Shown here: in pieces, positions 1 through 64,000 of the stretch
How positions within the stretch are numbered: the stretch's first letter is position 1
Layout of the letters: each line of letters starts with the position of its first letter
NCBI GenBank assembly: GCA_963783675.1
Contig: CAWAOU010000027.1
Span: 13,221 to 77,220 of the forward strand
Source: an uncultured Gammaproteobacteria bacterium
GTDB lineage: Bacteria; Pseudomonadota; Gammaproteobacteria; Competibacterales; JAHEDQ01
Length of the DNA stretch: 64,000 nt
Direction: 5' to 3'
Notes under the pieces: model-generated
Seen by the model: the letters and a program-made list of their open reading frames with translations, nothing else
What the model was told of the DNA's origin: nothing
The model's database searches: none
Position numbers and translations under genes: made by a program

Positions 1-144
1 TACACAAAGGGCTCGGCGCGAACAATGTCAAGCACATGCGCCCGGCAAAGCCATTCGGCGCCTTTGCATTATACGCGACCCTGACCGTATCCGGCGACGC
101 ACCTGAGGCCTTTACCCTTAAAGACATTCCAAGGCCGCAAGAAC

Positions 145-927
145 ATGACATCAGGTGCTGTACCGTCGATAGCCCTTATCCCATGCGCAGGGAAGGCCGT
201 TCGACTCGGCAAACTTGGCCGAAGTAAGGAACTCCTGCGGGTATCAGAGCTGCTGCCGGGACGGCCGGATGCGCCTGGCATCGATACCTTGCTCGATCTC
301 ACTCTTCAGAATTGCTCACGAGTGGGCGTCCGCCGGGCAGTGGTTCCAATTCGCAGCCAAAAACAGGACCTGTTAGATAACCTGGCTCATGACAGGCGCT
401 TGGATGTCTGTCTGAGCGTGGTATCGATCGAGCAGACGAATTCTGTCATAGAAACCGTGAGGGCAGCGCTTCCCTGCATTTCGGGCCAGCATACGCTGCT
501 GATGTTCCCAGACATACTGTTTCTTCCGATCGACGCACTCGCCCAAACCGTAGACGCTTACGCCAGCTCTGCCGCGGATGTGGTCCTGGGCTTGATCCCA
601 ACGGATCGACCGGCCAAATACGACATGGTTTCTCTGGGCCCGACGGGCAGAATTCTGGATATTCACATCAAGGATCCGGCGGCCGGCCACCTGCGGTTCG
701 GCTGGTCGTTTGCCATCTGGTCGCCCAGGTTTACCCAATACTTCGCAGCGCAGCTCAAGCGACACGGGACACCGGATCCCGAAAGCACGCATATCGGGCA
801 TCTGATAAGAGACGCCATGCAAGGGGGCATGGTGGTGGATGGCATCACATTTCCAGACGGAGTCCAGCTAGATCTGGGCACTTGGGATGATCTGAGGCGG
901 GCACCGGCGATGTTCTCCGGTGAATAA
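145..927 (+). CDS. sugar-phosphate nucleotidyltransferase (NTP_transferase family)
   Basis: 260-aa ORF. N-terminal LIPCAGKAVRLG...SKELLRV resembles the GxGxRL / PKxLLP signature of RmlA/GalU-type enzymes. Lies in a glycan-modification cluster. Confidence 0.6.
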   Translation: MTSGAVPSIALIPCAGKAVRLGKLGRSKELLRVSELLPGRPDAPGIDTLLDLTLQNCSRVGVRRAVVPIRSQKQDLLDNLAHDRRLDVCLSVVSIEQTNSVIETVRAALPCISGQHTLLMFPDILFLPIDALAQTVDAYASSAADVVLGLIPTDRPAKYDMVSLGPTGRILDIHIKDPAAGHLRFGWSFAIWSPRFTQYFAAQLKRHGTPDPESTHIGHLIRDAMQGGMVVDGITFPDGVQLDLGTWDDLRRAPAMFSGE

Positions 928-949
928 TATCGGTCGATTGCTCTCTCTG

Positions 950-2125
950 TCAGACCTGCACGGGCAGAAGTACGTCATCCACAAAATCGGCAAATGCCTG
1001 AGCGAACGCCGGCCGGGTATGATGATTTCGGGCCTGCTCCCAGGCAGATCGGGCAAGCCCTTCCAACTCATCCGCCGGCCGATGCGCAAGGTCGCGAACA
1101 ACGGCTTGAACACGCTCGACACTACAATTGTCGAGCACAACGCCGCCGGCGCCGAGATCCACGCTGGCTTCACGGGGCAAAACGGGTATGGTTGCCGCGT
1201 GCATGCAGGAGATCGCGCTGCCCCCACCACCCTCGGCGCAGGTGGGATAGATCAAGCCAAGCGTATTCCGCATCAATCCGTGGAAAGACTCGCTTTCCAC
1301 ATCGATCCAGCCATATGCGTGAATATTGGGCGTGTCATACAGTTCTCGCCGATAGGCTGAGCAGAACTCTGGTTCCTGATCCAGCGGGCCGCATACGGTC
1401 AGGTGATGATCCGGCAAGCCGGCAAAGGCATCGAGCACCAGGTCCAAACCCTTGTGCACAAATCCGGCACTGCCAAACCAGACAAATCGGTTGCGACAAA
1501 CATCAAAGTCTTTCCCCGTCGGCCAGTCATACACCGCCGGCGCGGAAATCGGGATTCTGTAAAGCGGCTTCCCGGCGTAGCGGTAGGTCTCCAGTGTGTA
1601 ATCATTGCCGAGCACAGTGCCAAGATCCGCGCACTCGATGGCGAGATTCGACTCCACAAGTTTTGGATCGGTCAGGCTTACCTGCTTTCGCAGCTGCAAC
1701 CCCAGGAGCCTGTCGTAGGCCGCCGCGTTGTTCACGATCCAGTGGGCCGTGTCCAGATGGGCGACCTTGACGCAGTCCGAGGGCAGGTATTGCGAAAGTC
1801 GCTGCAGGTCGGTGCGTGCAGCCACTAGAAACCGGTAGGGCTGTTGCGGCACGAACCTGTGATTGAGGTAGCTTACAACATCGACGCAATAGCCCCTGTC
1901 CAGGAAGGTCTGTGCAATCTGCAAAGACTCCCAGTGATGAGTATGGGCATTCGAGGCGCCTTCACCAGGACTTGCCAGAAACGGGTCTATGACATAGGAC
2001 AACAAAACCCTTCCGACTTCCCGCCCATCCGGTGACAGTGACACGACACGCCGATGTGGCGATCGGTCGTCTTGGGCCGACAGACCGCGCCGAAACGCCC
2101 GCCGAAATTGTCTCAACACGCCCAT
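950..2125 (-). CDS. glycosyltransferase (GT-B fold, family 1/4-like)
   Basis: 391-aa ORF. C-terminal half (FVWFGSAGFVHKGLDLVLDAF...PTCAEGGGGS) resembles the GT1/GT4 donor-binding domain. Confidence 0.7.
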   Translation of the reverse strand: MGVLRQFRRAFRRGLSAQDDRSPHRRVVSLSPDGREVGRVLLSYVIDPFLASPGEGASNAHTHHWESLQIAQTFLDRGYCVDVVSYLNHRFVPQQPYRFLVAARTDLQRLSQYLPSDCVKVAHLDTAHWIVNNAAAYDRLLGLQLRKQVSLTDPKLVESNLAIECADLGTVLGNDYTLETYRYAGKPLYRIPISAPAVYDWPTGKDFDVCRNRFVWFGSAGFVHKGLDLVLDAFAGLPDHHLTVCGPLDQEPEFCSAYRRELYDTPNIHAYGWIDVESESFHGLMRNTLGLIYPTCAEGGGGSAISCMHAATIPVLPREASVDLGAGGVVLDNCSVERVQAVVRDLAHRPADELEGLARSAWEQARNHHTRPAFAQAFADFVDDVLLPVQV

Positions 2126-2145
2126 CTACGGACCACACCTTCCAT

Positions 2146-3027
2146 TCAGCGGCGCCTGCCCAATCGGGCCCAAATGCTGCGCAGCCGCGTTTTCCCGCCG
2201 TCTGGCCGGCGAAAATCGACTCGAAGGGCTTGGACCGGGAAATTGCCTCCTCTGCCAGCAACGGCGACGTTGGTTTGAATCGGCCCATCCCGCAGCAGGG
2301 TCTCAGTCTCCGGCCACCGATAGTCCTTGTACCAGGTCCAGCAACGATTCTGCTGATATAGCCGCCCGAGAGCGCCTGCCAGGGTCGCGTTGGTGTTCAG
2401 GGTCCGGTATCGATGATCGAATCCCTCCAAATGCATCATCATCAGCGGCCACGAACGATTGCTTGCATAGTTGGAGTACCAGAGCTCGAATCCGTACCTG
2501 GACTGCAGCGCTTTCACCGCCCGGTAGACCTGGACGTGATCCTCGTGACCGTATTCGCCCCAGGGATTGTGGGTGAGCACGACCGGCGCGGTGCTCAGTA
2601 TGGGATCAAGCCGGTGGATCAGGGTTTCGAAGGTGGCTTCATAAGTCCTCCGAACCGAATTGGGTGCCCTCAACTGTAGGCCGTACCGGGTGGGCTCAGG
2701 ATTGCTCCAATCGGCAAAATCAAACGATCCACTTTCGGCCACGTCCAGAGTCTGCGCCGTCGTCAACGGGTATTGGGCGATTGCTGCCGTTCGACCTGCG
2801 CCCAGTTCCGGCACTGCCGGGTAGTCATTGAAGCAAAATATCACCTTATGTACGGCGGCCAGAGCGGAACTCAGCCACAACACCTCATCGTCGGGGTGGG
2901 CAACCACCATCACAGCCCGGGACAACCACGCAGTGGCGTCGTCCGCCTCGGCCGGACCGTTCCCGCCCGCCAATTCGATGTTCTCGCGATTCAAATCAAC
3001 CTGGGTGGCGTTCAATTCAGCTCTCAC
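2146..3027 (-). CDS. PIG-L/LmbE family deacetylase
   Basis: VVAHPDDEVLW and GHEDH motifs typical of LmbE/PIG-L zinc deacetylases. The maximal ORF runs to 3216 but would overlap the upstream sulfotransferase by 200 nt. A GTG at 3027 overlapping that gene's stop (GTGAGAGCTGA) is my preferred start; the start is uncertain. Confidence 0.6.
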   Translation of the reverse strand: MRAELNATQVDLNRENIELAGGNGPAEADDATAWLSRAVMVVAHPDDEVLWLSSALAAVHKVIFCFNDYPAVPELGAGRTAAIAQYPLTTAQTLDVAESGSFDFADWSNPEPTRYGLQLRAPNSVRRTYEATFETLIHRLDPILSTAPVVLTHNPWGEYGHEDHVQVYRAVKALQSRYGFELWYSNYASNRSWPLMMMHLEGFDHRYRTLNTNATLAGALGRLYQQNRCWTWYKDYRWPETETLLRDGPIQTNVAVAGRGGNFPVQALRVDFRRPDGGKTRLRSIWARLGRRR

Positions 3028-4105
3028 GGATTGGGCGTAGCTGATCGCGCAGGCTATTTTTGGCCATGCGCAGGGCGCGCCGCAGCCCCCTGATTTCCCC
3101 TCGGACGCTGCCAAACATGCGCCAAGAATAGTAGCGTTCCGCCTGTACCCGTTCCCAATACGACCATTCTGAGCGATCCCTGATTGCCGTTCGCCATGGG
3201 AAAATGCGCGAACCACCCCTCATGCTGCGGTTGCGCTGGCTGAACTCTTGGATCAGCGACTCATAGGGGTAGCCGAACGCATTCAATGTATCGGGACCCA
3301 GATCCCGCAAATAGGCCTCGGCAAAGTGGCATGCCTGAGGATCGTCGAGCATCCACCGCCACTTTTCGACGCTGGATTGGCTTGGCGCCTGATGCTTGTG
3401 TATGCCAACAGGGTCATTCATGCGTCCAGTCGGTGCAGGCGTCTTGGCATAATCCAGCATAGCCGGCAGAAAACTCAGGCCCAGGCGATCACACAGCGAC
3501 CTGAGTTCGGATTCCGGATTGGTGACAAAGGACTCGTAGCGGACGGGGATCGCCGCATCATCTAGTTCGGACATTCCGGCCAACAAGAGATCCGGTGCCT
3601 GCCTTAAGTCCGGTTCGAACCGGGACAAAATTTCCCACCTGTCTTTGACGTAGGTCCTGAGTTCCGAGGCCAATACGGCCAGCGGGTTGCGAAGCAAAAA
3701 GACAAACTTCGCCTCAGGCAGTACCCGGGCCAGTTCGGGAACGATGAAAAAATATCGGGGCGTCTTGTCAATAAAATGCACCTTGCCAGAGCGATGCAAG
3801 GCGTTGCCATAAATCTCGCCCGCCCAGTTGCGCAGCGCACGGATGTAGACCTCATCACCGTCCGTGTAGTGGGTCAGGAAATCCTGTACACCGCGCCGGG
3901 CCCAACGATGATTGAACTCGGACTTGATGCCCGACTCTTTGAGCGCGTAGAGTGGATGCAACATCAGCCAGGTCTCGGCCGACGTCTGTACCGTAGGATG
4001 CCCAGCCAGAACGCGCTGCAAAAGGGTCGAGCCCGACCGCGGTTGCGAGATGATGAAAATGAGTCCCTGGCCGAGAAACTGGTCACTCATGCGCGTTTGG
4101 CCCAC
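3017..4105 (-). CDS. sulfotransferase family protein
   Basis: 362-aa ORF with IISQPRSGSTLLQRVL (PAPS 5'-phosphosulfate-binding loop, PxxGS/TT type). An alternative ATG start is at 4090. Confidence 0.75.
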   Translation of the reverse strand: MGQTRMSDQFLGQGLIFIISQPRSGSTLLQRVLAGHPTVQTSAETWLMLHPLYALKESGIKSEFNHRWARRGVQDFLTHYTDGDEVYIRALRNWAGEIYGNALHRSGKVHFIDKTPRYFFIVPELARVLPEAKFVFLLRNPLAVLASELRTYVKDRWEILSRFEPDLRQAPDLLLAGMSELDDAAIPVRYESFVTNPESELRSLCDRLGLSFLPAMLDYAKTPAPTGRMNDPVGIHKHQAPSQSSVEKWRWMLDDPQACHFAEAYLRDLGPDTLNAFGYPYESLIQEFSQRNRSMRGGSRIFPWRTAIRDRSEWSYWERVQAERYYSWRMFGSVRGEIRGLRRALRMAKNSLRDQLRPIRES

Positions 4106-4313
4106 TCCAAATGGTTAAAGTCAGTCATCGCATCGCACGGGCTCAACCCAGCCGGACAAAAAGTCGCCAACACCTGCGCTCCAAACCCAGACTGCGGAGT
4201 TCATCCCGCGCAACTGCAGTCAGCAATTTTCGAGCCCGCCCGGCTCGGTGCGGAACTTGCTTCAGTCTCGCCAGGCAAAGGATTGAAACAACAAAGCTGG
4301 GGCATCCTAAACC

Positions 4314-5252
4314 ATGACCAAGACCCTGTGGCAAACTTTGGACCGCAAACTGCGTCGCCGAAGTCACCATTACTTCAAATGGTCAGCAAACCGTGCCTAC
4401 CGTACCCGACGCGAGGCCCACCTAGAGCCCCTGATCATCTATCAAATGGGTAAAGTGGGTTCCTCCACGCTCATGCGCACCTTCGAAGCGCTGGACCACC
4501 CCTACGAATTGTTTCAGGTGCATGCCTTGACCTGGCCCTGGATTCGAAAAATCGAAGAGCAGTATCGTCATGCCTCAAGCGTCAGAGGCCGCCCGATTCT
4601 AGATGAACACATACTGGCCAGCCGGTACCTTCGCCAACTCATGGACAGGTCCAAACCAGGCGCTCGCTGGAAGATCATTACGCTGGTTCGCGACCCTATC
4701 GCACGGAACATCTCGACGTTTTTCCAGGGGTTCCCCATCTACTTCCCGCATCTGCGCGGCCTGATCGAGGACAGCGGCGATATGGAGACGCGGCTCAACC
4801 GCGTCATCGACGTTTTTCTCAATCAGTACGCGGAACACGATTCACCCTTGATCTGGTATGACGAGCACTTCAAGCCCGTGTTCGACGTGGACGTGTTCGA
4901 CACGCCTTTTGACACAAGCAAGGGTTATCAAGTTTATCGCACTGATCGCGCGGATGTACTGCTGATGCGCCTGGAAGATCTCGATCGCATCTTTCCCCAA
5001 GCCATTCATGAGTTTGCCGGGCTGCGCGTCAACGATATCAAGTCAGCGAACATTTCCTCGCAGAAACCCTATTCCAGCACCTATGGGGCTTTCAAAAAGC
5101 GCATCGAGCTACCGATCGCCTATGTGGAACGCAGCTATGGATCTCGTTTCGCAAGACACTTCTACTCACCGACCGAACTCGCCGACTTCAGCGCCCGCTG
5201 GTGCGCAAGTTATCGTCACCAAGGTGCGATCCGAATGGCGACTCAACGCTAG
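4314..5252 (+). CDS. sulfotransferase-fold protein (capsular-polysaccharide-synthesis-like)
   Basis: 312-aa ORF with IIYQMGKVGSSTLMRTF, a P-loop-like PAPS-binding motif, followed by an RDP...NxS segment. Confidence 0.5.
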   Translation: MTKTLWQTLDRKLRRRSHHYFKWSANRAYRTRREAHLEPLIIYQMGKVGSSTLMRTFEALDHPYELFQVHALTWPWIRKIEEQYRHASSVRGRPILDEHILASRYLRQLMDRSKPGARWKIITLVRDPIARNISTFFQGFPIYFPHLRGLIEDSGDMETRLNRVIDVFLNQYAEHDSPLIWYDEHFKPVFDVDVFDTPFDTSKGYQVYRTDRADVLLMRLEDLDRIFPQAIHEFAGLRVNDIKSANISSQKPYSSTYGAFKKRIELPIAYVERSYGSRFARHFYSPTELADFSARWCASYRHQGAIRMATQR

Positions 5253-5375
5253 CGCGGTGTCGAAGGGGTAGGTATCGCGAGTGATTAGCGTCACCTAACC
5301 AGTGTCCCGCGGTCCAGCCCATGCCCCAGTCAATTGTTCAGCTCTTGCCTGAGACCAAGCAACACCAGTTGCCCG

Positions 5376-5419
5376 TTTCGGCCTCTAATCTGCTTCGTCC
5401 GGAGTAACTCAGAGGCTCC
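5376..5419. repeat. partial copy (one-end module) of the dispersed structured repeat family
   Basis: tttcggcctctaatctgcttcgtccggagtaactcagaggctcc aligns with the end of the copy at 15812-15969 (tttcacccttcgatctgcttcatccagaacagatcagaggctcc). Confidence 0.4.
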
Positions 5420-5615
5420 TGAACACCCCTTCGAACTTGTCCACCTGCGCCTACGTGGCGACGGTGGCATTGGCCGGGAACGGACGACGTCCGCAGCATA
5501 GAACGGCAGCGTCCCCACGTCCGCCCAGAAAATGCTTTGAAATTCCAGTCTGAATCGGGTATCTACTGCGCCGACTCCAAATTCGCCACACACAACATGA
5601 CCTTTTGGGGGTTTT

Positions 5616-6200
5616 GTGCAAGACCTGCCCACCGAACGGCCCGCGGCTGACTCGGTGGACCTGGGGCGCCGCCGGGCGCTCAAGGCCGCCATCTGCCTGG
5701 GCACGATTGCGATCGCACCTGTTTCGATCGCCTCAACAACCACGACCTTATCAGCTCGAAACCTGGCCCTGGTGAATATGCACACCGGGGAGAGCCTGGA
5801 AATCACCTACTTCGACGGGGATGACTATATCCCGGCCGCGCTAAGACGCGTAAACGAACTCATGCGCGACCATCGGGCCGAGCAAGTACACAACATGTCA
5901 ACCGTGCTGCTGGACGCGCTCCACGATCTTCGCACCAACATCGGCGCGGACCAGCCGTTTCAACTCCTGTCTGGTTACCGTTCGCCGCAGACCAATGCCA
6001 TGCTCCGGTCAAAGCGCGCTGGAGTGGCCAAACGCAGCTATCACATGCAAGGACTGGCCGCGGACATTCGGCTGCAGGGATTCAAACTGAGTGCGGTGCG
6101 CAAACAGGCGCTGGCATTGAAGGCCGGCGGGGTGGGCTACTACCCGAAGTCCGGCTTTATTCATGTGGATGTTGGGCCGGTGCGGGCCTGGCGGGGCTGA
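5616..6200 (+). CDS. YcbK/DUF882 family peptidase M15A-like protein with Tat signal
   Basis: N-terminal GRRRALKAAICLG twin-arginine signal. SYHMQGLAADIRL and GGVGYYPKSGFIHVDVGPVRAW are typical of the YcbK family. Confidence 0.8.
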   Translation: MQDLPTERPAADSVDLGRRRALKAAICLGTIAIAPVSIASTTTTLSARNLALVNMHTGESLEITYFDGDDYIPAALRRVNELMRDHRAEQVHNMSTVLLDALHDLRTNIGADQPFQLLSGYRSPQTNAMLRSKRAGVAKRSYHMQGLAADIRLQGFKLSAVRKQALALKAGGVGYYPKSGFIHVDVGPVRAWRG

Positions 6201-6235
6201 AACCCGGGTCAGCGAACCTCTTCGCTATGCCAATA

Positions 6236-6508
6236 CCTAGTGTCCCGTCCCATAAGTTCGTAGCGTTTCAGAGCGCCCCAGATACACCAATGCAAGGCGC
6301 AGGTGCGAAGGCATAGCCAGCTCTGTCAAGCAGCTGCAACGCCGCAGTGGCGTATCTGGGGCGCTCCCGACGGGCAAGGCGATAAGCGCCCATTCGCGGT
6401 GTTGGGCGCGCTTGAATGAGCGCAGGCTAGTCCTGCGCCCGCCCGCCTAGCGCCTGGGCGCTTCTCGCCTTGCTGATATGCAACGAACTTGTGGGACGGG
6501 ACACTAGG
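6236..6508. repeat. 273-bp MITE-like / highly structured element with 25-bp terminal inverted repeats
   Basis: cctagtgtcccgtcccataagttcg (6236-6260) is the reverse complement of cgaacttgtgggacgggacactagg (6484-6508) with 1 mismatch. There is an internal perfect 15-bp inverted repeat (6271-6285 / 6352-6366) and further 7-bp hairpins. No ORF. Confidence 0.65.
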
Positions 6509-6517
6509 GACACTCGC

Positions 6518-7180
6518 TCAAAAGCTCCAGAGCGGTTTGCGCGTCGACAAACTGGACGCGCAGGCTTGCAGTTGTGAGCGGTAGTCGTTGGACCGATTCT
6601 GGACTCTGCGCGCGGCCTGAAGCAGCCATTGCTTGTTGCGGTAGGTCCTACGCTCGTAGCCGCCGTGCCCTTCGTGGAATGCCAGATACTGGTTGTAGGC
6701 ATCGGATTTTGAGATGCCCAATCGTCGATTGCTTTGATGCCCATACCAACCAATGAAATCCACCGCATCGTCAAAGTCGTCCCGATCTGCGCCACTGTTT
6801 CCTGTGCTCTCTATGTACCATTCCCAGGTTCCGTCAATTGCCTGGGCATATCCGTAGGCCGAAGACGGTCGTTTCCACGGAATCACCCACAACAGTTTGC
6901 GCCGCTCCGGGCGCGCGTCGTCCTCGAACGAGGATTCCTGGTAGACAATGGCCATTTGCACATGGACCGGCACGCCCCATCGTTGTTGGCTGTCCAGCGC
7001 AGCGCGATACCAACCGGTTTTCTCCTCGAATATTGCACAACTGTTGTTGGGATTACGGGGCGGATTGCTGCCACAGGCGCTAAGCCACACAAGCGCGACC
7101 AACGATGCCGAAACCGCCAGGGCGATTTTCCCTGCACTCATTGGGCGCCAGCGCTTGGCTTTGTTTCCGTTTCGACGCAT
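6518..7180 (-). CDS. lytic transglycosylase-like lipoprotein
   Basis: Lipobox LVWLSAC. WGVPVHVQMAIVYQESSF resembles the SLT catalytic Glu-Ser motif. An alternative start is at 7141. Confidence 0.65.
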   Translation of the reverse strand: MRRNGNKAKRWRPMSAGKIALAVSASLVALVWLSACGSNPPRNPNNSCAIFEEKTGWYRAALDSQQRWGVPVHVQMAIVYQESSFEDDARPERRKLLWVIPWKRPSSAYGYAQAIDGTWEWYIESTGNSGADRDDFDDAVDFIGWYGHQSNRRLGISKSDAYNQYLAFHEGHGGYERRTYRNKQWLLQAARRVQNRSNDYRSQLQACASSLSTRKPLWSF

Positions 7181-7377
7181 GACCTCAGTCGGTTCCCCGG
7201 AGAAATTCAGTTGTTGACTGGGGGGCCATCATAGCAAGCAAGCAGCAAAGACCGAATCCATGACGACGGTTCGCGAAAGTCTGTTGTCAGCGGAAGCAAC
7301 CGGTTGCAGCTCGAACGTTAATCAGCACCCCACATGCGGTTGACGAACGCGACCTGAAAACATGCAAGAAGGGGCGG

Positions 7378-8799
7378 TCATCCACGGACACTTTGATACG
7401 CCTCCAACGCAGACTGCCGGCTCATTTTCAGATCCACCAGCGGTGGCGGGTATCCTGATGGCGGTGAACCGTGAACCCAGGGCGCATGGCAAACGGCCGG
7501 TGCCTGGTCAGCCAGTTCGGGGATCCACCGCCTGATGTACCGACCCTCGGGATCGAATCGTTCGGCCTGTGTCACGGGATTGAATATCCGGTAGTAGGGC
7601 GCGGCGTCGGCACCGGTTCCCGCCACCCACTGCCACCCCATGGTGTTGCTGGCCAAATCGGCATCCACCAGCGTATCCCAAAACCAGCGCGCGCCCGCGA
7701 CCCACGGCACCCTGAGATTCTTGGTGAGAAAGGACGCGACCAGCATGCGAACCCGGTTGTGCATCCAGCCCGTCGCCCATAACTCCCGCATCCCGGCATC
7801 GACGATCGGGATGCCTGTCCGCCCCTGCTGCCAAGCCTCCAAATCCAACTCATGACCTTCACGCCAGGGGAAATCGACAAAACGCGGGTTCAGGGGCTGA
7901 TCGGGTGTGTCCGGGTAGTGAAACAGGAGATGATGCGCAAACTCACGCCAGCCGATCTCCGACAAGTAGCGTTCCGCACCCCCATGCCCCGAATCGAAGT
8001 CCGCTTGGCGTTCCAGGGCGTCCCGCAGTGACCAGAGTACTTGCCGTGGGCTGATCTCACCGAAATGCAGGTACGGCGACAGTCGTGAGGTACCCGCGGT
8101 CGAAGGAATGTCACGGCCGATCTCGTAGCCAGCCAAGGCCTGAGACAGGAAATCAGCAAGGTGGGCCTGGGCACCGATCTCGCCCGGCGTCCACATGGGA
8201 CGAAAATCGCTGTGCCAAGGGATTTTGGGCTCAAGTCCCAGCGCCGCCAGCTCTGTCTCGCGCTCGGCTTCGACAGTGAAATCCGTAAGTCGGCCAGGTG
8301 GCGCATGTGGTGCTTGCTCGGGCAACCTCGTGCGACACCATCGCCAGAACGGCGTGAACACCCGGTAGGGCCCCCCCGCCTTCTTGGTTGGCTGCCAAGG
8401 CTCGAACAGTAGATTTCCCGGATGACTCTCCACCGCTACGCCCACGTCGGACAACCCTGTCTTGATCTTGGTGTCGCGTTGGATCGTGGCGGGTTCATAG
8501 AGCCGATTCCAGTGCACCTCGTCCACATGAAAACGGCGAACCATCGACATCAATGTCGCCTGGGTCGGACCCTGTGCTATCAGCAGGTTACCCCCAAGCC
8601 TTCTCAGGGCCGCCTGCAGCGCCGCAAGGCTGTGATGAAGCCACCAGCGACTGGCCGCACCGGGTTCCCAGGGTGACTCCTCAGACGGTGAGTGGATGTA
8701 CACCATGACGACCCGCTCACAGTTTTGCAGAGCTGCTTGAAGCGCAGGATTGTCCGCCAGTCGCAGATCGCGCCGAAACCAGACCAATGCCGTTTTCAT
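7378..8799 (-). CDS. phrB: deoxyribodipyrimidine (CPD) photolyase, class I
   Basis: 473 aa. LVWFRRDLRLADNPAL N-terminus and TGIPIVDAGMRELWATGWMHNRVRMLVASFLTKNL FAD-binding signature. Confidence 0.9.
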   Translation of the reverse strand: MKTALVWFRRDLRLADNPALQAALQNCERVVMVYIHSPSEESPWEPGAASRWWLHHSLAALQAALRRLGGNLLIAQGPTQATLMSMVRRFHVDEVHWNRLYEPATIQRDTKIKTGLSDVGVAVESHPGNLLFEPWQPTKKAGGPYRVFTPFWRWCRTRLPEQAPHAPPGRLTDFTVEAERETELAALGLEPKIPWHSDFRPMWTPGEIGAQAHLADFLSQALAGYEIGRDIPSTAGTSRLSPYLHFGEISPRQVLWSLRDALERQADFDSGHGGAERYLSEIGWREFAHHLLFHYPDTPDQPLNPRFVDFPWREGHELDLEAWQQGRTGIPIVDAGMRELWATGWMHNRVRMLVASFLTKNLRVPWVAGARWFWDTLVDADLASNTMGWQWVAGTGADAAPYYRIFNPVTQAERFDPEGRYIRRWIPELADQAPAVCHAPWVHGSPPSGYPPPLVDLKMSRQSALEAYQSVRG

Positions 8800-8853
8800 A
8801 ATTTCACAGCCCGGTCCTATGAAAATAACGAGAGCGGTCGATCATACATCGCG

Positions 8854-10410
8854 TCACAGAAGTTCACCCCGTGAGAACCTGGATTTCAGGTCGGCGGCCT
8901 GACGCCGGATCTCCGTCTGCGTCGACACGGTGAGGCGATCCAGACTGCGCCACTGGAGGGCAGCACGAGGATGCCGGGAGAAGCGCGTCCGATGCTCCAG
9001 CAGAAAATCCCAGTACAGCGTGGTGAACGGGCACGCCCTTTCGCCAGTGGCTTGACCAGGATCGAAGCGACATCCCTGGCAGTAGTTGCTCATGCGTTGG
9101 ATGTACTTGCCACTGGCGACATAGGGTTTGGATGCCATACGCCCTCCGTCCGCATACTGTGACATGCCCAGGGTGTTGGGCAACTCGACCCACTCCACCG
9201 CATCCACGTACACCGCCAGGAACCACTCGTGTACAGCCCGTGGCCGGACACCCAGCAAGTTCGCGAACAGTCCGGCCACCATCAGTCTTTGTATATGGTG
9301 CGCATAGCCGGTTCGCAACGTTTGTTTGATCACTTCACTCAGGCAACGCATTTGAGTCTCGCCCGTCCAGTACATGGCGGGCAATGTGGCATGGGCACCC
9401 AACGCATTGTCGTCCAGATAGCCAGGCATGTGGCGCCAGTAAAGCCCTCGGACATACTCCCGCCATCCCAACACCTGGCGAACAAACCCTTCCACCGCCT
9501 CGATCGGTGCACGACCGGCTCGATGCGCTTCCACCGCCGCCTCCACCACTTCCCGGGGCGAAATCAACTTGAGATTGAGGGAACTGGACAAACGCGCATG
9601 GTAAAGATATGTCTCGCCCTGCCACATAGCGTCTTGATAGCGCCCAAAACCGCTGAGGCGGAAGTCGACGAAATCATCGAGCGCTATCCGGGCCTGGGCG
9701 GGTGAGACAGGCCAATCGAAAGCGACCTGTTTGCCGGGATGGCCGGGAAAACGCCTTTCCACCAGATCCAACACCTGGCGGGTGGTTTGATCCGGCTCGA
9801 ACGGAACAGGCCGTGCAATCTGCCCTGGCCCATCGCGCCCGAACGTGCCTCGATTTTTCCGATCAAAGTTCCACATGCCCCCTGCCGGCGTCTTACCATC
9901 GGGCTCCATCAGGATGCTGAGACGGACCCGCAAATGGCGATAGAAATGCTCCAAACGGGTGGATTTCCGCCGCTCGGCCCATAGATTGAAGTGATTTATC
10001 GAGATCAGGAAATGCCGATCGGGCACCCGCTCGCAATGGACGCCAGAGTCCGCGAACACGGCTTCGAGCATGGCTTTGACCCGGTAGTCACCCGGTCTGA
10101 CCATACGCACATCGCGGGGTGCAAACGCGCGTAAATCCGCCCTCAAAGCGTCCCCTAGTGTCGATTCGGGGTGCGAATCCAGGGTCCTGTACGCCACCCT
10201 GCGACCCAGTCGCCTCTGATCGTCGCGGAAGCGGCGCATGGCCGCCAGGAACAGGGAAATGCGTTGTTTGTGACTCCAGACGTGAGTGGATTCGCTCGCC
10301 ACTTCCGCCATCCAGATGCAATCTTGATCAGAGTCGAATCCGTCCAGCGCGGCGCTTTCTCGATCGAGCTGGTCGCCCAGGACGACAACCAATGTCCGAA
10401 CAGCATTCAT
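8854..10410 (-). CDS. cryptochrome/photolyase family protein, FeS-BCP / (6-4) photolyase-like
   Basis: 518 aa. The architecture and C-terminal Cys pattern (MRC...NYCQGCRF...ACPF) match the 4Fe-4S-binding CryB/PhrB group. Confidence 0.8.
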   Translation of the reverse strand: MNAVRTLVVVLGDQLDRESAALDGFDSDQDCIWMAEVASESTHVWSHKQRISLFLAAMRRFRDDQRRLGRRVAYRTLDSHPESTLGDALRADLRAFAPRDVRMVRPGDYRVKAMLEAVFADSGVHCERVPDRHFLISINHFNLWAERRKSTRLEHFYRHLRVRLSILMEPDGKTPAGGMWNFDRKNRGTFGRDGPGQIARPVPFEPDQTTRQVLDLVERRFPGHPGKQVAFDWPVSPAQARIALDDFVDFRLSGFGRYQDAMWQGETYLYHARLSSSLNLKLISPREVVEAAVEAHRAGRAPIEAVEGFVRQVLGWREYVRGLYWRHMPGYLDDNALGAHATLPAMYWTGETQMRCLSEVIKQTLRTGYAHHIQRLMVAGLFANLLGVRPRAVHEWFLAVYVDAVEWVELPNTLGMSQYADGGRMASKPYVASGKYIQRMSNYCQGCRFDPGQATGERACPFTTLYWDFLLEHRTRFSRHPRAALQWRSLDRLTVSTQTEIRRQAADLKSRFSRGELL

Positions 10411-10665
10411 ATGCTCAAGTTGTGTAAGTGCTTAGCGCGCAAACTACCTGACTCGTCAGGCTTGACGTTTCTTCCACCCTCATTGGGGGTCTGATCCCAC
10501 ACCGGAGTGGTCTTGCGTCGCTCAAGCCGGTCTCCGGCAGCACTGTATTTGGAAATAATCAATTGCATCGAAGAGGCCAGCGCGCCAAGTCCACAACCCT
10601 ATCCGCACACCTGCGACTTACGGCCCACGTGTTCCAGAACGTTCTGAACGCCATATCGGGCACGG

Positions 10666-11451
10666 TCAGTCAGGCTGTAGACCTGGGCTACGCTCGTAAA
10701 GCGCCATATAGTTGACCTGAAGGTTGCGGCTAAGGTGGAAGCTGCGGTTGAACGGATTGACCCGAACGCCAACCTGGCGCTTCAGATGGAGTCCCGAATC
10801 TTCCAACCAGTCCTTCAGCTCGTCTGGTTTGACGAATCGCGGCCACTGGTGGGTTCCGCGCGGCAGCCAACGCAATACATATTCAGCGCCGAAGATTGCG
10901 AACAGCCATGCCAGAGCAGTGCGGTTGATGGTTGAAACCACCATCTGGCCACCGGGGCGGACCAGCTCGGCACACGCCTCGAGGAAGCCGCCAAGATCGC
11001 TGACATGCTCAACCACTTCCATGTTGAGCACGATATCGAAACGTTGGCCGGAGGCCGCCAGTTGTTCTGCCGTAGAGTTCAGGTAGTCAATACACAGTCC
11101 GGACTCGTTGGCGTGTCGGCGGGCGATCTCCACGTTGCGTCCGACCACGTCTATGCCGGTAACTTGAGCGCCGGCCCTGGCCATTTCCTCACTGAGCAAG
11201 CCGCCGCCGCATCCTATGTCGAGAACGGTGCGACCGACTAGAGAGCCGGGAACTTTCGCGTCTGTAAGAACATCGAGAAGGTAGCTACTGCGAAATCGGT
11301 TCAGCCCGTGCAGCGGCCAGAATACGCCCTGTGGGTCCCACCAAGCACTGGCGAGCCGTTCAAACCGAGCGACTTCCTCCGGATCGACCGAGGTTGACGC
11401 TGAAACATTGCGATTGGCTTTGAATCCCACAGTTGCGGCAGACTGGTTCAT
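10666..11451 (-). CDS. ubiG: ubiquinone biosynthesis O-methyltransferase
   Basis: 261 aa. WWD...PLHGLN...VLDIGCGGGLLSEEMARAGAQVTGID SAM motif and overall UbiG-like layout. Confidence 0.85.
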   Translation of the reverse strand: MNQSAATVGFKANRNVSASTSVDPEEVARFERLASAWWDPQGVFWPLHGLNRFRSSYLLDVLTDAKVPGSLVGRTVLDIGCGGGLLSEEMARAGAQVTGIDVVGRNVEIARRHANESGLCIDYLNSTAEQLAASGQRFDIVLNMEVVEHVSDLGGFLEACAELVRPGGQMVVSTINRTALAWLFAIFGAEYVLRWLPRGTHQWPRFVKPDELKDWLEDSGLHLKRQVGVRVNPFNRSFHLSRNLQVNYMALYERSPGLQPD

Positions 11452-11546
11452 TCTATTACCTACTGCTCTCTAATCGAGACCGTACTGGAGTTTCGGCGTC
11501 TTCTCGTGCATTGAAAGCCCGGAATGCATGTGCTCGACCATGAGCG

Positions 11547-11801
11547 TCAGATCCAAGAGGCACCCGGAGCTGCACTCTCTACCGTGTCACACTGTTCTAT
11601 GCCCGCCGCGGCGCCGCCAATCTCCATCAGATTATCTCCTGACGGTACTGACCTGAAAGCGCGCTGTCCCGCATCCGTATTCGTGTTGGAGTCGACATAC
11701 ACCACGACGGTTTTAGTGGGTAACACCAGCGACAGCGTGACGATAATCAGAGCGGAGAGCGCGATGCCAAGGGGTGCGATGCGAAAGAGAATGTGGAGCA
11801 T
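11547..11801 (-). CDS. hypothetical small membrane-anchored protein
   Basis: Third-position GC bias favours the minus-strand frame. One N-terminal hydrophobic helix (APLGIALSALIIVTLSLVL). No recognisable family. Confidence 0.3.
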   Translation of the reverse strand: MLHILFRIAPLGIALSALIIVTLSLVLPTKTVVVYVDSNTNTDAGQRAFRSVPSGDNLMEIGGAAAGIEQCDTVESAAPGASWI

Positions 11802-11943
11802 GGGCCTGACCGTCCGGTTCTCGATCCGCCACAACGCGAACCTTATGCCTCGGAGAGGCTATGCATCCCTCAAAGCCATGTCAAGCTTTTGTATAGTTTT
11901 TGCGTAGCGTTTTACAAGTTTTTTCGATTTCGTCTAGCTTTGG

Positions 11944-12600
11944 CTAATGACGCAGTGACGAGCCTCCGGCGTCACAGGCCGTGGACATTTTGAGAATCTC
12001 GGTCAGAATCTGGGCGCGGGACGCCAAGTCGGGGGCTTCGAGCAGCACTTGCTTCTCTTCCGGTGACAGCGGCAGATTGCCTGCCAGACTGTTCACGAGT
12101 TGCCGATCCGACAGCTGGGTCAAGCCGGCACGTTCCAACTGCGCGGAGTGGCTGGAGCAAAAACTCGCCGCCTCCTCCAGAAGGTCGGAACGCTGGACTG
12201 TAATCTGTGCAGCATCATCGTAATCGTGCTCGAATGCGCTCCAGTCGATGGAAAAACGCCGATAGCCGCGCGTTGTCGCGAGGGATTCCAGCAGTCGGAA
12301 ACGGCAAACGCCCATCAATACGAGCAGGATCCGGCCATCACCTGTCTCGGTATACGCCGTGATCCGACCCGCACTGCCAACACCCGACAGTGGGCCGTCC
12401 GGCGACTTGGGATCCTCGGGCTGCACCATGCCGATCATATGATCGGTTCTCAGCGCGTCGGTCACCATGTTCAGATAGCGGGACTCAAAAATGTTGAGCG
12501 GGAGTTGGGCACCCGGCAACACGACCGCGCTGGTCAGGGGGAACACCGGGATTGCCGTCGGCAGATCGTCAAATGGGGCAATGAATGGATGAAGAGGCAA
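11944..12600 (-). CDS. LON peptidase substrate-binding (LON N-terminal) domain protein
   Basis: IPVFPLTSAVVLPGAQLPLNIFESRYLNMV is the classic LON N-domain start. I place the start at TTG 12600, preceded by AGGAGA. The maximal ORF to 12807 adds about 70 implausible residues. Confidence 0.7.
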   Translation of the reverse strand: MPLHPFIAPFDDLPTAIPVFPLTSAVVLPGAQLPLNIFESRYLNMVTDALRTDHMIGMVQPEDPKSPDGPLSGVGSAGRITAYTETGDGRILLVLMGVCRFRLLESLATTRGYRRFSIDWSAFEHDYDDAAQITVQRSDLLEEAASFCSSHSAQLERAGLTQLSDRQLVNSLAGNLPLSPEEKQVLLEAPDLASRAQILTEILKMSTACDAGGSSLRH

Positions 12601-12771
12601 GTCAGTCTCCTGGATTACGGCACAAGCACTTAGACGCCTTTGGGCAACATAGTTTCCTGTTGATACCGAGTTTGCGGTACCTGCACAACAGTATCGGCGC
12701 CCGCACCGGGCGCCATACGGCGTCTGAATCTCTGATAAGGTGCTCGCCTCGCGCTCTGGAGGGGTATTGGG

Positions 12772-14136
12772 ATGGTCGGTAATTGGCATCCGGCACTGTG
12801 GCGGCAATTCGAGGCGGAACAGATACCAGATTATTCAGATTCCACCGGGCTTGCCGAAGTCGAAGCGCGTCTTCGCCGCGCCGCACCGCTGGTTTTCCAG
12901 GGTGAGGTGGAAAGCCTGCGACGCCATCTGGCACGAGTCGCCCAAGGTCAAGCTTTTGTGCTGCAGGGCGGCGACTGCGCAGAGAGCTTCAATGAGTTCA
13001 GCACCGAGCACGTGCGCGACATATTCAGGGTCTTGCTGCAAATGTCCGTGGTGCTGACTTTCGCAGCGGCGTGCCCAGTGATCAAGGTCGGGCGTATCGC
13101 AGGTCAATTCGCCAAGCCACGCAGTCAAGCGACAGAGACCCGAGACGGGGTGACGCTGCCGAGCTATCGCGGCGATATCATAAACGGCCCGGAGTTTTCG
13201 CCGTCCGCCCGAACCGCAGATCCTCAGCGGCAGCTGCGGGCCTATTCCCAATCCGCCGCAACCCTGAATTTACTTCGGGCGCTCTCCTATGGAGGCTACG
13301 CTGATCTGCACGAAGTCCAGCAGTGGACCATGGGATTCGTTCGGAACAGCCCCCAAGGTGATCGTTACCTGGATATGGCCGAGCGCATTGCGGACTGTCT
13401 GCGCTTTATGGAGGCATGCGGCATCAATGCCGACTCAAATCCACAGATCCGCCAAACCGAGTTTTATGTTTCCCACGAGGCGTTATTGCTGGGTTACGAG
13501 GAATCGCTTACCCGGCGCGAGAGCCGCAACGGCGACTGGTACGCGGCATCGGCCCACATGTTGTGGGTGGGCGAGCGCACCCGTCAGATCGACGGTGCAC
13601 ATGTCGCCTTTCTGGCCGGCCTCGCCAATCCAATAGGCGCCAAGGTGGGGCCGGGCCTGGAACCGGACGCACTGCTCAGACTCATCGACCGCCTTGACCC
13701 TGAACGGGTGCCGGGACGGCTCACGTTGATTACCCGGATGGGCGCCGACACCCTGCCGCAACGCCTACCCGCCCTGGTGCGGGCACTACAGCGCGAAGGG
13801 CATATGCCGGTCTGGTCATGCGACCCGATGCACGGCAATACGGTAAAGACCGCCAGCGGTTACAAAACCCGGCCATTTGACCGCATCGTGCAGGAGGTGC
13901 AGGCGTTTTTTGAAATTCATGCGGCTGAGGGCAGCCATCCGGGCGGACTGCATCTGGAACTGACCGGCCGGGACGTCACTGAATGCACGGGTGGAGCACA
14001 GGCGATTGCGGACCAGGATCTTTCCAATCGGTACGACACTTACTGCGACCCGCGACTGAATGCCTCCCAGGGCCTTGAGCTTGCGTTCAGGGTCGCGCAG
14101 TATCTCAAGGCACGCAGGCCCCTCAACCTGGGCTGA
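12772..14136 (+). CDS. class II 3-deoxy-7-phosphoheptulonate (DAHP) synthase
   Basis: 454 aa. W.P..WR...A.Q.P.Y.D N-terminus, KPRS motif, and length typical of class II DAHPS. Confidence 0.9.
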   Translation: MVGNWHPALWRQFEAEQIPDYSDSTGLAEVEARLRRAAPLVFQGEVESLRRHLARVAQGQAFVLQGGDCAESFNEFSTEHVRDIFRVLLQMSVVLTFAAACPVIKVGRIAGQFAKPRSQATETRDGVTLPSYRGDIINGPEFSPSARTADPQRQLRAYSQSAATLNLLRALSYGGYADLHEVQQWTMGFVRNSPQGDRYLDMAERIADCLRFMEACGINADSNPQIRQTEFYVSHEALLLGYEESLTRRESRNGDWYAASAHMLWVGERTRQIDGAHVAFLAGLANPIGAKVGPGLEPDALLRLIDRLDPERVPGRLTLITRMGADTLPQRLPALVRALQREGHMPVWSCDPMHGNTVKTASGYKTRPFDRIVQEVQAFFEIHAAEGSHPGGLHLELTGRDVTECTGGAQAIADQDLSNRYDTYCDPRLNASQGLELAFRVAQYLKARRPLNLG

Positions 14137-14140
14137 CAAC

Positions 14141-15070
14141 ATGCTGCCCGTGGTCAACGCGCTGGGGCCGGTAATCGTAATGACGATGATCGGCCTGGTG
14201 CTGCGCTGGCGCGGATTCCTCACCGCTAACGACCTGCACGCCACCACCCGCCTGGTTTACTGGGTCGGAATTCCCGCCCTGTTGTTCATCAAGGTGTCAA
14301 CGGCCCCCGCCTCCCTGGCCCAGACCTCGGCGTTGCTCACTGTATTGCTGCTGAGCACATTGATTGGGGTCGCCGTTGCCGGCTGGGTCGCCACCCTGCT
14401 TCGGATACCCTGGAGGGAAGTCGGCACCTTTGTGCAAGCGGTCTACCGGGGCAATCTTGCCTTCGTCGGGGTTCCGGTAGTGGCCTACGCCGCTGCCGAT
14501 CTTGGCCAGAATGACGCAGCCGGCATCGCCCTGTTGGCATTGGGCCCGATGGTCGTCCTATACAATGTGCTCGGGGTTCTGGTCCTATTGCTCAGCCGTG
14601 GGCGATTGAGCACACGCAACGCTTTGCCGATCGTCCGGGGCATGGCGCTCAACCCCCTGCTGTTATCCTGTGCGCTGGGGCTCCTTTACCGGTCGACCAA
14701 CTGGCCTATACCCACCGTTGTTCAGCGCTCCCTGGAAGCGATCGGGCAGATGGCACTGCCCCTGGCACTGATCTGCATAGGCGGAGCTCTGTACGGAACC
14801 CGGCTCAAAGCCGTGCTATCGCGCACCGTCGCGGCGGCGTTGGGCAAGACCCTGATGATGCCGCTACTCGGGTTGGGGCTGGGGCTGCTGCTGGCATTGG
14901 ACAACGACGCCATGCGCACGGTGCTGATCTTCATGGCCTGCCCAACCGCTGGTGCCTCTTACGTGATGGTGCGACAAATCGGCGGCGATGCGGATCTGGC
15001 CTCCAGCGCAGTCGTGGCCAGCACCCTCCTGGCGATACCGGTTCTGGCCCTCATCATCGCCCTGGTGTGA
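14141..15070 (+). CDS. AEC (auxin efflux carrier) family transporter
   Basis: Polytopic hydrophobic protein starting MLPVVNALGPVIVMTMIGLVL. ATG at 14141, just after the DAHPS stop. Confidence 0.8.
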   Translation: MLPVVNALGPVIVMTMIGLVLRWRGFLTANDLHATTRLVYWVGIPALLFIKVSTAPASLAQTSALLTVLLLSTLIGVAVAGWVATLLRIPWREVGTFVQAVYRGNLAFVGVPVVAYAAADLGQNDAAGIALLALGPMVVLYNVLGVLVLLLSRGRLSTRNALPIVRGMALNPLLLSCALGLLYRSTNWPIPTVVQRSLEAIGQMALPLALICIGGALYGTRLKAVLSRTVAAALGKTLMMPLLGLGLGLLLALDNDAMRTVLIFMACPTAGASYVMVRQIGGDADLASSAVVASTLLAIPVLALIIALV

Positions 15071-15101
15071 CCACCTCCCCAAATGCGGAGACAGAGTTTC
15101 C

Positions 15102-15800
15102 ATGACCCCGAAACGATTTCTGCGACTACGGCAAGTCCTGGACAAAAGGCAACCCGATCTGACGGTGCTCACCGATCAGGTGCATAAACCGCACAACCTT
15201 GCGGCCATCTTGAGGACCTGCGATGCGGTGGGCATCATGACTGCACACGTGGTGCTTGAGAACACGCCCTACCGGTCCCGCCCCGGGACGTCGCTGGGCA
15301 GTGAGCGCTGGGTGGCGGTGGAGCCCCAGACTCGGATCGAGCATGCAATCCGACACCTGCATGACAGCGGGCACCAAGTGCTTGCCGCTCATTTTTCGCA
15401 GCGGGCAGTGGATTTTCGATCCCTGGACTACACCCGTCCGACGGCGCTGCTCCTGGGTGCAGAGAAACACGGTGTCAGCCAAACCGCCGCAACAGAAGCC
15501 GACGCCCATATTGTGGTGCCCATGATGGGCATGGTCGCTTCCTTCAACGTCTCCGTGGCCGCTGCAATCGTGCTAGCCGAAGCCCAACGGCAACGACAGA
15601 ACGCGGGTATGTACGATCGGGTTCGACTCGAACCCGATCGCTATAACGCCACGCTTTTCCGCTGGGCGCACCCGGTACTGGCAGAGTACTGCGATCGGCA
15701 TCACCTGGCCTATCCAGAGCTGTCCGACGAGGGTGATATTCTGGACCTCGCAGCCTGGAGACAGCGCACTGGGCAGACAGCTCGCATCTGTCCTCAGTGA
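15102..15800 (+). CDS. trmH: tRNA (guanosine-2'-O)-methyltransferase, SpoU/TrmH family
   Basis: RQPDLTVLTDQVHKPHNLAAILRTCDAVG and the C-terminal SpoU motifs (LLLGAEKHGVS, PMMGMVASFNVSVAAAI). Confidence 0.85.
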   Translation: MTPKRFLRLRQVLDKRQPDLTVLTDQVHKPHNLAAILRTCDAVGIMTAHVVLENTPYRSRPGTSLGSERWVAVEPQTRIEHAIRHLHDSGHQVLAAHFSQRAVDFRSLDYTRPTALLLGAEKHGVSQTAATEADAHIVVPMMGMVASFNVSVAAAIVLAEAQRQRQNAGMYDRVRLEPDRYNATLFRWAHPVLAEYCDRHHLAYPELSDEGDILDLAAWRQRTGQTARICPQ

Positions 15801-15811
15801 GCCTCCGATCG

Positions 15812-15969
15812 ATTCATGAACGTGCATCTTGGGACTCAAATGCACAGCTTCATCGTTGCAGATCTTGGCAACAGAACAACGATCACCCGCGATCTGCCCC
15901 GCGATCCGCCTCTTGAATCTGCACATTTCACCCTTCGATCTGCTTCATCCAGAACAGATCAGAGGCTCC
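15812..15969 (-). repeat. dispersed structured intergenic repeat, copy A (158 bp)
   Basis: Aligns over its full length with 19546-19681 and 33473-33605 (opposite orientation). Contains an extra 12-bp tandem duplication (ccgcgatctgcc / ccgcgatccgcc). The strand given is the one on which stems show G.U rather than A.C pairs. Confidence 0.75.
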
Positions 15970-15984
15970 ATAGCCAGATTGGCG

Positions 15985-16605
15985 TCAACTGCCGAGGGTT
16001 GCGACCACCAGCAGGTTCTCGTACTGCCCAAGCACCTTGTCGGCATAGGGTGAACGCGGATTCCGATGACTGCCGTTGTATCGCAACAGCGCCTTGCGAA
16101 GGTTGCCGTCTTGTGCGTCCAGATACTCGGCCAGGATCCGGACGCCGGCCTGGATGTTTTTGTTCGGGTCAAACAGGGCGTTGGCCCCCCCGATCTCGGC
16201 AATCGTATCCGGATGCCATTTGGGAATGATCTGCATCAGCCCGCGGGCACCTGCATGGCTTACCACGCGGGGCCTGAACGTGGATTCAACTGCGATGACG
16301 GCCAACACCAGTTCCGGCGCAAGATCTCCAGCCGATCCCTGTCGAAAGGCTTCGGAAACAATGCGCCGAGCCTGATTTTTGTTGACCGGAAAACGGTTGG
16401 CGATGTGTTCGACAAGACGACCCATACGCCGGGTCTGCACCAACAGATCCTGAGTATAGCGAGAGTTCCACCACTGCTCAGAGGTTGGCGTATTGGATGA
16501 CACAGGTGCCGAAAATACGAGCATGGCCATGATCGTGACGGTGACCAGTACGTAGTTTTTTTTGGGCGCGGGTTTACCACCCCGTGATATTTCAACGAGA
16601 CGCAT
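15985..16605 (-). CDS. lytic transglycosylase (SLT domain)
   Basis: AVIAVESTFRPRVVSHAGARGLMQIIP catalytic motif. N-terminal membrane anchor/signal. Confidence 0.8.
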   Translation of the reverse strand: MRLVEISRGGKPAPKKNYVLVTVTIMAMLVFSAPVSSNTPTSEQWWNSRYTQDLLVQTRRMGRLVEHIANRFPVNKNQARRIVSEAFRQGSAGDLAPELVLAVIAVESTFRPRVVSHAGARGLMQIIPKWHPDTIAEIGGANALFDPNKNIQAGVRILAEYLDAQDGNLRKALLRYNGSHRNPRSPYADKVLGQYENLLVVATLGS

Positions 16606-16802
16606 GCTTTTTGCCTCCTGGACCCTCGTCGACCGGCGTCCTCATGCCAGTAAGACGTTGCCATCTTGGCCCGACCAAGCTGTTTGCTGACGGTGGGCGC
16701 GACGTGGTCTTCTAATTTTTAGGTATTATACTTGTGCAGCGCATCATAGGCAGACTGTCGCCAATCCGCAACAGTGTCCGTCTGCCTCTATTGAAGACCC
16801 AA

Positions 16803-17243
16803 TCAGCGCGTCAGTTCAAGTAAAAAATGACAGTGGGCAACCGCCACGGGGCGGGAGCGGTCGTCCTGCCAGGCCTCGACGGTCACGTTTGCAATCCGCC
16901 GACCCCGCTTGGTTATGGTGCCACTGGCATAGGTCGTCACCGGACCCGCAGGCCGCAAGAAATCGACCGTAATGTTGATGATCTTTGGGATCATCTGGGT
17001 CTCGTGCGCCCACACCAACTCCAAGATCGCAGTGGTTTCGAGAAAGGCACCGACCACCCCCCCGTGCAGCGCGGGCAGGGCGGGATTGCCTATATTGCGG
17101 GGCCGAAAGGCCAGTTGGGACACAAACTCACCGGTCTCTTCCGACACACTGATCCCGAGAAACCGCGCGTACGGGATCGCCTCGCAAAGAGGGTTGTAGT
17201 CATGCTCGGCGCGACAACGCTCCGCCAAAGCCACAAGATTCAC
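16803..17243 (-). CDS. PaaI family (hotdog-fold) thioesterase
   Basis: 146 aa. ALHGGVVGAFLETTAIL motif of PaaI/YbgC-type thioesterases. Confidence 0.7.
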   Translation of the reverse strand: MNLVALAERCRAEHDYNPLCEAIPYARFLGISVSEETGEFVSQLAFRPRNIGNPALPALHGGVVGAFLETTAILELVWAHETQMIPKIINITVDFLRPAGPVTTYASGTITKRGRRIANVTVEAWQDDRSRPVAVAHCHFLLELTR

Positions 17244-17710
17244 GACCTGCGCCTGTCGGCCGCCAATCCACCGCCTTCACCCTTGATCACAAAGGTGGCC
17301 TGGGCGGCCGCAACGGGTTCCGCCGGATCCTGGTGGTAGGCCGTGCTGCGAACGAATGCAATCTGGTGAGTCAGCCGGAAACAATCCGCCCGTGCATGCA
17401 GTGGTTGGCCGACCCGCGCCGGCTTCAGATAGTCAATGCGCAAATCCAGTGTGGCGATAGGCCCCGGATTGCGCATGGCGGACAGCACGGAGAGACCGCA
17501 CACCGAGTCAATCAAGACCGTAACCGCCCCACCATGCAGAACGCCGGTATCCGGATCGCCGACCAGGTCGCTGCGATAGGGCAAGCGCATGGTCGCATCG
17601 CCGCACCCGACCTCCACCAGTTCCATACCCAATTCGCGGATATGAGGAATATCTCCAAGATAGAAGCGTGCCAGATCCATGACGCTCGCGTCGGATTGTA
17701 TGGCTGTCAT
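17240..17710 (-). CDS. PaaI family (hotdog-fold) thioesterase
   Basis: 156 aa. VLHGGAVTVLIDSVCG motif. 4-nt overlap with the downstream paralogue. Confidence 0.7.
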   Translation of the reverse strand: MTAIQSDASVMDLARFYLGDIPHIRELGMELVEVGCGDATMRLPYRSDLVGDPDTGVLHGGAVTVLIDSVCGLSVLSAMRNPGPIATLDLRIDYLKPARVGQPLHARADCFRLTHQIAFVRSTAYHQDPAEPVAAAQATFVIKGEGGGLAADRRRS

Positions 17711-17900
17711 GATCTCGGTCTCTTAGAATCCAGAAGCAGCGACCATAGCGATACAAGCCACGTCTGTGCAAAAGTTTGCATCCCAGCCTCTCCCAGATTA
17801 AGGCCGGAGCGGCCACACCGCCCCTGGAACCTGCGGTCAGGCATGGTCCTGCCCAGTCTGCGGCACGGCCGGGTGCGACGAAGCCAATGAAGCGGACATC

Positions 17901-18461
17901 ATGACCGCCAGAATGCCGACCCGACAGGAACAGATCGTCTCCGTTCATGCGTCCCTGATCATCAGCGTGGTCCGGGGCCGGACCGATCCGATCGCCGCAC
18001 GCGAGGCGAAAGATCTGATCGCCAAAGTATCGCGCGGCGGTCAGACCGCGCTGGCCCGGATTCTGGGACGGATAGTCCAAAGCGCCCGGCCGGATGGCGC
18101 CGATGAGACTGCGCTGTCAGATGATGAGCGAGTGGTGCTCGATGCGGTGTTACAGGGCATCGACAATCCTACTGAGCTGCCGCAAGCCGTTGCCTCGTTC
18201 GACCCGGGCGCGGCCGCGCCCGGGCTCGCATGCATGATCGACGCAGCCGCTCGCGGCGACCCGCGAGCTTTGCATACACTGTCTGGAATGGCAGAGGTCA
18301 TGGTCCAGGTGGGCGGAGACATGGGCCGCTTGGGAGGTCTTATGCGGCGCCTGGTCAACGGTGAGCGGGACGCGGAACGCCTGACCCGCAACATGGGGGC
18401 ACAGGGCATATCCCTGGTCCACGCGATTTTGGATCAGCTCGCAACCCTGTCGGAGCATTGA
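17901..18461 (+). CDS. hypothetical protein
   Basis: 186-aa ORF with coding-like composition and no family recognised. Confidence 0.45.
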   Translation: MTARMPTRQEQIVSVHASLIISVVRGRTDPIAAREAKDLIAKVSRGGQTALARILGRIVQSARPDGADETALSDDERVVLDAVLQGIDNPTELPQAVASFDPGAAAPGLACMIDAAARGDPRALHTLSGMAEVMVQVGGDMGRLGGLMRRLVNGERDAERLTRNMGAQGISLVHAILDQLATLSEH

Positions 18462-18693
18462 AACCGGGAATGTTCCGGCCGGAAAGAGGTCGTATGAGGT
18501 AAGCTCACGAGCGCTGGAAACGACATTGGTGGCGCACCCGTTGACCTGTGTCATCGAGTCAGGCAGCGTTCGTGAGGTAGGGTATTGCAGATCCCGGGCG
18601 CATCGGCAACGGCGAGAGCGGCTGCCGATGTTCATCGGCGATAACTTCTAGAAGGGGCGACACGCCCTCAATCACTGGAGATAGAGAGAAACC

Positions 18694-19038
18694 ATGGCAA
18701 AACAAGACATCGATGTTGGCCGCCGCAAGGCGATGAAGATGGCCATCGCGGGCGCGGCTGCTATTCCAGTCGCCAGCTTGATTGGCGGCGGCGTCGCCTA
18801 CTCCCAGGATCTGCCACACGTTGCGGAAGATGATCCTGCCGCCGTTGGCCTGAAGTACATGCACGACGCCACCCAGGCGCCGCGGGCCGACAAAGCCGGC
18901 ACCGCAGCGGCTGATCAGCTCTGCAGCAATTGTCAATTCATCGCCGCCGACAGCGGAGAATGGCGCGGCTGCGCACTGTTCCCAGGCAAAGCGGTCAATG
19001 AAAACGGATGGTGTTCCGCCTGGGCGCCCAAGGCCTGA
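18694..19038 (+). CDS. high-potential iron-sulfur protein (HiPIP)
   Basis: Tat signal (GRRKAMKMAIAGAAA). C-terminal CSNCQF...WRGCALFPGKAVNENGWCSAWAPKA has the four HiPIP cluster cysteines. GGAGA Shine-Dalgarno upstream. Confidence 0.9.
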   Translation: MAKQDIDVGRRKAMKMAIAGAAAIPVASLIGGGVAYSQDLPHVAEDDPAAVGLKYMHDATQAPRADKAGTAAADQLCSNCQFIAADSGEWRGCALFPGKAVNENGWCSAWAPKA

Positions 19039-19058
19039 ACAGCGGGCCCAACTCAAGC

Positions 19059-19094
19059 CACCCGGTTCCCGAACAGCGGAACCGGGTGTTTTGT
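19059..19094. terminator. bidirectional intrinsic terminator between convergent HiPIP and yciA-like genes
   Basis: 11-bp stem cacccggttcc / ggaaccgggtg with an 8-nt loop, followed by ttttgt. Confidence 0.6.
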
Positions 19095-19102
19095 CGGCTT
19101 GG

Positions 19103-19492
19103 TCAGCGATCGATCTGGCGTGGTCTTCGATCGACGCCAATGGCCACGTAGGTGAAAACGCCCTCGGTCACCTTGGCACGTTCGGATTGGCGCTCTGCCC
19201 GAATGGCCCAGGCCTGGATTCGGATGCTCATGGACGTCGTGCCAACCCGCTCGAGGTGAGCGTAACAGCACACCACGTCCCCAACGAACACGGGTTTGTG
19301 AAATATCATCCCGTCCACAGCGATGGTGGCCACCCGGCCCGCGGCCCGCTGCTTGGCCAGGATGCCACCGGCAATATCCATTTGCGCCAGCAACCAGCCC
19401 CCAAAAATGTCTCCGCTCGGATTGGTATCCGCCGGCATGGCCAGGGTTCTCAGCGTCAATTCGCCGATCGGTTCATCCGACTCAGAATTCAT
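19103..19492 (-). CDS. acyl-CoA thioesterase (YciA-like hotdog)
   Basis: LRTLAMPADTNPSGDIFGGWLLAQMDIAGG motif. Start ATG 19492 preceded by GGAG at 7 nt. Confidence 0.8.
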   Translation of the reverse strand: MNSESDEPIGELTLRTLAMPADTNPSGDIFGGWLLAQMDIAGGILAKQRAAGRVATIAVDGMIFHKPVFVGDVVCCYAHLERVGTTSMSIRIQAWAIRAERQSERAKVTEGVFTYVAIGVDRRPRQIDR

Positions 19493-19545
19493 GCATTGGC
19501 TCCAAATAATCCTCACCCCGGGCTCCACGCCCTGGGGAGCCGCTG

Positions 19546-19681
19546 ATTTATTCTGGGCGAAGCAGATTGGAGTCTGAAATGTGCAGATTCAAGGCGCAGA
19601 TTGCGGGTAATAGTTGCTCTATTGCCAAAATTTGCAACGATGAAGCTGTGCATTTCAGTCCCAAGATGCACGTTCACGAAT
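19546..19681 (+). repeat. dispersed structured intergenic repeat, copy B (136 bp)
   Basis: Full-length alignment to copies A and C. 13-bp outer stem 19574-19586 / 19646-19658 with two G.U-type pairs. Confidence 0.75.
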
Positions 19682-19773
19682 AGATCAGCGGTTCCCTAGG
19701 GCTACCCTAAACAACTGATGGGTAAATACAAGCTCACACCGGCGCTGCCAGGGTCGAGACCGAGTACGCATTT

Positions 19774-21219
19774 GTGAGCACGCTTTCGAACCATGCGGGC
19801 TTGAGCGATCTGGCGGCCTGTTTGCGCCGCGAACCACGTGCCGTCTATGACATTCTGGATCACATACTGGAACAACGCGCCGATGCCACCGATCCGGTCT
19901 CGCCATACACAGACTGGAGCGCCGTGCGGCTCGTGGCGTCGGCAGAATCCATCCGACATGCACTGAAATGCGGGAACCAGATCGGCCCGTTAAGCGGATT
20001 ACCAGTATCCATCAAAGACTTGTATGGATTGCCCGGCCTACACACCTATGCTGGAACGCCCAGACGCCTGCCGCCACAGTGGGAGACGGCGGGACCCATC
20101 GTAGCAGCGCTGATCAAACAGGGGGCATTGATCAGCGGCAAGACGTTGAGTGGGGAGTTGGCGCTGGGCGGTCTTGGCCTCAATCCCCACTGGGGAACGC
20201 CGTCCAACCCCTGGTCAAGGTTTGGGCGGCGGGTCCCGGGTGGTTCCAGCAGCGGCGCCGGGGCCAGCGTCGTCGAGGGTACTGCCTGGGCCGCGCTGGG
20301 CACCGATACTGGCGGCTCGGTCCGTGTCCCGGCCAGTTATCATGGTTTGGTCGGTCTGAAACTGACATACGGCCGCTGGCCCATGACGGGGGTTGTGCCG
20401 TTGGCCTCGATGTTCGACTCACCCGGTTTGCTCACCCGCACCGTAGACGATGCGGCGTACCTGTTCGCGTCCATTGACGCGGCCTTGGCGGGAGGCATCC
20501 AAAAGGCCTCACCGGTAGACCCGAGACCACTGGCAGGCTTGCGCATTGGAATCGGCTCTCCTCGGCTATGGGACGATTGCGATGCCACTATCCTGACCGT
20601 GTGCAATGATTTTTTGACCCAGCTTGGCGCGCTTGGGGTGCGGCTTATCGACGTCGCCTTTCCCGAATCGGTCAATGCGGCGCAGCATACCCGGGAACAC
20701 AGTTTCGTTGCCGCCGAATGCGAACAGTTCGTGCGCCTGGAACTGCCGGAGCTACGCACCCATCTGAGCCCGGCGACACTTAACATCCTGGCGGAAGGCG
20801 CGACCCTGCGAGACCGGGAAGTGCTGGCGCGGCAACGTCGCTTTGGACATCTGCTTCAGCGGGGCGTGACGGTGTTCGATCAGGTCGACCTGGTGGCCTG
20901 TCCAACAGTCCCGATACCCAGCCCAACCCTTGCGGAGGTCCAGGATTACGATCGGTACCGCATCCTCAACAGCGCCGCCCTGCGCAACACCGTGATCGCA
21001 AACCTGCTGGGTCTTTGTGCCTTGACCCTGCCCGTCGGATTCGACCGATACGGCCTGCCGGTGGGCCTTCAGTTGATGGCGCCAGCGGGCGCGGAAGCAA
21101 AGTTGCTATCGGCGGCACTGGCCATTGAAAAACGACTTGGCACACCCCTTGAAACCCTCGGGCGGCCCTCACCGATCAGCGCCACGGAGCACGCCCCTGA
21201 AAACTCAGTCAGACTTTGA
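19774..21219 (+). CDS. amidase (amidase-signature family, GatA-like)
   Basis: 481 aa. GGSSSGAGASV amidase-signature motif and Ser-cisSer-Lys context. Confidence 0.85.
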   Translation: MSTLSNHAGLSDLAACLRREPRAVYDILDHILEQRADATDPVSPYTDWSAVRLVASAESIRHALKCGNQIGPLSGLPVSIKDLYGLPGLHTYAGTPRRLPPQWETAGPIVAALIKQGALISGKTLSGELALGGLGLNPHWGTPSNPWSRFGRRVPGGSSSGAGASVVEGTAWAALGTDTGGSVRVPASYHGLVGLKLTYGRWPMTGVVPLASMFDSPGLLTRTVDDAAYLFASIDAALAGGIQKASPVDPRPLAGLRIGIGSPRLWDDCDATILTVCNDFLTQLGALGVRLIDVAFPESVNAAQHTREHSFVAAECEQFVRLELPELRTHLSPATLNILAEGATLRDREVLARQRRFGHLLQRGVTVFDQVDLVACPTVPIPSPTLAEVQDYDRYRILNSAALRNTVIANLLGLCALTLPVGFDRYGLPVGLQLMAPAGAEAKLLSAALAIEKRLGTPLETLGRPSPISATEHAPENSVRL

Positions 21220-21735
21220 CTCACTCCAACTCAGATCGATCATGAGTTCGTTGGCCAGAGCCTCCAGATCATCCCGAAGAGTCTCCTCGTTCAGGTCGTC
21301 CGGCGCCAATGCGGAGATCCGGGCCTGCAGCAGCTGACCGCCCGCCATGGATGCGCTTACCACCTCGGATTCCAACTCAAGCACACTGACACCGTGTTGC
21401 GCCAGCGCATGGGCAATGTCATGCACGATACCGGGGTGGTCCTGCCCCACAATTTCCAGCTCAAGCGTCCATCCCCGATCGGCAGAACCGCCGTCAGCAC
21501 CCCGCTCCACCACTATCCGCAGCCCAGCCTGCTCGAGCAGGCGCCAATCCCGAGTGACAGCATCCACAGCGTCGCTGGGAACACTGGCGCGCAGAATGCC
21601 GGCGAACTTGCCGGCCAGCGACGCCATATGGCTTTGTTCCCAGTTTCCACCGTGGTCGGCCAGCGACTGGGAAACGGCATCCACCAGACCGGGGCGGTCA
21701 TCACCGATCATGGTCAGCACCAGGGTGACAGGCAT
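21205..21735 (-). CDS. gcvR: glycine cleavage system transcriptional repressor-like (tandem ACT domains)
   Basis: VLTMIGDDRPGLVDAVSQSLADHGGNWEQSHMASLAGKFAG plus a second ACT repeat. ATG 21735 preceded by AGGAG. Adjacent to gcvP. Confidence 0.65.
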   Translation of the reverse strand: MPVTLVLTMIGDDRPGLVDAVSQSLADHGGNWEQSHMASLAGKFAGILRASVPSDAVDAVTRDWRLLEQAGLRIVVERGADGGSADRGWTLELEIVGQDHPGIVHDIAHALAQHGVSVLELESEVVSASMAGGQLLQARISALAPDDLNEETLRDDLEALANELMIDLSWSESKSD

Positions 21736-21876
21736 TTCGGTGACTCCTAATGAGCAAGGTCGGTATGGGCGCACCCACCGACGAGACTAGAAACCGCGGG
21801 TCGGTGAATCCGCAAGGCAAGTCCGGGCAGGCATGCGCTCACACAACTGGACCCGCCTTCGGTTCACCGAAGGTGT

Positions 21877-24771
<2,895 letters not shown>

Positions 24772-24881
24772 TCCCATACTCCGTCCAAGTAATTCGTCAG
24801 CCAGGTCTGGCAATTGTCGAGACCCGCTCAACCGGCCCGAGTCACCCGGGCCGCATCGGCGAACAACGCTGTGTTTGCCCT

Positions 24882-25259
24882 TCAGCCGAGATCGTCCACC
24901 ATTGCCTGGTATGCGTCTTCGTCCATCAGCCCATCCAGTTCATTGGGATCGGCCAGACGCAACCGCATAAACCAGCCGTCACCAGCCGGGTCAGTGTTCA
25001 CCAGGTTCGGCTCGTCGTTCAGCGCCTCGTTGACCTTCACCACTGTGCCGGCCACCGGTGCCTTCACCTCACCCGCCGCCTTCACCGACTCGATGACGAC
25101 GGTCTCTTCGCCCTGGGCCACGTCTCGGTCCAGTTCCGGCAATTCCACGAAAACCAGGTCGCCCAGCTGCTGTTGGGCATAGTTGGTGATGCCGACCGTA
25201 GCCAGTCCGTCCTCGTCCAGTCTGATCCATTCATGATCTTCAGTGTATTTAACGCTCAT
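24882..25259 (-). CDS. gcvH: glycine cleavage system H protein
   Basis: [14 protein letters not shown]...ESVKAAGEV lipoyl-lysine motif; 125 aa from ATG 25259. Confidence 0.95.
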
Positions 25260-25278
25260 GGTGCTCCCCCCGTCTTTG

Positions 25279-26406
25279 CTAACCCCGATAATAGCGTTGC
25301 GGTACAAACGGCATTTTAGCCACTTCCACAGCCAATGCTTTCCCCCGAACCATCGCCCCCAGCGCCGTACCCGTCGCAGTCAGATCGGAACGCAGATATC
25401 CCATAGCCACCGGACCATCCACGGTGGCGCCGTGACATCCGCTGGTGACCCGCCCGACCGATACCCCACCTGCATCCACCAGTTCCGCGCCCGCCCGCAC
25501 CGGTTGGCGACCCGTCGGACGAATACCCACTCGTAACAGGTCGGTGCCGTTGGCCAGCTGATCCAACACCCGGTCGGCGCCTGGAAAGCCACCGGCGCGG
25601 GCCCCACCAGCTCTACGCACTTTTTGTATCGCCCAGGTGAGGCCGGCTTCAACCGGTGTAGTGCGTTCGTCAATGTCCTGACCGTAGAGGCAAAGCCCCG
25701 CTTCCAGTCGCAAGGAGTCGCGTGCGCCCAGACCGGCCCAGGCCACACTTTCGGCAGCCAAGAGGTATTCGGCCAAAGCAACCGCGTCCACCGCCGCCAC
25801 CGAAATTTCAAACCCGTCCTCTCCGGTGTATCCGGATCGGGTGAGGAAACAGTCAATACCCCCGACACGGCAGGCCCGGGCATCCATGAAACGCATGTCG
25901 GAAACGCCTGGTGCGAGATCCTCCATCACGCCGCAGGCGGCGGGACCCTGCAACGCAAGCAGCGCCCTATCCGCCAGATAGGTGACGGTGCACTCTGCGT
26001 CGAGCCCCCCATGCAGCCGGGCCAGATCGGCCTCCTTCCTCGCGGCGTTCACCACGAGCATCAAATGATCGCCCGCATGGGTGATCATGAGATCGTCCAC
26101 AATGCCGCCGGACTCGTTTGTGAGCAGGGCATAGCGTTGCCGAAACGGCTGCAAGCCCTGCACATCCACCGGCACCAGCTTTTCCAGTGCTGCAGCAGCC
26201 GATCCACCCTCCAGCCGCACCTGTCCCATGTGTGACACATCGAACAACGAGGCCGCGGCGCGCGTGTGCAGATGTTCGTTGATGATGCCACCCGGATACT
26301 GCAGCGGCATCTGATAACCGGCAAACGGCACCATTCTGGCGCCTGCCAAGCGGTGCATGGCGTCGAACGGCGTAAGGGCGGTCACGCCCTGATCTTCTTG
26401 GCTCAT
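25279..26406 (-). CDS. gcvT: aminomethyltransferase, T protein
   Basis: TPFDAMHRLAGARMVPFAGYQMPLQY start, GcvT length, and operon context with gcvH/gcvP. Confidence 0.95.
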   Translation of the reverse strand: MSQEDQGVTALTPFDAMHRLAGARMVPFAGYQMPLQYPGGIINEHLHTRAAASLFDVSHMGQVRLEGGSAAAALEKLVPVDVQGLQPFRQRYALLTNESGGIVDDLMITHAGDHLMLVVNAARKEADLARLHGGLDAECTVTYLADRALLALQGPAACGVMEDLAPGVSDMRFMDARACRVGGIDCFLTRSGYTGEDGFEISVAAVDAVALAEYLLAAESVAWAGLGARDSLRLEAGLCLYGQDIDERTTPVEAGLTWAIQKVRRAGGARAGGFPGADRVLDQLANGTDLLRVGIRPTGRQPVRAGAELVDAGGVSVGRVTSGCHGATVDGPVAMGYLRSDLTATGTALGAMVRGKALAVEVAKMPFVPQRYYRG

Positions 26407-26452
26407 GAGTATCCCCCCAAAAAAACGCTTGGCGCAATCAAAGCGGTCGCGG

Positions 26453-27853
26453 TCAGCATTCAACCAGATTGACCGGCACTTCGATCACGTTCACGGCAAG
26501 GCCGCCGCGGGCCGTTTCCTTATACTTGGTCTTCATGTCCGCACCGGTGTCACGCATGGTCTTAATGACTTTGTCCAAGGACACGTAGTGAGTGCCGTCA
26601 CCGTGCAATGCCATGCGGGTCGCGTTGATGGCTTTGATGGAGGCCATCGCATTGCGTTCGATACAGGGCACCTGGACCAGACCGCCGACGGGGTCGCAGG
26701 TCAAGCCGAGATTGTGCTCCATTGCGATTTCCGCGGCGTTTTCGACCTGCGACGGGGTGCCCCCCAGGACCTCGGTCAGTGCCCCAGCGGCCATGGAACA
26801 GGCCGAACCCACCTCGCCCTGGCAACCCACTTCGGCACCCGAGATGGACGCATTTTCCTTGTACAACAGTCCGATGGCGCCGGCGGTCAATAAAAATCGA
26901 ACCACGCCCTCGTCGTTTGCCCCATGACAGAACCGCGTGTAGTAGTGCAGCACCGCGGGAATGATCCCGGCCGCACCGTTGGTGGGGGCAGTCACCACTC
27001 GTCCCCCCGCCGCATTTTCCTCATTGACCGCCAGAGCGTACAGATTGACCCAGTCCAGAATGGTCAGCGGATCACACAGAGCAGCCTCCGGGTGCGCGCT
27101 CAGTTTTCGAAACAGGTCTGCGGCTCGCCGCTTGACCTTCATTCCGCCGGGCAGAATACCCTCCTTGTGACAGCCCCGTTGTACACAGTCGCGCATCACC
27201 GACCACAGGGCCAGTAATTGCGCGTTAATCTCCTCCTCAGGCCGCCATACACGTTCGTTGGCCAGCATCACCTGACTCACCGGAATGCCCCGATTGTCGC
27301 AGTGCTGCAACAATTCCACCGCACTGGAGAAGGGCAACGGCAACTCGGTATCGTCCTGCTTGATCAATCCGCCGGAGGCGGCGGCTTCGTCCAGAACGAA
27401 TCCACCCCCCACCGAATAGTAAATACCGGCTCGGATTTCAGCATTGCTTTCATCGAAGGCGGAAAAACGCATGCCGTTGGAGTGGACCGGCAGCGCTTTG
27501 CGCCGATGCAACACCAGGTCGCGCTCCTCGTTGAATCGGATCGCATGTCGGCCCAGGAGTTGGATGCGCTTGTCTCGCCGGATCTCGGCCAGACGAGGCG
27601 GGACGGTCTCCGGGTCGATTTGATCCGGCAGGGCGCCCTCCAAACCCAGAATGACCGCCGAGTCGGAGCCGTGACCGCGGCCGGTGGCGCCCAGGGAACC
27701 GTATAGCTCGGTCTTCACACGAACGGTCGATTCAAGCACGCCGTCGTCAGCGAGCCCGTTAACGAAGGTGTTGGCAGCCCGCATCGGGCCAACCGTATGG
27801 GAACTGGATGGGCCAATTCCGATCTTGAACAGTTCGAAAACACTGGTGGCCAT
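26453..27853 (-). CDS. sdaA: L-serine ammonia-lyase (iron-sulfur dependent, single chain)
   Basis: 466 aa. [25 protein letters not shown]-terminus is diagnostic for SdaA/SdaB. Confidence 0.95.
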
Positions 27854-28038
27854 GCATGCTCCGTTCAGCCGTGACTCGGGACCTCACCGTTCCGGCGGGT
27901 GCCGGCCAACCGCGCTCGCCCTGCCAATACCTCATCTGTACCTATAGCGTCAGTGTAGGGTTCACCACGCCCTTTGGACACCGATTGTGGATTACTGATT
28001 ATCCAGGCAACGGTTTCGATTTATCCAGGACCGACCGT

Positions 28039-28902
28039 TCAGGGTCCGATGCCCCCTTCCATGTCCTCGAGCAAACCCAGTCCGTGTCGCATCAACAGGC
28101 GCACGTCGGCCCAAAGGTCCCGGCTGCCCAGCACCACCACGATGACCTGGTGCGGGCCCTGACGGGCCAGGCCGACAAAACAGTGGCCCGCCGCATTCGT
28201 ATAGCCCGTCTTGCCCGCCACCATAGCAGGGTCCGCCCCCAGCAGCCGGTTGGTTGTGCGCACGATCTCGGTCCGGGCGTTGGCGCCCTGGATAGGCACC
28301 CTATATGCGCGGGTGCCCATGATGAGGGTCAACCGTGGGATCTGCATGGCCCGGCGAAACAATCGCGCCAGGTCGAGTGCGGTGGAGAGATGACCGGCAG
28401 CAGGCAACCCGTCGGCGTTGACAAATCGGGTGTTGCGGGCCCCCAGCCAACGCGCCTGTTGATTCATGAGATTGACAAAATCGGCCACATTCCCGGCGGC
28501 GTTCTCGGCCAGCGCAGAGGCCACGTCATTCGCCGATGACAGCAACAGCGCGTAGAGCGCATCCTGCACCCGAAGACGATCTCCCGGCAGTAGACCCAGC
28601 TTCACCGGAGGTGTGCGACTGACCAAGTCGCTGGCCTGGATAATTGCGCCCAGCCCCAGGCGTTCCACCGCCACGATCGCAGTCATGATCTTGGTTGTGC
28701 TGGCGGGGGGCAGCCGCTCCTGGCCTCGGAAATGGTAGATCGCCAGACCGCTGGGCGGATACACCACGGCGGCTGCCCTTGCCGTGAGGCCCGGCAATCG
28801 TTCCGCCGCCGGCGCCGGGCCGACTAGCAACACAAGCAGCAACATCGCCCCAGGAATGCGCTGGGACCTAATCGGCTCGCTCCCCGCCCTTCCGTCTTGC
28901 AT
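28039..28902 (-). CDS. D-alanyl-D-alanine carboxypeptidase (serine type, S11/PBP5 family)
   Basis: SxxK (ASTTK), SxN (SSAND) and KTG (GKTGYT) motifs in the correct order. Start uncertain: the maximal ORF reaches 29046, but its first 48 aa look non-coding. Confidence 0.8.
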   Translation of the reverse strand: MQDGRAGSEPIRSQRIPGAMLLLVLLVGPAPAAERLPGLTARAAAVVYPPSGLAIYHFRGQERLPPASTTKIMTAIVAVERLGLGAIIQASDLVSRTPPVKLGLLPGDRLRVQDALYALLLSSANDVASALAENAAGNVADFVNLMNQQARWLGARNTRFVNADGLPAAGHLSTALDLARLFRRAMQIPRLTLIMGTRAYRVPIQGANARTEIVRTTNRLLGADPAMVAGKTGYTNAAGHCFVGLARQGPHQVIVVVLGSRDLWADVRLLMRHGLGLLEDMEGGIGP

Positions 28903-29164
28903 GCCCCATAATCTCGGACACACCGAAAAAAAATAACAAGAGGCCCAGCATGATTTGCATCCAGTGTAGTGTCCCATAGGTTCGCTGTGTCTCAGCAAGG
29001 CGAGGAGCGGGCAGGCGCATTCAAGCGCGCCCAACATCGTAATCACACAGCCGATGACAGTGGCTGCCGCAGATAGCTGAGGTGCGGTTTGAGGTGGATA
29101 TCTGAGTTGTATCCGGCTCGATCAACAACCTTCCATGGTCCACCGTTTCACCCTCGGACCGACC

Positions 29165-31420
29165 TCAGTAACGGGTGCCAAGAAAAATGTAGGCGGAAGA
29201 GGCGCCGCCCTCGGCTACGCCGTAGGCCAGATAGAACGGCCCGAGAAAGGTATCGACCCCCACAAACAGGCTGCCCGCTGCGAGCCAGTCATTGCCAAAA
29301 TCAGCGCGCTGCTGCCACACGTTGCCCAGTTCCGCAGAGCCTCCCAAATAAACCGGCATTTGAAGCGGTCCTGTAGAATCGTCTAGCCGGTAGTAATAGA
29401 CCATGCTTCCAAAAGCGAGTTGGCTGCCGCTTAACTCCCGCTCCGCGTAACCAGACAGATTCAAGAATCCACCCAGCTCGAATCGATCATAGACCGGCAA
29501 TTCTCTCTCGCTGAGCGCGCCCCCAGCTTCAAAGCCCCCCACCAGGGAATGCCGCCCCCAGGTACTCGCCATGGAAAACTCCCCAGCGAGGGTCTGATAG
29601 CTGTCGTCGGCGTTCAGCTTCTGGGTGGAATTGTAGTAGTCAAGAAAGCCACGATAGCCACGATGAGGGAAATCGACATTGTCCAGCGTATCCAATGAAA
29701 GCCGGGTATAGAACCCGCCAAAACTGAAATCCTCCTCCGGCAGGCCGGGGGCACCCACCCGGACCTTGTAGTTACCACGCCCGGCGCGCAGGCCTGCACG
29801 GACTTCGCCCCAGGTACTCAACTCACGGCCCAGAGCCAAGGCGCCGCCCCAGCGACCGATCCGATACTCAGCGGACTGTTGGTTGACGCTGCTGTAAATG
29901 CCCTGGTTGTATTTTTCGTAGATCAGCTGCGGTTCTACGAAGTACACGGCATTGGGATCAAACGGATAGTGATAGCGCGTTGCCAGCAGAGGGTCCTCAC
30001 CGATACGGATCTGCGTTCGCCACTCTGCACCGTAATCCGACAGCGCGGTCATGGTGTAGGCCGCACCGAAATTGAATTTACTGGATCCGTTCACGTCATC
30101 CTGCAATGACAATCCGAATTGCAGGTAGTTGGGCCCCCATTCCTTGGCCTTGGCGTCCACCACCAAAGCGGTTTCATTGCCTTCCTGTTCGAATCGGTAT
30201 GAGACGGTCTGGAACACGTCAAGACCATAAATCTGATCGATATCCTCCTTCAGCTCGTCGAGTTTCACCGGCTCACCCGTCTTGGCCCGCAGTCGGGCTT
30301 TGAGCGCTGCGTCCGACAGGCGACTGTCGTTCTCTATCCGAATGGCATCAACCACTGGACTCGACGGCACCGCTGCCGCCATATTGCCGACCCGATACTG
30401 AGCGTGGGCCGAATCGGTCAGGGCATAGCGCCGGAACTGACCGGCCGCAGCCTCAGCCGCCTCCACGCCGTACGCAACCGCGTCAACGGCCTCCGTGAAG
30501 TCGGCGGTTCCGACCTCGCGCAGGTCAGGCTCGATCAGAACGTCATCGGGACCCAGATTCGATATCTGTATCCGGGTATTCTGCTGGGTCATGATGGTGG
30601 TGAGCTGGTCGGTGATGGCAAGCACCGAGGTCAGATCCTCGGTCGGGCTGAGGGGCGTGCCTAAGCTGACCGCAATCACCACGTCCATACCTGCCGCCTT
30701 GACCACATCCACAGGCAGGTTGTCCGAGACGCCTCCGTCCACCAGCAACCGGCCTTCGATTTGCATCGGTTCAAGCGCCCCGGGAATACTCATGCTTGCG
30801 CGCATGGCGTCCACCAGACTGCCGGAGCTCAACACCACCGGCTCGCCGGTGGCGATGTCCGTTGCCACCGCACGAAATGGGATACGAAAATCGTCGAAAT
30901 TTGAGACCAGCGCGGTGCGCTGAGCGAGTTCCTCCAGCACCAGACTGAGTTTCTGACCCTGGACCAGGCCCTTGGGCAACTTCAGCTTGCCGTCACTGAA
31001 ACCCGGCCGTGCCTTGACCAGAAACGAGCTGTCATCCCGCTTTTTCAAGAAAGAACGCTGTTCCCGCGCTGGCCTGTCGGCAAACACATCGACCCAATCG
31101 ATCTCGGTCAGTGCCCGTTCCAACTCATCGGTGGACAAACCTGACGCGTATAGACCGCCGATGATGGCGCCCATGCTGGTACCGGCGATGAAATCGATGG
31201 GAATCCGGTTTTCCTCAAGTACACGCAGCACACCAATGTGCGCTGCCCCCCGAGCACCCCCGCCGCTCAATGCGAGCCCGATACGCGGTCGATCAGCCGC
31301 ATCGACGGCACCGACCCAAAACACAGAAGCAAGCATGATCACCAGCACAGGCCAAAGTCGACAGCGCACGCAGCGGCTCCCAGAAGATACGGTACCCAAT
31401 CCACTATGCAGCCTGCTCAT
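29165..31420 (-). CDS. patatin-like phospholipase fused to POTRA/Omp85 beta-barrel (PlpD-like)
   Basis: GGGARGAAHIGV oxyanion motif, GTSMGA (GxSxG), DGG catalytic Asp, then about 400 aa with a beta-barrel-like alternating pattern ending in aromatic ...FLGTRY. Confidence 0.85.
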   Translation of the reverse strand: MSRLHSGLGTVSSGSRCVRCRLWPVLVIMLASVFWVGAVDAADRPRIGLALSGGGARGAAHIGVLRVLEENRIPIDFIAGTSMGAIIGGLYASGLSTDELERALTEIDWVDVFADRPAREQRSFLKKRDDSSFLVKARPGFSDGKLKLPKGLVQGQKLSLVLEELAQRTALVSNFDDFRIPFRAVATDIATGEPVVLSSGSLVDAMRASMSIPGALEPMQIEGRLLVDGGVSDNLPVDVVKAAGMDVVIAVSLGTPLSPTEDLTSVLAITDQLTTIMTQQNTRIQISNLGPDDVLIEPDLREVGTADFTEAVDAVAYGVEAAEAAAGQFRRYALTDSAHAQYRVGNMAAAVPSSPVVDAIRIENDSRLSDAALKARLRAKTGEPVKLDELKEDIDQIYGLDVFQTVSYRFEQEGNETALVVDAKAKEWGPNYLQFGLSLQDDVNGSSKFNFGAAYTMTALSDYGAEWRTQIRIGEDPLLATRYHYPFDPNAVYFVEPQLIYEKYNQGIYSSVNQQSAEYRIGRWGGALALGRELSTWGEVRAGLRAGRGNYKVRVGAPGLPEEDFSFGGFYTRLSLDTLDNVDFPHRGYRGFLDYYNSTQKLNADDSYQTLAGEFSMASTWGRHSLVGGFEAGGALSERELPVYDRFELGGFLNLSGYAERELSGSQLAFGSMVYYYRLDDSTGPLQMPVYLGGSAELGNVWQQRADFGNDWLAAGSLFVGVDTFLGPFYLAYGVAEGGASSAYIFLGTRY

Positions 31421-31581
31421 GCCGCCCTCAAGCCCGAAAGGCTATCCCGATGGGCCCGATTCAAAGGTTTCCTTTTCTAACAGCACTTGTGAACTGGTTC
31501 ACAGAACCCGGCCCACCTTCCACGCACAATCGACACTGACCACACATGCAGAGGCCCACACACACGGGCTGGAGACACATC

Positions 31582-31722
31582 ATGACGTTCAAGCTCCGCT
31601 TTCCCCAATCACGCCGCCGTCGCTCGGACGTGGGACTGTTGGACCATTTCCTGGCTTGGACGGTGGCCCTGACCCTGGGCTTGCTGGTCTGGATGGCTGC
31701 CTATCTGGACGGCCCGTTTTGA
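31582..31722 (+). CDS. candidate 46-aa small membrane protein
   Basis: Below the ORF-track cutoff. ATG preceded by GGAGA at 6 nt. MTFKLRFPQSRRRRSDVGLLDHFLAWTVALTLGLLVWMAAYLDGPF has a basic N-terminus plus one TM helix. Confidence 0.3.
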   Translation: MTFKLRFPQSRRRRSDVGLLDHFLAWTVALTLGLLVWMAAYLDGPF

Positions 31723-31878
31723 GGCCGAGCATGCTTCCATCTGGAATGAGTGCGGGCCACGCCTGCGCATGATCAGCTTGCCGATGCGTGAATCCGACCG
31801 CGGGTTTTGAGAAGCCGCTGACATTCGCAGGCCAATGCGGGAAACTGCAGGCCTGCATTCACCGAGGCCCTCGAACCG

Positions 31879-32889
31879 GTGCGCGTCACAGAAAACGCTT
31901 CTCTCGAGCATCTCAATTCGTTTGGTGTCCAGGCGCGCAGCACGTTTCTGGTGGAACTGTTCTCAGAACAGGACATTCAGGCGTTTGCCGTCGACCAGCG
32001 ATTCCGCGATCTGCCTCGCTTGGTCATGGGGGGCGGGAGCAACCTCCTGCTGACCCGTGATTTCGAAGGCGTGGTACTTCGTCCCGCTCTGCGCGGAATC
32101 CAGTATCTGCACCAGGACCAGGAGGCCCATTACGTCCGCGCCTGCGCGGGCGAGCCCTGGCATCACCTGGTTCAGTGGACCTTGGGCCGCGGCTACGCCG
32201 GTCTGGAAAATCTGTCCCTGATCCCAGGTTTGTGCGGTGCCGCCCCGATCCAGAACATCGGAGCCTACGGTGTCGAGCTGAGAGATCGTTTCGCCGGCCT
32301 GACCTCCGCGTCCCCGTGCACCGGTGATTCGACCCATTTCGATGCGGACGCCTGCGACTTTGGCTACCGCCGTAGCCGGTTCAAAGACCAGCCCATCGGC
32401 AGCTGCCTGATTGTCGATATAACCCTGAAACTGCCGCGCAACTGGCAACCCAAACTGGACTACCCCGGTCTGGCGGAACGCCTGAAACATCTGCACGGGG
32501 AAGCGCCCAGCGCGATCGCTATCGGGGCCGCAGTCTGCTCCCTGCGGCGCAGCAAGTTGCCAGACCCGTCCGCCATCGGCAATGCAGGCAGTTTTTTCAA
32601 GAACCCGATCGTCACCCGGCACGGTCTGCGGGACAGCCGGCTGCACGGCCAGAACAATCACCCCCAGGAAGACGGCCGATTCAAGCTGTCCGCCGCCGCG
32701 TTGATCGAAGCCTGTGGCTGGAAAGGCTATCGTGAAGGCGACGCCGGGGTTTCCGATCGACATGCACTGGTTCTGGTCAACCACGGGCGAGCCACCGGAG
32801 CCCAGCTGTGGGCGCTGGCACGGCGCATTCAGGATTCGGTCGAATCCCGATTCGGACTACGTCTGGAGCCCGAGCCTCTGGTCATCTGA
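31879..32889 (+). CDS. murB: UDP-N-acetylenolpyruvoylglucosamine reductase
   Basis: LNSFGV...GGGSNLL FAD domain, NAGSFFKNP and KLSAAALIEACGWKG motifs. Confidence 0.9.
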   Translation: MRVTENASLEHLNSFGVQARSTFLVELFSEQDIQAFAVDQRFRDLPRLVMGGGSNLLLTRDFEGVVLRPALRGIQYLHQDQEAHYVRACAGEPWHHLVQWTLGRGYAGLENLSLIPGLCGAAPIQNIGAYGVELRDRFAGLTSASPCTGDSTHFDADACDFGYRRSRFKDQPIGSCLIVDITLKLPRNWQPKLDYPGLAERLKHLHGEAPSAIAIGAAVCSLRRSKLPDPSAIGNAGSFFKNPIVTRHGLRDSRLHGQNNHPQEDGRFKLSAAALIEACGWKGYREGDAGVSDRHALVLVNHGRATGAQLWALARRIQDSVESRFGLRLEPEPLVI

Positions 32890-32927
32890 CCGATGCACCA
32901 TCGCCGGCGCCATAGGCAAGGCCGCGA

Positions 32928-33368
32928 TCACTGCGTCATCACCCGCATGGCGCTGAGCAGGCGTTCGAGGCTCACATCCTCATCCCGCACCACCCAGCGA
33001 AGCAGGTCACCAATGGATACCAGTCCCAGCAACTGGTCAGACGAAACCACCGGCAAATGACGGCAGTGGTTCTCGGTCATGAATATCATCGTGTCCTCCA
33101 CAGTGGTGTTCGGACTGACGCATAATGGGCCCTCGGTCATCACGTCGCGAATCGGCGTATCCGCCGGGGCGCACTCCGCCTGAACCACCCGCACCAGGAC
33201 ATCCCGCTCGGTGAAGATCCCAATCAAACGGCCCTGTTCCACCACCGGCAGGCAGCCGATGGAGGCCGTGTTCATGCGCTGTACCGCATCCAGGACGGTC
33301 TCCGTGGGCTCCGCCGTCAGCAACCGTTCGCCCTTAGCGGCCAGCAATTCATGAATCCGATGTTGCAT
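32928..33368 (-). CDS. CBS domain pair protein
   Basis: 146 aa. Two CBS repeats (GCLPVV..G.L.GIFTERD; HLPVV....LLGLVSIGDL). Confidence 0.8.
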   Translation of the reverse strand: MQHRIHELLAAKGERLLTAEPTETVLDAVQRMNTASIGCLPVVEQGRLIGIFTERDVLVRVVQAECAPADTPIRDVMTEGPLCVSPNTTVEDTMIFMTENHCRHLPVVSSDQLLGLVSIGDLLRWVVRDEDVSLERLLSAMRVMTQ

Positions 33369-33472
33369 CTTGGCTCCCCCACCCTGTTTGTGGCGGCATT
33401 TGGCTGCACCAATCCGGCTGCAGCGATTTGCCGTCCCTGACCCCGAACTTTAGTGCAGCCGGCGCCATTAAG

Positions 33473-33605
33473 GGGCCTCTGGTTTGTTCTGGGTGAAGCA
33501 GATTGGAGGGTGAAATCTACAGATTCAAGGCGCAGATCGCGTGTGACCGTCGGTCCATTGTCAGGATTTGCGACGACGAAGCTGTGCATTTGAGTCCCAA
33601 GATGC
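33473..33605 (+). repeat. dispersed structured intergenic repeat, copy C (133 bp)
   Basis: Aligns with copies A and B. More diverged in the central part and carries a compensatory C-G pair where A and B have U-A in the inner stem. Confidence 0.7.
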
Positions 33606-33822
33606 CCCCCACCAGCGGATCGGACCTTATCTAAACGCCACGGTACGCCGATCGCGAGCGGAGCGGACAGCAAACTGCCGGACCCACCGATCAGCCGCGT
33701 ATTGAATCCAGGCAATATATCCAATAGCCATACGCTCATTTCTCATTATTCTTTTTTGATCTGATGCGACCGCTATACAGTGACTCATCGAAATCGGTCA
33801 GCCGGCGGGGGTGGTCCAGCGC

Positions 33823-35484
33823 ATGTACAACTACAACCAGGTGGACACTGCGCTGGTGGCTCAGCGGGTGGCCCAGTTTCGGGATCAGACCGCGCGCTTT
33901 CTGGACGGACGCCTCAGCGAAGAGGCGTTTCGCCCGCTGCGATTGATGAATGGCCTGTATCTCCAGCGCCACGCACCCATGCTCAGAGTCGCTATCCCAT
34001 ATGGTCTGTTGTCAGCCGCTCAGCTCCGCCGGCTGGCACTGATCGCACGTCGTTACGATCGCGGGTACGGACACTTCACCACCCGCCAGAACATCCAGTT
34101 CAACTGGGTTCGAGTCGCTGAAGTGCCGGACATACTCGCGTCACTGGCTGAGGTGGACATGCACGCCATCCAGACCAGCGGCAACTGCATCCGCAATGTA
34201 ACCGCCGACCATCTGGCGGGTGTGGCACCAGACGAGATCGAGGACCCGCGACCGCACTGCGAGCTGATACGCCAATGGTCGACACTGCACCCGGAGTTCT
34301 CGTTCCTGCCCCGAAAGTTCAAGATTGCCGTCACCGGCAGCCCCGGGGATCGAGCCGCCTCGCAGGTGCACGACATCGGACTGCACCTGGTGCGCGATTC
34401 AAATGGCAGGGTGGGATTCGAAGTGCTGGTCGGGGGCGGTCTCGGCCGGACCCCCGTAATCGGCAAAGTGCTGCGACCGTTTCTGGAAAAACGCGATCTG
34501 CTGTCCTACCTGGAATCTATCCTCCGGGTCTACAACCTGATGGGACGGCGGGACAATAAGTACAAGGCCCGGATAAAAATCCTGGTCAATGCCATGGGCA
34601 TCGACGCTTTCTCCCAGGCGGTTGAACGGGAATGGACCCTGACCCGCAGTCCGGAACTGGACCTGAGTGTGGCGAGGCTGGATCGATACCGGGCTCATTT
34701 CGCGCCACCCGCCTATGTAAAGGCCGGTGGCGACAGCGAGCAACATCGGGCATTGATCAACCGCAACCCCCTTTATCGCGCGTGGGCCCGGCAAAACACC
34801 CAGCGCCAAAGACAGCCGGGGTACCGCGCCGTCAGCCTGTCTCTCAAACCGCCGGGTGGCGCGCCCGGTGACTTAAACGCAGACCAGATGGACAGCGTCG
34901 CCGATCTGGCGGAGACCTATGCTTTCGGCGAAATCAGGGTCACCCACGAACAGAACCTGCTGCTGGCCAACGTGCACGAAAACGATCTGCCCGTCTTGTG
35001 GCGGGCTTTGAAAAGCCTGAACCTCGCCACCCCCAACGTGGGCACGCTGACCGACATGATCTGTTGCCCTGGCCTGGACTATTGCAGCCTGGCAAATGCC
35101 GGATCCATTGATGTGGCGGCGCAGATTCAGGCGCGCTTCGACGACTACGACCTGCTCTACGACCTGGGCGACATTCAAATCAACATCTCGGGATGCATGA
35201 ACGCCTGTGGACATCACCATGTAGGTCACATCGGGCTGCTCGGCGTCGATAAGAAGGGAGAGCAGTGGTACCAGATCACCCTGGGCGGGCAGTCCAGCGA
35301 CCAGGCCAGGCTCGGCAAGGTCCTGGGCCCATCGATACCCAAAGCCGAAGTCGCCGAAGTGATTGAAAACCTGCTCGAAGTCTACGTCGAACAGCGACGG
35401 GGAGACGAGCGCTTCGTCGACACCGTGCATCGGGTTGGCGTCACACCGTTTAAGGAGTCCATCTATGCCCTTGCTGAATCGTGA
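33823..35484 (+). CDS. cysI: assimilatory sulfite reductase hemoprotein-type (nitrite/sulfite reductase family)
   Basis: MYNYNQVD start as in Pseudomonas-type CysI. Two nitrite/sulfite reductase repeats. Siroheme/4Fe-4S cysteines (CCPGLDYC ... SGCMNACGHHH). The ORF track starts at GTG 33811. Confidence 0.85.
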   Translation: MYNYNQVDTALVAQRVAQFRDQTARFLDGRLSEEAFRPLRLMNGLYLQRHAPMLRVAIPYGLLSAAQLRRLALIARRYDRGYGHFTTRQNIQFNWVRVAEVPDILASLAEVDMHAIQTSGNCIRNVTADHLAGVAPDEIEDPRPHCELIRQWSTLHPEFSFLPRKFKIAVTGSPGDRAASQVHDIGLHLVRDSNGRVGFEVLVGGGLGRTPVIGKVLRPFLEKRDLLSYLESILRVYNLMGRRDNKYKARIKILVNAMGIDAFSQAVEREWTLTRSPELDLSVARLDRYRAHFAPPAYVKAGGDSEQHRALINRNPLYRAWARQNTQRQRQPGYRAVSLSLKPPGGAPGDLNADQMDSVADLAETYAFGEIRVTHEQNLLLANVHENDLPVLWRALKSLNLATPNVGTLTDMICCPGLDYCSLANAGSIDVAAQIQARFDDYDLLYDLGDIQINISGCMNACGHHHVGHIGLLGVDKKGEQWYQITLGGQSSDQARLGKVLGPSIPKAEVAEVIENLLEVYVEQRRGDERFVDTVHRVGVTPFKESIYALAES

Positions 35485-35989
35485 CGGTCATCTGGTCGCC
35501 AGTCCTTGGCGCCTCGCGTCGGAGCAGCCGGACGGGCCCCGTCCATACTCCGTGCTGACCCTAGAGCAGTGGCGCCTTCTGAAACACGTGTCTCCGGAGG
35601 TACTGCACCTGGGTCTGCGACTTGACGGCGATGCCGAGCCGGAACAAGCACTGCCTTGGCTGGATGCCAGCAAACTGGTGGAGATTCACTTCGCCAGTTT
35701 CATCGATGGCCGCGGGTTCAGCCTGGGGCGCAGCCTGCGAGCCCGATTCGGGTACAGCGGCACAATGCGGGCCTGTGGCGAGATCCTGCCGGACCAGCTC
35801 CAACTGCTGGCCCGTTGCGGTTTTGACCAATTCCTGCTGGAAGACACCGAGGCCGCCAACGATGGGCGGGCGGCACTTTCGGCTTTCGACGTCTGCTATC
35901 AACCCGGACTGAGGATCGCGAACGGGTTCGATGCACCTCAAAACTCGGGCAGTTCGACATCGGCAAACATTCGATCCACCGCCGCCTGA
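35465..35989 (+). CDS. DUF934 family protein (commonly coupled to cysI)
   Basis: ATG 35465 overlaps the cysI 3' end. IDGRGFSLGRSLRARFGYSG..RA.G.ILPDQL is typical of DUF934. Confidence 0.7.
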   Translation: MPLLNRDGHLVASPWRLASEQPDGPRPYSVLTLEQWRLLKHVSPEVLHLGLRLDGDAEPEQALPWLDASKLVEIHFASFIDGRGFSLGRSLRARFGYSGTMRACGEILPDQLQLLARCGFDQFLLEDTEAANDGRAALSAFDVCYQPGLRIANGFDAPQNSGSSTSANIRSTAA

Positions 35990-36912
35990 TCGGGTGCGTG
36001 TGCCGCCTGATCCACCGGTTTCAGTTTCAAGTGCGCGGCGAACAGGGATATGAAGTCATACATGTAGGCCCGCAGATAGGTACCCCGGCGAAAACCGATC
36101 TTGGTGGTGCTGGCCTTGAACAGATGTCCGGCATCGAGCTGCACCAAGTCCCCGTCGTGCTCGGGGTCATATGCCATACGCGCCAGAATGCCGACCCCCA
36201 GCCCGAGACGGACATAGGTCTTGATTACGTCGGAGTCCGCCGCCGTGAACACCACTCTGGGCTTTAAACCCTGGGCGTTGAACGCAATATCCAGTTGAGA
36301 ACGGCCGGTGAATCCGAATACATAGGTGACCAGCGGGTAGCGAGCCACCGCAGCCAGGTCCAGGTGCTCGACCCGGGCCAGGGGATGATCCGGCGGCACC
36401 ACCACGCAACGGTTCCAGCGGTAGCAGGGCAGCATCACCAGATCTTCGAACAGTTCCATTGCCTCGGTGGCGATGGCGAAGTCGACCTGCCCGGAAGCCG
36501 CCATCTCAGCGATCTGGGCGGGTGTCCCCTGTTGCATCTGCAGAGTTACATCGGGGTAGCGCTGGCGAAACGCCTGGACCACGGGAGGCAGGGCATAACG
36601 GGCCTGGGTGTGGGTTGTGGCGATACTTAAAGTGCCGCGATGTTCATCGCGGAATTCCGCCGCCAGGGCCTTGATGTTGCCCACCTCACCCATGATCGAT
36701 TCGGCCCTGGCAATGATCTGTCGGCCCGCCGGAGTGATATGGGTGAGCTGCTTACCGTTCCGATTGAACAGCAGTATGCCCAACTCCTCCTCCAGCAGTT
36801 TGAGCTGCTTGCTGACCCCGGGTTGAGATGTGTACAGGCTCTCGGCCGCAGCCGAGATGTTCAGGCCGTTGCGTGCGATTGCGATCAGATAGCGGAGTTG
36901 CTGGAGTTTCAC
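35938..36912 (-). CDS. cysB: LysR-family transcriptional regulator, CysB-like
   Basis: MKLQQLRYLIAIARNGLNISAAAESLYTSQPGVSKQLKLLEEELG is close to the canonical CysB/Cbl N-terminus; 324 aa. Confidence 0.85.
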   Translation of the reverse strand: MKLQQLRYLIAIARNGLNISAAAESLYTSQPGVSKQLKLLEEELGILLFNRNGKQLTHITPAGRQIIARAESIMGEVGNIKALAAEFRDEHRGTLSIATTHTQARYALPPVVQAFRQRYPDVTLQMQQGTPAQIAEMAASGQVDFAIATEAMELFEDLVMLPCYRWNRCVVVPPDHPLARVEHLDLAAVARYPLVTYVFGFTGRSQLDIAFNAQGLKPRVVFTAADSDVIKTYVRLGLGVGILARMAYDPEHDGDLVQLDAGHLFKASTTKIGFRRGTYLRAYMYDFISLFAAHLKLKPVDQAAHAPDQAAVDRMFADVELPEF

Positions 36913-37423
36913 ATTCGACTCCGGTGGGTCAACGGGAAGTTTCTTCCCATGTGCAGCATCTTCATGACCCGACTTGTTTTCAACAGCTATTCTTGACGAT
37001 ATCGACCCAACAATTCAGTCCTATCCATGGAACCCGACTGTGAGCCAATCCGGCCAAGACCCAAGCGCGGGCGTCGAGCCTGCCACAAAATAACAATATC
37101 GCATAAATATTTCCGATGATATTACCTTTGCGCATGGCAATATGCGGTCCAGCGCGCCCGCGCCCCGGAGTAAAAGTTCACCGGTTTCGGTGGGTGAACT
37201 CGAACTGGAAGCTTGATTTAATTAAACTGTCGTCTAACGTATTTAGAGTCTGAGTTCGGCCCCTTCGTCGGGCCTGCGGTATGGATGCTGCGGTGAACGG
37301 CGCGGGAAGCAAGGATTAAGAGTGAGCGTGATTCAGGCTGCTGTGACGGCTGAGGGTAGCGATCCGACTTAGAGATCCCACCCACCGGCCTAAGTCCTGA
37401 CAGCGGCCTTTCGGGGGGAAATC

Positions 37424-39762
37424 ATGCGCATTCTCGTGATGCTGCCGTTGCTGCTTTTCTGGGCACCGCTGATCGCGGCCCAATCCCACAATACCGTATC
37501 CGCTGAGTTGGCCGAGAGTAAGGGCTGCCTGTCCTGCCACGAGGGCATCGAGCGGTTTACCGACGGGCCCATGATGGACGCGATTGCGGCCATCGGATCA
37601 GCTCACAAAGATCCCGGTGGCTGCGTCGTCTGCCACGGTGGAAATCCCATTGCCACCGCAAAGGAGCAGGCGCATACCGGCGCACCGGATCTGCTGAAGC
37701 AAGGCGGCGGACCCTCCATGTTCTTCCCCGACCCGGGCAGTGTCTGGATCGCCGACAAGACCTGCGGCCAATGCCATGCAGGCTATGCCGACCGACTCAC
37801 TAAATCGCCTGATGAACACCGAGGCCGGCAAACTTCAGGGCAACCTGTGGTCCTGGGGCGTGATCGACACGCACAGTCGGTCTACGGCAACTACGACATG
37901 ACGATGAAGACGGTCTGACACCCGCGGTCGGTACCGAGGCCTACGAATCCTACATGGTGGCATTCATCGCCGCGCACCCGGAACAGATGCCGAGTCGAAT
38001 GGAGCAGGTTGCCGGAAGTCAACGTCGATGAAATCTCGGACCACCCTAACCTGGCCGGCATCACCTACTCGCGCCAGCAGTGCCAACGGTGCCACGTGGG
38101 CGTAACCGGGCGGGAGAAGCGGGGCGACTACCGCGGCACCGGCTGCTCGTCCTGCCACGTTCCCTACTCCAACGAGGGCCTCTACGAGGGCGGCGATCCC
38201 GACGATCGCAAAGATCAACCCGGCAAGCTGCTGGTCCACCGCATGCAGGCGACCCGCAAATCCAAGGTTCAGGTCGGCGACGTGACCATTACTCCGGTAT
38301 ACCGTCCGAGACCTGCAACTCCTGCCACAACCGCGGCAAGCGGATCGGCGTAAGCTACCAGGGCATCATGGAATTCCCCTACGGTCGCCCTATAACGCCA
38401 CCGGTGGCAAGCAGCCCAAGCTGCACACCAAGAACTATCTCTACATCAAGGACGACCTGCACCATCAGCAGGTGAGCCGGCCGGGCAACCCGGAAGGCGG
38501 AATGCTGTGCCAGGATTGCCACACCTCGATCGACATGCATGGCGACGGCAACCTGCCGGGCACCACGCTGGCGCAGGTCGAAATCGAGTGTGAGGACTGC
38601 CACGGCACCGTCGCGCAGTTGCCCTGGGATCTGCCGCTGGGTTACGGCGAAGAGCACGGCATGGACGCTTGCGGGCACGCCCGCGGGGTCTGGCCTCCAA
38701 CCGCCGAGCCTTCATGTTCGCGACCGAGTATCCGGCTGAGGACGGCTATCTGCTGACCGCCCGAGGCAACCCGTTCGGCAATGTGGTCGACAAGGTGACA
38801 AGGTGATCATGCACTCGGCCTCCGGTCTCGACTTCGAGGTGCCGGTGCTCAAGCAGCTCGCCGACGACGACACCTGGAAGTCACCCGACGCGAAGGTCGC
38901 GATGGGCCAGGTCGGCGCGCATATGGAAAGCATGGAATGCTATGCCTGCCATGCCGACTGGGCGCCGCAGTGCTACGGCTGCCACATCACCGTGGACTAT
39001 TCGGAAGGCAAGACCGACGTGGACTGGATCCACAACGCCAACGCCCGCACCGAAAACGGCCTCACCGCCGACAACGAGCTGGGCACCAACGGCCTGACCA
39101 GCGCGGGCAAGGTATCGGAGACCCGCTCCTACCTGCGTTGGGAAAGCCAATCCTCGGGATCAACGGTGAAGGCCGGGTCAGCCCGCTGATGCCAGGCTGC
39201 CAGGTGATCACCACGGTGATCGACAAGGACGGCAACACGGTGGCCGAGAACGAGACCTGGATGACGCCCGGAGCCGGGGACCAAGGGTCTGGACCACGCC
39301 GCGGTGCAGCCGCATACCGCGGGGCGCAAGGCGCGAAGCTGCGAGAGCTGCCATGACAACCCCAAAGCCCTGGGCTACGGGATCAGGGTGGCCGATTCAT
39401 GCAGGGCTATGACAAGGGCTTCGTGGTCGATCTGGAAACCGCAACCGGGCGAGACCATCCCCGGTCAATACGCAGGTCCAGTCGCAGCCGATCCCGTCGC
39501 TCGACCATGCGATCTTTGCCGGATCGTGACCGAGGACAACGTGCAACTGGTGACCGTGGGCTCGCATTGGCCGAACTGACCGGCCCGCTGCCGCAGGAGA
39601 TGCGGGACAAGATGGAACGCACCGGCCTGTGCATGGGTTGCCACCAGGAAATGACCGAACGAAGCCTTGTGGAGCAAAGTCAATCAGCCGGGCTGGGCCA
39701 CCAATGACGCCCACCGGGACGTGCTGAACAAGGCCCTCAAGGCCTATGCGGCCGAACAGTAA
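37424..39762 (+). pseudogene. multiheme c-type cytochrome (12 CxxCH motifs), disrupted by many frameshifts
   Basis: Signal peptide MRILVMLPLLLFWAPLIAAQ. CxxCH motifs CLSCH, CVVCH, CGQCH, CQRCH, CSSCH, CNSCH, CQDCH, CEDCH, CYACH, CYGCH, CESCH and CMGCH are spread over ORFs 37424 (f2), 38009 (f2), 38080 (f1), 38472 (f3), 38803 (f1), 38937 (f3), 39304 (f1) and 39399 (f3). Protein-like sequence continues when hopping frames. The final stop is at 39760-39762. Confidence 0.85.
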
Positions 39763-39783
39763 ACGGCGAAGGAGGACTGACAT

Positions 39784-40149
39784 ATGAAAGCCATCAGCCA
39801 ACTTTGCTGTGCCCTGGCCGCAGCGCTTGTTTTGTGTGTTCCGGCAGAGCAGGCGGCCGCTTACTCCGCCCAGGATCTGTACGAACCCTGTCACGAGGGC
39901 GATGCCGACTCGCGCTGGGGTGCGGCGGCCGAGGCGGAGTGCGAGCAGTACATACTTGGGTTCACCGATGCCTACCTGCTGCTCACCGACGGCGGCAAGG
40001 CCGACAACATCTGCCTGCCCGAGCAAAACCGCCTGGACGAAGTGCGCTGGGCCTTTATGCGCTGGTACCACCAGCACTTCGACGACCGGGCCCAACCTGC
40101 TGGCGAGGGGCTGCACAAAATGCTCAAAGCCGGGTTCGTCTGCGAATAG
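39784..40149 (+). CDS. small secreted cysteine-containing protein (Rap1a/Tai4-like motif, uncertain)
   Basis: Strong AAGGAGGA Shine-Dalgarno. Signal peptide ending AEQAAA. The DLYEPC...ECEQYILGFTDAY pattern is reminiscent of Rap1a/Tai4-type periplasmic proteins. Confidence 0.55.
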   Translation: MKAISQLCCALAAALVLCVPAEQAAAYSAQDLYEPCHEGDADSRWGAAAEAECEQYILGFTDAYLLLTDGGKADNICLPEQNRLDEVRWAFMRWYHQHFDDRAQPAGEGLHKMLKAGFVCE

Positions 40150-40176
40150 ACCGGCCCGATTTCGCCATCCGATCGA

Positions 40177-40205
40177 CCGCCGGCCAGTGTCCGGCGGTTT
40201 TTTTT
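40177..40205 (+). terminator. Rho-independent terminator
   Basis: ccgccgg-ccagtgt-ccggcgg stem-loop followed by a run of eight T. Confidence 0.8.
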
Positions 40206-40313
40206 GATACTTGCAAACTTCGCATCACCCCGTACCGCCTCACCCCGCCCATTTATTATATTAGAAAATCATAATATGATGAATAAACCACGCCCAACGG
40301 GTGAAGATGTGCC

Positions 40314-41120
40314 ATGAAACTCCGCTACCTGGTATGTGCCCTGCTGATTTCCAGCGCAGCGGGACCGGCCGCAGCCGATCTTCTGATCCTGGTGCACGGC
40401 TACCAATCCGACGCGGGGACCTGGGTCAGATCCGGTGTAGTCAACACCCTGGAACAAACCGGTTGGACGCCCGGTGGACTGTTGACCCCATCCGGGCCTT
40501 TACCCACCGCAGCCGGTATGGGCAACAACACCGTATGGCTTGCACAACTGCCCTCCGAAGCCCCCCTTTCGGTTCAGGCCGGGATTCTGCTGACCGGCGT
40601 GCAGAGCCTCCATCGCAAATGGCCGGATCAACCCATCGTTCTGGTGGGCCATTCCGCGGGAGGCGTTGTGGCACGCATGGCGCTGGTACTCGCCCGTCCG
40701 GCACTGCCCGACACAATGCTCATCACCATCGCCAGCCCGCATCTGGGCACAATCCGAGCCGCCCAAGCCCTGGAGGCCACGCGCCTCCCCTTCCCCGTGT
40801 CGTGGATGGCTGACGTTCTGGGCGGACTCCATTATCAATCCTTGAAGCGTTCCTGGCCCTTGCTCACCGAACTGGCCATGGCCCCCGGGTCGGCTCTGGA
40901 ATGGCTCAATCACCAGCCGCATCCCCAGGCGCACTATGTGTCCATCATCCGAGGCACCTCAACCGGCCGGGTCGGCGATGCCCTGGTACAGGGCTACAGT
41001 CAAGACCTGAACCAGGTGCCGTCGCTGCGGGGCCGTGCCCGGATAGTGGTGGTGCCGGGTGCCCACGATCTGGGACCCATGGACGGAAGCGTACTGCTGG
41101 GCATTCTCGCGTCGTCCTGA
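40314..41120 (+). CDS. secreted alpha/beta hydrolase (lipase/esterase-like)
   Basis: Signal peptide. LILVHGYQSD and VLVGHSAGG (GxSxG nucleophile elbow). Confidence 0.75.
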   Translation: MKLRYLVCALLISSAAGPAAADLLILVHGYQSDAGTWVRSGVVNTLEQTGWTPGGLLTPSGPLPTAAGMGNNTVWLAQLPSEAPLSVQAGILLTGVQSLHRKWPDQPIVLVGHSAGGVVARMALVLARPALPDTMLITIASPHLGTIRAAQALEATRLPFPVSWMADVLGGLHYQSLKRSWPLLTELAMAPGSALEWLNHQPHPQAHYVSIIRGTSTGRVGDALVQGYSQDLNQVPSLRGRARIVVVPGAHDLGPMDGSVLLGILASS

Positions 41121-41259
41121 TCATCATGTGCCGTGTCCACCGTACCTGCCTCAGCGGCTCTGTGTCGGGAAGGGAGTTTGCCGCGAGGGTTCAGCATCGC
41201 GCTGGAAACACTGGACGGACTGCTATGCTTGACAGAAATTCGGAGACATAGGCTCACGA

Positions 41260-41988
41260 GTGAAAGATCCATCTGCAACCCACCGCCGGAAAATCGATCA
41301 GTACAACACACCACAGGCAGCGAACCGGCTCATGAGACAGGTGTGCATGGTCTTAATCACGTGGCTGGCCTGGGCGCCGGTGGTGACGGCGGAGGCACCC
41401 GGCGTGCCGCGCTCCCCGGCCACAGGCGTTCTGCTGGTTGCGGATGAGGGTCTACGAGACCCCGGTTTTGCCCGCTCGGTGATTCTGCTCACTCAGTACA
41501 GCACGACTGACGGTGCGTTTGGTCTGATTCTGAATCAGCCCACGGGATTGCAGGTGCGCGACATCCTGGCGGATCCGGAGGCGGCACCAGGCTATGGGGC
41601 CCGGCTGTTCCGGGGCGGTCCGGTCTCACCCCAGCGAATATGGGTGCTGATCCGAGGCCAGACGCCGCACCCGCACGCGACCCAGGTGCTGGATGATATG
41701 CAAATCACTGCCAGTCGTGATGCGCTGCGAAGCGCGCTCGACCACGGCAACGCTGAGGACGTGCGCGTGTTCGCCGGATATGCCGGGTGGGCTGCCGGGC
41801 AGTTGGAGCAGGAAATCAAACGGGGTGACTGGCACCTGGCCCAAGCGAGCTCCCGGCAGGTACTTGCTCCCGACACGCCTGGCCTGTGGCGCCGGCTGCG
41901 GGACCGTGCACGCCAGCTTTGGGTGCAGCGTCTGCATCCGGACCAGGATCGGCGTATACACGGGACCGTCGGCCCGCAATCCACATGA
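41260..41988 (+). CDS. YqgE/AlgH family protein (UPF0301)
   Basis: LLVADEGLRDPGFARSVILL...GLILNQP...FRGGPV...VFAGYAGWAAGQLEQEI motifs. A possible later start at 41332 gives a signal-peptide-like N-terminus. Confidence 0.8.
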   Translation: MKDPSATHRRKIDQYNTPQAANRLMRQVCMVLITWLAWAPVVTAEAPGVPRSPATGVLLVADEGLRDPGFARSVILLTQYSTTDGAFGLILNQPTGLQVRDILADPEAAPGYGARLFRGGPVSPQRIWVLIRGQTPHPHATQVLDDMQITASRDALRSALDHGNAEDVRVFAGYAGWAAGQLEQEIKRGDWHLAQASSRQVLAPDTPGLWRRLRDRARQLWVQRLHPDQDRRIHGTVGPQST

Positions 41989-42677
41989 CCCCACTGCAAC
42001 CCGAAACCGCCGAGACTAAGCGGATGCTTGACGCCATCGAAGCCGATGTGCGGATGACGGCGCGGGAGACCGGACGCAACGCCTTGGGCCAAAGGGTCAT
42101 GGAGGCCATGGCCCGGGTCCCTCGACACCGCTTCGTACCGCCGGACTATCGCAGCCTGGCCTATGCAAACAGGCCGTTGCCCATAGGCCACGGGCAAACC
42201 ATATCCCAGCCCTACATCGTCGCCCTGATGACCGATCTGCTGAACCCGCAACCGCATCATCGGGTGTTGGAGATCGGTACCGGATGTGGGTATCAGACCG
42301 CGGTTCTGGCGGAGCTGGTAGCACAGGTCTATAGCGTGGAGATCGTATCCGAGCTGTCCCGGGTCGCCGGCGCGCGCCTCAGCGAACTCGGCTATGGCAA
42401 TATTCACCTGAGATCAGGCGACGGGTTCGGGGGATGGAAGGAACAGGCGCCCTTCGATGGCGTTCTGGTGACCGCGGCGCCAGACGCTGTTCCCCACTCC
42501 TTGCTGGAACAGTTGGCGCCGCACGGACGCCTCGTTGTGCCCATCGGTCCACGCTACGGAACTCAGATGCTGACCGTCGCAACCCATGGTCCGGGCGGCA
42601 CTGTGGAAACCGCGACCACCATCCCAGTGGTGTTTGTACCCATGATCGGCGGCGCTGGCCCATATCGAGCCACATGA
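41985..42677 (+). CDS. pcm: protein-L-isoaspartate O-methyltransferase
   Basis: VPRHRFVP, GHGQTISQPYIVALMTDLL and VLEIGTGCGYQTAVLAEL motifs. ATGA start/stop overlap with the upstream gene. Confidence 0.9.
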   Translation: MTPLQPETAETKRMLDAIEADVRMTARETGRNALGQRVMEAMARVPRHRFVPPDYRSLAYANRPLPIGHGQTISQPYIVALMTDLLNPQPHHRVLEIGTGCGYQTAVLAELVAQVYSVEIVSELSRVAGARLSELGYGNIHLRSGDGFGGWKEQAPFDGVLVTAAPDAVPHSLLEQLAPHGRLVVPIGPRYGTQMLTVATHGPGGTVETATTIPVVFVPMIGGAGPYRAT

Positions 42678-43070
42678 GAGCAGCCAGCCAGTGTTCCGTC
42701 CCATTCCATAGACGAATCAGCAGATGCCCGACCGGTAGGCATGTTAAAATTGTGGTTAAGGAAGGTCTGAACGATTGCTTCGATCGCGCCGGCATCTTTC
42801 CGCTCCCTCGTACAAGGGCACTAAGTGTAGTTGGCCCAGGGCCGATAAGTGAGTTGCCAATGAGCGAGGTGCAACGCGGTACCAGGGGCGCAAAGGCCCG
42901 GCCCCTCCGGGGTTTCGCCCACAAGGGCACATCTGCCGCGTTTCCCGGCTTGGCCATAGAATGACTATGGCGCTGCGCCGGGAGCCTCGCATCTGCGCCC
43001 TTGTGGACCGAAACGCGATTCGTATCAATTGTTCAGACCTTCCCTAAACTACCAACGGGAAAGAAAGCAA

Positions 43071-43853
43071 ATGCCAGCAGTGAATTTGAGGATACGCGGG
43101 GCCGCGCTGTTACTCGGTGCGCTCGTGCTTTCGATGACTCTGTCTACGCAGGTCCTCGCCCAGGCTCCCGCTGTGGACCCAGCCGCCACCCAGATCCTGC
43201 AACGTATGACCGAGTACCTTGATAGTCTGACGCAGTTCAGTGTCCACACCCAGAACGACGTCGAAGATTTGTTGGATTCGGGACAGAGAATCGACACCGT
43301 GGTGTCGGCAAGCGTTACCGTCAGCCGGCCGAACAAGTTGCTTGCAGAACGCCGCGGAGAGCAGGTCGACCAGGTGTTCTACTACGACGGAAAGTCCCTC
43401 ACGCTTTATAATACGGCGGGCATGGTATACGCGAGCGAGCCCGCGCCCGGGACCATCGAGGAGACACTGGATTTCGCGCGGGCATCTCTGGGACTGTTGG
43501 TACCGGCCGCCGACATGGTCTACCGCAACGCCTATCCGTTGATGATGCAAGACGTCACCTCCGCAATTGTGGTGGGGAAAACGGTCATTGGCGGAGTGCG
43601 GTGCGATCACCTGGCAGTCAGCCGTCCGGATGTGGATTTTCAGGTCTGGGTCGCAGACGGTGACCAACCACTGCCGTATATGTATGTCGTCACCGACAAG
43701 AGCACGCCGGCACTGGTGAGCGTATCCACGGTCATGAGCGAGTGGGACGTCTCGCCGGATATCGCAGACGAACGCTTCAGCTTCGTGCCACCGGAAGGGG
43801 TCTCCAAGATCGATTTCATGCCAGTCGACGTAAGCAGTGGCACCCAACCCTAG
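43071..43853 (+). CDS. DUF2092 (LolA-like fold) periplasmic protein
   Basis: Signal peptide. ILQRMTEYLDSLTQFSV...VTVSRPNKL...FYYDGKSLTLYN is typical of DUF2092. Confidence 0.7.
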   Translation: MPAVNLRIRGAALLLGALVLSMTLSTQVLAQAPAVDPAATQILQRMTEYLDSLTQFSVHTQNDVEDLLDSGQRIDTVVSASVTVSRPNKLLAERRGEQVDQVFYYDGKSLTLYNTAGMVYASEPAPGTIEETLDFARASLGLLVPAADMVYRNAYPLMMQDVTSAIVVGKTVIGGVRCDHLAVSRPDVDFQVWVADGDQPLPYMYVVTDKSTPALVSVSTVMSEWDVSPDIADERFSFVPPEGVSKIDFMPVDVSSGTQP

Positions 43854-43874
43854 AGACGCAACAGGAACGCGCCA

Positions 43875-44279
43875 ATGAAGACGAACCTCAAGTCCGCCAT
43901 TATCGGTGTGTGCACGGTTCTCATGTTCATGTTCGAACCGTCACCGCAGTTGCCGCTCCAAGTCGAACTGGTTCCCCAGGCTCATGCGGTCTTTGGCGTT
44001 CGACGCCGCGCTTTTCGCCGGGGCGTGATCATAGGTGGCAGCGCCGCAGCGGCAGAGACGGCCGCGGTCGCAGCCGACAGTCAGGCGGCGACCGCTCCGC
44101 CGCCCCCGGCTCCCGCAGCCTCCGGCGCGCCACTGCCGATCGGCACCGTCGTGCAGAGTCTGCCAGGGGGCTGCACATCGACACCCCAAGGTGGGGTGAA
44201 CTACTACTATTGCAGTGGGAATTTCTACCGAGCCGTGTTCCAGGGAAATCAATTGGTCTATGTCACGGCGAAGCCCTAA
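43875..44279 (+). CDS. hypothetical secreted protein with Ala/Pro-rich linker and C-terminal YYYC motif
   Basis: 134-aa ORF 22 nt after the DUF2092 gene. Hydrophobic N-terminus, low-complexity linker, C-terminal LPGGCTSTPQGGVNYYYCSGNFYRAVFQGNQLVYV. Confidence 0.5.
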   Translation: MKTNLKSAIIGVCTVLMFMFEPSPQLPLQVELVPQAHAVFGVRRRAFRRGVIIGGSAAAAETAAVAADSQAATAPPPPAPAASGAPLPIGTVVQSLPGGCTSTPQGGVNYYYCSGNFYRAVFQGNQLVYVTAKP

Positions 44280-44605
44280 ATCCAGTACCACAATCGGCTT
44301 CGCTGTTCGCTTCGTATCCACCGGCATCGGAAAGACCTGATAGCGCGGTCAAGCGCGGAGGCCGGGCCTTCCTAGCAGGTGGTGCGCCCCAGTTCATGGC
44401 AGGTGCAACGGATTGGGAATCCGTCTGCAATTGGGATCGAATCCGCACATGCTATGCCCTCCGTTTACCCACCCACCGCCTGGTGGTGCCCGACGGCGAA
44501 GCTTAATCCTTCCTCGAGTTCGACTCATCCCCGGTTTCCGGTTTACAGTCCTGGCTTGCGGACAGGGCATCAAACGTCGGTCCGAAGACTGACCCGCGTC
44601 CGGGC

Positions 44606-46009
44606 ATGGGTGTAGAGATGACTTCAATTCAGAGAACGGTGAGCCCGGTAAACGGCCAGGTCTATGTGGAGCGGCGCCAGGCAAGCGGCTCTGAAATCGA
44701 GCAATGTCTGGCGGCGGCCCACACGGCCCAGACCGAATGGCGTTGTACCGATGTATTGGAAAGGGCGGCGATCTGCAGCGCGTTCGCGGACGCATTGCTC
44801 GCCAACGGAGATGACATCGTCGAGGAGTTGAGCTGGCAAATGGGTCGCCCCATTGCCGCGGCGCCCGGGGAGCTGCGCGGCTTCGAGGAACGTGCCCGCC
44901 ATATGATCGGCATCGCCCCTCAGGCACTGGCCGACATCGAAGTTGCCCCGAACACCGGTTTCAGGAGGCGCATCCGGCGGGAACCCCTGGGTGTGGTGCT
45001 TACCGTAGCGGCCTGGAACTATCCCTATTTGATTGCCGTGAACAGCGTGGTCCCGGCACTCATGGCCGGAAACGCAGTGATTCTCAAGCACTCGGCGCAA
45101 ACACCGCTCTGCGCCGAGCGCTTCGCTGAAGCGTTTGCGACCGCGGGTCTGCCCGAAGGTGTGTTTCAGATATTGCATATGAGCCACGCCGCAACCGAAT
45201 CCGTCATCAAGGACCCACGCGTGGATTTTGTTGCCTTTACCGGTTCGGTCGAGGGCGGGCACGCCATCCAGCGCGCCGCATCGGATGGCTTTACCGGCAC
45301 CGGCCTGGAGCTGGGCGGCAAGGATCCGGCCTACGTCCGGGCCGATGCGGATCTGAACCATGCGGCGGAGAACCTGGTGGACGGCGCCTTCTTCAACTCC
45401 GGACAATCCTGCTGCGGAATCGAACGCATCTACGTTCACCAAAGCCTCTACAGCGGGTTCATCGACCAGTATGCGGACTTGACCCGGCAGTATCGGCTGG
45501 GAGATCCGCTGGATGCCGCCACCAATCTCGGACCCATGGTCCGCGCCGGCGCCGCCGACTTTGTCCGCGGGCAGATCGAACAAGCCGTTTCCCAGGGGGC
45601 CAACGCCCTGATCGATCCGGCCTCCTTCGCCGCTGACGCGCCGGGCACCGCCTATATGGCCCCACAGGTTCTGGTGGATGTCAGCCACGATATGCGGGTG
45701 ATGACCGAGGAGAGCTTTGGCCCGGTGGTGGGCATCATGCCGGTCGCCTCCGACGAACAGGCCCTGAGCCTGATGAACGACAGCCGATACGGCCTCACCG
45801 CGTCGATATGGACCCGGGACGCGGAGGCCGCCATGAGCTTGGCCGAGCGGCTCGACACCGGCACCTGTTTCATGAACCGCTGTGACTATCTGGACCCCGC
45901 TCTGGCCTGGGTCGGGGTGAAGGACTCGGGCCGCGGCTGCACGCTGTCCGCGGTGGGCTATGAGCATCTGACCCGGCCCAAGTCCTTTCACTTCAAAATC
46001 GAAATTTAG
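44606..46009 (+). CDS. NAD(P)-dependent aldehyde dehydrogenase
   Basis: ELGGKDP and FFNSGQSCCGIERIYV catalytic motifs. Alternative start at 44618. Confidence 0.9.
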   Translation: MGVEMTSIQRTVSPVNGQVYVERRQASGSEIEQCLAAAHTAQTEWRCTDVLERAAICSAFADALLANGDDIVEELSWQMGRPIAAAPGELRGFEERARHMIGIAPQALADIEVAPNTGFRRRIRREPLGVVLTVAAWNYPYLIAVNSVVPALMAGNAVILKHSAQTPLCAERFAEAFATAGLPEGVFQILHMSHAATESVIKDPRVDFVAFTGSVEGGHAIQRAASDGFTGTGLELGGKDPAYVRADADLNHAAENLVDGAFFNSGQSCCGIERIYVHQSLYSGFIDQYADLTRQYRLGDPLDAATNLGPMVRAGAADFVRGQIEQAVSQGANALIDPASFAADAPGTAYMAPQVLVDVSHDMRVMTEESFGPVVGIMPVASDEQALSLMNDSRYGLTASIWTRDAEAAMSLAERLDTGTCFMNRCDYLDPALAWVGVKDSGRGCTLSAVGYEHLTRPKSFHFKIEI

Positions 46010-46033
46010 CGTTTTGCGACTGAGGTAGCCCCA

Positions 46034-47212
46034 ATGACCGACCTCCAGCACCTATCGGGTAATTGGAATTATCCCACCACGGTTCGATTCGGCGTCGGCC
46101 GCATCCGTGAACTGCCCGATGCCTGCACCGAGTTGGGCATGCACAATCCACTGTTGGTCACCGACTCGGCTCTGGCTGAGTTGGCCATGGTGCAAACCGC
46201 AGTGGGGGCCTGCCGGGCGGCGGGCCTGGGCTGCGCCGTCTACTCCGAAGTGCAGGGCAACCCGGTGGAGAGCAACGTCAGCGGCGGCGTCAACGCCTAT
46301 CGGGAGGGCGGTCACGATGGCGTGATCGCTTTCGGCGGCGGCAGCGGTCTGGATGCCGCCAAAGCGATCGCTCTCATGGTAGGACAGAGTCGCCCGATCT
46401 GGGACTTCGAGGACAGGGAGGACTGGTGGACCCGGGTCGACACCCGCGCCCTGGCCCCGGTGGTGGCGGTGCCGACCACCTCCGGCACCGGATCCGAAGT
46501 AGGACGCTCCTCGGTGATCACCGACCAACGGGATCACACCAAGAAAATCATCTTCCACCCCCGTATGCTGCCGGCCATCGTCATCGCCGACCCGGCGCTC
46601 ACCACCGGGTTGCCACCCCATGTCACCGCCGCCGTGGGTATGGACGCCCTGTCCCACAACCTCGAGGCCTGGTGCAGTCCGATCTATCATCCCATGGCTC
46701 AGGGCATTGCGCTGGAGGGCATGCGGCTGGTCCACGATTGGCTTCTGGCCGCGTACCGTGGCGGCGACGACCTGGAGGCCCGGGCACACATGATGGTGGC
46801 CTCGACCATGGGCGCCACCGCATTCCAGAAGGGTCTTGGCGCAATGCACAGCCTGAGTCATCCCTGTGGATCCGTACTGGGCACCCACCATGGCCTGACC
46901 AATGCCGTGGTGATGCCCTATGTGCTGGCATTCAACCGCCCTGCCATCGAAGACAAGCTGACGCAGTTGGGGCGGTGTCTGGATTTGCCCGGGACCGGCC
47001 CCGATGCGGTAATCGACTGGGTTTTGAGACTGCGTGAGGATCTTGCTATTCCCAACACGCTGTCGGAACTGGGCGTCACTGATTCCCAGGTTGAGGCCCT
47101 GGCGCCCATGGCGGCACTCGACCCCACGGCGGCAACCAACCCGGTGCCGATGACGGTGGACTCCATGGCCTTACTGTATCGGCGCGCGATCGCGGGCGAA
47201 CTGGGCCTGTGA
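46034..47212 (+). CDS. iron-containing (group III) alcohol dehydrogenase
   Basis: 392 aa. GGGSGLDAAKAIA, PTTSGTGSEV and His-rich metal-site motifs (HNLEAW...HSLSHPCG). Confidence 0.9.
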   Translation: MTDLQHLSGNWNYPTTVRFGVGRIRELPDACTELGMHNPLLVTDSALAELAMVQTAVGACRAAGLGCAVYSEVQGNPVESNVSGGVNAYREGGHDGVIAFGGGSGLDAAKAIALMVGQSRPIWDFEDREDWWTRVDTRALAPVVAVPTTSGTGSEVGRSSVITDQRDHTKKIIFHPRMLPAIVIADPALTTGLPPHVTAAVGMDALSHNLEAWCSPIYHPMAQGIALEGMRLVHDWLLAAYRGGDDLEARAHMMVASTMGATAFQKGLGAMHSLSHPCGSVLGTHHGLTNAVVMPYVLAFNRPAIEDKLTQLGRCLDLPGTGPDAVIDWVLRLREDLAIPNTLSELGVTDSQVEALAPMAALDPTAATNPVPMTVDSMALLYRRAIAGELGL

Positions 47213-47258
47213 TTCCGGATCCCGAGGCGGGATTAGGCCGTCCGGGTGGAGCGCCGAC

Positions 47259-48098
47259 TTGAGCGAAATCCTGCCTCTGAGCGCGGCTGTGGTGGTGGAC
47301 ACAGACACCCTGAAGGGATATCTGGCTTTCGCCCACCGGCTGGTGAACGCCTCGGCCCAGGTGATAAAACCGCATTTCAGGGCCAACGGCAGGGTCGATA
47401 ACAAAGCCGGGCAAAGTGAGTACGACCCGGTCACACTCGCCGACCGGGATGCTGAAACAGCCATCCGGGCACTGATCCAGCAGCACCATCCCGACCACGG
47501 AATCTTCGGCGAAGAGCACGGTTTCGAAGCGGGGCGTTCGGGATTGACCTGGGTGATCGACCCCATCGACGGGACCCGAGCATTCATCACCGGTATGCCG
47601 CTGTGGGGCACGCTGCTGGCCCTGTTCGACGGCCAGCGGCCGCTGCTCGGAATCATGGACCAGCCGTTCACCGGCGAACGCTTTATCGGCAGCCGCCTGG
47701 GGGCCTGGCTGGAGCACGGAGGCCATCGCCACCCGCTGCGCACCCGCCCCTGTGACGACCTGGGGCACGCTGTCATGCAAACCACACATCCCGACATGTT
47801 TTCAGGCGACGCCGAGGCTGCGGCGTTCAATTCGCTGGTGAAGCGCGTCCAGCTCACCCGCTACAGCGGCGACTGCTATGCCTACTGCATGCTGGCCCAT
47901 GGTCTGATCGATCTGATTGTGGAGTCGAACCTGAAGCCGTATGACATCCAGGCGCTGATCCCGATCATCGAATCGGCAGGCGGGCGGGTGACGGATTGGC
48001 GGGGTAACGATCCGGTTCAGGGTGGACAAGTCGTTGCGGCCGGGGATGCACGACTGCATGCGCAAGCGCTGACGCTGCTGGCAGCGGGCGCGGTATGA
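47259..48098 (+). CDS. inositol monophosphatase family protein (histidinol-phosphatase HisN-like)
   Basis: WVIDPIDGTRAFITGMPLWGTLLAL and YSGDCYAYCMLAHGLIDL motifs. TTG start in the ORF track; the start is uncertain. Confidence 0.8.
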   Translation: MSEILPLSAAVVVDTDTLKGYLAFAHRLVNASAQVIKPHFRANGRVDNKAGQSEYDPVTLADRDAETAIRALIQQHHPDHGIFGEEHGFEAGRSGLTWVIDPIDGTRAFITGMPLWGTLLALFDGQRPLLGIMDQPFTGERFIGSRLGAWLEHGGHRHPLRTRPCDDLGHAVMQTTHPDMFSGDAEAAAFNSLVKRVQLTRYSGDCYAYCMLAHGLIDLIVESNLKPYDIQALIPIIESAGGRVTDWRGNDPVQGGQVVAAGDARLHAQALTLLAAGAV

Positions 48099-48113
48099 TC
48101 CCACCGACGGCGC

Positions 48114-48560
48114 TCAACCCCGCGGAAATCTCTGGGTGACCGGTCCATCCGCCGTCAGCAGCGTGTTGCTCAACACCCGTTCCTCGTGTTCCATACGCCA
48201 GCTCAGCAGTTTTTGCGCGTAGTGCAGCATTTGCTCCCGGTGGCCGGGGTCATTGGCGAGATTGTGAAATTCGTTGGGATCCCGCCTCAAATCGAACAGC
48301 AGCGGCGGCAGGGCGGTGAAGTGCACGTATTTGTAGCACGTGTCGCGGATCACGTTGAGCGCGCACTGGTCACTGGCCAAACCCAGTGCCACCTCGGCGC
48401 TCTGGGTCACAGGCTCGCGAAAATCAAAAGCCCAATGCACCTCTTCTCGCCAACGATCCGGCATCTCGCCCGCCAGCAGGGGGCTCAAAGACTGTCCGTC
48501 GCAGCCGGGCGGCGGCTGGATCCCCAGCCAGCATCTTGGTGTCGTTACATCCGGTTCCTG
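48114..48560 (-). pseudogene. sulfatase / alkaline-phosphatase-superfamily C-terminal fragment (5'-truncated)
   Basis: Only the C-terminal about 140 aa are present (...GIQPPPGCDGQSLSPLLAGE...LLFDLRRDPNEFHNLANDP...). The catalytic N-terminal domain is missing. Homology stops next to the lower-GC dsbA segment. Confidence 0.7.
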
Positions 48561-48592
48561 ATAAGAGGATTTACCGGTGTTTCAAACAAACA

Positions 48593-49249
48593 TCAACTTT
48601 CCCGGGCTTTTTCGGCTTTTTCTACGAGGAAGTTAATCACTTGGATCAGCGTTTCATGGCTTCCCGCCATGGATACCGAGGTTCGATATCGGCCGTCTAC
48701 GATGATCGCAGGTACTCCGGTGATGCCATATCGTCGGGACATGACGTGGGCGAAATTCAGTTTGTTTTCAACGGCGAAGGAGGAAAACGTATCTTTAACC
48801 GCTTGTCCGTCCGCTCCCATATCGGTTACCCATGCGGCTAATGCGTCGACGGTATCGATTCGTTTACGTTCTGCGTGGATGGCGTGGAAAAACTGGGCGT
48901 GGAATTCTTCGGTGAGTCCCAGGGCTTCGAAGGCGTAAAACGCTCTGGCGTGAAATGCCCACTGTTCATTAAGTACCGCTGGAATGGGAACAAATTCAAC
49001 GTTTTCTGGTTTGTTTTTTAGCCAATCAATGATGTATGGCTCAAGTCGGTAGCAATGAGGGCATCGGTACCAGAACATCTCAACCACTTCAATTTTATCC
49101 CCGGTTTGCACAGGCTGGATATCGGCGAGTAATTCATAATGCCCACCCTCTACGAAGGTGTTGTCTTGGGCCTGCAGAGGCGACAGAAAGAAGATGAACG
49201 CGAAAGCGAAGCTTCGCAATATTGAAGAGCGGGTGATCGTTTTTCTCAT
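48593..49249 (-). CDS. dsbA: thiol:disulfide interchange protein DsbA family
   Basis: Signal peptide MRKTITRSSILRSFAFAFIFFLSPLQA. CPHC active site (WYRCPHCYRLEP). Visibly lower GC than the flanks. Confidence 0.85.
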   Translation of the reverse strand: MRKTITRSSILRSFAFAFIFFLSPLQAQDNTFVEGGHYELLADIQPVQTGDKIEVVEMFWYRCPHCYRLEPYIIDWLKNKPENVEFVPIPAVLNEQWAFHARAFYAFEALGLTEEFHAQFFHAIHAERKRIDTVDALAAWVTDMGADGQAVKDTFSSFAVENKLNFAHVMSRRYGITGVPAIIVDGRYRTSVSMAGSHETLIQVINFLVEKAEKARES

Positions 49250-49254
49250 GATAG

Positions 49255-49817
49255 GAGTATAAGACGAACAAACGCCCTTTTCCGAAAGTTGATCGTGTAT
49301 CCCCAAGTCATCAAACAGTCGCCAAACCGCTTTTCAGTTTGGTGTCGGCCGTGATCGGCCCTTCTGGGCCGGCAGAAGCGGCCAAGATCGAGTAGTTCAG
49401 CCAATTTCTTAACGAATTCCCCGCATCGGGCCGAACGCGATCAAAGCCACAACGCTCAGCGTCGCAGTCGGGGGGTGTTACCGGGTAGCCCGGTTCAGTC
49501 GTCGAACCGTCCCGCCTGGGGCGGCGCCCGACACGGCGGCCGCCTCGTGGCTTGGGGCTCAACCGCTTTCGCATCCAGGTGGCTGAGGATCTTGTCGATG
49601 ACCTCCGGCTGCTCGATGCAGGCGATAATCCGCACCGCCCCACCGCAGGCCCGGCAGGTCTCAACGTCGATACCGAACACCCGCTTCAGACGCTGCGCCC
49701 AGGTCATTGAGGCGCGGCGTTCGGCCGGCGTCGCCTCCTCCCCATCCCCCGTCGCAGCACGCTGGCCTCCCCTGCCACGCTTGGCCGGTGTCACCCGCGC
49801 GCGGTATTTGCTGTTCG
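49255..49817 (-). mobile_element. IS91-family 3' (oriIS-proximal) fragment, copy 1 (563 bp)
   Basis: Near-identical to 59213-59775 and 62901-63463. Encodes only the last about 108 aa of the transposase (NSKYRARVTPAKR...). Ends exactly after an internal GTTC (ctgttcg) at 49817. Confidence 0.85.
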
Positions 49818-49975
49818 CAATCCTCGTCGGGAAGCCGCCATTCGTGATCGGTGCAGCAAAAGCCCGGAACAAGCCCGAAGTAATCATTCTATTTGCCTCA
49901 CTTCAACGGCCGATCCATAAACGGCCAACTCGAGGTGTAAAAGTGTGCCATGGGGAGCAAGCTTGGCTTTGCCAA

Positions 49976-50279
49976 CTAAGCTTGCGCCAAGACAGGCTGG
50001 ACTGCATTTGACCTGGTTGCCAAAGTCGTGGACGGGTATTCGCCGAACTCGCGTCTATAGGCGGCCGAAAACCTGCCGAGGTCGAAGAAACCAAACGAGA
50101 CAGCGACGTCGGTTACGGTTGTCCCGGACAAAGGAGCCGCCGAGAGTAGCCTCTGGCGCGCGCCGTGCAGCCTCTGCCGGCGCAACAGAGTGTAGACCGA
50201 GCAGCCGAACTCCGCCTGAACGCCGCGAGCCAGCGAGTTGACTCATAAAGAATGTAAGCGAAGGAGCGCGGCGGAGATT
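49976..50279 (-). pseudogene. AraC-family regulator C-terminal remnant
   Basis: SLARGVQAEFGCSVYTLLRRQRLHGARQRLL...VTDVAVSFGFFDLGRFSAAYRREFGEYPS is an AraC HTH-2 region. It has an in-frame TGA upstream and is cut by the IS at 50280. Confidence 0.6.
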
Positions 50280-51521
50280 GCGTTGCCTCATATCTTAGGT
50301 AACCGAAAGGAGACCAGGATATGGGCAAGAACGAGAGGCAGGCCTACCTGAAGGAGATCCGCTCTCGCTACCGGCGTTCCGGCCGCCAAGCGAAGGGTCG
50401 CATTCTGGACGAGTTCTGTGCCGTATGCGGCTACCATCGAAAGTACGCCATCCGGCTTTTGCACCGACCTTTGAAGCGGGCTCGGCGGCGCATCGGCCGC
50501 CCGCCGGTGTATGGCTCCAAGGAGCTGCTCACGGCGCTGAAACGGATCTGGTTCGCCACCGACCAGATGTGCTCGAAGAGACTGGTGGCGGTGTTGCCTC
50601 TGTGGTTGCCGTTTTACCGTGATGCCTACGAGCCTCTCAGCCCCGAGACCGAGCAGCAACTTCGCACCCTCAGCGCCGCCACCATCGATCGGCTGCTCAA
50701 AGCCCACCGCGTGCGGGCCGGCAAGGGCCGCTGCACCACCAAGCCCGGCACGTTGCTCAAGAACCAGATCCCGATCCGGACCGATCACTGGGACGTGCGC
50801 GAGCCCGGTTTTGTCGAGGCCGACACCGTTGCCCACTGCGGCAACAGCCTGGCCGGGGATTTCATCTGGTCGCTGACCCTGACCGACATCAACAGCGGCT
50901 GGACCGAGAACCGCGCCACTTGGAACCATGGCGCCCAGGGCGTCGTCACTCAGATCCGCGACATCGAAGCGCGCCTGCCCTTCGCCCTGCAGGGCTTCGA
51001 TTGCGACAACGGCTCGGAGTTTCTCAACTACCATCTGCTGCGCTACTTCACCAAACAGCGCGACAAACCCGTGCCCTTCACCCGTTCGCGCCCTTACCAC
51101 AAAAACGACAACGCCCACGTGGAACAGAAGAACTGGTCACACGTGCGCCAACTCTTTGGCTATGATCGACTTGAAAGACGCGAACTGCTGAGTCTGATGA
51201 ATGCGCTCTACGCCAATCACTGGTCGGCCTACCAGAACCACTTCTGCCCGACGCTCAAGCTGCTGGAGAAAACGCGTATCAACTCCAAATACCGCAAACG
51301 CTATGAGCCACCGAAAACACCCTATCAGCGCCTGCTCGAGTCAGAACACATCAGCGCTGAGGCTAAGGCTCAGCTTCGCACCGTCCACCAATCACTCAAC
51401 CCGTTCGAACTCAAACGCGCCATCGAACAGAAACTACGGGCAATCTTTAAGATCGTGAAAGTAACCACCAATGTGAGGCAACGTCTCTGACCTTCGGTAA
51501 CCTTTAGCAATGAGGCAACGC
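50280..51521 (+). mobile_element. 1.24-kb insertion sequence with DDE (integrase-core) transposase; family uncertain (ISNCY-like?)
   Basis: Terminal inverted repeats GCGTTGCCTCAT...AGGTaACCGAA (50280-) and the reverse complement at 51521 (12 of 12 terminal bp identical). There is an extra subterminal copy of tgaggcaacg at 51473-51482. It bounds a single ORF. Confidence 0.75.
50321..51490 (+). CDS. DDE-type transposase (rve/integrase core domain)
   Basis: 389 aa. Candidate DDE triad in FVEADTV, FDCDNGSEF and NAHVEQKNW. N-terminal HTH-like region. Confidence 0.8.
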   Translation: MGKNERQAYLKEIRSRYRRSGRQAKGRILDEFCAVCGYHRKYAIRLLHRPLKRARRRIGRPPVYGSKELLTALKRIWFATDQMCSKRLVAVLPLWLPFYRDAYEPLSPETEQQLRTLSAATIDRLLKAHRVRAGKGRCTTKPGTLLKNQIPIRTDHWDVREPGFVEADTVAHCGNSLAGDFIWSLTLTDINSGWTENRATWNHGAQGVVTQIRDIEARLPFALQGFDCDNGSEFLNYHLLRYFTKQRDKPVPFTRSRPYHKNDNAHVEQKNWSHVRQLFGYDRLERRELLSLMNALYANHWSAYQNHFCPTLKLLEKTRINSKYRKRYEPPKTPYQRLLESEHISAEAKAQLRTVHQSLNPFELKRAIEQKLRAIFKIVKVTTNVRQRL

Positions 51522-51657
51522 GCGAGTGTCAACTGCAACCGACCGGCTGTGACAGATCGTTTTGCGGCGGTGCGCTGCTGGAATCGACACGGTGTTCGGT
51601 AGACTTTCCGATTTTGCCGTGCATGTCATACATGTTCGAAAAACGCTATTTTACCTT

Positions 51658-54387
51658 ATGTCCATAATCCGCACGAAGCTTCACCGGCCCAGGACGTTGG
51701 CCGACGTCGTCAGCCGCGATCGGCTGAACGCACTTATGGATCGCGGGCTCAAGGCGCCGCTGACGCTGGTCTCAGCACCTGCCGGTTACGGTAAGAGCGT
51801 ACTCGTAAGTCGCTGGGCGGATTCCCTGGATTGTCCCTGCGCGTGGATCTCATTGGACGAGTCAGACAGCGATCTGACACAGTTTTTCGACTATCTCGTC
51901 ACCGCACTTGACGCGTCTATGCCGGGCTCATTCCCGGAGGCAGCGGATTTGGTGGGAGCCGGTCAACTTCCGCCCCCCTCTGTGCTGGCTGGCCCCCTGA
52001 TCAACGAGCTGGATACGATTGACGGGCCGTTCGTCCTGATTCTGGACGACTATCACCGCATTGAATTCACTTCCAAGGTTCACGTGCTTTTGTCGCACCT
52101 GCTGGAGCATCCACCACGGTATCTGCACCTGGTTCTGATTTCACGGCGTGACCCGCCGCTTGCACTGTGGGCGCTGCGTGCGGCGTCCATGCTCAATGAG
52201 ATACGGTTGGCGGATCTGCGGTTTCACGACGAGGAAGTTGTCGCGCTTCTCAATGCAAGCGCGTCGACCGAGGTCGGCGCGGAAGCGATTGCAGATCTGC
52301 AGCGGCAAGTCGAGGGTTGGGCAGTGGGTCTGCGTCTGGCGTGTTTGGCGTTGGGCCATGCACCGGATCCAACGAGTTTCCTTTCGACTCTCGAAGGAGG
52401 TATCCCGCACACCCAGGGCTATTTGCTGCGCGAGGTGCTCGCCCAGCAATCACCTGAGCTCGGGCGGTGCATGCTGCGCTCGTCAATCCTTGACCGCTTC
52501 TGTCCCTCGCTGATCGACGCCGTCTGTCTGTCCGATGCCCAGGCGACACCCGCAGCACCTGGCGATCGCAAGGACATGGATACGCATCTTTGGCAGGAAA
52601 TGTTCACCATCGGCCTCGATGACCATGGCGAATGGTTCCGCCACCATCACCTGTTCCGGAAGCTTCTTCGGGAGCAGTTGTCGCAAGTGGCGACAGATCG
52701 GGAGATTGCCACGCTGCACCTGCGAGCCAGCACGTGGTTCACCTCCCGAGGCCTCATCACGGAATCCATCGAGCACTGCCTGGCGGCCGACGATGTGCAG
52801 CTTGCGTCCGAGCTCGTCGAGCGTCACGCAGAGTCGGAATTCGCCTCTGACCATTGGTACGTCGTCGAGCGCTGGCTCGCGATGCTGCCGGTTGAAGCCC
52901 GACACGCGCGCCCAATGTTGTTGCTTGCCGAGGCATGGGTCAGGAATCTGCAATATCAGTTGGCCCGTGTGCCGCCCCTGATCGATGCGGCGGAGGCGCT
53001 GCTGTGCACGGAGGAGCCGACGCCCGCATCAGAGCGCGCGGCAATGGGGCAGATCGCCTTGTTTCGCGGCTACCTCACCTACTACGAAGGGCGAGGCGAG
53101 GCCAGTCTGTGCAGCCTGGAAGACGCCGTATCGAGTCTGTCTCAGACAGAGTCTCCATTCGTCGCCGACGCGCAGATGTTCCTCGGGCTGGCGCGCTGCA
53201 TGGTCGGTCGGCAAGATCAAGCGGTGGCGGCGCTGCGGGCCAGCTTGGATGCGGCTGATCCATCGCAGATCTACCTGCAAGGCCGCCTGATCGGGGGGCT
53301 GCTCTTTGGTCATCTGCTCGGCGGTGACTTACATGCGGCGCAAACGCAGGCGCTTCGGCTGTCCTATTTGTCGTCCGAGCATGACCTGCGCTTGAACCAG
53401 GCTTGGAGCCGCTACGCTCTCGGCTGGACGCGGCTCCAATCCGGGGAGTTCGGAGCCGCGTTGGACGACTTCGAAGAGGCGGTTGAGCTACGCTACCTCA
53501 TGGAGCCCATGGCGGCCGCCGACGCAATTGCGGGTCTCGCTCTAACGCGGCAACTCATGGGGCTCGAGGCTCAGGCGACGCGCGGTCGTGACCAACTGCG
53601 GGGGTTTGCTCAGGAGCTTAACGGCACCGCGTATTTCGCGATATCGCAATCGTGTTCCGCGAGGCTCGCGCTTCTGTGCGGAAACACTGCACAGGCGCGA
53701 CAATGGGCGCGCTCCGTTGAGGACAATCCAAAGCCTCACAGCCTTTTCATCTGGTTGGAAGTTCCGCAGATCACGGCTGCCCGCATTCTGATTGACGAAG
53801 GTTCTCCTACGTGTCTGGAACGGGCGTGCAAGCTGCTGGGTGCAGTGCGGGAATACAGCAGCGGATGTCGATTCCAATGCCAGATCATCGAAGTGGCCGT
53901 TCTGGACGCTCTTGCCCTGGAGCGGCAGGGCAAGCAGGACAGGGCGGCCGAGGCCCTCCGGGAAGCGATCTCCCAGGCGAGGCCAGGGAGTTGGCTGCGG
54001 CCGTTCCTCGAATCGGGTGCGCCCCTAGTGCGACCACTCGAGCGACTGCGCGAACAGGGTGATGAGAGCGACTTTATCGATCGGATCCTGCGCTCACTCG
54101 GGAACGCGCGACGGAGCGCGACTGTTCACCAGGATGCATCGGGCGTTCGCACTGAACCCTCTGTCACAGTCGATCGCTTGTATCCGGATGTCCTCACCAA
54201 CCGCGAGCTCGACATTATCGAGCTGCTCGCCCAGCGCTTGCCTAGCAAGGAGATCGCCGGCAGGTTGTTCATCTCCATACACACCGTCAACGCCCATCTC
54301 AAGCGCATCTATCGCAAGCTCGATGTCAACAGCCGTCGCCAGGCGGTGGAGCGAGCGGCCCGGGCCGGGCTGATCGATCGGCGGTAG
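51658..54387 (+). CDS. LuxR-family regulator with N-terminal STAND/AAA ATPase and TPR-like middle region (MalT/LAL type)
   Basis: Walker A LVSAPAGYGKS, Walker B FVLILDDYH, long helical repeat region, and C-terminal LuxR HTH (LTNRELDIIELLAQRLPSKEIAGRLFISIHTVNAHLKRIYRKL). Start at ATG 51658. Confidence 0.85.
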   Translation: MSIIRTKLHRPRTLADVVSRDRLNALMDRGLKAPLTLVSAPAGYGKSVLVSRWADSLDCPCAWISLDESDSDLTQFFDYLVTALDASMPGSFPEAADLVGAGQLPPPSVLAGPLINELDTIDGPFVLILDDYHRIEFTSKVHVLLSHLLEHPPRYLHLVLISRRDPPLALWALRAASMLNEIRLADLRFHDEEVVALLNASASTEVGAEAIADLQRQVEGWAVGLRLACLALGHAPDPTSFLSTLEGGIPHTQGYLLREVLAQQSPELGRCMLRSSILDRFCPSLIDAVCLSDAQATPAAPGDRKDMDTHLWQEMFTIGLDDHGEWFRHHHLFRKLLREQLSQVATDREIATLHLRASTWFTSRGLITESIEHCLAADDVQLASELVERHAESEFASDHWYVVERWLAMLPVEARHARPMLLLAEAWVRNLQYQLARVPPLIDAAEALLCTEEPTPASERAAMGQIALFRGYLTYYEGRGEASLCSLEDAVSSLSQTESPFVADAQMFLGLARCMVGRQDQAVAALRASLDAADPSQIYLQGRLIGGLLFGHLLGGDLHAAQTQALRLSYLSSEHDLRLNQAWSRYALGWTRLQSGEFGAALDDFEEAVELRYLMEPMAAADAIAGLALTRQLMGLEAQATRGRDQLRGFAQELNGTAYFAISQSCSARLALLCGNTAQARQWARSVEDNPKPHSLFIWLEVPQITAARILIDEGSPTCLERACKLLGAVREYSSGCRFQCQIIEVAVLDALALERQGKQDRAAEALREAISQARPGSWLRPFLESGAPLVRPLERLREQGDESDFIDRILRSLGNARRSATVHQDASGVRTEPSVTVDRLYPDVLTNRELDIIELLAQRLPSKEIAGRLFISIHTVNAHLKRIYRKLDVNSRRQAVERAARAGLIDRR

Positions 54388-54436
54388 TCAATCGCCGTCA
54401 TCACGCCTCCAGTCGTTGTCCAGCCCCACCACTTAC

Positions 54437-54468
54437 CCAGTTTCTACCCTGTTTTTAGCCAGTTTCTA
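54437..54468 (+). promoter_or_regulatory. direct repeat CCAGTTTCTA x2 (22-bp periodicity), candidate operator
   Basis: ccagtttcta at 54437-54446 and 54459-54468, between the LuxR-type regulator and the downstream hydrolase/porin genes. Confidence 0.3.
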
Positions 54469-54661
54469 GGGACGCCGGGAACGCCGGCGCGACGCATACT
54501 CCTACCCATCGCTCAGGGTAAACGCCTGAGTGCAGGACGCCCCAAACCGGATGCCCTGCTTGCGTTCCGAAACCGTGATTGAAAGGGTTCCGGATCGGCT
54601 GATGGCAGTGTCCCGTGGACGGGCGGAGTTGAATGTCTGTAGCGATGAGTAACGCCCTGCG

Positions 54662-54958
54662 ATGATCGCACCACCCCGAAAAGCGCGCATCGATTTCGGT
54701 CGTCCCGCGCACTATCGAATTGTCGTTGAAGGCAGCTTGGGTGCGCAGTGGCGTCACCGCCTGGGGGACCTGGCAATCGTCACCACAATCGAGGGAGACG
54801 GGGTACCCCGAACGGCGGTCTCTGGTCGATTCGCGGATCAGGCGGCGCTGAAGGGACTACTCGACATTCTGTATGACTTGCATCTTCCCATCGCGCTGAT
54901 CGAGCAGATCGAGGACGCGACCAACCCAACCCCAAACCCTCTGAGGACAGAAACATGA
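54662..54958 (+). CDS. hypothetical small protein
   Basis: 98-aa ORF whose stop overlaps the start of the next gene (ATGA). The HYRIVVEGSL...DQAALKGLLDILYDLHLPIALIEQI pattern recurs in small proteins next to hydrolases (from memory, unverified). Confidence 0.5.
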   Translation: MIAPPRKARIDFGRPAHYRIVVEGSLGAQWRHRLGDLAIVTTIEGDGVPRTAVSGRFADQAALKGLLDILYDLHLPIALIEQIEDATNPTPNPLRTET

Positions 54959-55848
54959 GCCTTCCAGGAAAGACGATGAAGATCGGCGGCTACACCTACC
55001 ACGTCAGCGATCAGGGCGAGGGCGACAAGGTCGCCATGCTGGTCCACGGTATGCCCGACGACGGCAGCTGCTGGAAGTACCAGGCCCCGGCACTGCTCAA
55101 GGCAGGCTACCGCGTGATCGTGCCGGACACCCTCGGCTACGGCGGGACCGACCGTCCGGTGGAGGTCGAGCACTACAAGCTCGAGAAGATCATCGACCAC
55201 ATGTTCGAGATCATCGAGAAGCTGGGCCTGAAGGACATCAATTTGATGGGCCACGACTGGGGGTCGGCCATCACCTGGCCCATGATTCTCCAGCGACCGG
55301 AACTGTTCCGCAAGTACATCTCCATGTCCGTCGGACACATAGGGTGCTTTTACGGCCAGGCCTTCTCTACCCCGGAGCGGATTTACGAGGTCCTGATGCG
55401 CAACTGGTACATGTACATGCACGCCCTGGACGGGATGGAGGAGCTTTACATGAGGGACGATTTTGCGTTCTTCCGAAATTTCTTCTGTCAGCACCCCGAG
55501 GCGGAAAAAGTCATAGCGGCCATCAAGGAGACCGGCCGCATCGAGTGGCTCAACTACGACAAGGCCAACCACGTCACCCAGGACTATCTGGCGTATGCCA
55601 AAGATCCCGAAGGCTTCGGTCCGAGATGCAAGGTACCGGTCATGGTGATGTTCCCCGAGGACGATATGTTCCTTTGGAAAACCCAGGCCATCGACACCCC
55701 CAAGCTCATGGACGCCGAGTGCCGCATCGAGATCATCCAGGGCGGCCACTGGTCCATGCTCGACCACCCGGACGACGTCAATAGGCTGATGCTGGAGTGG
55801 TTCGAGTCAGAGCCCAGCACGGCGCGTGCGGATGTGAAAGAAGCCTGA
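54955..55848 (+). CDS. alpha/beta hydrolase (epoxide hydrolase / haloalkane dehalogenase-like)
   Basis: LVHGMPDD oxyanion region, GHDWGS nucleophile (Asp) elbow, and C-terminal GGHW catalytic His region. Confidence 0.85.
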   Translation: MSLPGKTMKIGGYTYHVSDQGEGDKVAMLVHGMPDDGSCWKYQAPALLKAGYRVIVPDTLGYGGTDRPVEVEHYKLEKIIDHMFEIIEKLGLKDINLMGHDWGSAITWPMILQRPELFRKYISMSVGHIGCFYGQAFSTPERIYEVLMRNWYMYMHALDGMEELYMRDDFAFFRNFFCQHPEAEKVIAAIKETGRIEWLNYDKANHVTQDYLAYAKDPEGFGPRCKVPVMVMFPEDDMFLWKTQAIDTPKLMDAECRIEIIQGGHWSMLDHPDDVNRLMLEWFESEPSTARADVKEA

Positions 55849-55940
55849 TCTGTCTGGCAAGGTGGTGGCGGCCAGTGCACATGCACCGGCCGCCACGGCG
55901 ATCAGCAGCAGATTGCAACGATAAACTGGAGTCAATTGGA

Positions 55941-57251
55941 ATGATTGCGCGCTTCGAAAAACCCGGTGCGCGACTGCTGTATCGTTTTTGCGTTACAGGC
56001 GTATGGGCACTGACGTTGGCTCAGGCTGCCTTCGCTCAAGACTTGAACAGCGAAGGGCAGCCAAGGGCTTTCGGTGGGCCGGATGCCGTACAGAACAGGA
56101 TCGAATCAGACAGCGTTTCAACAGATGCACCTCTGAAGCTGGATTTCCTGAAGCCCTGGTACCAATGGAAAGACAAGCTCAAGGAGGAACACGGCCTGGC
56201 GTTCGGGGTGGAGTACAACTCGGTGTACCTGACGGCCAGCGACCGCCTACCCGGTGCCGACAAAGATGCGGCTGGCGGTATCTTTCGCTTCAGCGGTGTC
56301 TGGGAGGCGTTTGGCCGGGGCTCGGCTCACCCTGGCAACTTGAGCTTTCTTGTCGAGCGCACGGACGAATTCACCAGTACGGGACCGAGTTCGTTACTTG
56401 GCGAGAGCCTGGGCTATGCCGGAATCTCAAACATTCCCTACAACGACGAAGGGTGGCGGCTCAACACGCTCTACTGGGATCAGAAGTTCCAGGGTGGAAA
56501 GTATGAGGTGGTCGGTGGTTACCTCGATATCAGCGATTACGTCGATGTATTCCCGCTGGTCAGCCCCTGGACAGATTTTTTCAATTACGCCTTTAGCATC
56601 GGGGTCGGCGCCCTCGACCTTCCCAGCGATGGCGCACTGGGGTTTGCGGGGGCGGCCTGGTTGACAGATACGGTCTACGCAATGGCGGGCTTTGTCGACG
56701 AGAATGCGGATGCCACCGATCCCTTGGAAGGGTTTGATACATTCTTCAACGATAGGGAGTACTTCAAACACGTCGAGATAGGCTGGACCGGGGCTTCGCA
56801 GGAGGCCTACTACCTCAACAACGTTCATCTGACCCTGTGGCAGGCGGATGAACGCGATGAGTCGGGCGTGGAGGACGGTTGGGGGGGCGTGCTGTCATTT
56901 AACCACACCATCGGCGACAAATGGCTGGTGTTCGCCCGGACCGGGTGGGCGGAGGACAGCGGCAGCCTGCTGGAACGGTCGGTCAGCATTGGGGGCGGCT
57001 ATACGCCCGGCGGCATGGCAACGCTGGGGTCGGGAAGCCAGTTTGGATTCGGCCTCAATTGGGGCCGGCCGAACGATGCCCTGTTCGGTACGAATCTGGA
57101 TGACCAATACGCAACGGAGGTCTACTATCGCTGGCAATTGGCCGATGAAATCGCGATCACACCGAGTCTGCAACTACTGATCGACCCGGCGCTGAACCCG
57201 GAGGAAGATACGCTCTGGGTAGGTGGTCTGCGGGCACGACTGGCATTTTGA
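55941..57251 (+). CDS. OprB-family (carbohydrate-selective-like) porin
   Basis: Signal peptide ...LAQAAFAQD. FGGPDAVQNRIESD and alternating beta-strand pattern ending ...GGLRARLAF (aromatic terminus). Confidence 0.65.
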   Translation: MIARFEKPGARLLYRFCVTGVWALTLAQAAFAQDLNSEGQPRAFGGPDAVQNRIESDSVSTDAPLKLDFLKPWYQWKDKLKEEHGLAFGVEYNSVYLTASDRLPGADKDAAGGIFRFSGVWEAFGRGSAHPGNLSFLVERTDEFTSTGPSSLLGESLGYAGISNIPYNDEGWRLNTLYWDQKFQGGKYEVVGGYLDISDYVDVFPLVSPWTDFFNYAFSIGVGALDLPSDGALGFAGAAWLTDTVYAMAGFVDENADATDPLEGFDTFFNDREYFKHVEIGWTGASQEAYYLNNVHLTLWQADERDESGVEDGWGGVLSFNHTIGDKWLVFARTGWAEDSGSLLERSVSIGGGYTPGGMATLGSGSQFGFGLNWGRPNDALFGTNLDDQYATEVYYRWQLADEIAITPSLQLLIDPALNPEEDTLWVGGLRARLAF

Positions 57252-57395
57252 TCCGCCGTTTCGTCACAGTTGAGGAAGCTGTGATCTGCTCGACAATCCC
57301 GTCACACCGACCGAAGTGGAGGGATCCATCTATTGCCAGAAATCGCGCATTACACCCATGACAAACGGGCAGTAGCCGCAATTGAAGTGACAGCT

Positions 57396-58649
57396 ATGAC
57401 TCATACCAAGCCACAACTGCTGTTTCCGATTGCAGCAGCACTGCTGATAGCCGGGTGCGCCGGCAATACCCTGATCGAGACCCCCAGCGTTTACGAGAAG
57501 ACCGGAACACCTTTGTTCGTCGACCTGGAGCCCGCGCTACAGGGGGATACGCTCGAGGTGCTTTACGTAACCGACCGCCTGCCGCAAAAGGTGCAATCCG
57601 GCGTAGCCACGTACGGCAGCGGGCGCTCCATGTCGAGCGCGCTGGGCGTCGCCCAAGTGGCGATCGAGCCCGATAACGGCAAACCGAACACCACACGGAA
57701 AATCGAACTGATGGCAGTCGACGAACTGGTCCGCTTCCCGGAGACACCGTATCTGTATCGTGTCGCGGACGGTGGCCGCATCGAGATCGAGCCAACCGCC
57801 GTCCTAGAGCGCGAAACTGCCTGGCTGGAGGCACGCGAACAGATCGTCGAGCGTTTGGCATTGACGCCCAAGAAGGACGTCTTCCTCGATGTGCACGGAG
57901 TCGGAACCGATTTTGATGGAGCGGTGCTGGAGCTGGCGGCGTTCTGGCATTATCTGGGGAGAGAGGGCGTTCCCATAGCTTACACTTGGCCGGCGGGCAG
58001 CGAAGGGCTTCTGTTCTTTTACACCACCGATCGGGAATCGGGCGAGTTCACGATACTGCATCTGAAAGAGTTTCTGCGCCTTCTCGCTGAGATTCCGGAG
58101 GTGGAGCGCATTCATGTCACAGCCCACAGCCGCGGCACGGATGTCGTGATAACGGCGCTGCGCGAGTTGATCATCGAGGCAAGAGCCAAGGGACTCGATC
58201 CTCGCACGCACCTCAAGGTCGAAAACCTCGTTCTTGTCGCCGCGGATATCGATCTGGAAGTCGACATGCAACGCAACGAGGGTGAGGCCATTGCCCCCGC
58301 GTTCGGCCGTACGACCGTTTACACCAATGCCGAGGACAAGGCCCTGGCAGCTGCTTCGGGCCTGTTCAGCAGCCAGCAGCGTGTCGGCAGCGTGGATCTG
58401 AGCGAGCTGACCGATCGGCAGCGGGAATTCGTGCGTCGCTCCAGCGATCTCGATTTCATCGTATACGAGGGCATAGGCGGTGGCTTCTTTCGACACGGCT
58501 ACTACGAAGATCCGGTAGTGAGCTCGGACATCCTGATGCTGCTACGCTACGGCTGGGGGCCCAACGAGGGTGAGCGCCAAGGTTTGCAACAGCTTGACGA
58601 GAACACCTGGCGGATTGATTCAACCTACTGGAGTACCGCAGGCCGATGA
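57396..58649 (+). CDS. lipoprotein, alpha/beta hydrolase of DUF900 type
   Basis: Lipobox LIAGC. HVTAHSRGTDV nucleophile-elbow-like motif. Length and layout as in DUF900 esterases. Confidence 0.7.
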   Translation: MTHTKPQLLFPIAAALLIAGCAGNTLIETPSVYEKTGTPLFVDLEPALQGDTLEVLYVTDRLPQKVQSGVATYGSGRSMSSALGVAQVAIEPDNGKPNTTRKIELMAVDELVRFPETPYLYRVADGGRIEIEPTAVLERETAWLEAREQIVERLALTPKKDVFLDVHGVGTDFDGAVLELAAFWHYLGREGVPIAYTWPAGSEGLLFFYTTDRESGEFTILHLKEFLRLLAEIPEVERIHVTAHSRGTDVVITALRELIIEARAKGLDPRTHLKVENLVLVAADIDLEVDMQRNEGEAIAPAFGRTTVYTNAEDKALAAASGLFSSQQRVGSVDLSELTDRQREFVRRSSDLDFIVYEGIGGGFFRHGYYEDPVVSSDILMLLRYGWGPNEGERQGLQQLDENTWRIDSTYWSTAGR

Positions 58650-59212
58650 GAAGGCGGTTGCTGCCAGAGCCGCACCTGACTATGCAATCAACTCGGCCTT
58701 GCTGAGGTGCCGAACCGATCTGTTCGCTCTGTCTCCGCTGGCATCCGAACGTTCACGAGGCGTGCCCGGGGCCTTGTTCGCGACGCGGACGCAAGCATCC
58801 GGGCGATCAACAGAGGGTTTGCCGGTGAATCTGGGAAAACCGAGGTCGGTCTGCCGGCGCCGCATCGATGAGAGCAGGCGGGCCTGACCGCGGTCGACGC
58901 GGCGAAGTCCCTGGTGTCACTTACGGTTGGGCTGCGTGTTCTGGCTCGCGGTACGTTCGATGCGGTGGGCTTGTTGGCAATAAAGAACAACATCCTGAGG
59001 CTGATCGGACATTAGAACGACGTTTGATGGCCCTGGTCCCGCGTGCAGTGGAATTGTGGGTGTATTCCCACCGCCCCGCTGTTGAGGCTACACAGTACGT
59101 ATGGCTGGTTTTCAGAGCCTCGTGATTCAGGGCTGTTCAGTGCCATAATCCATCTATGGAAGACCTCGGCATGGACGAGAACATGAACATCGCCTACGGT
59201 GCGGCCGTATCG

Positions 59213-60745
59213 GAGTATAAGACGAACAAACGCCCTTTTCCGAAAGTTGATCGTGTATCCCCAAGTCATCAAACAGTTGCCAAACCGCGTTTCAGTTTGG
59301 TGTCGGCCGTGATCGGCCCTTCTGGGCCGGCAGAAGCGGCCAAGATCGAGTAGTTCAGCCAATTTCTTAACGAATTCCCCGCATCGGGCCGAACGCGATC
59401 AAAGCCACAACGCTCAGCGTCGCAGTCGGGGGGTGTTACCGGGTAGCCCGGTTCAGTCGTCGAACCGTCCCGCCTGGGGCGGCGCCCGACACGGCGGCCG
59501 CCTCGTGGCTTGGGGCTCAACCGCTTTCGCATCCAGGTGGCTGAGGATCTTGTCGATGACCTCCGGCTGCTCGATGCAGGCGATAATCCGCACCGCCCCA
59601 CCGCAGGCCCGGCAGGTCTCAACGTCGATACCGAACACCCGCTTCAGACGCTGCGCCCAGGTCATTGAGGCGCGGCGTTCGGCCGGCGTCGCCTCCTCCC
59701 CATCCCCCGTCGCAGCACGCTGGCCTCCCCTGCCACGCTTGGCCGGTGTCACCCGCGCGCGGTATTTGCTGTTCGGCGCAAACACCCCGTGGAAACGGGT
59801 CAGATTGACTCTCGGTTTCGGCACCAAAGCGGCCAGCCGGGCAATGAAATCCAGCGGCTCGAACATCACATGCGTAGTACCGTCGCGGTACGGGGTCTTC
59901 AGCTGGTAACGAACGTTCCCATTCGCCGTGAGCGACAGGCGCTTTTCCGACACCGCCGGGCGGCTGATGTAGCGGCACAGCCGCTCCAGCTTCCCTCTTT
60001 CATCCGCTCTCGCCGCCACGCCCGCGTGCAGCGAGAAACCGGCCACCTTGCCCACCCCGTCATCGAACCGATCATCGCAGGCCGGCAGCGTCCGTAGCGT
60101 GAATACCTTGCGCCCCTGCTGCGGCCCGACAGCGATGCGGTAGGTGATCGACGAACCCAGGAGTTGATGCATAGGCCCGGCCTCGAAGTGGTCGCCGGCC
60201 AGATAGCAGTTCTCCGCATCGCGCTCCAGCAGCCCCTGCCGTTCGAGGTAGCGGCCGATACGCAGCGCCAGGGTCTGCGCCAGCCGGCTGAGTTCGGTGC
60301 TCGTCGGCGCCTTCACCCAGCGGAATCGGAGCGAGCCGTCCGAGCCCTCCACGTACACCCCATCGAGGAACAGCATGTGAAAGTGGATGTTCAGGTTCAG
60401 CGCGCTGCCGAAGCGCTGGATCAGCGTGACCGCGCCGCTCCGGGCCGTCTTGCAGGAAAAACCGGCCTTCTTGGTCAGGTGTGTGGCGATGCAACGGTAG
60501 ACGATGCCCAGCACCCGGCCCATAACAGCAGGGCGGCTGGCGAACAGGAAACGTAAGGGATACGGAACGCTCAACACCCACTGGCGCACCGGCTGCTCGG
60601 CAAACACCTCGTCCACCAGCAATGCCGCGCTCTCGGCCATGCGCCGGGCACCGCAGCTGGGACAAAAGCCCCGGCGTTTGCAACTGAACGCCACCCATTG
60701 ATCGCCATGGCAACTGTCGCAGCGCAGCACCACGTGCCCTGCAAA
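59213..60745 (-). mobile_element. IS91-family element, copy 2 (oriIS end intact, 5'/terIS side missing)
   Basis: Left boundary GAGTATAAGACGAAC is shared with copies 1 and 3. The right boundary is approximate, where the transposase frame merges with a truncated dehydrogenase gene. Confidence 0.8.
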
Positions 60746-60781
60746 GCTGGACGACTCCTGATCCAACGCCTCCGGAGGCAC
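59453..60781 (-). CDS. IS91-family (Y2/HUH rolling-circle) transposase, N-terminally truncated
   Basis: VLRCDSCHGDQWVAFSCKRRGFCPSCGARRMAESAALLVDEV zinc-binding region and the rest of the IS91-type core. The usual about 55 N-terminal residues preceding this motif are absent. Confidence 0.85.
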   Translation of the reverse strand: MPPEALDQESSSFAGHVVLRCDSCHGDQWVAFSCKRRGFCPSCGARRMAESAALLVDEVFAEQPVRQWVLSVPYPLRFLFASRPAVMGRVLGIVYRCIATHLTKKAGFSCKTARSGAVTLIQRFGSALNLNIHFHMLFLDGVYVEGSDGSLRFRWVKAPTSTELSRLAQTLALRIGRYLERQGLLERDAENCYLAGDHFEAGPMHQLLGSSITYRIAVGPQQGRKVFTLRTLPACDDRFDDGVGKVAGFSLHAGVAARADERGKLERLCRYISRPAVSEKRLSLTANGNVRYQLKTPYRDGTTHVMFEPLDFIARLAALVPKPRVNLTRFHGVFAPNSKYRARVTPAKRGRGGQRAATGDGEEATPAERRASMTWAQRLKRVFGIDVETCRACGGAVRIIACIEQPEVIDKILSHLDAKAVEPQATRRPPCRAPPQAGRFDD

Positions 60782-61334
60782 CCGTTACCAAAACTCTTTC
60801 GCCTTCTGAGACCCGTGCTCTTCTGAGCATATGCTCCCCGGTGATATAAGCACAACAGAAGGTTGCAAGTTCGGTGTCTGTTAAGGATGTCTCAACACAG
60901 TGCGCATTCTCTGCGGGCACCGATACGTACTCGGCAAACCCGCCAGGTCGACCTGATCCAATATAATCGTGGCTTGGGATATCGTTTCCAGGGCCGGCAT
61001 ACATTCCAAAATCGACCATGACACGCCGGCCGATAAGGGAGGAATCAATATCTGTACCGCAACCAACAATAACACCCGCTATGTCGGCACCTTGGATTAT
61101 TGGGAATGCTAGCGGACTATCTCCAAAAGAGGCTACCGCATCCGGATCATCAGATACACCATAGGCACCTTCTCGAACCCGGATATCCGTATTATTAATT
61201 CCGCAGGCACCAACTCGAACAAGCACTTCGCCTGAACCAACGTCGGGGGTCGGCCAGTTATTCTCGAACACGAGCTTTCCTGGTCCGCCGTGCCCGGTTA
61301 ACAACATTGCTTTCATCGTCTTTGGAATGGGCAT
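60740..61334 (-). pseudogene. zinc-type alcohol dehydrogenase / quinone oxidoreductase (MDR family), 3'-truncated
   Basis: MKAMLLTGHGGPGKLVFENNWPTPDVGSGEVLVRVGACGINNTDI...VLVTGASGGVGS, then the reading frame runs into IS91 sequence. Only about 195 aa of an expected about 330 are present. Confidence 0.75.
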
Positions 61335-61403
61335 GGCTTAACTCGGGTTGGGAATTTAGTGAATTGGAAACGTGCCACATAACGTCAAAGTTGAGTGGGG
61401 GTT

Positions 61404-62312
61404 CTACCCCGTCTCCACGGACGGTTTTAAAATGGCTGAAAACTTCTGATCTTGTGCAGCAACTCTACGCCGCATTCTGGAATTGTGAAATCGCTCAATG
61501 TAGTCGAACACATCAGCCCTGGCTTCATTCCGGGTGCGGTACCGGCGATGGTGAATCCTTTCGCGTTTGAGTACCCCGAAGAATCCCTCACACGCGGCGT
61601 TGTCGCCGCAATGACCTACAGCACTCATACTGCTGATCAAAGTGTTCTGCCCCAGGAACCGCTGGTAGTCGCCGCTAGTGAATTGGCAGCCTCGATCGGA
61701 ATGTAAAATCACCTTTGTGGCCTCCTGGCGCTGCCAGATAGCCATCTCAACCGCTCGAATGACCATGTGCCGATCCTGTCGATGATGCATCGCCCAGCCA
61801 ATGACAAGCTTGCTGAACAGGTCGAGAACGACGCACAGAAACAGCTTCCCTTCTAATGTCTTGATCTCCGTGATGTCAGTGACCCATTTGCTTTCCGGCT
61901 CCAATGCCGTGAAGTCCCGGCGCAGATGATTCTCAACGCCCGCGGGACGCATACTGGAACCTTTCCAGCGCTTGGGCTTTTTCCGTGGCCAGCCTTGTAT
62001 GTTGTGAGATGCCATCAGGCGTGCAACACGGTTCAAACTGGCTGTCTCACCCTCGGCAGCCAAATCCTCGTGCATACGCGGCGCACCAATTACGCCACCA
62101 CTGTCGTCGTGGATCTCGCGTATGCGTACCAGCAGACGCGCATTGTCCGATTCACGAGGACTCGGCTTGCGTGATACCCAAGCGTAATACCCGCTGGATG
62201 AAACATTCAGGCAGCGGCACATAAGACGAACAGGAAAATCATCGCGACAACGTTGGATCGCCTGATACCTCAGGACGATTCCTTCGCAAAGAACGTTGCC
62301 GCTTCGCGTAAA
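61404..62312 (-). CDS. IS3-family transposase OrfB (DDE), expressed by -1 frameshift from OrfA
   Basis: [30 protein letters not shown]...[10 protein letters not shown]...[16 protein letters not shown]. The -1 frame is open back to a T TTT TTA heptamer at 62309-62315. The ORF-track ATG is at 62222. Confidence 0.85.
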
Positions 62313-62563
62313 AAATCCCGTTCCTTCTTCACCCGCGCCAACTCGCGCTTGAGCCGGGCAACCTCCTCATCCCGAGGTGTGCCGGAGCCGCTGAACGCTT
62401 TGCCAGATACCGCACCGGCTTCACGTTTCCAGCGGCTCAGCAGATTGGGATTGATCCCGATCTCAAGCGCGACCTGGCGGCAACTCACCCCTGGCTGGCG
62501 AGTCAATGCAACGGCTTCTTGCTTGAACTCCGGGCTGTACTTTCTTCGCTTAGACATGAACAC
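62270..62563 (-). CDS. IS3-family transposase OrfA (HTH)
   Basis: [46 protein letters not shown] is canonical IS3 OrfA. Confidence 0.9.
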
Positions 62564-62900
62564 TCCTTCGGCACATTGTGCCTCTTCTTGGAAGTGTCCG
62601 TGTTAACGGGGTAGAACCCGTCCTTCAGACAGGTCAGTCGCGGTCAGGTAGGCGAGGAGTTGGTACAGGTCGCCATGCTGCAGTCCTGGCGCCCTGAGGC
62701 CCTTGTATTTGACGTCGCCAATAAAGTGGCAGATGCCCGCCCTCCCCCCAGCCGATGTCCGGCCTAAGGCGCACTGATTCGCCCTGGTCGAGGGTCAGCG
62801 CATGGCCAACGCACTCCTGCGGGAACGATCGCTGTGTAAGGTTAAGTTCTTCTCCTTAGGGTAAGGGTCAACGACCAGATAAGATCCCCGGGCAGGCTGT

Positions 62901-63627
62901 GAGTATAAGACGAACAAACGCCCTTTTCCGAAAGTTGATCGTGTATCCCCAAGTCATCAAACAGTCGCCAAACCGCTTTTCAGTTTGGTGTCGGCCGTGA
63001 TCGGCCCTTCTGGGCCGGCAGAAGCGGCCAAGATCGAGTAGTTCAGCCAATTTCTTAACGAATTCCCCGCATCGGGCCGAACGCGATCAAAGCCGCAACG
63101 CTCAGCGTCGCAGTCGGGGGGTGTTACCGGGTAGCCCGGTTCAGTCGTCGAACCGTCCCGCCTGGGGCGGCGCCCGACACGGCGGCCGCCTCGTGGCTTG
63201 GGGCTCAACCGCTTTCGCATCCAGGTGGCTGAGGATCTTGTCGATGACCTCCGGCTGCTCGATGCAGGCGATAATCCGCACCGCCCCACCGCAGGCCCGG
63301 CAGGTCTCAACGTCGATACCGAACACCCGCTTCAGACGCTGCGCCCAGGTCATTGAGGCGCGGCGTTCGGCCGGCGTCGCCTCCTCCCCATCCCCCGTCG
63401 CAGCACGCTGGCCTCCCCTGCCACGCTTGGCCGGTGTCACCCGCGCGCGGGATTTGCTGTTCGGCGCAAACACCCCGTGGAAACGGGTCAGATTGACTCT
63501 CGGTCTGGGCACCAGGGCCGCCAGCCGGGCAATGAAATCGAGGGGTTCAAAGATGACGTGCGTCGTACCGTCGCGGTACGGGGTCTTCAGCTGGTAACGA
63601 ACGTTCCCATTCGCGGTGAGCGACAGG
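62901..63627 (-). mobile_element. IS91-family 3' fragment, copy 3 (727 bp, mosaic)
   Basis: 62901-63450 is near-identical to copies 1 and 2. 63451-63627 aligns with copy 2 with about 15 substitutions, mostly silent in the transposase frame. Homology ends at 63627. Confidence 0.8.
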
Positions 63628-63934
63628 GGGATGGATTCCGCATGGCGTTCCAGCTACGAGACCGCAAGTTTGTGATCGGCGGTAATGCCGGGTGGTGATC
63701 GCGAACGCTTAACCGCGCCGGGCTTTGCTTTGGTCATAGCGATGGGGCGTCTCCTCTTGCGGTTTTCCTCAATGCTCCACGTTTCTAGCCGGGGTCGCCG
63801 GACGCGCAACGGGCGGCCCGCTCCATTCGCTGCGCTCCCGTGTTGCCCGTTCCCCTGCGGTGCCCGTCCGGCTTGTCCCCCGTCTTCGATGTTTCGCGTG
63901 TTTCGGAAAAACCGCTTAACAGAGGAGACCAACC

Positions 63935-64000
63935 ATGACCAAGAACAGCGCACCCCGGCAGGACGTTTACACCCGCGTCACCGACAAGATCGTCGCCGAT
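63935..64000 (+). CDS. ArdC-like / DUF1738 N-terminal domain protein (partial, runs off window)
   Basis: GAGGAG Shine-Dalgarno, then MTKNSAPRQDVYTRVTDKIVAD, which resembles the N-terminus of ArdC/DUF1738 ssDNA-binding proteins of conjugative elements. Only 22 codons are visible. Confidence 0.45.
   Translation, partial: MTKNSAPRQDVYTRVTDKIVAD

Follow-up and report, generated by a model that had tools for sequence, protein, structure and literature searches.

One-ended transposition of IS91 and IS1294 is the mechanistic model for DNA segments that are anchored at an oriIS and have variable far endpoints. For this model Tavakoli 2000 and Garcillan-Barcia 2001 are cited in PMC6218425, where Stokes 1993 is also cited for partial 3'-CS duplications and the oriIS region of ISCR1 is given as 232 bp; as of 2018, transposition of ISCR elements was without experimental proof (PMC6218425). 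In the case of tet(X), intact and partial copies of ISCR2 flanking the cargo and tandem structures have been described (PMC7722449).

The window analysed here is a stretch of 64,000 nucleotides from an uncultured gammaproteobacterium, and its right-hand part is probably a chromosomal array made by one ISCR2-like, rolling-circle HUH element of the IS91 family. The array is a fresh environmental example of an already known architecture, not a conjugative island. Positions 1-48098 code for housekeeping genes, so that the label of core, which the original prediction gave to everything up to a sulfatase remnant, is fair for that part. The features from the last core gene onwards are the following:

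47259-48098, plus strand: gene of the inositol-monophosphatase (IMPase) family, the last intact core gene (Pfam Inositol_P, sister-strain gene call)
48114-~48532, minus strand: C-terminal remnant of a pehA-type sulfatase gene, 139 codons (NCBIfam PehA profile positions 374-499 of 506)
48533-48592, no strand: junction of the pehA remnant with the dsbA 3' flank, left edge of the accessory region; recurs in the sister strain
48593-49249, minus strand: dsbA, 218 aa (Pfam DSBA), ATG 5 nt from the oriIS end of copy 1
49255-49817, minus strand: ISCR copy 1, oriIS end, 240 bp and transposase codons 393-498 only (106 codons)
49818-50233, minus strand: AraC-family C-terminal HTH remnant (~80 codons, ~49990-50233) and 3' flank (Pfam HTH_18 positions 12-78)
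50234-51527, plus strand: ISNCY/ISBj12-like IS, transposase 50321-51490 (tblastn to annotated ISNCY elements)
51658-58649, plus strand: cargo block 1, host-like GC (Pfam, NCBIfam, sister-strain gene calls)
51658-54387, plus strand: MalT/LuxR regulator, cargo block 1
54662-54958, plus strand: 98-aa ORF, cargo block 1
54976-55848, plus strand: alpha/beta hydrolase, cargo block 1
55941-57251, plus strand: OprB porin, cargo block 1
57333-58649, plus strand: DUF900 hydrolase, cargo block 1
58650-59212, no strand: non-coding tail of cargo block 1, abutting oriIS 2
59213-~60735, minus strand: ISCR copy 2, oriIS end and transposase codons ~73-498, a truncated transposase
60736-61334, minus strand: zinc-type medium-chain dehydrogenase, N-terminal ~200 codons (Pfam ADH_N; NCBIfam quinone-oxidoreductase/ADH families)
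61399-62619, minus strand: IS3-family element, orfA 62270-62563, orfB 61404-62222, 24-bp inverted repeats
62620-62900, minus strand: short remnant abutting oriIS 3, weak McrC C-terminal match (PF10117, E = 4.5e-4, below the family cutoff)
62901-63627, minus strand: ISCR copy 3, oriIS end and transposase codons 338-498 (161 codons)
63628-64000, plus strand: upstream region and start (ATG 63936) of ArdC, first gene of cargo block 3

The three direct repeats start exactly at 49255, 59213 and 62901, 9958 bp and 3688 bp apart, just where the original prediction had placed them, and each opens with GAGTATAAGACGAACAAACGCCC. Over a shared segment of 563 bp their identity is at least 99.3%, and because copies differ there at only 2-4 positions, a chance origin is excluded. 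Each consists of the 3' part of one and the same IS91-family/ISCR transposase gene, encoded on the minus strand, and of a tail of 240 bp that terminates in a canonical ISCR oriIS. The three copies share one orientation and are truncated on the 5' side, to 563, ~1523 and 727 bp, none of the three retaining the 5' end of the element. The truncated transposase gene anticipated in the second module is indeed there: copy 2 is without terIS and the first ~72 codons, and the HUH motif (HFH) and the RYISR tyrosine motif can be read in its translation. The first and third modules, previously taken as oriIS ends alone, in fact carry the 106 and 161 C-terminal codons listed above. Among all the copies compared, at least five different 5' truncation points were seen, and the same ISCR end adjoins at least ten different DNA contexts among the contigs compared.

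Copy 2 contains the Pfam domains Zn_Tnp_IS91 (PF14319, 3.5e-11) and Y2_Tnp (PF04986, 1.7e-35), and both are also found in the full-length transposase of a sister strain (contig CALOET010000045.1, assembly GCA_942492415.1). Among NCBIfam models, ISCR clade Ia (NF052416) scores highest and far exceeds the generic IS91 model, reaching 578 bits with copy 2 and 670 bits with the full-length copy; since both scores are below the curated cutoff of 925 bits, they fit a new relative and not a named member. The protein is 75% identical to that of ISVsa3 and 82-87% identical to 500-aa metagenomic relatives, and from these comparisons the element appears to be a new relative of ISCR2/ISVsa3. On the transposase strand all three copies end in ...AAAAGGGCGTTTGTTCGTCTTATACTC, which aligns with the ends of ISCR2 and of a Psychrobacter ISCR; the outer end GAGTATAAGACGAACAAACGCCCTTTT aligns with GTATAGGAAGAATAAACGCCCTTTT of ISCR2, which there adjoins sul2. 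The 5' limit of the element, obtained from two contexts compared, is position 566 of L103 in the sister strain, 279 bp upstream of the ATG. No target duplication was seen at the oriIS flanks in the contexts compared across contigs.

Unrelated DNA follows each copy, namely the regulator/hydrolase/porin block, the dehydrogenase with IS3 and McrC scraps, and the ArdC/SoFic block. The LuxR/MalT regulator, hydrolase, porin and esterase genes proposed for the first of these are recovered by Pfam and NCBIfam as MalT/LuxR, alpha/beta hydrolase, OprB and DUF900 hydrolase, while 58650-59212 contains no MDR C-terminus or other ORF. The truncated MDR gene of the original prediction is truncated as stated, but it is a medium-chain dehydrogenase/reductase; the reading of 'MDR' as a drug-resistance gene was rejected on its profile matches. 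By composition (GC 52.6%, GC3 0.46) this fragment is foreign. The IS3 element was found as expected, with no clear target duplication at 61399-62619. For the ISNCY/ISBj12-like element, whose ends are set by 95-96% identical copies in L090 and L093, no target duplication is present at this site. An AraC remnant split by a DDE IS had also been proposed: the remnant is real, and its HTH_18 match begins exactly at the ISNCY edge, but sequence beyond the IS adds no AraC score and, with no target duplication, a split is not demonstrable. The ArdC-like start near the window end lies at 63936, and its identity is confirmed by the sister strain.

A comparison with related strains, as suggested in the original prediction, was informative. 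The sister contig is 99.93% identical to the window across the shared cargo (reverse-complemented, L103 corresponds to window 54133-59939), and it is without exactly one unit of 3,688 bp, 59940-63627: after 59939 it resumes at 63628. The limits of this unit are in register with the direct repeats, so that a repeat-bounded translocatable unit is present in the window and precisely absent in a near-identical strain. If it was removed by recombination between copy 2 and copy 3, the crossover lay in the last 12 bp of the homology; failing that, copy 3 must have undergone gene conversion afterwards. In a third strain (L092) pehA is cut elsewhere and different cargo lies ahead of the same ISCR. Past the window end, the order in the sister strain is ArdC, a SoFic-like Fic gene, a 539-aa unknown gene, a full-length ISCR (2.0 kb; P0243, 498 aa) in the same orientation ~5 kb beyond, and a duplicate of the IMPase/pehA boundary. 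The count of same-orientation copies is thus at least four, three of them 5'-truncated with their oriIS end (window) and one full-length (sister strain).

Both window and sister contig come from metagenome-type assemblies, several structural variants are clearly present in the population, and the junctions of unit 2 (copy 2/dehydrogenase, IS3, remnant/oriIS 3) were found in no other contig. All this would suit an assembly artefact, in which near-identical repeats of 0.6-2 kb were mis-joined and strains or loci mixed in the array order, the missing unit and the duplication; in particular, the link of the sister contig across a 2-kb repeat could be such an error. Against it, no two repeat copies share their flanks or their truncation point, which constrains the order within the window. 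All the left-hand junctions and the copy 3/ArdC junction recur in the sister contig, the cargo block 1/oriIS 2 junction is spanned by five independent Logan contigs as well as by the sister strain, and the terIS-side junction of the full-length ISCR was recovered independently in L104 and L105. We therefore consider an artefact quite improbable.

Concerning the left boundary, the IMPase gene is 99.4% identical to that of the L092 strain, and the sulfatase does keep only about 140 C-terminal codons, as had been noticed: the remnant has host-like composition (GC 61%, GC3 0.73), and its homology to P0121 begins at a Trp codon at ~48530. The neighbouring dsbA is of lower GC, again as described (49.5%, GC3 0.53, versus 61% in the core), and by composition it is foreign; its nearest native homologue, 82% identical, follows mpl in a gammaproteobacterial metagenome-assembled genome. 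No oriIS-like sequence was found at the junction (48533-48592). The pehA cut points vary by strain (~48532, 48317 and ~48360), and the cargo adjoining the cut differs between the window/sister type and L092/L088; for the ~48360 cut the known neighbouring sequence is one divergent 24-residue peptide.

The sister contig carries, at the far end of its array, a second copy of window segment 47970-48409 (IMPase 3' end and pehA 3' part), in direct orientation and with ~95% identity (L109, 639-1078 versus 18702-19141, 95.5% identical). This duplicate, like the full-length ISCR, was read in the sister contig, the window ending before both. Of the claim that the array lies inside a disrupted sulfatase gene, the truncation therefore stands and the split into two halves finds no support: beyond 64 kb, where the other half had been expected, the sister strain has the IMPase/pehA 3' duplicate. 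Read from the sequence, the pehA remnant would be a truncated duplicate within a layout of partial flanking duplication, rather than the product of simple insertion into a gene. The original prediction also proposed that the segment from ~48.5 kb is one integrative conjugative element or integrase-borne island, the ISCR copies being passengers. The ArdC-like gene at 63936, typical of conjugative elements, and the foreign GC of part of the cargo would agree with this, but in the sister strain ArdC is followed by the genes given above and by the core-boundary duplicate. Neither 48.1-64 kb of the window nor the next 6.3 kb, for which the sister strain stands in for the window's own contig, contains any gene for an integrase, relaxase, coupling protein or type IV secretion, and the original prediction itself had named such an absence downstream as refuting. 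Moreover, the missing half of pehA is not what lies in the far flank, neither a tRNA nor an att-like target is involved, and the cargo at the site varies unit by unit between strains. Such an island is disfavoured, and we regard it as highly improbable.

A more serious alternative is decay and recombination only: the ISCR would have inserted repeatedly or been duplicated, its 5' parts would have been lost by ordinary deletions or IS-mediated events, and repeat recombination with illegitimate deletions would account for the cargo differences between strains, with no rolling-circle capture at the locus. Recombination between direct repeats would yield precisely the unit polymorphism observed, and short gene-conversion tracts do exist, such as the patch 59817-59927 of copy 2 (14 mismatches, many spaced 3 nt). 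The missing target duplications of IS3 and ISNCY suggest recombination or deletion breakpoints, and no termination motif was seen at the ISCR truncation points or the pehA cuts. What decay does not account for is one-sidedness: at least five truncated copies all keep the oriIS end and all have lost the 5' end, a bias that random deletion is not expected to give. In addition, a J-domain scrap and the 3' ends of the IMPase gene and of pehA hitch-hike on the ISCR 5' side, and their 5% divergence from the resident locus is what upstream DNA would be expected to show after capture. Decay alone is thus possible, though rather unlikely.

The array reading is the one we prefer, and the ISCR-type array of the original prediction is upheld by the IS91/ISCR transposase, the oriIS matching ISCR2, the copies facing the same way, the unit polymorphism and the alternative cargo of another strain. 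The one-sided truncations, the 5'-side fragments and the variable endpoints bear indirectly on capture by read-through. We infer rolling-circle read-through, action of the transposase in trans and an order of events. The full-length copy would supply the transposase, and replication from an oriIS would proceed through the transposase gene and, where terIS is absent or missed, run on into upstream DNA. The products would be circles or strands of the form oriIS-ISCR-captured DNA, which homologous recombination between ISCR copies could stack and remove. A circle carrying a captured IMPase/pehA piece from a ~5%-divergent relative may then have recombined with the resident locus, leaving the partial duplication that brackets the array. 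One point speaks against a pure rolling-circle product, whose read-through endpoint would be expected directly beside an oriIS: the pehA cut is separated from the first oriIS by dsbA in the window and by 2.8 kb of cargo in L092, and no oriIS remnant was found in that interval.

It is also conceivable, if unlikely, that the 5'-truncated copies bearing an oriIS are functional non-autonomous units, mobilised in trans with their upstream DNA by the full-length copy; being without terIS, they would be obligate read-through substrates. If so, the array would be a working system of gene capture and shuffling in a natural environmental population, and this population, in which one chromosomal site exists in several structural variants, would offer the first natural time series of rolling-circle capture by an ISCR, that of a host chromosomal segment included.

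Among the known systems, IS91/IS1294 would be the model for the mechanism; no conserved tetranucleotide of the GTTC/CTTG type was seen here beside the oriIS ends or at the variable endpoints. Unlike in the complex class 1 integrons of ISCR1 (3'-CS - ISCR1 - variable region - partial 3'-CS copy), the duplicated segment is the chromosomal IMPase/pehA boundary and not an integron 3'-CS, its two copies differ by 5%, several units are stacked instead of one, and a simple scan found no sigma-70-like outward promoter. As in those integrons, a truncated host segment is joined to the ISCR on its 5' (terIS) side, the cargo lies on the oriIS side, and a partial direct duplication of the host segment encloses the whole, a layout present in L109; the gene just outside oriIS, in transposase orientation, is dsbA in place of qnrA, dfrA or blaCTX-M. 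The element is too divergent to count as ISCR2 (670 bits, below the NCBIfam cutoff of 925 bits), and it differs by the LexA box, which is present in ISCR2 (PMC13393415) and not conserved upstream of the transposase gene here. The array differs from ISCR2 arrays by its uncultured environmental host, its chromosomal site, and a cargo of dsbA, regulator/hydrolase/porin and ArdC/SoFic genes, without antibiotic-resistance genes. The element shares with ISCR2 the transposase family (~75% amino-acid and ~74% nucleotide identity), a homologous oriIS end and an oriIS-containing tail of similar size. As in the ISCR2 arrays of SXT-type elements, sul2/floR regions and tet(X) plasmids, intact and 5'-truncated direct copies bracket unrelated cargo, and units are gained and lost between strains.

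The self-comparison of the window confirmed the three direct repeats of the original prediction, spaced by 9958 and 3688 bp, as a single direct repeat present in three copies between 46 and 64 kb, and the sequence common to the copies opens exactly at 49255, 59213 and 62901 with GAGTATAAGACGAACAAACGCCC. Within the 563 bp that all copies share, 2-4 positions differ between them; chance origin is not an issue. In each copy the 3' end of a single minus-strand gene is succeeded by a non-coding stretch of 240 bp. The copies and the features around them are the following:

48114 to ~48532: pehA-type sulfatase remnant, 139 C-terminal codons, composition host-like
48593-49249: dsbA, same direction as the transposase gene, GC 49.5%
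49255-49817, minus strand: copy 1, 563 bp
Cargo block 1 (from profile matches): MalT/LuxR regulator, alpha/beta hydrolase, OprB porin and DUF900 hydrolase genes
59213 to ~60735, minus strand: copy 2, ~1523 bp
61399-62619: IS3-family element
62901-63627, minus strand: copy 3, 727 bp
63936: start of an ArdC gene, right of copy 3

The longest open reading frame in the copies (59453-60781, 442 aa) carries the Pfam domains Zn_Tnp_IS91 and Y2_Tnp, and among NCBIfam models it matches 'ISCR element clade Ia family transposase' by far the best (578 bits over profile positions 79-508 of 509, with a curated cutoff of 925 bits), the generic IS91 model scoring 88 bits. The transposase is 82-87% identical to metagenome proteins of 497-500 aa and ~75% identical to that of ISVsa3 (ISCR2), with ~74% identity at the DNA level. 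Compared with a 500-aa relative, copy 2 starts at residue ~73, copy 3 at residue 338 and copy 1 at residue 393, and therefore all three are 5'-truncated. The outer end, which on the transposase strand reads ...AAAAGGGCGTTTGTTCGTCTTATACTC, aligns with the oriIS ends of the sul2-adjoining ISCR2 and a Psychrobacter ISCR, and the oriIS region of ISCR1 measures 232 bp (PMC6218425), against the 240-bp tail found here. Of the ISCR features, the transposase domains and an oriIS end are present, and neither inverted repeats nor target duplications were seen on the oriIS side. The transposase match, the 5' truncation and the alignment of the oriIS end together show that the 'oriIS modules' originally proposed are real, and each of them is a copy of a new ISCR2-like element that has lost its front part. 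This element is not ISCR2, its protein identity to ISCR2 being ~75% and its score lying under the curated clade cutoff. No strict match to a LexA box, as reported for ISCR2 (PMC13393415), was found 5' of the transposase gene, and a simple scan gave no outward sigma-70-like promoter toward dsbA.

To the left of the array, positions 1-48098 are occupied by housekeeping genes, among them those for DAHP synthase, the glycine cleavage P and T proteins, MurB, sulfite reductase, a photolyase and Pcm. We observed in this part three occurrences of a ~80% identical repeat of 135-160 bp (15807-15969, inverted; 19535-19686; 33472-33605), which look like an intergenic repeat of the REP/MITE type. The dsbA start codon (ATG) lies 5 nt outside oriIS 1. 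The junction of pehA and dsbA was also considered as a possible degenerate oriIS, and this was discarded, since the local alignment score was reached in 118 of 500 shuffles.

On the right of copy 1 lies the C-terminal helix-turn-helix remnant of an AraC regulator, ending at an ISNCY/ISBj12-like element (50234-51527). This remnant had been described as a gene split by the insertion sequence; however, its Pfam match begins exactly at the edge of the element, the far side contributes nothing and the element has no target duplication in the window, and therefore the remnant is cut at the insertion sequence, and a split by it finds no support. Elsewhere, an ISNCY/ISBj12-like element 95-96% identical to this one sits within the oriIS region of another ISCR copy (positions 424-1716 of fetched contig L090 and 8923-9436 of L093), there with a GAGTAC target duplication. 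Copy 2 is joined at ~60735 to the N-terminal ~200 codons of a zinc-type medium-chain dehydrogenase, with a GC content of 52.6%; this fragment, the 'MDR' gene of the original prediction, is no drug-resistance gene. A simple insertion of copy 2 in the dehydrogenase gene was ruled out, as no C-terminal dehydrogenase coding sequence is found left of oriIS 2. The idea that dsbA and the dehydrogenase are the former flanks of one ISCR insertion in a low-GC donor is likewise not borne out, the nearest native dsbA (82% identical) being preceded by mpl. Between the IS3 element and copy 3 there is a weak C-terminal remnant of McrC (PF10117; 62620-62800, minus strand; E = 4.5e-4, under the family cutoff), interrupted by the IS3 element.

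Copies 2 and 3 differ by 8.5% over their final 164 bp, which could indicate separate ISCR lineages. We compared copy 2 with copy 3, with a full-length copy from a sister strain and with two metagenome copies (L081 and L082); these references agree mutually across the region, and the divergence is a patch private to copy 2 (59817-59927, 14 mismatches in 110 bp, many of them 3 nt apart), the rest being nearly identical to the other copies. Separate lineages are thereby ruled out. The patch looks like a short gene-conversion tract whose donor would be a diverged ISCR absent from the window, and read in this way it indicates that short conversion tracts do occur.

The relevant population was found through a metagenome scan for the oriIS end and exact protein look-ups. 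The sister contig CALOET010000045.1 (GCA_942492415.1, 78 kb) has the same core as the window and shares with it the pehA cut, dsbA, copy 1, the AraC remnant, the ISNCY element and cargo block 1. It matches window positions 54133-59939 at 99.93%, and its next base corresponds to window position 63628; the sister therefore lacks exactly 3,688 bp (59940-63627), with the distal portion of copy 2, the whole of copy 3 and, between them, the dehydrogenase fragment, the IS3 element and the McrC scrap. Both ends of the missing segment fall in register with the direct repeats. The upstream region and first codons of ArdC (window 63824-64000) are also missing from the sister (at ~12790 of its stretch L109), where ArdC is called from position 24 of the ArdcN profile, and therefore a second, small deletion separates the two strains.

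Past the window end, the sister contig codes for ArdC, with ArdcN and MPTase-PolyVal domains, followed by a Fic/HTH protein (L109 13834-14892) that matches the PADLOC anti-phage model SoFic over nearly its full length (1.3e-51), and by a 539-aa protein (14949-16568) without any match in Pfam, NCBIfam or PADLOC, whose plasmid matches are only weak ones to rhizobial hypothetical proteins. There follows a full-length ISCR copy (498 aa, protein P0243) in the same orientation as the others, with a 5' region of 279 bp, its limit placed by comparison with contig L097. Between the 5' end of this copy and a duplicated IMPase fragment (the inositol-monophosphatase-family gene precedes pehA in the core) lies a J-domain (DnaJ) fragment of 40 codons that has lost both its ends (441-565 of sister stretch L103), a relic of a former setting of the element. 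The last 440 bp of the contig are 95% identical to window 47970-48409, spanning the IMPase 3' end and the 3' part of pehA, in direct orientation relative to the left-hand copy. The split sulfatase originally proposed does not find support as stated: in the sister an intact ISCR copy stands at the distal end of the array, and the array is bracketed by a duplication of the host boundary that is partial and 5% divergent. The conjugative element or island that the ArdC start had suggested does not find support as stated either, since the sister contig shows no gene for an integrase, a relaxase or type IV secretion past the window end. We consider an island very improbable, and for annotation the ArdC gene is here no marker of a conjugative element.

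No close relative was found among species-representative genomes: the best IMPase match is 65% (Plasticicumulans, Competibacteraceae), and in the best matches pehA is not beside IMPase. A third strain (contigs L092 and L088) shares 99.4% identity with the core, but its pehA ends at a cut at 48317 and is followed by a different 2.8 kb, coding for a coiled-coil protein and a trypsin-like protease, and then by the same ISCR in the same orientation. A further cut at ~48360 is implied by protein P0237. Across the fetched contigs the oriIS end adjoins at least 10 different sequences, and at least 5 different 5' truncation points occur, the oriIS end being kept in all. The locus is an ISCR array, as originally proposed, of at least four copies in the same orientation with unrelated cargo, the fourth read in the sister; one unit is polymorphic between near-identical strains, and another strain has other cargo at the same site. 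That assembly artefacts affected the order of the units seems improbable to us; the terIS-side junction of the full-length copy recurs in two independent assemblies (L104 and L105). An exact search of metagenomes for the copy 3/ArdC junction gave no match. In an unrelated genome with a related ISCR (protein P0004, the 82%-identical relative), several fragments (738-819, 4034-4812 and 17320-18600 of L083, a 5.9-Mb ENA contig) are also 5'-truncated with the oriIS end kept, which suggests that loss from one side only is a general trait of this ISCR group.

To explain the array we favour, with some reserve, a combination of rolling-circle replication and recombination. In the usual explanation of such layouts, replication would start at oriIS, pass a missing or missed terIS and enter the upstream DNA; the product would be a circle of oriIS, ISCR and captured DNA, which homologous recombination could rescue through the captured host segment or another ISCR copy. 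Truncated copies without terIS would be obligate substrates for such read-through if an intact copy acts in trans. Recombination and deletion could also have shaped the locus on their own, which we regard as possible but rather unlikely. The one-sided truncations, the J-domain, IMPase and pehA fragments hitch-hiking on the 5' side and the several pehA cut points fit the rolling-circle model better than random decay. It should be noted, however, that against this model the pehA cut does not adjoin oriIS, as dsbA or the other 2.8 kb of cargo lies between; no oriIS remnant was found between the cut and the first oriIS, and neither the flanks of oriIS nor the truncation points showed a consistent target or termination tetranucleotide. 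The deletion in the sister also counts against it: recombination between copies 2 and 3 would place the crossover within the last 12 bp of homology, unless copy 3 was converted later.

The assembly of many multi-resistance regions is attributed to ISCR elements, whose movement has for the most part been deduced from the end products found in clinical plasmids. In 2018 this movement still lacked experimental evidence (PMC6218425). The locus is ordinary in kind, but its population is of use as a natural test of ISCR mobilisation and as a place to look directly for intermediates: one strain lacks a unit, another carries other cargo, and at least three different pehA cuts and at least 10 oriIS contexts co-exist. 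These variants and the non-resistance cargo support ISCR-driven gene stacking as a general process and not a by-product of antibiotic selection. The layout of the array would be that of the ISCR1 complex class 1 integrons, in which the 3'-CS joins the 5' side of ISCR, the oriIS side carries the cargo and the structure ends in a partial copy of the 3'-CS. For ISCR2, arrays of intact and partial copies around cargo are well known in tet(X), sul2/floR and SXT contexts (PMC7722449); unlike these, the array described here lies in an environmental chromosome and its cargo is devoid of resistance genes.

What the first reader, a model, noticed from the sequence alone, without database searches (positions are those of the whole stretch)
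49255..49817. 563-bp IS91 oriIS module that stops exactly at an internal GTTC
Copy 1 shares the end GAGTATAAGACGAACAAACGCCC (read on the transposase strand: ...GGGCGTTTGTTCGTCTTATACTC). This resembles the conserved oriIS termini described for IS91/ISCR elements, as I recall them. Homology to the full copy ends right after ctGTTCg at 49817. IS91-family rolling-circle transposition is reported to initiate at oriIS and, in one-ended events, to terminate at GTTC/CTTG tetranucleotides. A fragment of oriIS plus 3' tnpA ending at GTTC is what premature termination at an internal pseudo-terIS would produce.
Basis: partly seen in the sequence, partly recalled or inferred. Interest (0 to 1): 0.6.

Follow-up and report, generated by a model that had tools for sequence, protein, structure and literature searches.

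The report
Truncated ISCR remnant; GTTC end coincidental
The 563-bp piece is a real but ordinary dead remnant of an ISCR-type (IS91-family) rolling-circle mobile element that keeps its origin end, and the fact that it stops at GTTC is best explained as chance, because 16 comparable remnants stop at arbitrary sequences.

Summary
Window 49255-49817 is a 563-bp copy, 99.5-99.6% identical to two other copies at 59213 and 62901. It starts at a genuine ISCR/IS91-type oriIS end, and homology stops one base after GTTC (49813-49816).

Two details need correcting. The element is ISCR2/ISVsa3-like (about 75% aa identity), not IS91 proper. There is no full copy in the window. The longest copy (59213-60726) lacks about 75 N-terminal codons and terIS, and is fused to a truncated alcohol-dehydrogenase gene.

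I mapped 16 other oriIS-anchored fragment ends: the two in the window, five junctions in metagenome copies of the same element, and nine fragments in related genomes. None ends at GTTC or CTTG. About 1-2% is expected by chance per junction. In this clade neither the DNA next to oriIS nor the terIS ends show GTTC/CTTG.

The best reading is a non-autonomous ΔISCR remnant in a head-to-tail array of three, inside a mosaic of truncated genes and other IS elements. Its inner breakpoint is sequence-independent.

Remnant ISCR copies that keep oriIS are already described. Interest is low.

The parts
49255..49817 (-). Copy 1: 563-bp oriIS-anchored remnant of an ISCR2-like IS91-family element (tnpA sense on the minus strand)
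   Evidence: tblastn with a 500-aa full-length relative covers only aa 393-498
49255..49277 (-). oriIS terminal motif (minus strand: GGGCGTTTGTTCGTCTTATACTC); the element ends at ...TATACTC
   Evidence: conserved in related loci 215-240 bp past the tnpA stop, and ends at TATACnn where flanks diverge; similar to the oriIS of an ISCR next to rmtC
49495..49817 (-). 3' end of tnpA (last 106 codons plus stop). It lacks the HUH and Y2 catalytic region and is annotated in the MAG as part of a 130-aa fusion ORF, 49495-49887
   Evidence: no Pfam domain
49813..49816 (+). Internal GTTC one base before the end of homology
   Evidence: one of 17 GTTC/CTTG sites on this strand of the 1514-bp copy
59213..60726 (-). 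Copy 2: 1514-bp oriIS-anchored copy. Its tnpA lacks about 75 N-terminal codons and terIS. The inner end ...CAGCGCA| is joined to a truncated ADH gene
62901..63627 (-). Copy 3: 727-bp oriIS-anchored copy; inner end ...GAGCGACAGG|
48593..49249 (-). dsbA-like gene whose ATG lies 5 bp outside the oriIS end of copy 1
   Evidence: Pfam DSBA. Relatives have mpl directly upstream, and there is no mpl in the window
49818..50240 (-). Inner flank of copy 1: 157-bp spacer, then the C-terminal roughly 88 codons of an AraC-type regulator (from 49975; the upper limit is approximate), cut off by the next IS
   Evidence: translation; no similar DNA in any fetched locus; no close protein homologue
50280..51521 (+). 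Unrelated IS with a 389-aa ORF that has a weak rve match (E 7e-4, below the Pfam cutoff) and 12-bp perfect terminal inverted repeats (GCGTTGCCTCAT)
60727..61334 (-). N-terminal half of an MDR-type alcohol dehydrogenase gene, truncated at the junction with copy 2
   Evidence: Pfam ADH_N only; no C-terminal half on the other side of copy 2
61390..62625 (-). IS3-family element (orfA 62270-62563, orfB 61404-62222) between copies 2 and 3; the limits are approximate

Best explanation
Copy 1 is a non-autonomous, 5'-truncated remnant (a 'ΔISCR') of an ISCR2/ISVsa3-like rolling-circle element. It keeps the complete oriIS end, about 240 bp of non-coding DNA and the last 106 codons of the transposase gene. 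It is one of three such remnants (563, 1514 and 727 bp), all in the same orientation within 14.4 kb. They separate blocks of mosaic DNA that contain truncated genes (sulfatase, araC-type, ADH) and two other IS elements.

The inner breakpoint arose by a sequence-independent event. This was either illegitimate recombination or deletion on the terIS side, or abortive or read-through rolling-circle transfer with no specific terminator. That it coincides with GTTC is chance.

Shown here: the element's identity, its limits, the truncation of all three copies, the arbitrary inner ends across the family, and the orientation bias.

Inferred: a solo oriIS like this could still act as an origin for one-ended mobilisation of the DNA to its right on the + strand (49818 onward) if a transposase were supplied in trans.
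For: The oriIS motif is conserved across the family and ends at TATACnn.

Inner ends of 16 other oriIS-anchored fragments are arbitrary:
- copy 2: ...CAGCGCA|
- copy 3: ...GACAGG|
- L082/L083: ...GCAACTG|
- L095/L097: ...AGCTTC|
- L089: ...CGTCTT|
- L096: ...CTTTTC|
- L021a, L022b, L006b, L046a, L046c, L079b, L047b, L075b, L013a and L019a, all elsewhere.

Copy 2 joins two truncated genes, with no second ADH half on its other side. That pattern fits illegitimate recombination rather than a clean insertion.

L082/L083 show 6 bp of possible microhomology at their junction.

All 11 extra oriIS-anchored fragments found beside a primary copy in related loci are in direct orientation with it, against only 1-2 terIS-anchored ones.

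The same fragment plus at least 2.5 kb of inner flank occurs with different DNA outside the exact oriIS end (L095 vs L097; also L094 vs L098).

Remnant ISCR copies that keep oriIS and 'sandwich' cargo are already described (PMC12772301; ΔISCR2 in PMC6506621).
Against: Joining the two flanks of copy 1 gives ...CGACGAGGATTG|CTATCATG. This places GAGGA 8 nt upstream of the dsbA start codon. About 1.5-5% of random 9-nt windows in this sequence hold such a motif. It hints that the 563 bp could be a discrete insertion into a dsbA leader, which a simple deletion model does not predict.

In the parent sequence the GTTC sits in the loop of a small TTTGC/GCAAA hairpin.

No empty site and no full-length parent with terIS could be recovered, so the event that made the breakpoint is not identified.
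Confidence: 0.75

Rival explanations
1. Rolling-circle transposition started at oriIS and was terminated by the transposase at the internal GTTC acting as a pseudo-terIS. The 563-bp strand was then inserted as a discrete unit.
For: GTTC is on the displaced strand, in the orientation of the IS801/IS1294 terIS cleavage site 5'-GTTC (PMC13181058). GTTC lies in a small hairpin loop in the parent. An SD-like GAGGA is restored when the flanks are joined.
Against: None of 16 other fragment ends is at GTTC/CTTG. The chance rate is 1.1-2.2% per junction, so P(at least one hit in 17) is about 0.17-0.32. In this clade the four bases outside oriIS are variable (ATAG, ATCG, CTGT, AGGC, GGAA, CTGG and others). 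The terIS ends of relatives read ...TAGC...TCGC or ...CTGC, not GTTC. The hairpin is no more stable than in shuffles (z = +0.9). The three closest dsbA relatives have mpl directly upstream, not an araC-type gene.
Confidence: 0.12
2. Sequence-independent abortive rolling-circle transfer produced a discrete 563-bp 'dead-on-arrival' insertion between the ribosome-binding site and the start codon of dsbA. GTTC is incidental.
For: There is an SD-like motif in the reconstructed site. Related loci show a strong excess of oriIS-anchored over terIS-anchored fragments, all in direct orientation. Toleman's suggestion that termination may be random is quoted in PMC5737581.
Against: No empty site was found. 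The conserved mpl-dsbA synteny is absent here. Copy 2 and L095/L097 are clearly not discrete insertions of the fragment alone.
Confidence: 0.1
3. The truncated copy is an assembly artefact: a chimeric join inside a repeat in a metagenome-assembled genome.
For: The window comes from a MAG contig (CALOET010000045.1) and the repeat occurs three times.
Against: A wrong path through a repeat swaps flanks but does not create a new end of homology. The junction-spanning 130-aa ORF is indexed on two contigs of different size classes. Comparable truncated copies recur in independent metagenomes (L082/L083, L095/L097).
Confidence: 0.03

Closest known systems
ISCR2 / ISVsa3 (ISCR subgroup of the IS91 family)
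   Same: The Y2 HUH transposase has Zn_Tnp_IS91 plus Y2_Tnp domains and about 75% aa identity to proteins named ISVsa3 or ISCR2-like. The oriIS motif GGCGTTT..TTC..C(T/C)TATAC lies about 240 bp past the stop codon. There are no inverted repeats, and the element is associated with mosaic 'cargo' DNA.
   Different: It is a different element: only about 77% nt identity over 350 bp to enterobacterial plasmid copies. It comes from an environmental gammaproteobacterial MAG. No intact copy and no terIS are present in the window.
IS91 / IS801 / IS1294 one-ended transposition
   Same: Transfer is polar from oriIS. Products have a constant oriIS end and a variable other end. In IS91 the last 82 bp of the oriIS end suffice (PMC13181058; PMC5737581).
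   Different: Those elements need a GTTC/CTTG tetranucleotide beside oriIS and cleave terIS at GTTC or CTCG. One-ended events normally over-run terIS and carry extra DNA. Here the copies are shorter than the element, and no GTTC/CTTG rule is visible at oriIS flanks, terIS ends or 16 of 17 inner ends.
Remnant ISCR copies with an extra oriIS ('sandwich' structures of ISCR28; ΔISCR2 bordering resistance regions)
   Same: A truncated ISCR that keeps oriIS lies in direct orientation with another ISCR copy and brackets cargo genes (PMC12772301; PMC6506621). The three-copy array here has the same geometry, as do 11 of 11 related loci.
   Different: The cargo here is not antibiotic resistance. No intact copy closes the array within the window.

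Membership tests
IS91 family / ISCR subgroup | Y2 HUH rolling-circle transposase (Pfam Y2_Tnp with N-terminal Zn_Tnp_IS91) | tested here: met
   Copy 2: Y2_Tnp E 1.7e-35 (profile 1-182 of 183) and Zn_Tnp_IS91 partial (34-90 of 90). Copy 1 keeps only aa 393-498 of a 500-aa relative.
IS91 family / ISCR subgroup | Conserved oriIS end downstream of tnpA | tested here: met
   The motif occurs in about 30 related loci at the same position, and flanks diverge right after TATACnn. It is similar to the ISCR next to rmtC.
IS91 family / ISCR subgroup | terIS end upstream of tnpA | tested here: not met
   Absent from all three window copies. These are remnants, not complete elements.
IS91 proper (IS91/IS801/IS1294) | Target tetranucleotide GTTC/CTTG abutting oriIS | tested here: not met
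   The window flanks are ATAG, ATCG and CTGT. Metagenome and genome relatives are equally variable.
One-ended or prematurely terminated RC product ending at GTTC/CTTG | Variable end coincides with GTTC/CTTG on the displaced strand, recurrently | tested here: not met
   Copy 1 does; 16 other mapped ends do not. The chance rate is 1-2%.
One-ended or prematurely terminated RC product ending at GTTC/CTTG | Subterminal hairpin next to the cleavage site, as in terIS | tested here: inconclusive
   A small TTTGC/GCAAA stem surrounds the GTTC in the parent, but the folding energy is not better than in shuffles (z = +0.94). The stem is explained by the conserved codons F-A-P-N-S-K.
One-ended or prematurely terminated RC product ending at GTTC/CTTG | Flanks contiguous in an uninterrupted (empty) site | tested here: inconclusive
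   There is an SD-like motif in the joined flanks. However, relatives have mpl upstream of dsbA, no empty site was recovered, and relatives are too distant at the DNA level (74% nt).

The most novel reading that the evidence does not exclude
The 563-bp piece is a discrete product of aborted rolling-circle transposition that landed between the ribosome-binding site and the start codon of dsbA. The GTTC, in the loop of a small hairpin, acted as a cryptic terminator. More broadly, ISCR elements would then routinely shed oriIS-anchored 'dead-on-arrival' copies and stack them head to tail at resident oriIS sites.
Probability: 0.12. Interest if true: 0.5.

Novelty: new member of a known kind. Interest (0 to 1): 0.2.

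Why it matters
On its own it matters little: it is a decayed copy of a known type of mobile element in an environmental MAG.

It is useful as a marker. The three oriIS ends flag the boundaries of a mosaic, horizontally assembled region. A solo oriIS may still allow trans-mobilisation of the adjacent 9.4 kb.

The family-wide side result may interest ISCR specialists. oriIS-anchored fragments greatly outnumber terIS-anchored ones, always lie in direct orientation with their neighbour, and have arbitrary inner ends. This argues against a GTTC-type terminator in this clade. It fits structures already described for ISCR28 and ISCR2.

Tried and rejected
- Plasmid database: a near search with copy 2 and with 44-64 kb gave only distant ISCR and IS3 hits and no near-identical record.
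- Exact-protein look-ups for the IS3 orfB, three versions of the copy-2 ORFs, the copy-3 ORF and the 99-aa ORF at 63654-63953 were all not on record. The 2.4 kb of contig beyond 64000 could therefore not be read.
- Empty-site test through dsbA relatives: the closest are 82% and 74-75% aa identical and all have mpl-dsbA. The 82% relative is only 74% nt identical, too distant to reconstruct a site. No mpl or DUF4332 gene is in the window.
- AraC-remnant homologue search: nothing reached E <= 1e-8.
- 'Mini-ISCR' idea (an internal deletion that keeps terIS): rejected. The inner flank 49818-50290 matches nothing in 100 related loci.
- Truncation by a neighbouring IS: rejected for copy 1. The rve-type IS starts 462 bp away, at 50280.
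- Outward promoter from oriIS driving dsbA: no sigma-70-like site in 49150-50000.
- Rfam scan of the whole window: no hits.
- The diverged patch in copy 2 (element positions 605-715) was considered as a link to the copy-1 breakpoint. It is specific to copy 2 and starts at least 40 bp further in.

Full report
**1. What is in the sequence**

Self-BLAST of the window, the repeat finder and a three-way alignment confirm three copies of one sequence, all in the same orientation:
- copy 1 at 49255-49817 (563 bp);
- copy 2 from 59213;
- copy 3 at 62901-63627 (727 bp).

Over the first 563 bp the copies differ at only 2-3 positions. All three begin on the + strand with GAGTATAAGACGAACAAACGCCC. The DNA to the left of that differs in each (…GATAG, …TATCG, …GCTGT), so 49255 is a true element end. 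Copy 1 stops matching after …GCTGTTCG (49817), and GTTC is at 49813-49816.

**2. What the element is**

The minus-strand ORF of copy 2 has a complete Pfam Y2_Tnp domain and a partial Zn_Tnp_IS91 domain. Its homologues are 497-500-aa IS91-family transposases. They include proteins that sources name 'IS91-like element ISVsa3 family transposase' and 'ISCR2-like', at about 75% identity. The element therefore belongs to the ISCR subgroup.

In about 30 of 80 related loci from public genomes, the motif GGCGTTTATTCTTCCTATAC(T/G)C lies 215-240 bp past the transposase match. Where near-identical copies sit in different contexts, homology stops just after TATAC plus two bases. The window copies end in exactly that way. 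An ISCR copy next to rmtC on a Klebsiella plasmid has the same kind of end, GGGTATAGGAAGTTCAACCGCCC.

**3. No copy is complete**

Alignment with full-length relatives and with a 97.5%-identical metagenome copy that runs further (L092) places the inner end of copy 2 at about 60726 (…TCGCAGCGCA|). This is roughly 75 codons short of the start, and there is no terIS. There it is fused to the N-terminal half of an MDR-type alcohol dehydrogenase gene. The other half of that gene is not on the far side of copy 2.

Copy 1 retains only codons 393-498 of the transposase, and copy 3 retains codons 338-498. The window is a reversed part of MAG contig CALOET010000045.1.

**4. Test of the GTTC idea**

Background from the literature (PMC13181058): IS91-family elements initiate at oriIS beside a target tetranucleotide. 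The terIS cleavage site is 5'-GTTC in IS801, IS1294 and IS1294b, and CTCG in IS91. The bottom strand is the one transferred. On that model the window + strand is the transferred strand, so a GTTC at the right end of copy 1 has the correct orientation.

| Source | Fragment | Inner end |
|---|---|---|
| Window | copy 2 | …CAGCGCA\| |
| Window | copy 3 | …GAGCGACAGG\| |
| Metagenome copies of the same element | L082/L083 | …GCAACTG\| |
| | L095/L097 | …CCAGCTTC\| |
| | L089 | …GCCGTCTT\| (one base short of a CTTG) |
| | L096 | …CCCTTTTC\| |
| Related genomes, mapped against near-identical (90-100%) references | L021a, L022b, L006b, L046a, L046c, L079b, L047b, L075b, L013a, L019a | none at GTTC or CTTG |

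That is one hit in 17 junctions. The 1514-bp copy carries 17 GTTC/CTTG sites on this strand. A random breakpoint therefore falls at one with probability 1.1%, or 2.2% if the one-base overhang accepted here is allowed. At least one hit in 17 is expected 17-32% of the time.

This clade also shows no GTTC/CTTG rule. The four bases outside oriIS are ATAG, ATCG and CTGT in the window, and AGGC, GGAA, CTGG, ATCA, ACCG, CGTG, TAGG and others elsewhere. The terIS-side ends of four groups of relatives read …TAGC, …TAGC, …TCGC and …CTGC.

The parent sequence around the GTTC folds no better than shuffled sequence (z = +0.94). The small TTTGC/GCAAA stem there follows from the conserved codons F-A-P-N-S-K.

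**5. Context**

Copy 1 sits 5 bp upstream of the ATG of a dsbA-like gene. On its inner side are a 157-bp spacer and then the last roughly 88 codons of an AraC-type gene. That gene is cut by an IS that encodes a 389-aa rve-like protein and has 12-bp terminal inverted repeats.

Beyond dsbA lies a sulfatase C-terminal fragment. An IS3-family element lies between copies 2 and 3.

The three closest dsbA lineages (82%, 74% and 75% aa) all have mpl immediately upstream and two of them have a DUF4332 gene next downstream. Neither gene is in the window. The neighbourhood is a mosaic of gene fragments. Copy 1 lies at a junction between blocks rather than in a recognisable conserved site.

**6. Family-wide pattern**

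In the flanks of the related loci, 11 extra fragments that keep the transposase C-terminus lie next to a primary copy. All 11 are in direct orientation with it; 2^-11 is about 0.0005 if they are independent. Only one or two terIS-anchored fragments were seen. Two neighbouring full or edge-cut copies were inverted.

In metagenomes the same 781-bp fragment with at least 2.5 kb of inner flank occurs with two different sequences outside the exact oriIS end (L095 vs L097). L094 and L098 behave likewise.

This fits the known polarity of the system: the oriIS end is the active, constant end. It also fits published 'sandwich' structures, in which a remnant ISCR with an extra oriIS brackets cargo (PMC12772301), and ΔISCR2 copies bordering resistance regions (PMC6506621).

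**7. What keeps the rival alive**

If the two flanks of copy 1 are joined, the minus strand reads …CGACGAGGATTG|CTATCATG. GAGGA then lies 8 nt before the dsbA start codon. Only 1.5-5% of 9-nt windows in this sequence contain such a motif. This was noticed after the fact, and it conflicts with the mpl-dsbA synteny. Still, it leaves perhaps a one-in-four chance that the 563 bp is a discrete insertion.

I could not obtain an empty site. The AraC remnant has no close homologue. The dsbA relatives are too distant at the DNA level.

**8. Verdict**

The feature is real and its description is accurate. It is an oriIS-bearing ΔISCR remnant of a new ISCR2-like element.

A sequence-independent origin of the breakpoint is the best-supported explanation (about 0.75). 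That origin could be deletion or illegitimate recombination, or non-specific abortive or read-through rolling-circle transfer.

Novelty: a new member of a known kind. Interest: low.

Noticed in passing
window 15796-15900 (-), 19536-19697 (+), 33472-33605 (+): Three copies of a roughly 100-135-nt intergenic repeat (83-86% identical). It has a conserved core, GATGAAGCTGTGCATTTGAGTCCCAAGATGCAC, containing a GTGCAT/ATGCAC hairpin. The whole window has no Rfam match.
   Followed up: partly
L082 400-450 and L083 15-65 (two JGI metagenomes): A 1474-bp oriIS-anchored copy of the same element is joined to a 32-bp perfect palindrome, CAACTGCTATCGTGAG|CTCACGATAGCAGTTG. The first 6 nt of the palindrome are the last 6 nt of the ISCR fragment. 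This suggests microhomology or a hairpin-mediated join.
   Followed up: partly
L095 7111-10402 vs L097 207-3508; L094 354 vs L098 2240: The same truncated ISCR fragment occurs with different DNA outside the exact oriIS end; in the L095/L097 pair it also carries its inner flank (3.3 kb in total, 99.2% identical). The truncated unit either moved or had new DNA inserted precisely at oriIS.
   Followed up: partly
window 59817-59927 (element positions 605-715 of copy 2): Copy 2 alone carries a cluster of 14 substitutions, mostly spaced 3 nt apart. The other copies that cover this stretch (copy 3, L082, L083, L092, L094, L095, L097) share the alternative haplotype there. This looks like a gene-conversion patch from a diverged ISCR.
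   Followed up: partly
window 49240-49254 joined to 49818-49835 (minus strand): Removing copy 1 in silico places GAGGA 8 nt upstream of the dsbA ATG, a Shine-Dalgarno-like arrangement with a chance rate of about 1.5-5%. With copy 1 present, no such motif precedes the ATG.
   Followed up: partly
L015 about 790-830, L016, L008/L009, L037 (terIS regions of relatives): Upstream of tnpA the relatives carry CTGT-N8-ACAG-like sequences (for example ACTGTATAAAAACACAGT). These resemble the LexA boxes reported for ISCR1, ISCR2 and ISCR8 promoters (PMC13393415).
   Followed up: no
L021/L022/L005, 3380-3790: In this 85%-related element, homology between copies begins about 400 bp upstream of the tnpA start. 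That leaves room for an extra upstream ORF or a long terIS region, which I did not examine.
   Followed up: no
window 50280-51521: A 1.24-kb IS with a 389-aa ORF that gives only a weak rve match (E 7e-4, below the Pfam cutoff). It has 12-bp perfect inverted repeats, extending to about 33 bp imperfect. No clear target duplication is visible, and the AraC-type gene it interrupts does not resume on its other side.
   Followed up: partly
L092/L094/L097/L098 vs window copies, element positions 121-168: The non-coding part near oriIS exists in two forms. They differ by a 10-bp GC-rich insertion and a run of alternating substitutions at positions 152-168.
   Followed up: no

What the first reader, a model, noticed from the sequence alone, without database searches (positions are those of the whole stretch)
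62901..63627. IS91 copy 3 is a mosaic: identical oriIS module joined to a roughly 8-9% diverged transposase segment
Offsets 0-549 from the oriIS end are essentially identical in all three copies, with 1-2 differences. From offset 550 (63451) to 726 (63627), copy 3 differs from copy 2 at about 15 positions. Most are silent in the transposase frame (…YRDGTTHVIFEPLDFIARLAALVPRPRVNL versus …HVMFEPLDFIARLAALVPKPRVNL). The switch point (offset about 550) lies within 12 bp of where copy 1 is truncated (offset 562). This implies that a roughly 550-bp oriIS module is being homogenised (gene conversion) or exchanged between related IS91 lineages, or is itself the unit that moves.
Basis: seen in the sequence. 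Interest (0 to 1): 0.6.

Follow-up and report, generated by a model that had tools for sequence, protein, structure and literature searches.

The report
Foreign 60-bp patch in ISCR remnant
Three broken copies of one rolling-circle insertion sequence (ISCR/IS91 type) are nearly identical except for a 60-base stretch in copy 2, not copy 3, that was probably copied in from a related element; this is ordinary recombination between mobile-element copies.

Summary
The counts are right. Copies 2 and 3 differ at 3 sites in offsets 0-549 and at 15 sites in 550-726, 12 of them silent. The pattern, however, is not a switch at offset 550. Thirteen differences lie in one 60-bp patch (offsets 604-663). Offset 550 is a private change in copy 3, and offset 714 is a lone extra marker. 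Beyond the patch, copy 2 matches the standard sequence again (one further difference, at 1248, up to offset 1513).

Copy 3 is the standard sequence. It has 1 mismatch in 727 bp to a full-length 498-aa element in a related metagenome-assembled genome (MAG), and about ten other copies carry the same patch. Only copy 2 and its counterpart in that MAG carry the odd patch.

The MAG is collinear with the window. Where the window has copy 2, a truncated dehydrogenase gene, an IS3 element, a gene fragment and copy 3, the MAG has one 727-bp remnant. That remnant is 100% identical to the start of copy 2 and is followed by copy 3's right flank.

Best reading: a short recombination tract between ISCR lineages, plus gain or loss of a 3.7-kb segment by homologous recombination at the remnant. 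No donor was found, and outgroups do not settle which version is original. The "oriIS module" idea is not supported. Low interest.

The parts
49255..49817 (-). Copy 1 (c1): ISCR remnant, offsets 0-562 from the oriIS end. It holds 240 bp of noncoding sequence plus the last 106 codons of the transposase gene. It ends before the patch.
   Evidence: BLAST within the window. It has 1 mismatch to the full-length copy in L083. The same copy with the same junctions is in the related MAG.
59213..60726 (-). Copy 2 (c2): offsets 0-1513. It holds the oriIS end, the stop codon at 59453-59455, and transposase codons 75-498. The first 74 codons and the terIS end are missing.
   Evidence: Pfam Y2_Tnp 1.7e-35 and a partial Zn_Tnp_IS91 domain. 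It has 18 mismatches in 1514 bp to the full-length copy: offsets 65, 76, 194, 13 in the patch, 714 and 1248. Offsets 0-726 are 100% identical to the solo remnant in the MAG.
59817..59876 (-). The unusual 60-bp patch ('r' type) in copy 2, offsets 604-663. It has 13 differences from the standard sequence: 11 synonymous, plus K for R and M for I. A lone linked marker lies at 59927 (offset 714).
   Evidence: It is found only here and at L083 6598-6657.
60727..61334 (-). 5' part (about 202 codons) of a zinc-type alcohol dehydrogenase / quinone oxidoreductase gene, cut off and fused to the truncated transposase gene. GC content is 52%.
   Evidence: Pfam ADH_N 7.8e-16; translation; GC content; homology to the ISCR ends at 60726.
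61396..62619 (-). IS3-family insertion sequence (orfA 62273-62563, orfB 61407-62222) with 24-nt terminal inverted repeats. No target-site duplication is visible.
   Evidence: Pfam HTH_Tnp_1 and rve; inverted repeats at 61399-61422 and 62596-62619; flanks read.
62620..62900 (-). Segment X: a fragment of a PD-(D/E)XK nuclease-like (McrC-like) gene with a frameshift. It abuts the oriIS end of copy 3.
   Evidence: Six-frame translation shows ...FIGDVKYKGL...HGDLYQLLAYL.... The family assignment is my reading of the motif and was not confirmed by a profile search.
62901..63627 (-). Copy 3 (c3): offsets 0-726. It has the standard sequence of the element and is truncated at the same point, next to the same flank, as the MAG's solo remnant.
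   Evidence: 1 mismatch in 727 bp to the full-length copy in L083, and 99.6-99.8% identity to L081, L082 and L087.
63505..63564 (-). The standard version of the patch in copy 3.
   Evidence: Identical at all 13 sites to every copy other than c2 and the MAG remnant.
63451..63451 (-). Private substitution in copy 3 (offset 550, T to G, Tyr to Ser).
   Evidence: All other copies have T. It is the only difference between c3 and the full-length copy.
63628..63935 (.). Right flank of copy 3, upstream of an ArdC-like gene that starts at 63936. In the MAG, 63628-63819 follows the solo remnant directly.
   Evidence: There are 8 differences in 192 bp against the MAG, compared with 0.08% over the 20 kb to the left. 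The ArdC assignment comes from the Pfam ArdcN hit on the MAG gene.
62901..63140 (-). Noncoding oriIS-proximal region (also at 59213-59452 and 49255-49494). It has a terminal motif shared with ISCR2 and two palindromes.
   Evidence: GTATAAGACGAACAAACGCCCTTTTC here versus GTATAGGAAGAATAAACGCCCTTTTC in ISCR2; folding; eight different flanks begin exactly at this end.

Best explanation
The three repeats are dead remnants of one recently active ISCR-type (IS91-family, rolling-circle) insertion sequence. The element is about 2.0 kb and encodes a 498-aa transposase. Copy 3 and copy 1 carry its standard sequence.

The first 727 bp of copy 2 are the local version of an older solo remnant, here called R. 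R carries a 60-bp stretch (offsets 604-663) templated by a different ISCR lineage. This looks like a short gene-conversion tract or patchy heteroduplex repair. The differences are almost all synonymous, so the stretch must have evolved inside a working transposase gene rather than in the dead copy.

Separately, copies 2 and 3 are direct repeats around a 3.7-kb segment. That segment holds the rest of a standard truncated ISCR, a truncated dehydrogenase gene, an IS3 element and a nuclease-gene fragment. It was gained, or lost in the sister genome, by homologous recombination at the 727-bp remnant, with the exchange at the very end of the homology (offsets 715-726).

Shown: the bounded patch, its synonymous bias, which copies carry it, and the one-copy versus two-copy structures in two near-identical genomes.

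Inferred: gene conversion as the mechanism, the direction of the 3.7-kb change, and that R rather than the master element was the recipient of the patch.
For: The patch is bounded on both sides: Fisher 1e-14 against 664-1513 and 3e-12 against 0-603, and the best model has two breakpoints at 604/664. Clustering gives P<3e-8, and 11 of 13 changes are synonymous against 29% expected (P=5e-5).

The standard patch is in the full-length copies and every other fragment, with eight or more different flanks at the oriIS end. The r patch is only in c2 and the MAG remnant.

MAG contig CALOET010000045.1 is collinear with window 39507-59939. Divergence is 0.08% over the last 20 kb and 100% identity over 57000-59939. 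The MAG then continues directly into c3's right flank.

Offsets 727-1513 of c2 are standard apart from 1 site.

The same species carries other ISCR lineages that could serve as donors: fragments with about 60% (amino acid) and 87% (DNA) identity to the standard element.

A 23-26 nt run from the right half of the r patch occurs in distant family members, so it is a natural family sequence.

ISCR-flanked repeat units and circular intermediates are well documented for ISCR2 (PMC7190383).
Against: No donor carrying the r patch was found in metagenome contigs, plasmids, viral contigs or 100 or so related loci. The best match has 10 of 13 r-specific sites.

Outgroups do not polarise the change. The closest relative, L002 (88% DNA identity), matches both versions at 52 of 60 positions.

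Both copies are 'pure': c2 has all R markers through offset 714 and c3 has none. The exchange must therefore lie in the last 12 bp of homology. That is unlikely if crossovers are spread evenly, though expected if strand exchange runs to the end of homology.

The right flank differs from the MAG by 4%, against 0.08% on the left. The two genomes therefore differ by more than one simple insertion or deletion here.

Both sequences may come from metagenome assemblies from the same study.
Confidence: 0.6

Rival explanations
1. Reverse direction. The r patch is the original sequence of this element, preserved in an old remnant (R/c2). The master copy acquired the 'standard' patch by conversion from another lineage before it multiplied. 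On this view every standard copy, copy 3 included, is the mosaic.
For: Outgroup states are mixed. At 604, 639, 642, 645 and 648 most relatives share the r state; at 614, 615, 651, 654 and 657 they share the standard state. K in 'VPKPR' is the family majority, and the R of the standard element is rare. R shares 76G and 194A with other copies, so it could be an early branch.
Against: Outside the patch, R is about 99.5% identical to the standard element, noncoding DNA included. The L084-L086 sub-lineage has the standard patch but is about 6% diverged in that noncoding DNA. An early-branching R should be at least as diverged. No donor for the standard patch was found either.
Confidence: 0.22
2. 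A roughly 550-bp oriIS module is kept uniform across copies, or is swapped between lineages, or moves on its own, and in copy 3 it is joined to a diverged transposase segment.
For: The first 550 bp are nearly identical in all three copies. In relatives L084-L086 the noncoding oriIS-proximal 240 bp is much more diverged than the gene, so module-level mosaics do occur in this family.
Against: Divergence returns to baseline after offset 663 and stays there to 1513. Copy 3 is the standard sequence throughout. Offset 550 is a private change. The near-identity of offsets 0-550 is matched by the rest of the element, so it simply reflects recent common origin. The marker pattern in the MAG contradicts movement of a unit from one oriIS end to the next.
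Confidence: 0.04
3. Assembly or polishing artefact. Reads from a different ISCR were mixed into the consensus of one repeat copy, or the contig switches between strain variants at the repeat.
For: The related sequence is a MAG, and the window may be one too. The flank differences against the MAG include homopolymer-length changes. Repeats are where consensus errors concentrate.
Against: The identical patch occurs at the same locus in two assemblies, within a 2.9-kb stretch of 100% identity. The patch keeps the reading frame and is 85% synonymous. A 23-26 nt run of it exists in natural relatives. A donor 22% different over 60 bp would not normally be mis-mapped.
Confidence: 0.06
4. Clustered mutation in place (an error-prone repair patch) in the dead copy.
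For: The changes are tightly clustered in 60 bp.
Against: Eleven of 13 changes are synonymous and the other two are conservative, against 29% synonymous expected for random changes (P=5e-5). Nine of the 13 lie on a three-base grid of third-codon positions. A dead remnant is under no selection that could produce this.
Confidence: 0.01

Closest known systems
ISCR elements (ISCR2/ISVsa3, ISCR1), the IS91-family subgroup
   Same: The transposase has Y2_Tnp and Zn_Tnp_IS91 domains and is 75-77% identical to ISCR2/ISCR1-type proteins. DNA identity is 77-83% in the conserved region. The oriIS end lies about 240 bp downstream of the stop codon and shares a terminal motif with ISCR2 at 22 of 26 positions. 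There are no terminal inverted repeats. DNA beyond terIS travels with the element. Truncated copies keep the oriIS end.
   Different: This is an uncharacterised lineage from uncultured gammaproteobacteria; the closest loci are MAGs, and the nearest named genome is Nitrococcus mobilis at 78% amino-acid identity. It is not linked to resistance genes here. All three window copies are defective.
ISCR2-bracketed repeat units and circular intermediates, e.g. ISCR2-abh-tet(X4)-ISCR2 (PMC7190383)
   Same: Direct repeats of an ISCR bracket a cargo segment, and closely related genomes have one or two copies. This fits loop-out and re-integration by homologous recombination or rolling-circle copying.
   Different: Here both repeats are truncated remnants that could only act as homology. 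The cargo is a truncated dehydrogenase gene plus an IS3 element, and no circular form was observed.
IS91, IS801 and IS1294 (experimentally active IS91-family members; PMC13181058)
   Same: The overall layout is terIS, then tnpA, then oriIS. There are palindromes near oriIS, there is one-ended read-through past terIS, and the ends are not inverted repeats.
   Different: The 5'-CTTG/GTTC tetranucleotide next to oriIS that those elements require is absent. The eight flanks read ACAG, CGAT, CTAT, TTGC, CGCG, CACG, GCCT and TTCC. There is no orf121.
Short-tract gene conversion between diverged repeats (mosaic insertion sequences and multigene families)
   Same: A bounded patch tens of bp long and about 22% diverged sits inside otherwise more than 99.5% identical copies, and its substitutions bear the mark of selection on a functional gene.
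   Different: The donor copy has not been identified, so conversion is inferred from the pattern only.

Membership tests
IS91 family / ISCR subgroup | HUH-type rolling-circle transposase (Pfam Y2_Tnp) with an N-terminal zinc-binding domain (Zn_Tnp_IS91) | tested here: met
   Copy 2 gives Y2_Tnp 1.7e-35 and a partial Zn_Tnp_IS91 hit at 3.5e-11. The full-length 498-aa relative P0122 has both domains and contains an H-F-H motif in 'NLNIHFHM'.
IS91 family / ISCR subgroup | Two different ends (terIS upstream of tnpA, oriIS downstream) with no terminal inverted repeats | tested here: met
   The oriIS end is fixed by eight different flanks. The terIS-side end is fixed by three kinds of flank. The ends align no better than shuffled sequence: score 7 against a shuffle mean of 7.3.
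IS91 family / ISCR subgroup | Conserved oriIS terminal sequence and subterminal palindromes | tested here: met
   22 of 26 terminal bases match ISCR2. Two hairpins (GGCCC-AGAA-GGGCC and CCAAAC...GTTTGG) lie within 120 nt of the end. The overall folding z-score is only -1.9.
IS91 family / ISCR subgroup | Specific tetranucleotide (5'-CTTG/GTTC) next to oriIS, as in IS91, IS801 and IS1294 | tested here: not met
   The eight flanks show no consensus. This feature defines the classical IS91 members (PMC13181058). To my knowledge it is not established for ISCRs.
IS91 family / ISCR subgroup | One-ended transposition: DNA beyond terIS is carried along | tested here: met
   A 120-bp dnaJ-like fragment plus an IMPase-like 3' fragment follow terIS in L083, L084 and L085, whose oriIS flanks differ, and also in L108, whose oriIS side is not in hand. 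L107 shows the intact dnaJ-like context. This is inferred from comparison, not from an assay.
IS91 family / ISCR subgroup | No target-site duplication | not tested
   No empty site for a simple insertion was available.
Gene-conversion mosaic | Divergent tract bounded on both sides by near-identical sequence | tested here: met
   13 of 60 differ inside the tract, against 3 of 604 and 2 of 850 outside. The two-breakpoint model is favoured.
Gene-conversion mosaic | An identifiable donor carrying the tract | tested here: not met
   No exact or near-exact donor was found in metagenome, viral or plasmid collections or in fetched loci. The rest of the source genome could not be searched.
Gene-conversion mosaic | The tract evolved under selection in a functional homologue | tested here: met
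   11 of 13 changes are synonymous against 29% expected, P=5e-5.
Segment gained or lost by homologous recombination between direct ISCR repeats | A related genome with a single repeat copy and the same outer flanks | tested here: met
   The MAG contig has left flank, 727-bp remnant, right flank.
Segment gained or lost by homologous recombination between direct ISCR repeats | An exchange point inside the shared homology | tested here: inconclusive
   Markers confine the exchange to offsets 715-726. Both copies are otherwise pure types. The right flank is 4% diverged.

The most novel reading that the evidence does not exclude
The short patch was written by the rolling-circle machinery itself. 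On this reading, template switching between two co-resident ISCR lineages during transposase-driven replication produced it. ISCR families would then make micro-mosaics and oriIS-retaining truncated copies (offsets 563, 727, 781, ~1478, 1514) as regular by-products of aborted or switched replication, rather than by host recombination.
Probability: 0.06. Interest if true: 0.5.

Novelty: new member of a known kind. Interest (0 to 1): 0.2.

Why it matters
It matters little for general biology. It corrects the annotation of this locus: three defective ISCR remnants, with copy 2 rather than copy 3 the atypical one. It also defines a previously undescribed ISCR lineage from environmental gammaproteobacteria, about 2016 bp long, with both ends mapped. 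Two near-identical genomes provide a natural one-copy versus two-copy pair, showing that a dead 727-bp ISCR remnant can still serve as a recombination site for a 3.7-kb segment. That is a modest, concrete example of how ISCR fragments shape gene neighbourhoods outside the antibiotic-resistance setting. It is not a new mechanism.

Tried and rejected
(1) Donor search for the r patch. An exact 31-mer in metagenome contigs gave no hits. A 23-mer gave five distant ISCR relatives at 68-79% identity, none of them a donor. The viral contig scan gave nothing. The best plasmid match was 83%. Among 106 aligned loci the best non-self match had 10 of 13 r states.

(2) Donor search for the standard patch, using relatives that share the rare Arg residue (P0009, P0038). 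They matched 53/60 and 46/60, so neither is a donor.

(3) Deciding which patch is original by outgroups. L002 ties at 52/60 for both versions, and site-by-site states are mixed.

(4) Exact-protein look-ups for the copy-2 ORF, the dehydrogenase fusion ORF and the copy-3 ORF, to find more genomes with these junctions. None is on record. The r-type 137-aa ORF is found only in the one MAG.

(5) PLSDB search for the window's source or a close plasmid. It returned only ISCR1, ISCR2 and IS3 relatives at 73-79%.

(6) tRNA and Rfam scans for integration sites or structured RNAs near the copies found nothing.

(7) I first took the GTTC 179 bp upstream of the start codon, where two contigs end, to be terIS. 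I rejected this because other copies stay conserved for about 100 bp further.

(8) Excision from oriIS end to oriIS end by the transposase, as the source of the one-copy/two-copy difference. I rejected this because the retained copy in the MAG is the wrong type.

Full report
**1. The observation**

A self-comparison of the window finds three ungapped repeats that start at the same base (GAGTATAAG...). They are c1 at 49255-49817 (563 bp), c2 from 59213, and c3 at 62901-63627 (727 bp).

c2 and c3 differ at 18 positions. Counted from the shared end, these are offsets 65, 76, 194, 550, 604, 606, 614, 615, 618, 639, 642, 645, 648, 651, 654, 657, 663 and 714. c1 agrees with c3 at 65 and 76, and with c2 at 194 and 550.

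The transposase gene runs on the minus strand, with its stop codon at offset 240. In that frame 12 of the 15 differences are synonymous. The other three are Y/S at 550, K/R at 604 and M/I at 651.

**2. The shape of the divergence**

The divergence is not a step at offset 550. Thirteen differences lie in offsets 604-663 (22% over 60 bp), none in 551-603, and one in 664-726.

- None of 200,000 random placements of 18 differences put 13 in one 60-bp window. A Bonferroni bound gives 3e-8.
- Third-codon positions differ at 11 of 20 inside the patch and at 1 of 142 elsewhere in the coding part (Fisher 5e-11).
- Eleven of 13 patch changes are synonymous, where 29% is expected for random changes (P=5e-5).
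- Against a full-length reference over 1514 bp, c2 differs only at 65, 76, 194, the 13 patch sites, 714 and 1248.
- A two-breakpoint model at 604/664 (log-likelihood -64.7) fits far better than any single breakpoint (-88.0) or none (-97.7).

The feature is therefore a small internal patch, not a module joined to a diverged segment.

**3. What the element is**

The c2 reading frame carries Pfam Y2_Tnp (1.7e-35) and the C-terminal two-thirds of Zn_Tnp_IS91. Plasmid databases hold only ISCR1- and ISCR2 (ISVsa3)-type relatives at 77-83% DNA identity.

The shared end lies 240 bp downstream of the stop codon. Its terminal motif matches ISCR2 at 22 of 26 bases. Two small palindromes lie within 120 nt of it. 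This matches the description of oriIS in the IS91 family (PMC13181058, PMC13393415). Calling it the oriIS end is therefore justified.

A protein search found a 99%-identical cluster whose members include full-length 498-aa proteins. Their contigs give the full element. By comparing flanks, it runs from CTAAATTGCATACGG... on the terIS side to ...CTTATACTC at oriIS. That is about 2016 bp (L083 566-2581), with no terminal inverted repeats.

Eight different sequences abut the oriIS end, with no CTTG/GTTC consensus. In several contigs, 120 bp of a dnaJ-like gene and the 3' part of an IMPase-like gene follow terIS, although three of those contigs have different oriIS flanks. One contig shows the intact dnaJ-like context. 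That is the read-through capture expected of ISCR elements.

**4. Which copy is odd**

c3 differs from the full-length copy in MAG contig CALOET010000045.1 (locus L083) at one base in 727: the private G at offset 550. It is 99.6-99.8% identical to L081, L082 and L087.

At all 13 patch sites and at 714, the c3 state is shared by:
- the MAG's full-length copy;
- L081, L082 and L084-L087;
- three contigs (L095, L096, L098) of a fourth truncated copy, which is cut at offset 781.

The c2 state is shared by only one other sequence, a 727-bp remnant in the same MAG. All full-length proteins read ...HVIFEPLDFIARLAALVPRPRVNL..., as in c3.

**5. The locus in a sister genome**

The MAG contig is collinear with window 39507-59939, c1 and its junctions included. 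Divergence is 0.08% over the last 20 kb, and identity is 100% over 57000-59939.

At offset 727 the MAG remnant, called R here, does not continue into the transposase body. It runs directly into the sequence that follows c3 in the window (63628-63819) and then into an ArdC-like gene.

Relative to the MAG, the window therefore carries an extra 3688 bp, made of:
- standard ISCR offsets 727-1513;
- the first ~202 codons of a zinc-type dehydrogenase gene (60727-61334, GC 52%);
- an IS3-family element (61396-62619) with no target duplication;
- a 281-bp nuclease-gene fragment;
- a second, standard copy of offsets 0-726, which is c3.

c2 offsets 0-726 carry every R marker (65T, 76G, 194A, the patch, 714C), and c3 carries none. 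Any exchange that relates the one-copy and two-copy forms must therefore lie in offsets 715-726, the last bases of shared homology.

The right flank is 4% diverged between the two genomes (8 differences in 192 bp, followed by a deletion of about 220 bp in the MAG that removes the ArdC start). The left side is 0.08% diverged. The two loci are thus not separated by a single event, and I cannot say which form is ancestral.

**6. Mechanism**

The synonymous bias rules out mutation in place in a dead copy. The patch evolved inside a working transposase gene and was transferred by recombination. The simplest account is a short gene-conversion tract, or patchy repair of a heteroduplex, between R and a diverged ISCR.

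The species carries such lineages. A fragment about 60% identical at the amino-acid level adjoins the fourth truncated copy, and a fragment 87% identical in DNA lies 2 kb away. A 23-26 nt run from the right half of the r patch occurs in distant family members.

No donor was found. The nearest outgroup, L002, matches both versions at 52 of 60 positions. The reverse history therefore remains possible: the master element was converted before it multiplied, and R is a fossil.

I favour conversion of R. Its noncoding DNA is standard, whereas the L084-L086 sub-lineage has the standard patch but about 6% divergence in that noncoding DNA.

The two-copy arrangement fits homologous recombination at the remnant, as known for ISCR2-bracketed units (PMC7190383). 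A transposase-driven excision from one oriIS end to the next is contradicted, because it would leave the standard copy beside the left flank in the MAG.

**7.

Recombination between related lineages is supported. Several specifics are not:
- The near-identity of offsets 0-549 is not special. The rest of the element is equally uniform, so it reflects recent common origin and not homogenisation of a module.
- The supposed coincidence with c1's truncation point rests on a private substitution in c3. The data only place the left edge of the patch between offsets 195 and 604.
- Module-level mosaicism around oriIS does appear in relatives (L084-L086), but not in the window copies.

**8. Verdict**

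The sequence feature is real, and it has an ordinary explanation. It belongs to a new, uncharacterised lineage of a known kind of element. Interest is low.

Caveats: the donor is unidentified, the polarity is unresolved, and both sequences may derive from metagenome assemblies.

Noticed in passing
window 61396-62619: IS3-family element with 24-nt inverted repeats and orfA/orfB on the minus strand. It has no target-site duplication, and its two flanks (upstream of a truncated dehydrogenase gene; a nuclease-gene fragment) look unrelated. This suggests it is the product of recombination between two IS copies.
   Followed up: partly
window 60727-61334: The first ~202 codons of a zinc-type alcohol dehydrogenase / quinone oxidoreductase gene (GC 52%, against about 64% for the adjacent ISCR copies) are fused to transposase codon 75. 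This sits at the position where ISCR cargo is expected, beyond the lost terIS end.
   Followed up: partly
L084, L085, L086 (oriIS-proximal 240 bp): A sub-lineage of the same element has about 14 substitutions plus a 10-bp and a 1-bp indel in the noncoding region next to oriIS, but at most 3 substitutions in the 1497-bp transposase gene. That is a module-level mosaic in relatives. The fourth truncated copy in L095/L096 shares three of its states (41A, 76G, 84G).
   Followed up: partly
L083 1-565; L084, L085, L108; window 47970-48409: A 120-bp dnaJ-like fragment plus the 3' end of an IMPase-like gene follow the element's terIS end. In L083, L084 and L085 the oriIS flanks differ, which points to read-through capture. 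L107 has the intact dnaJ-like context. The window's own IMPase-like gene (47259-48098) is a 95% homologue, not the captured copy.
   Followed up: partly
L095 5759-6825 (also L096-L098): A fourth truncated copy (offsets 0-780, standard patch) is joined to the N-terminal part of an ISCR transposase gene only about 60% identical at the amino-acid level. A fragment 87% identical in DNA lies about 2 kb away. The species therefore hosts at least three ISCR lineages.
   Followed up: partly
L103-L110; L081/L082; window 60726: Breakpoints cluster in the zinc-domain region of the transposase gene: about offset 1466 (N-terminal fragments cut at residue 90, in several contigs directly next to tyrosine recombinase genes), about 1478 (L081/L082) and 1514 (copy 2).
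   Followed up: no
window 39507-39678 and 63628-63819, against MAG CALOET010000045.1: The block that is near-identical between the window and the MAG (39.68-59.94 kb, 0.08% divergence) is bordered on both sides by much more diverged DNA. On the left there are 20 differences in 170 bp inside a multihaem cytochrome gene, and on the right 8 in 192 bp. This suggests a recently exchanged 20-kb segment whose right edge is the end of the ISCR remnant.
   Followed up: partly
window 63820-64000, against L083 6339-6200: The MAG lacks about 220 bp that in the window hold the promoter region and first codons of the ArdC-like gene. Several of the nearby differences are homopolymer-length changes, which could be sequencing error.
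   Followed up: no
window 62620-62900: A fragment with a PD-(D/E)XK nuclease motif (FIGDVKYKGL...DLYQLLAYL) is interrupted by a frameshift in a G run. It is cut by the IS3 element on one side and by the oriIS end of copy 3 on the other.
   Followed up: no
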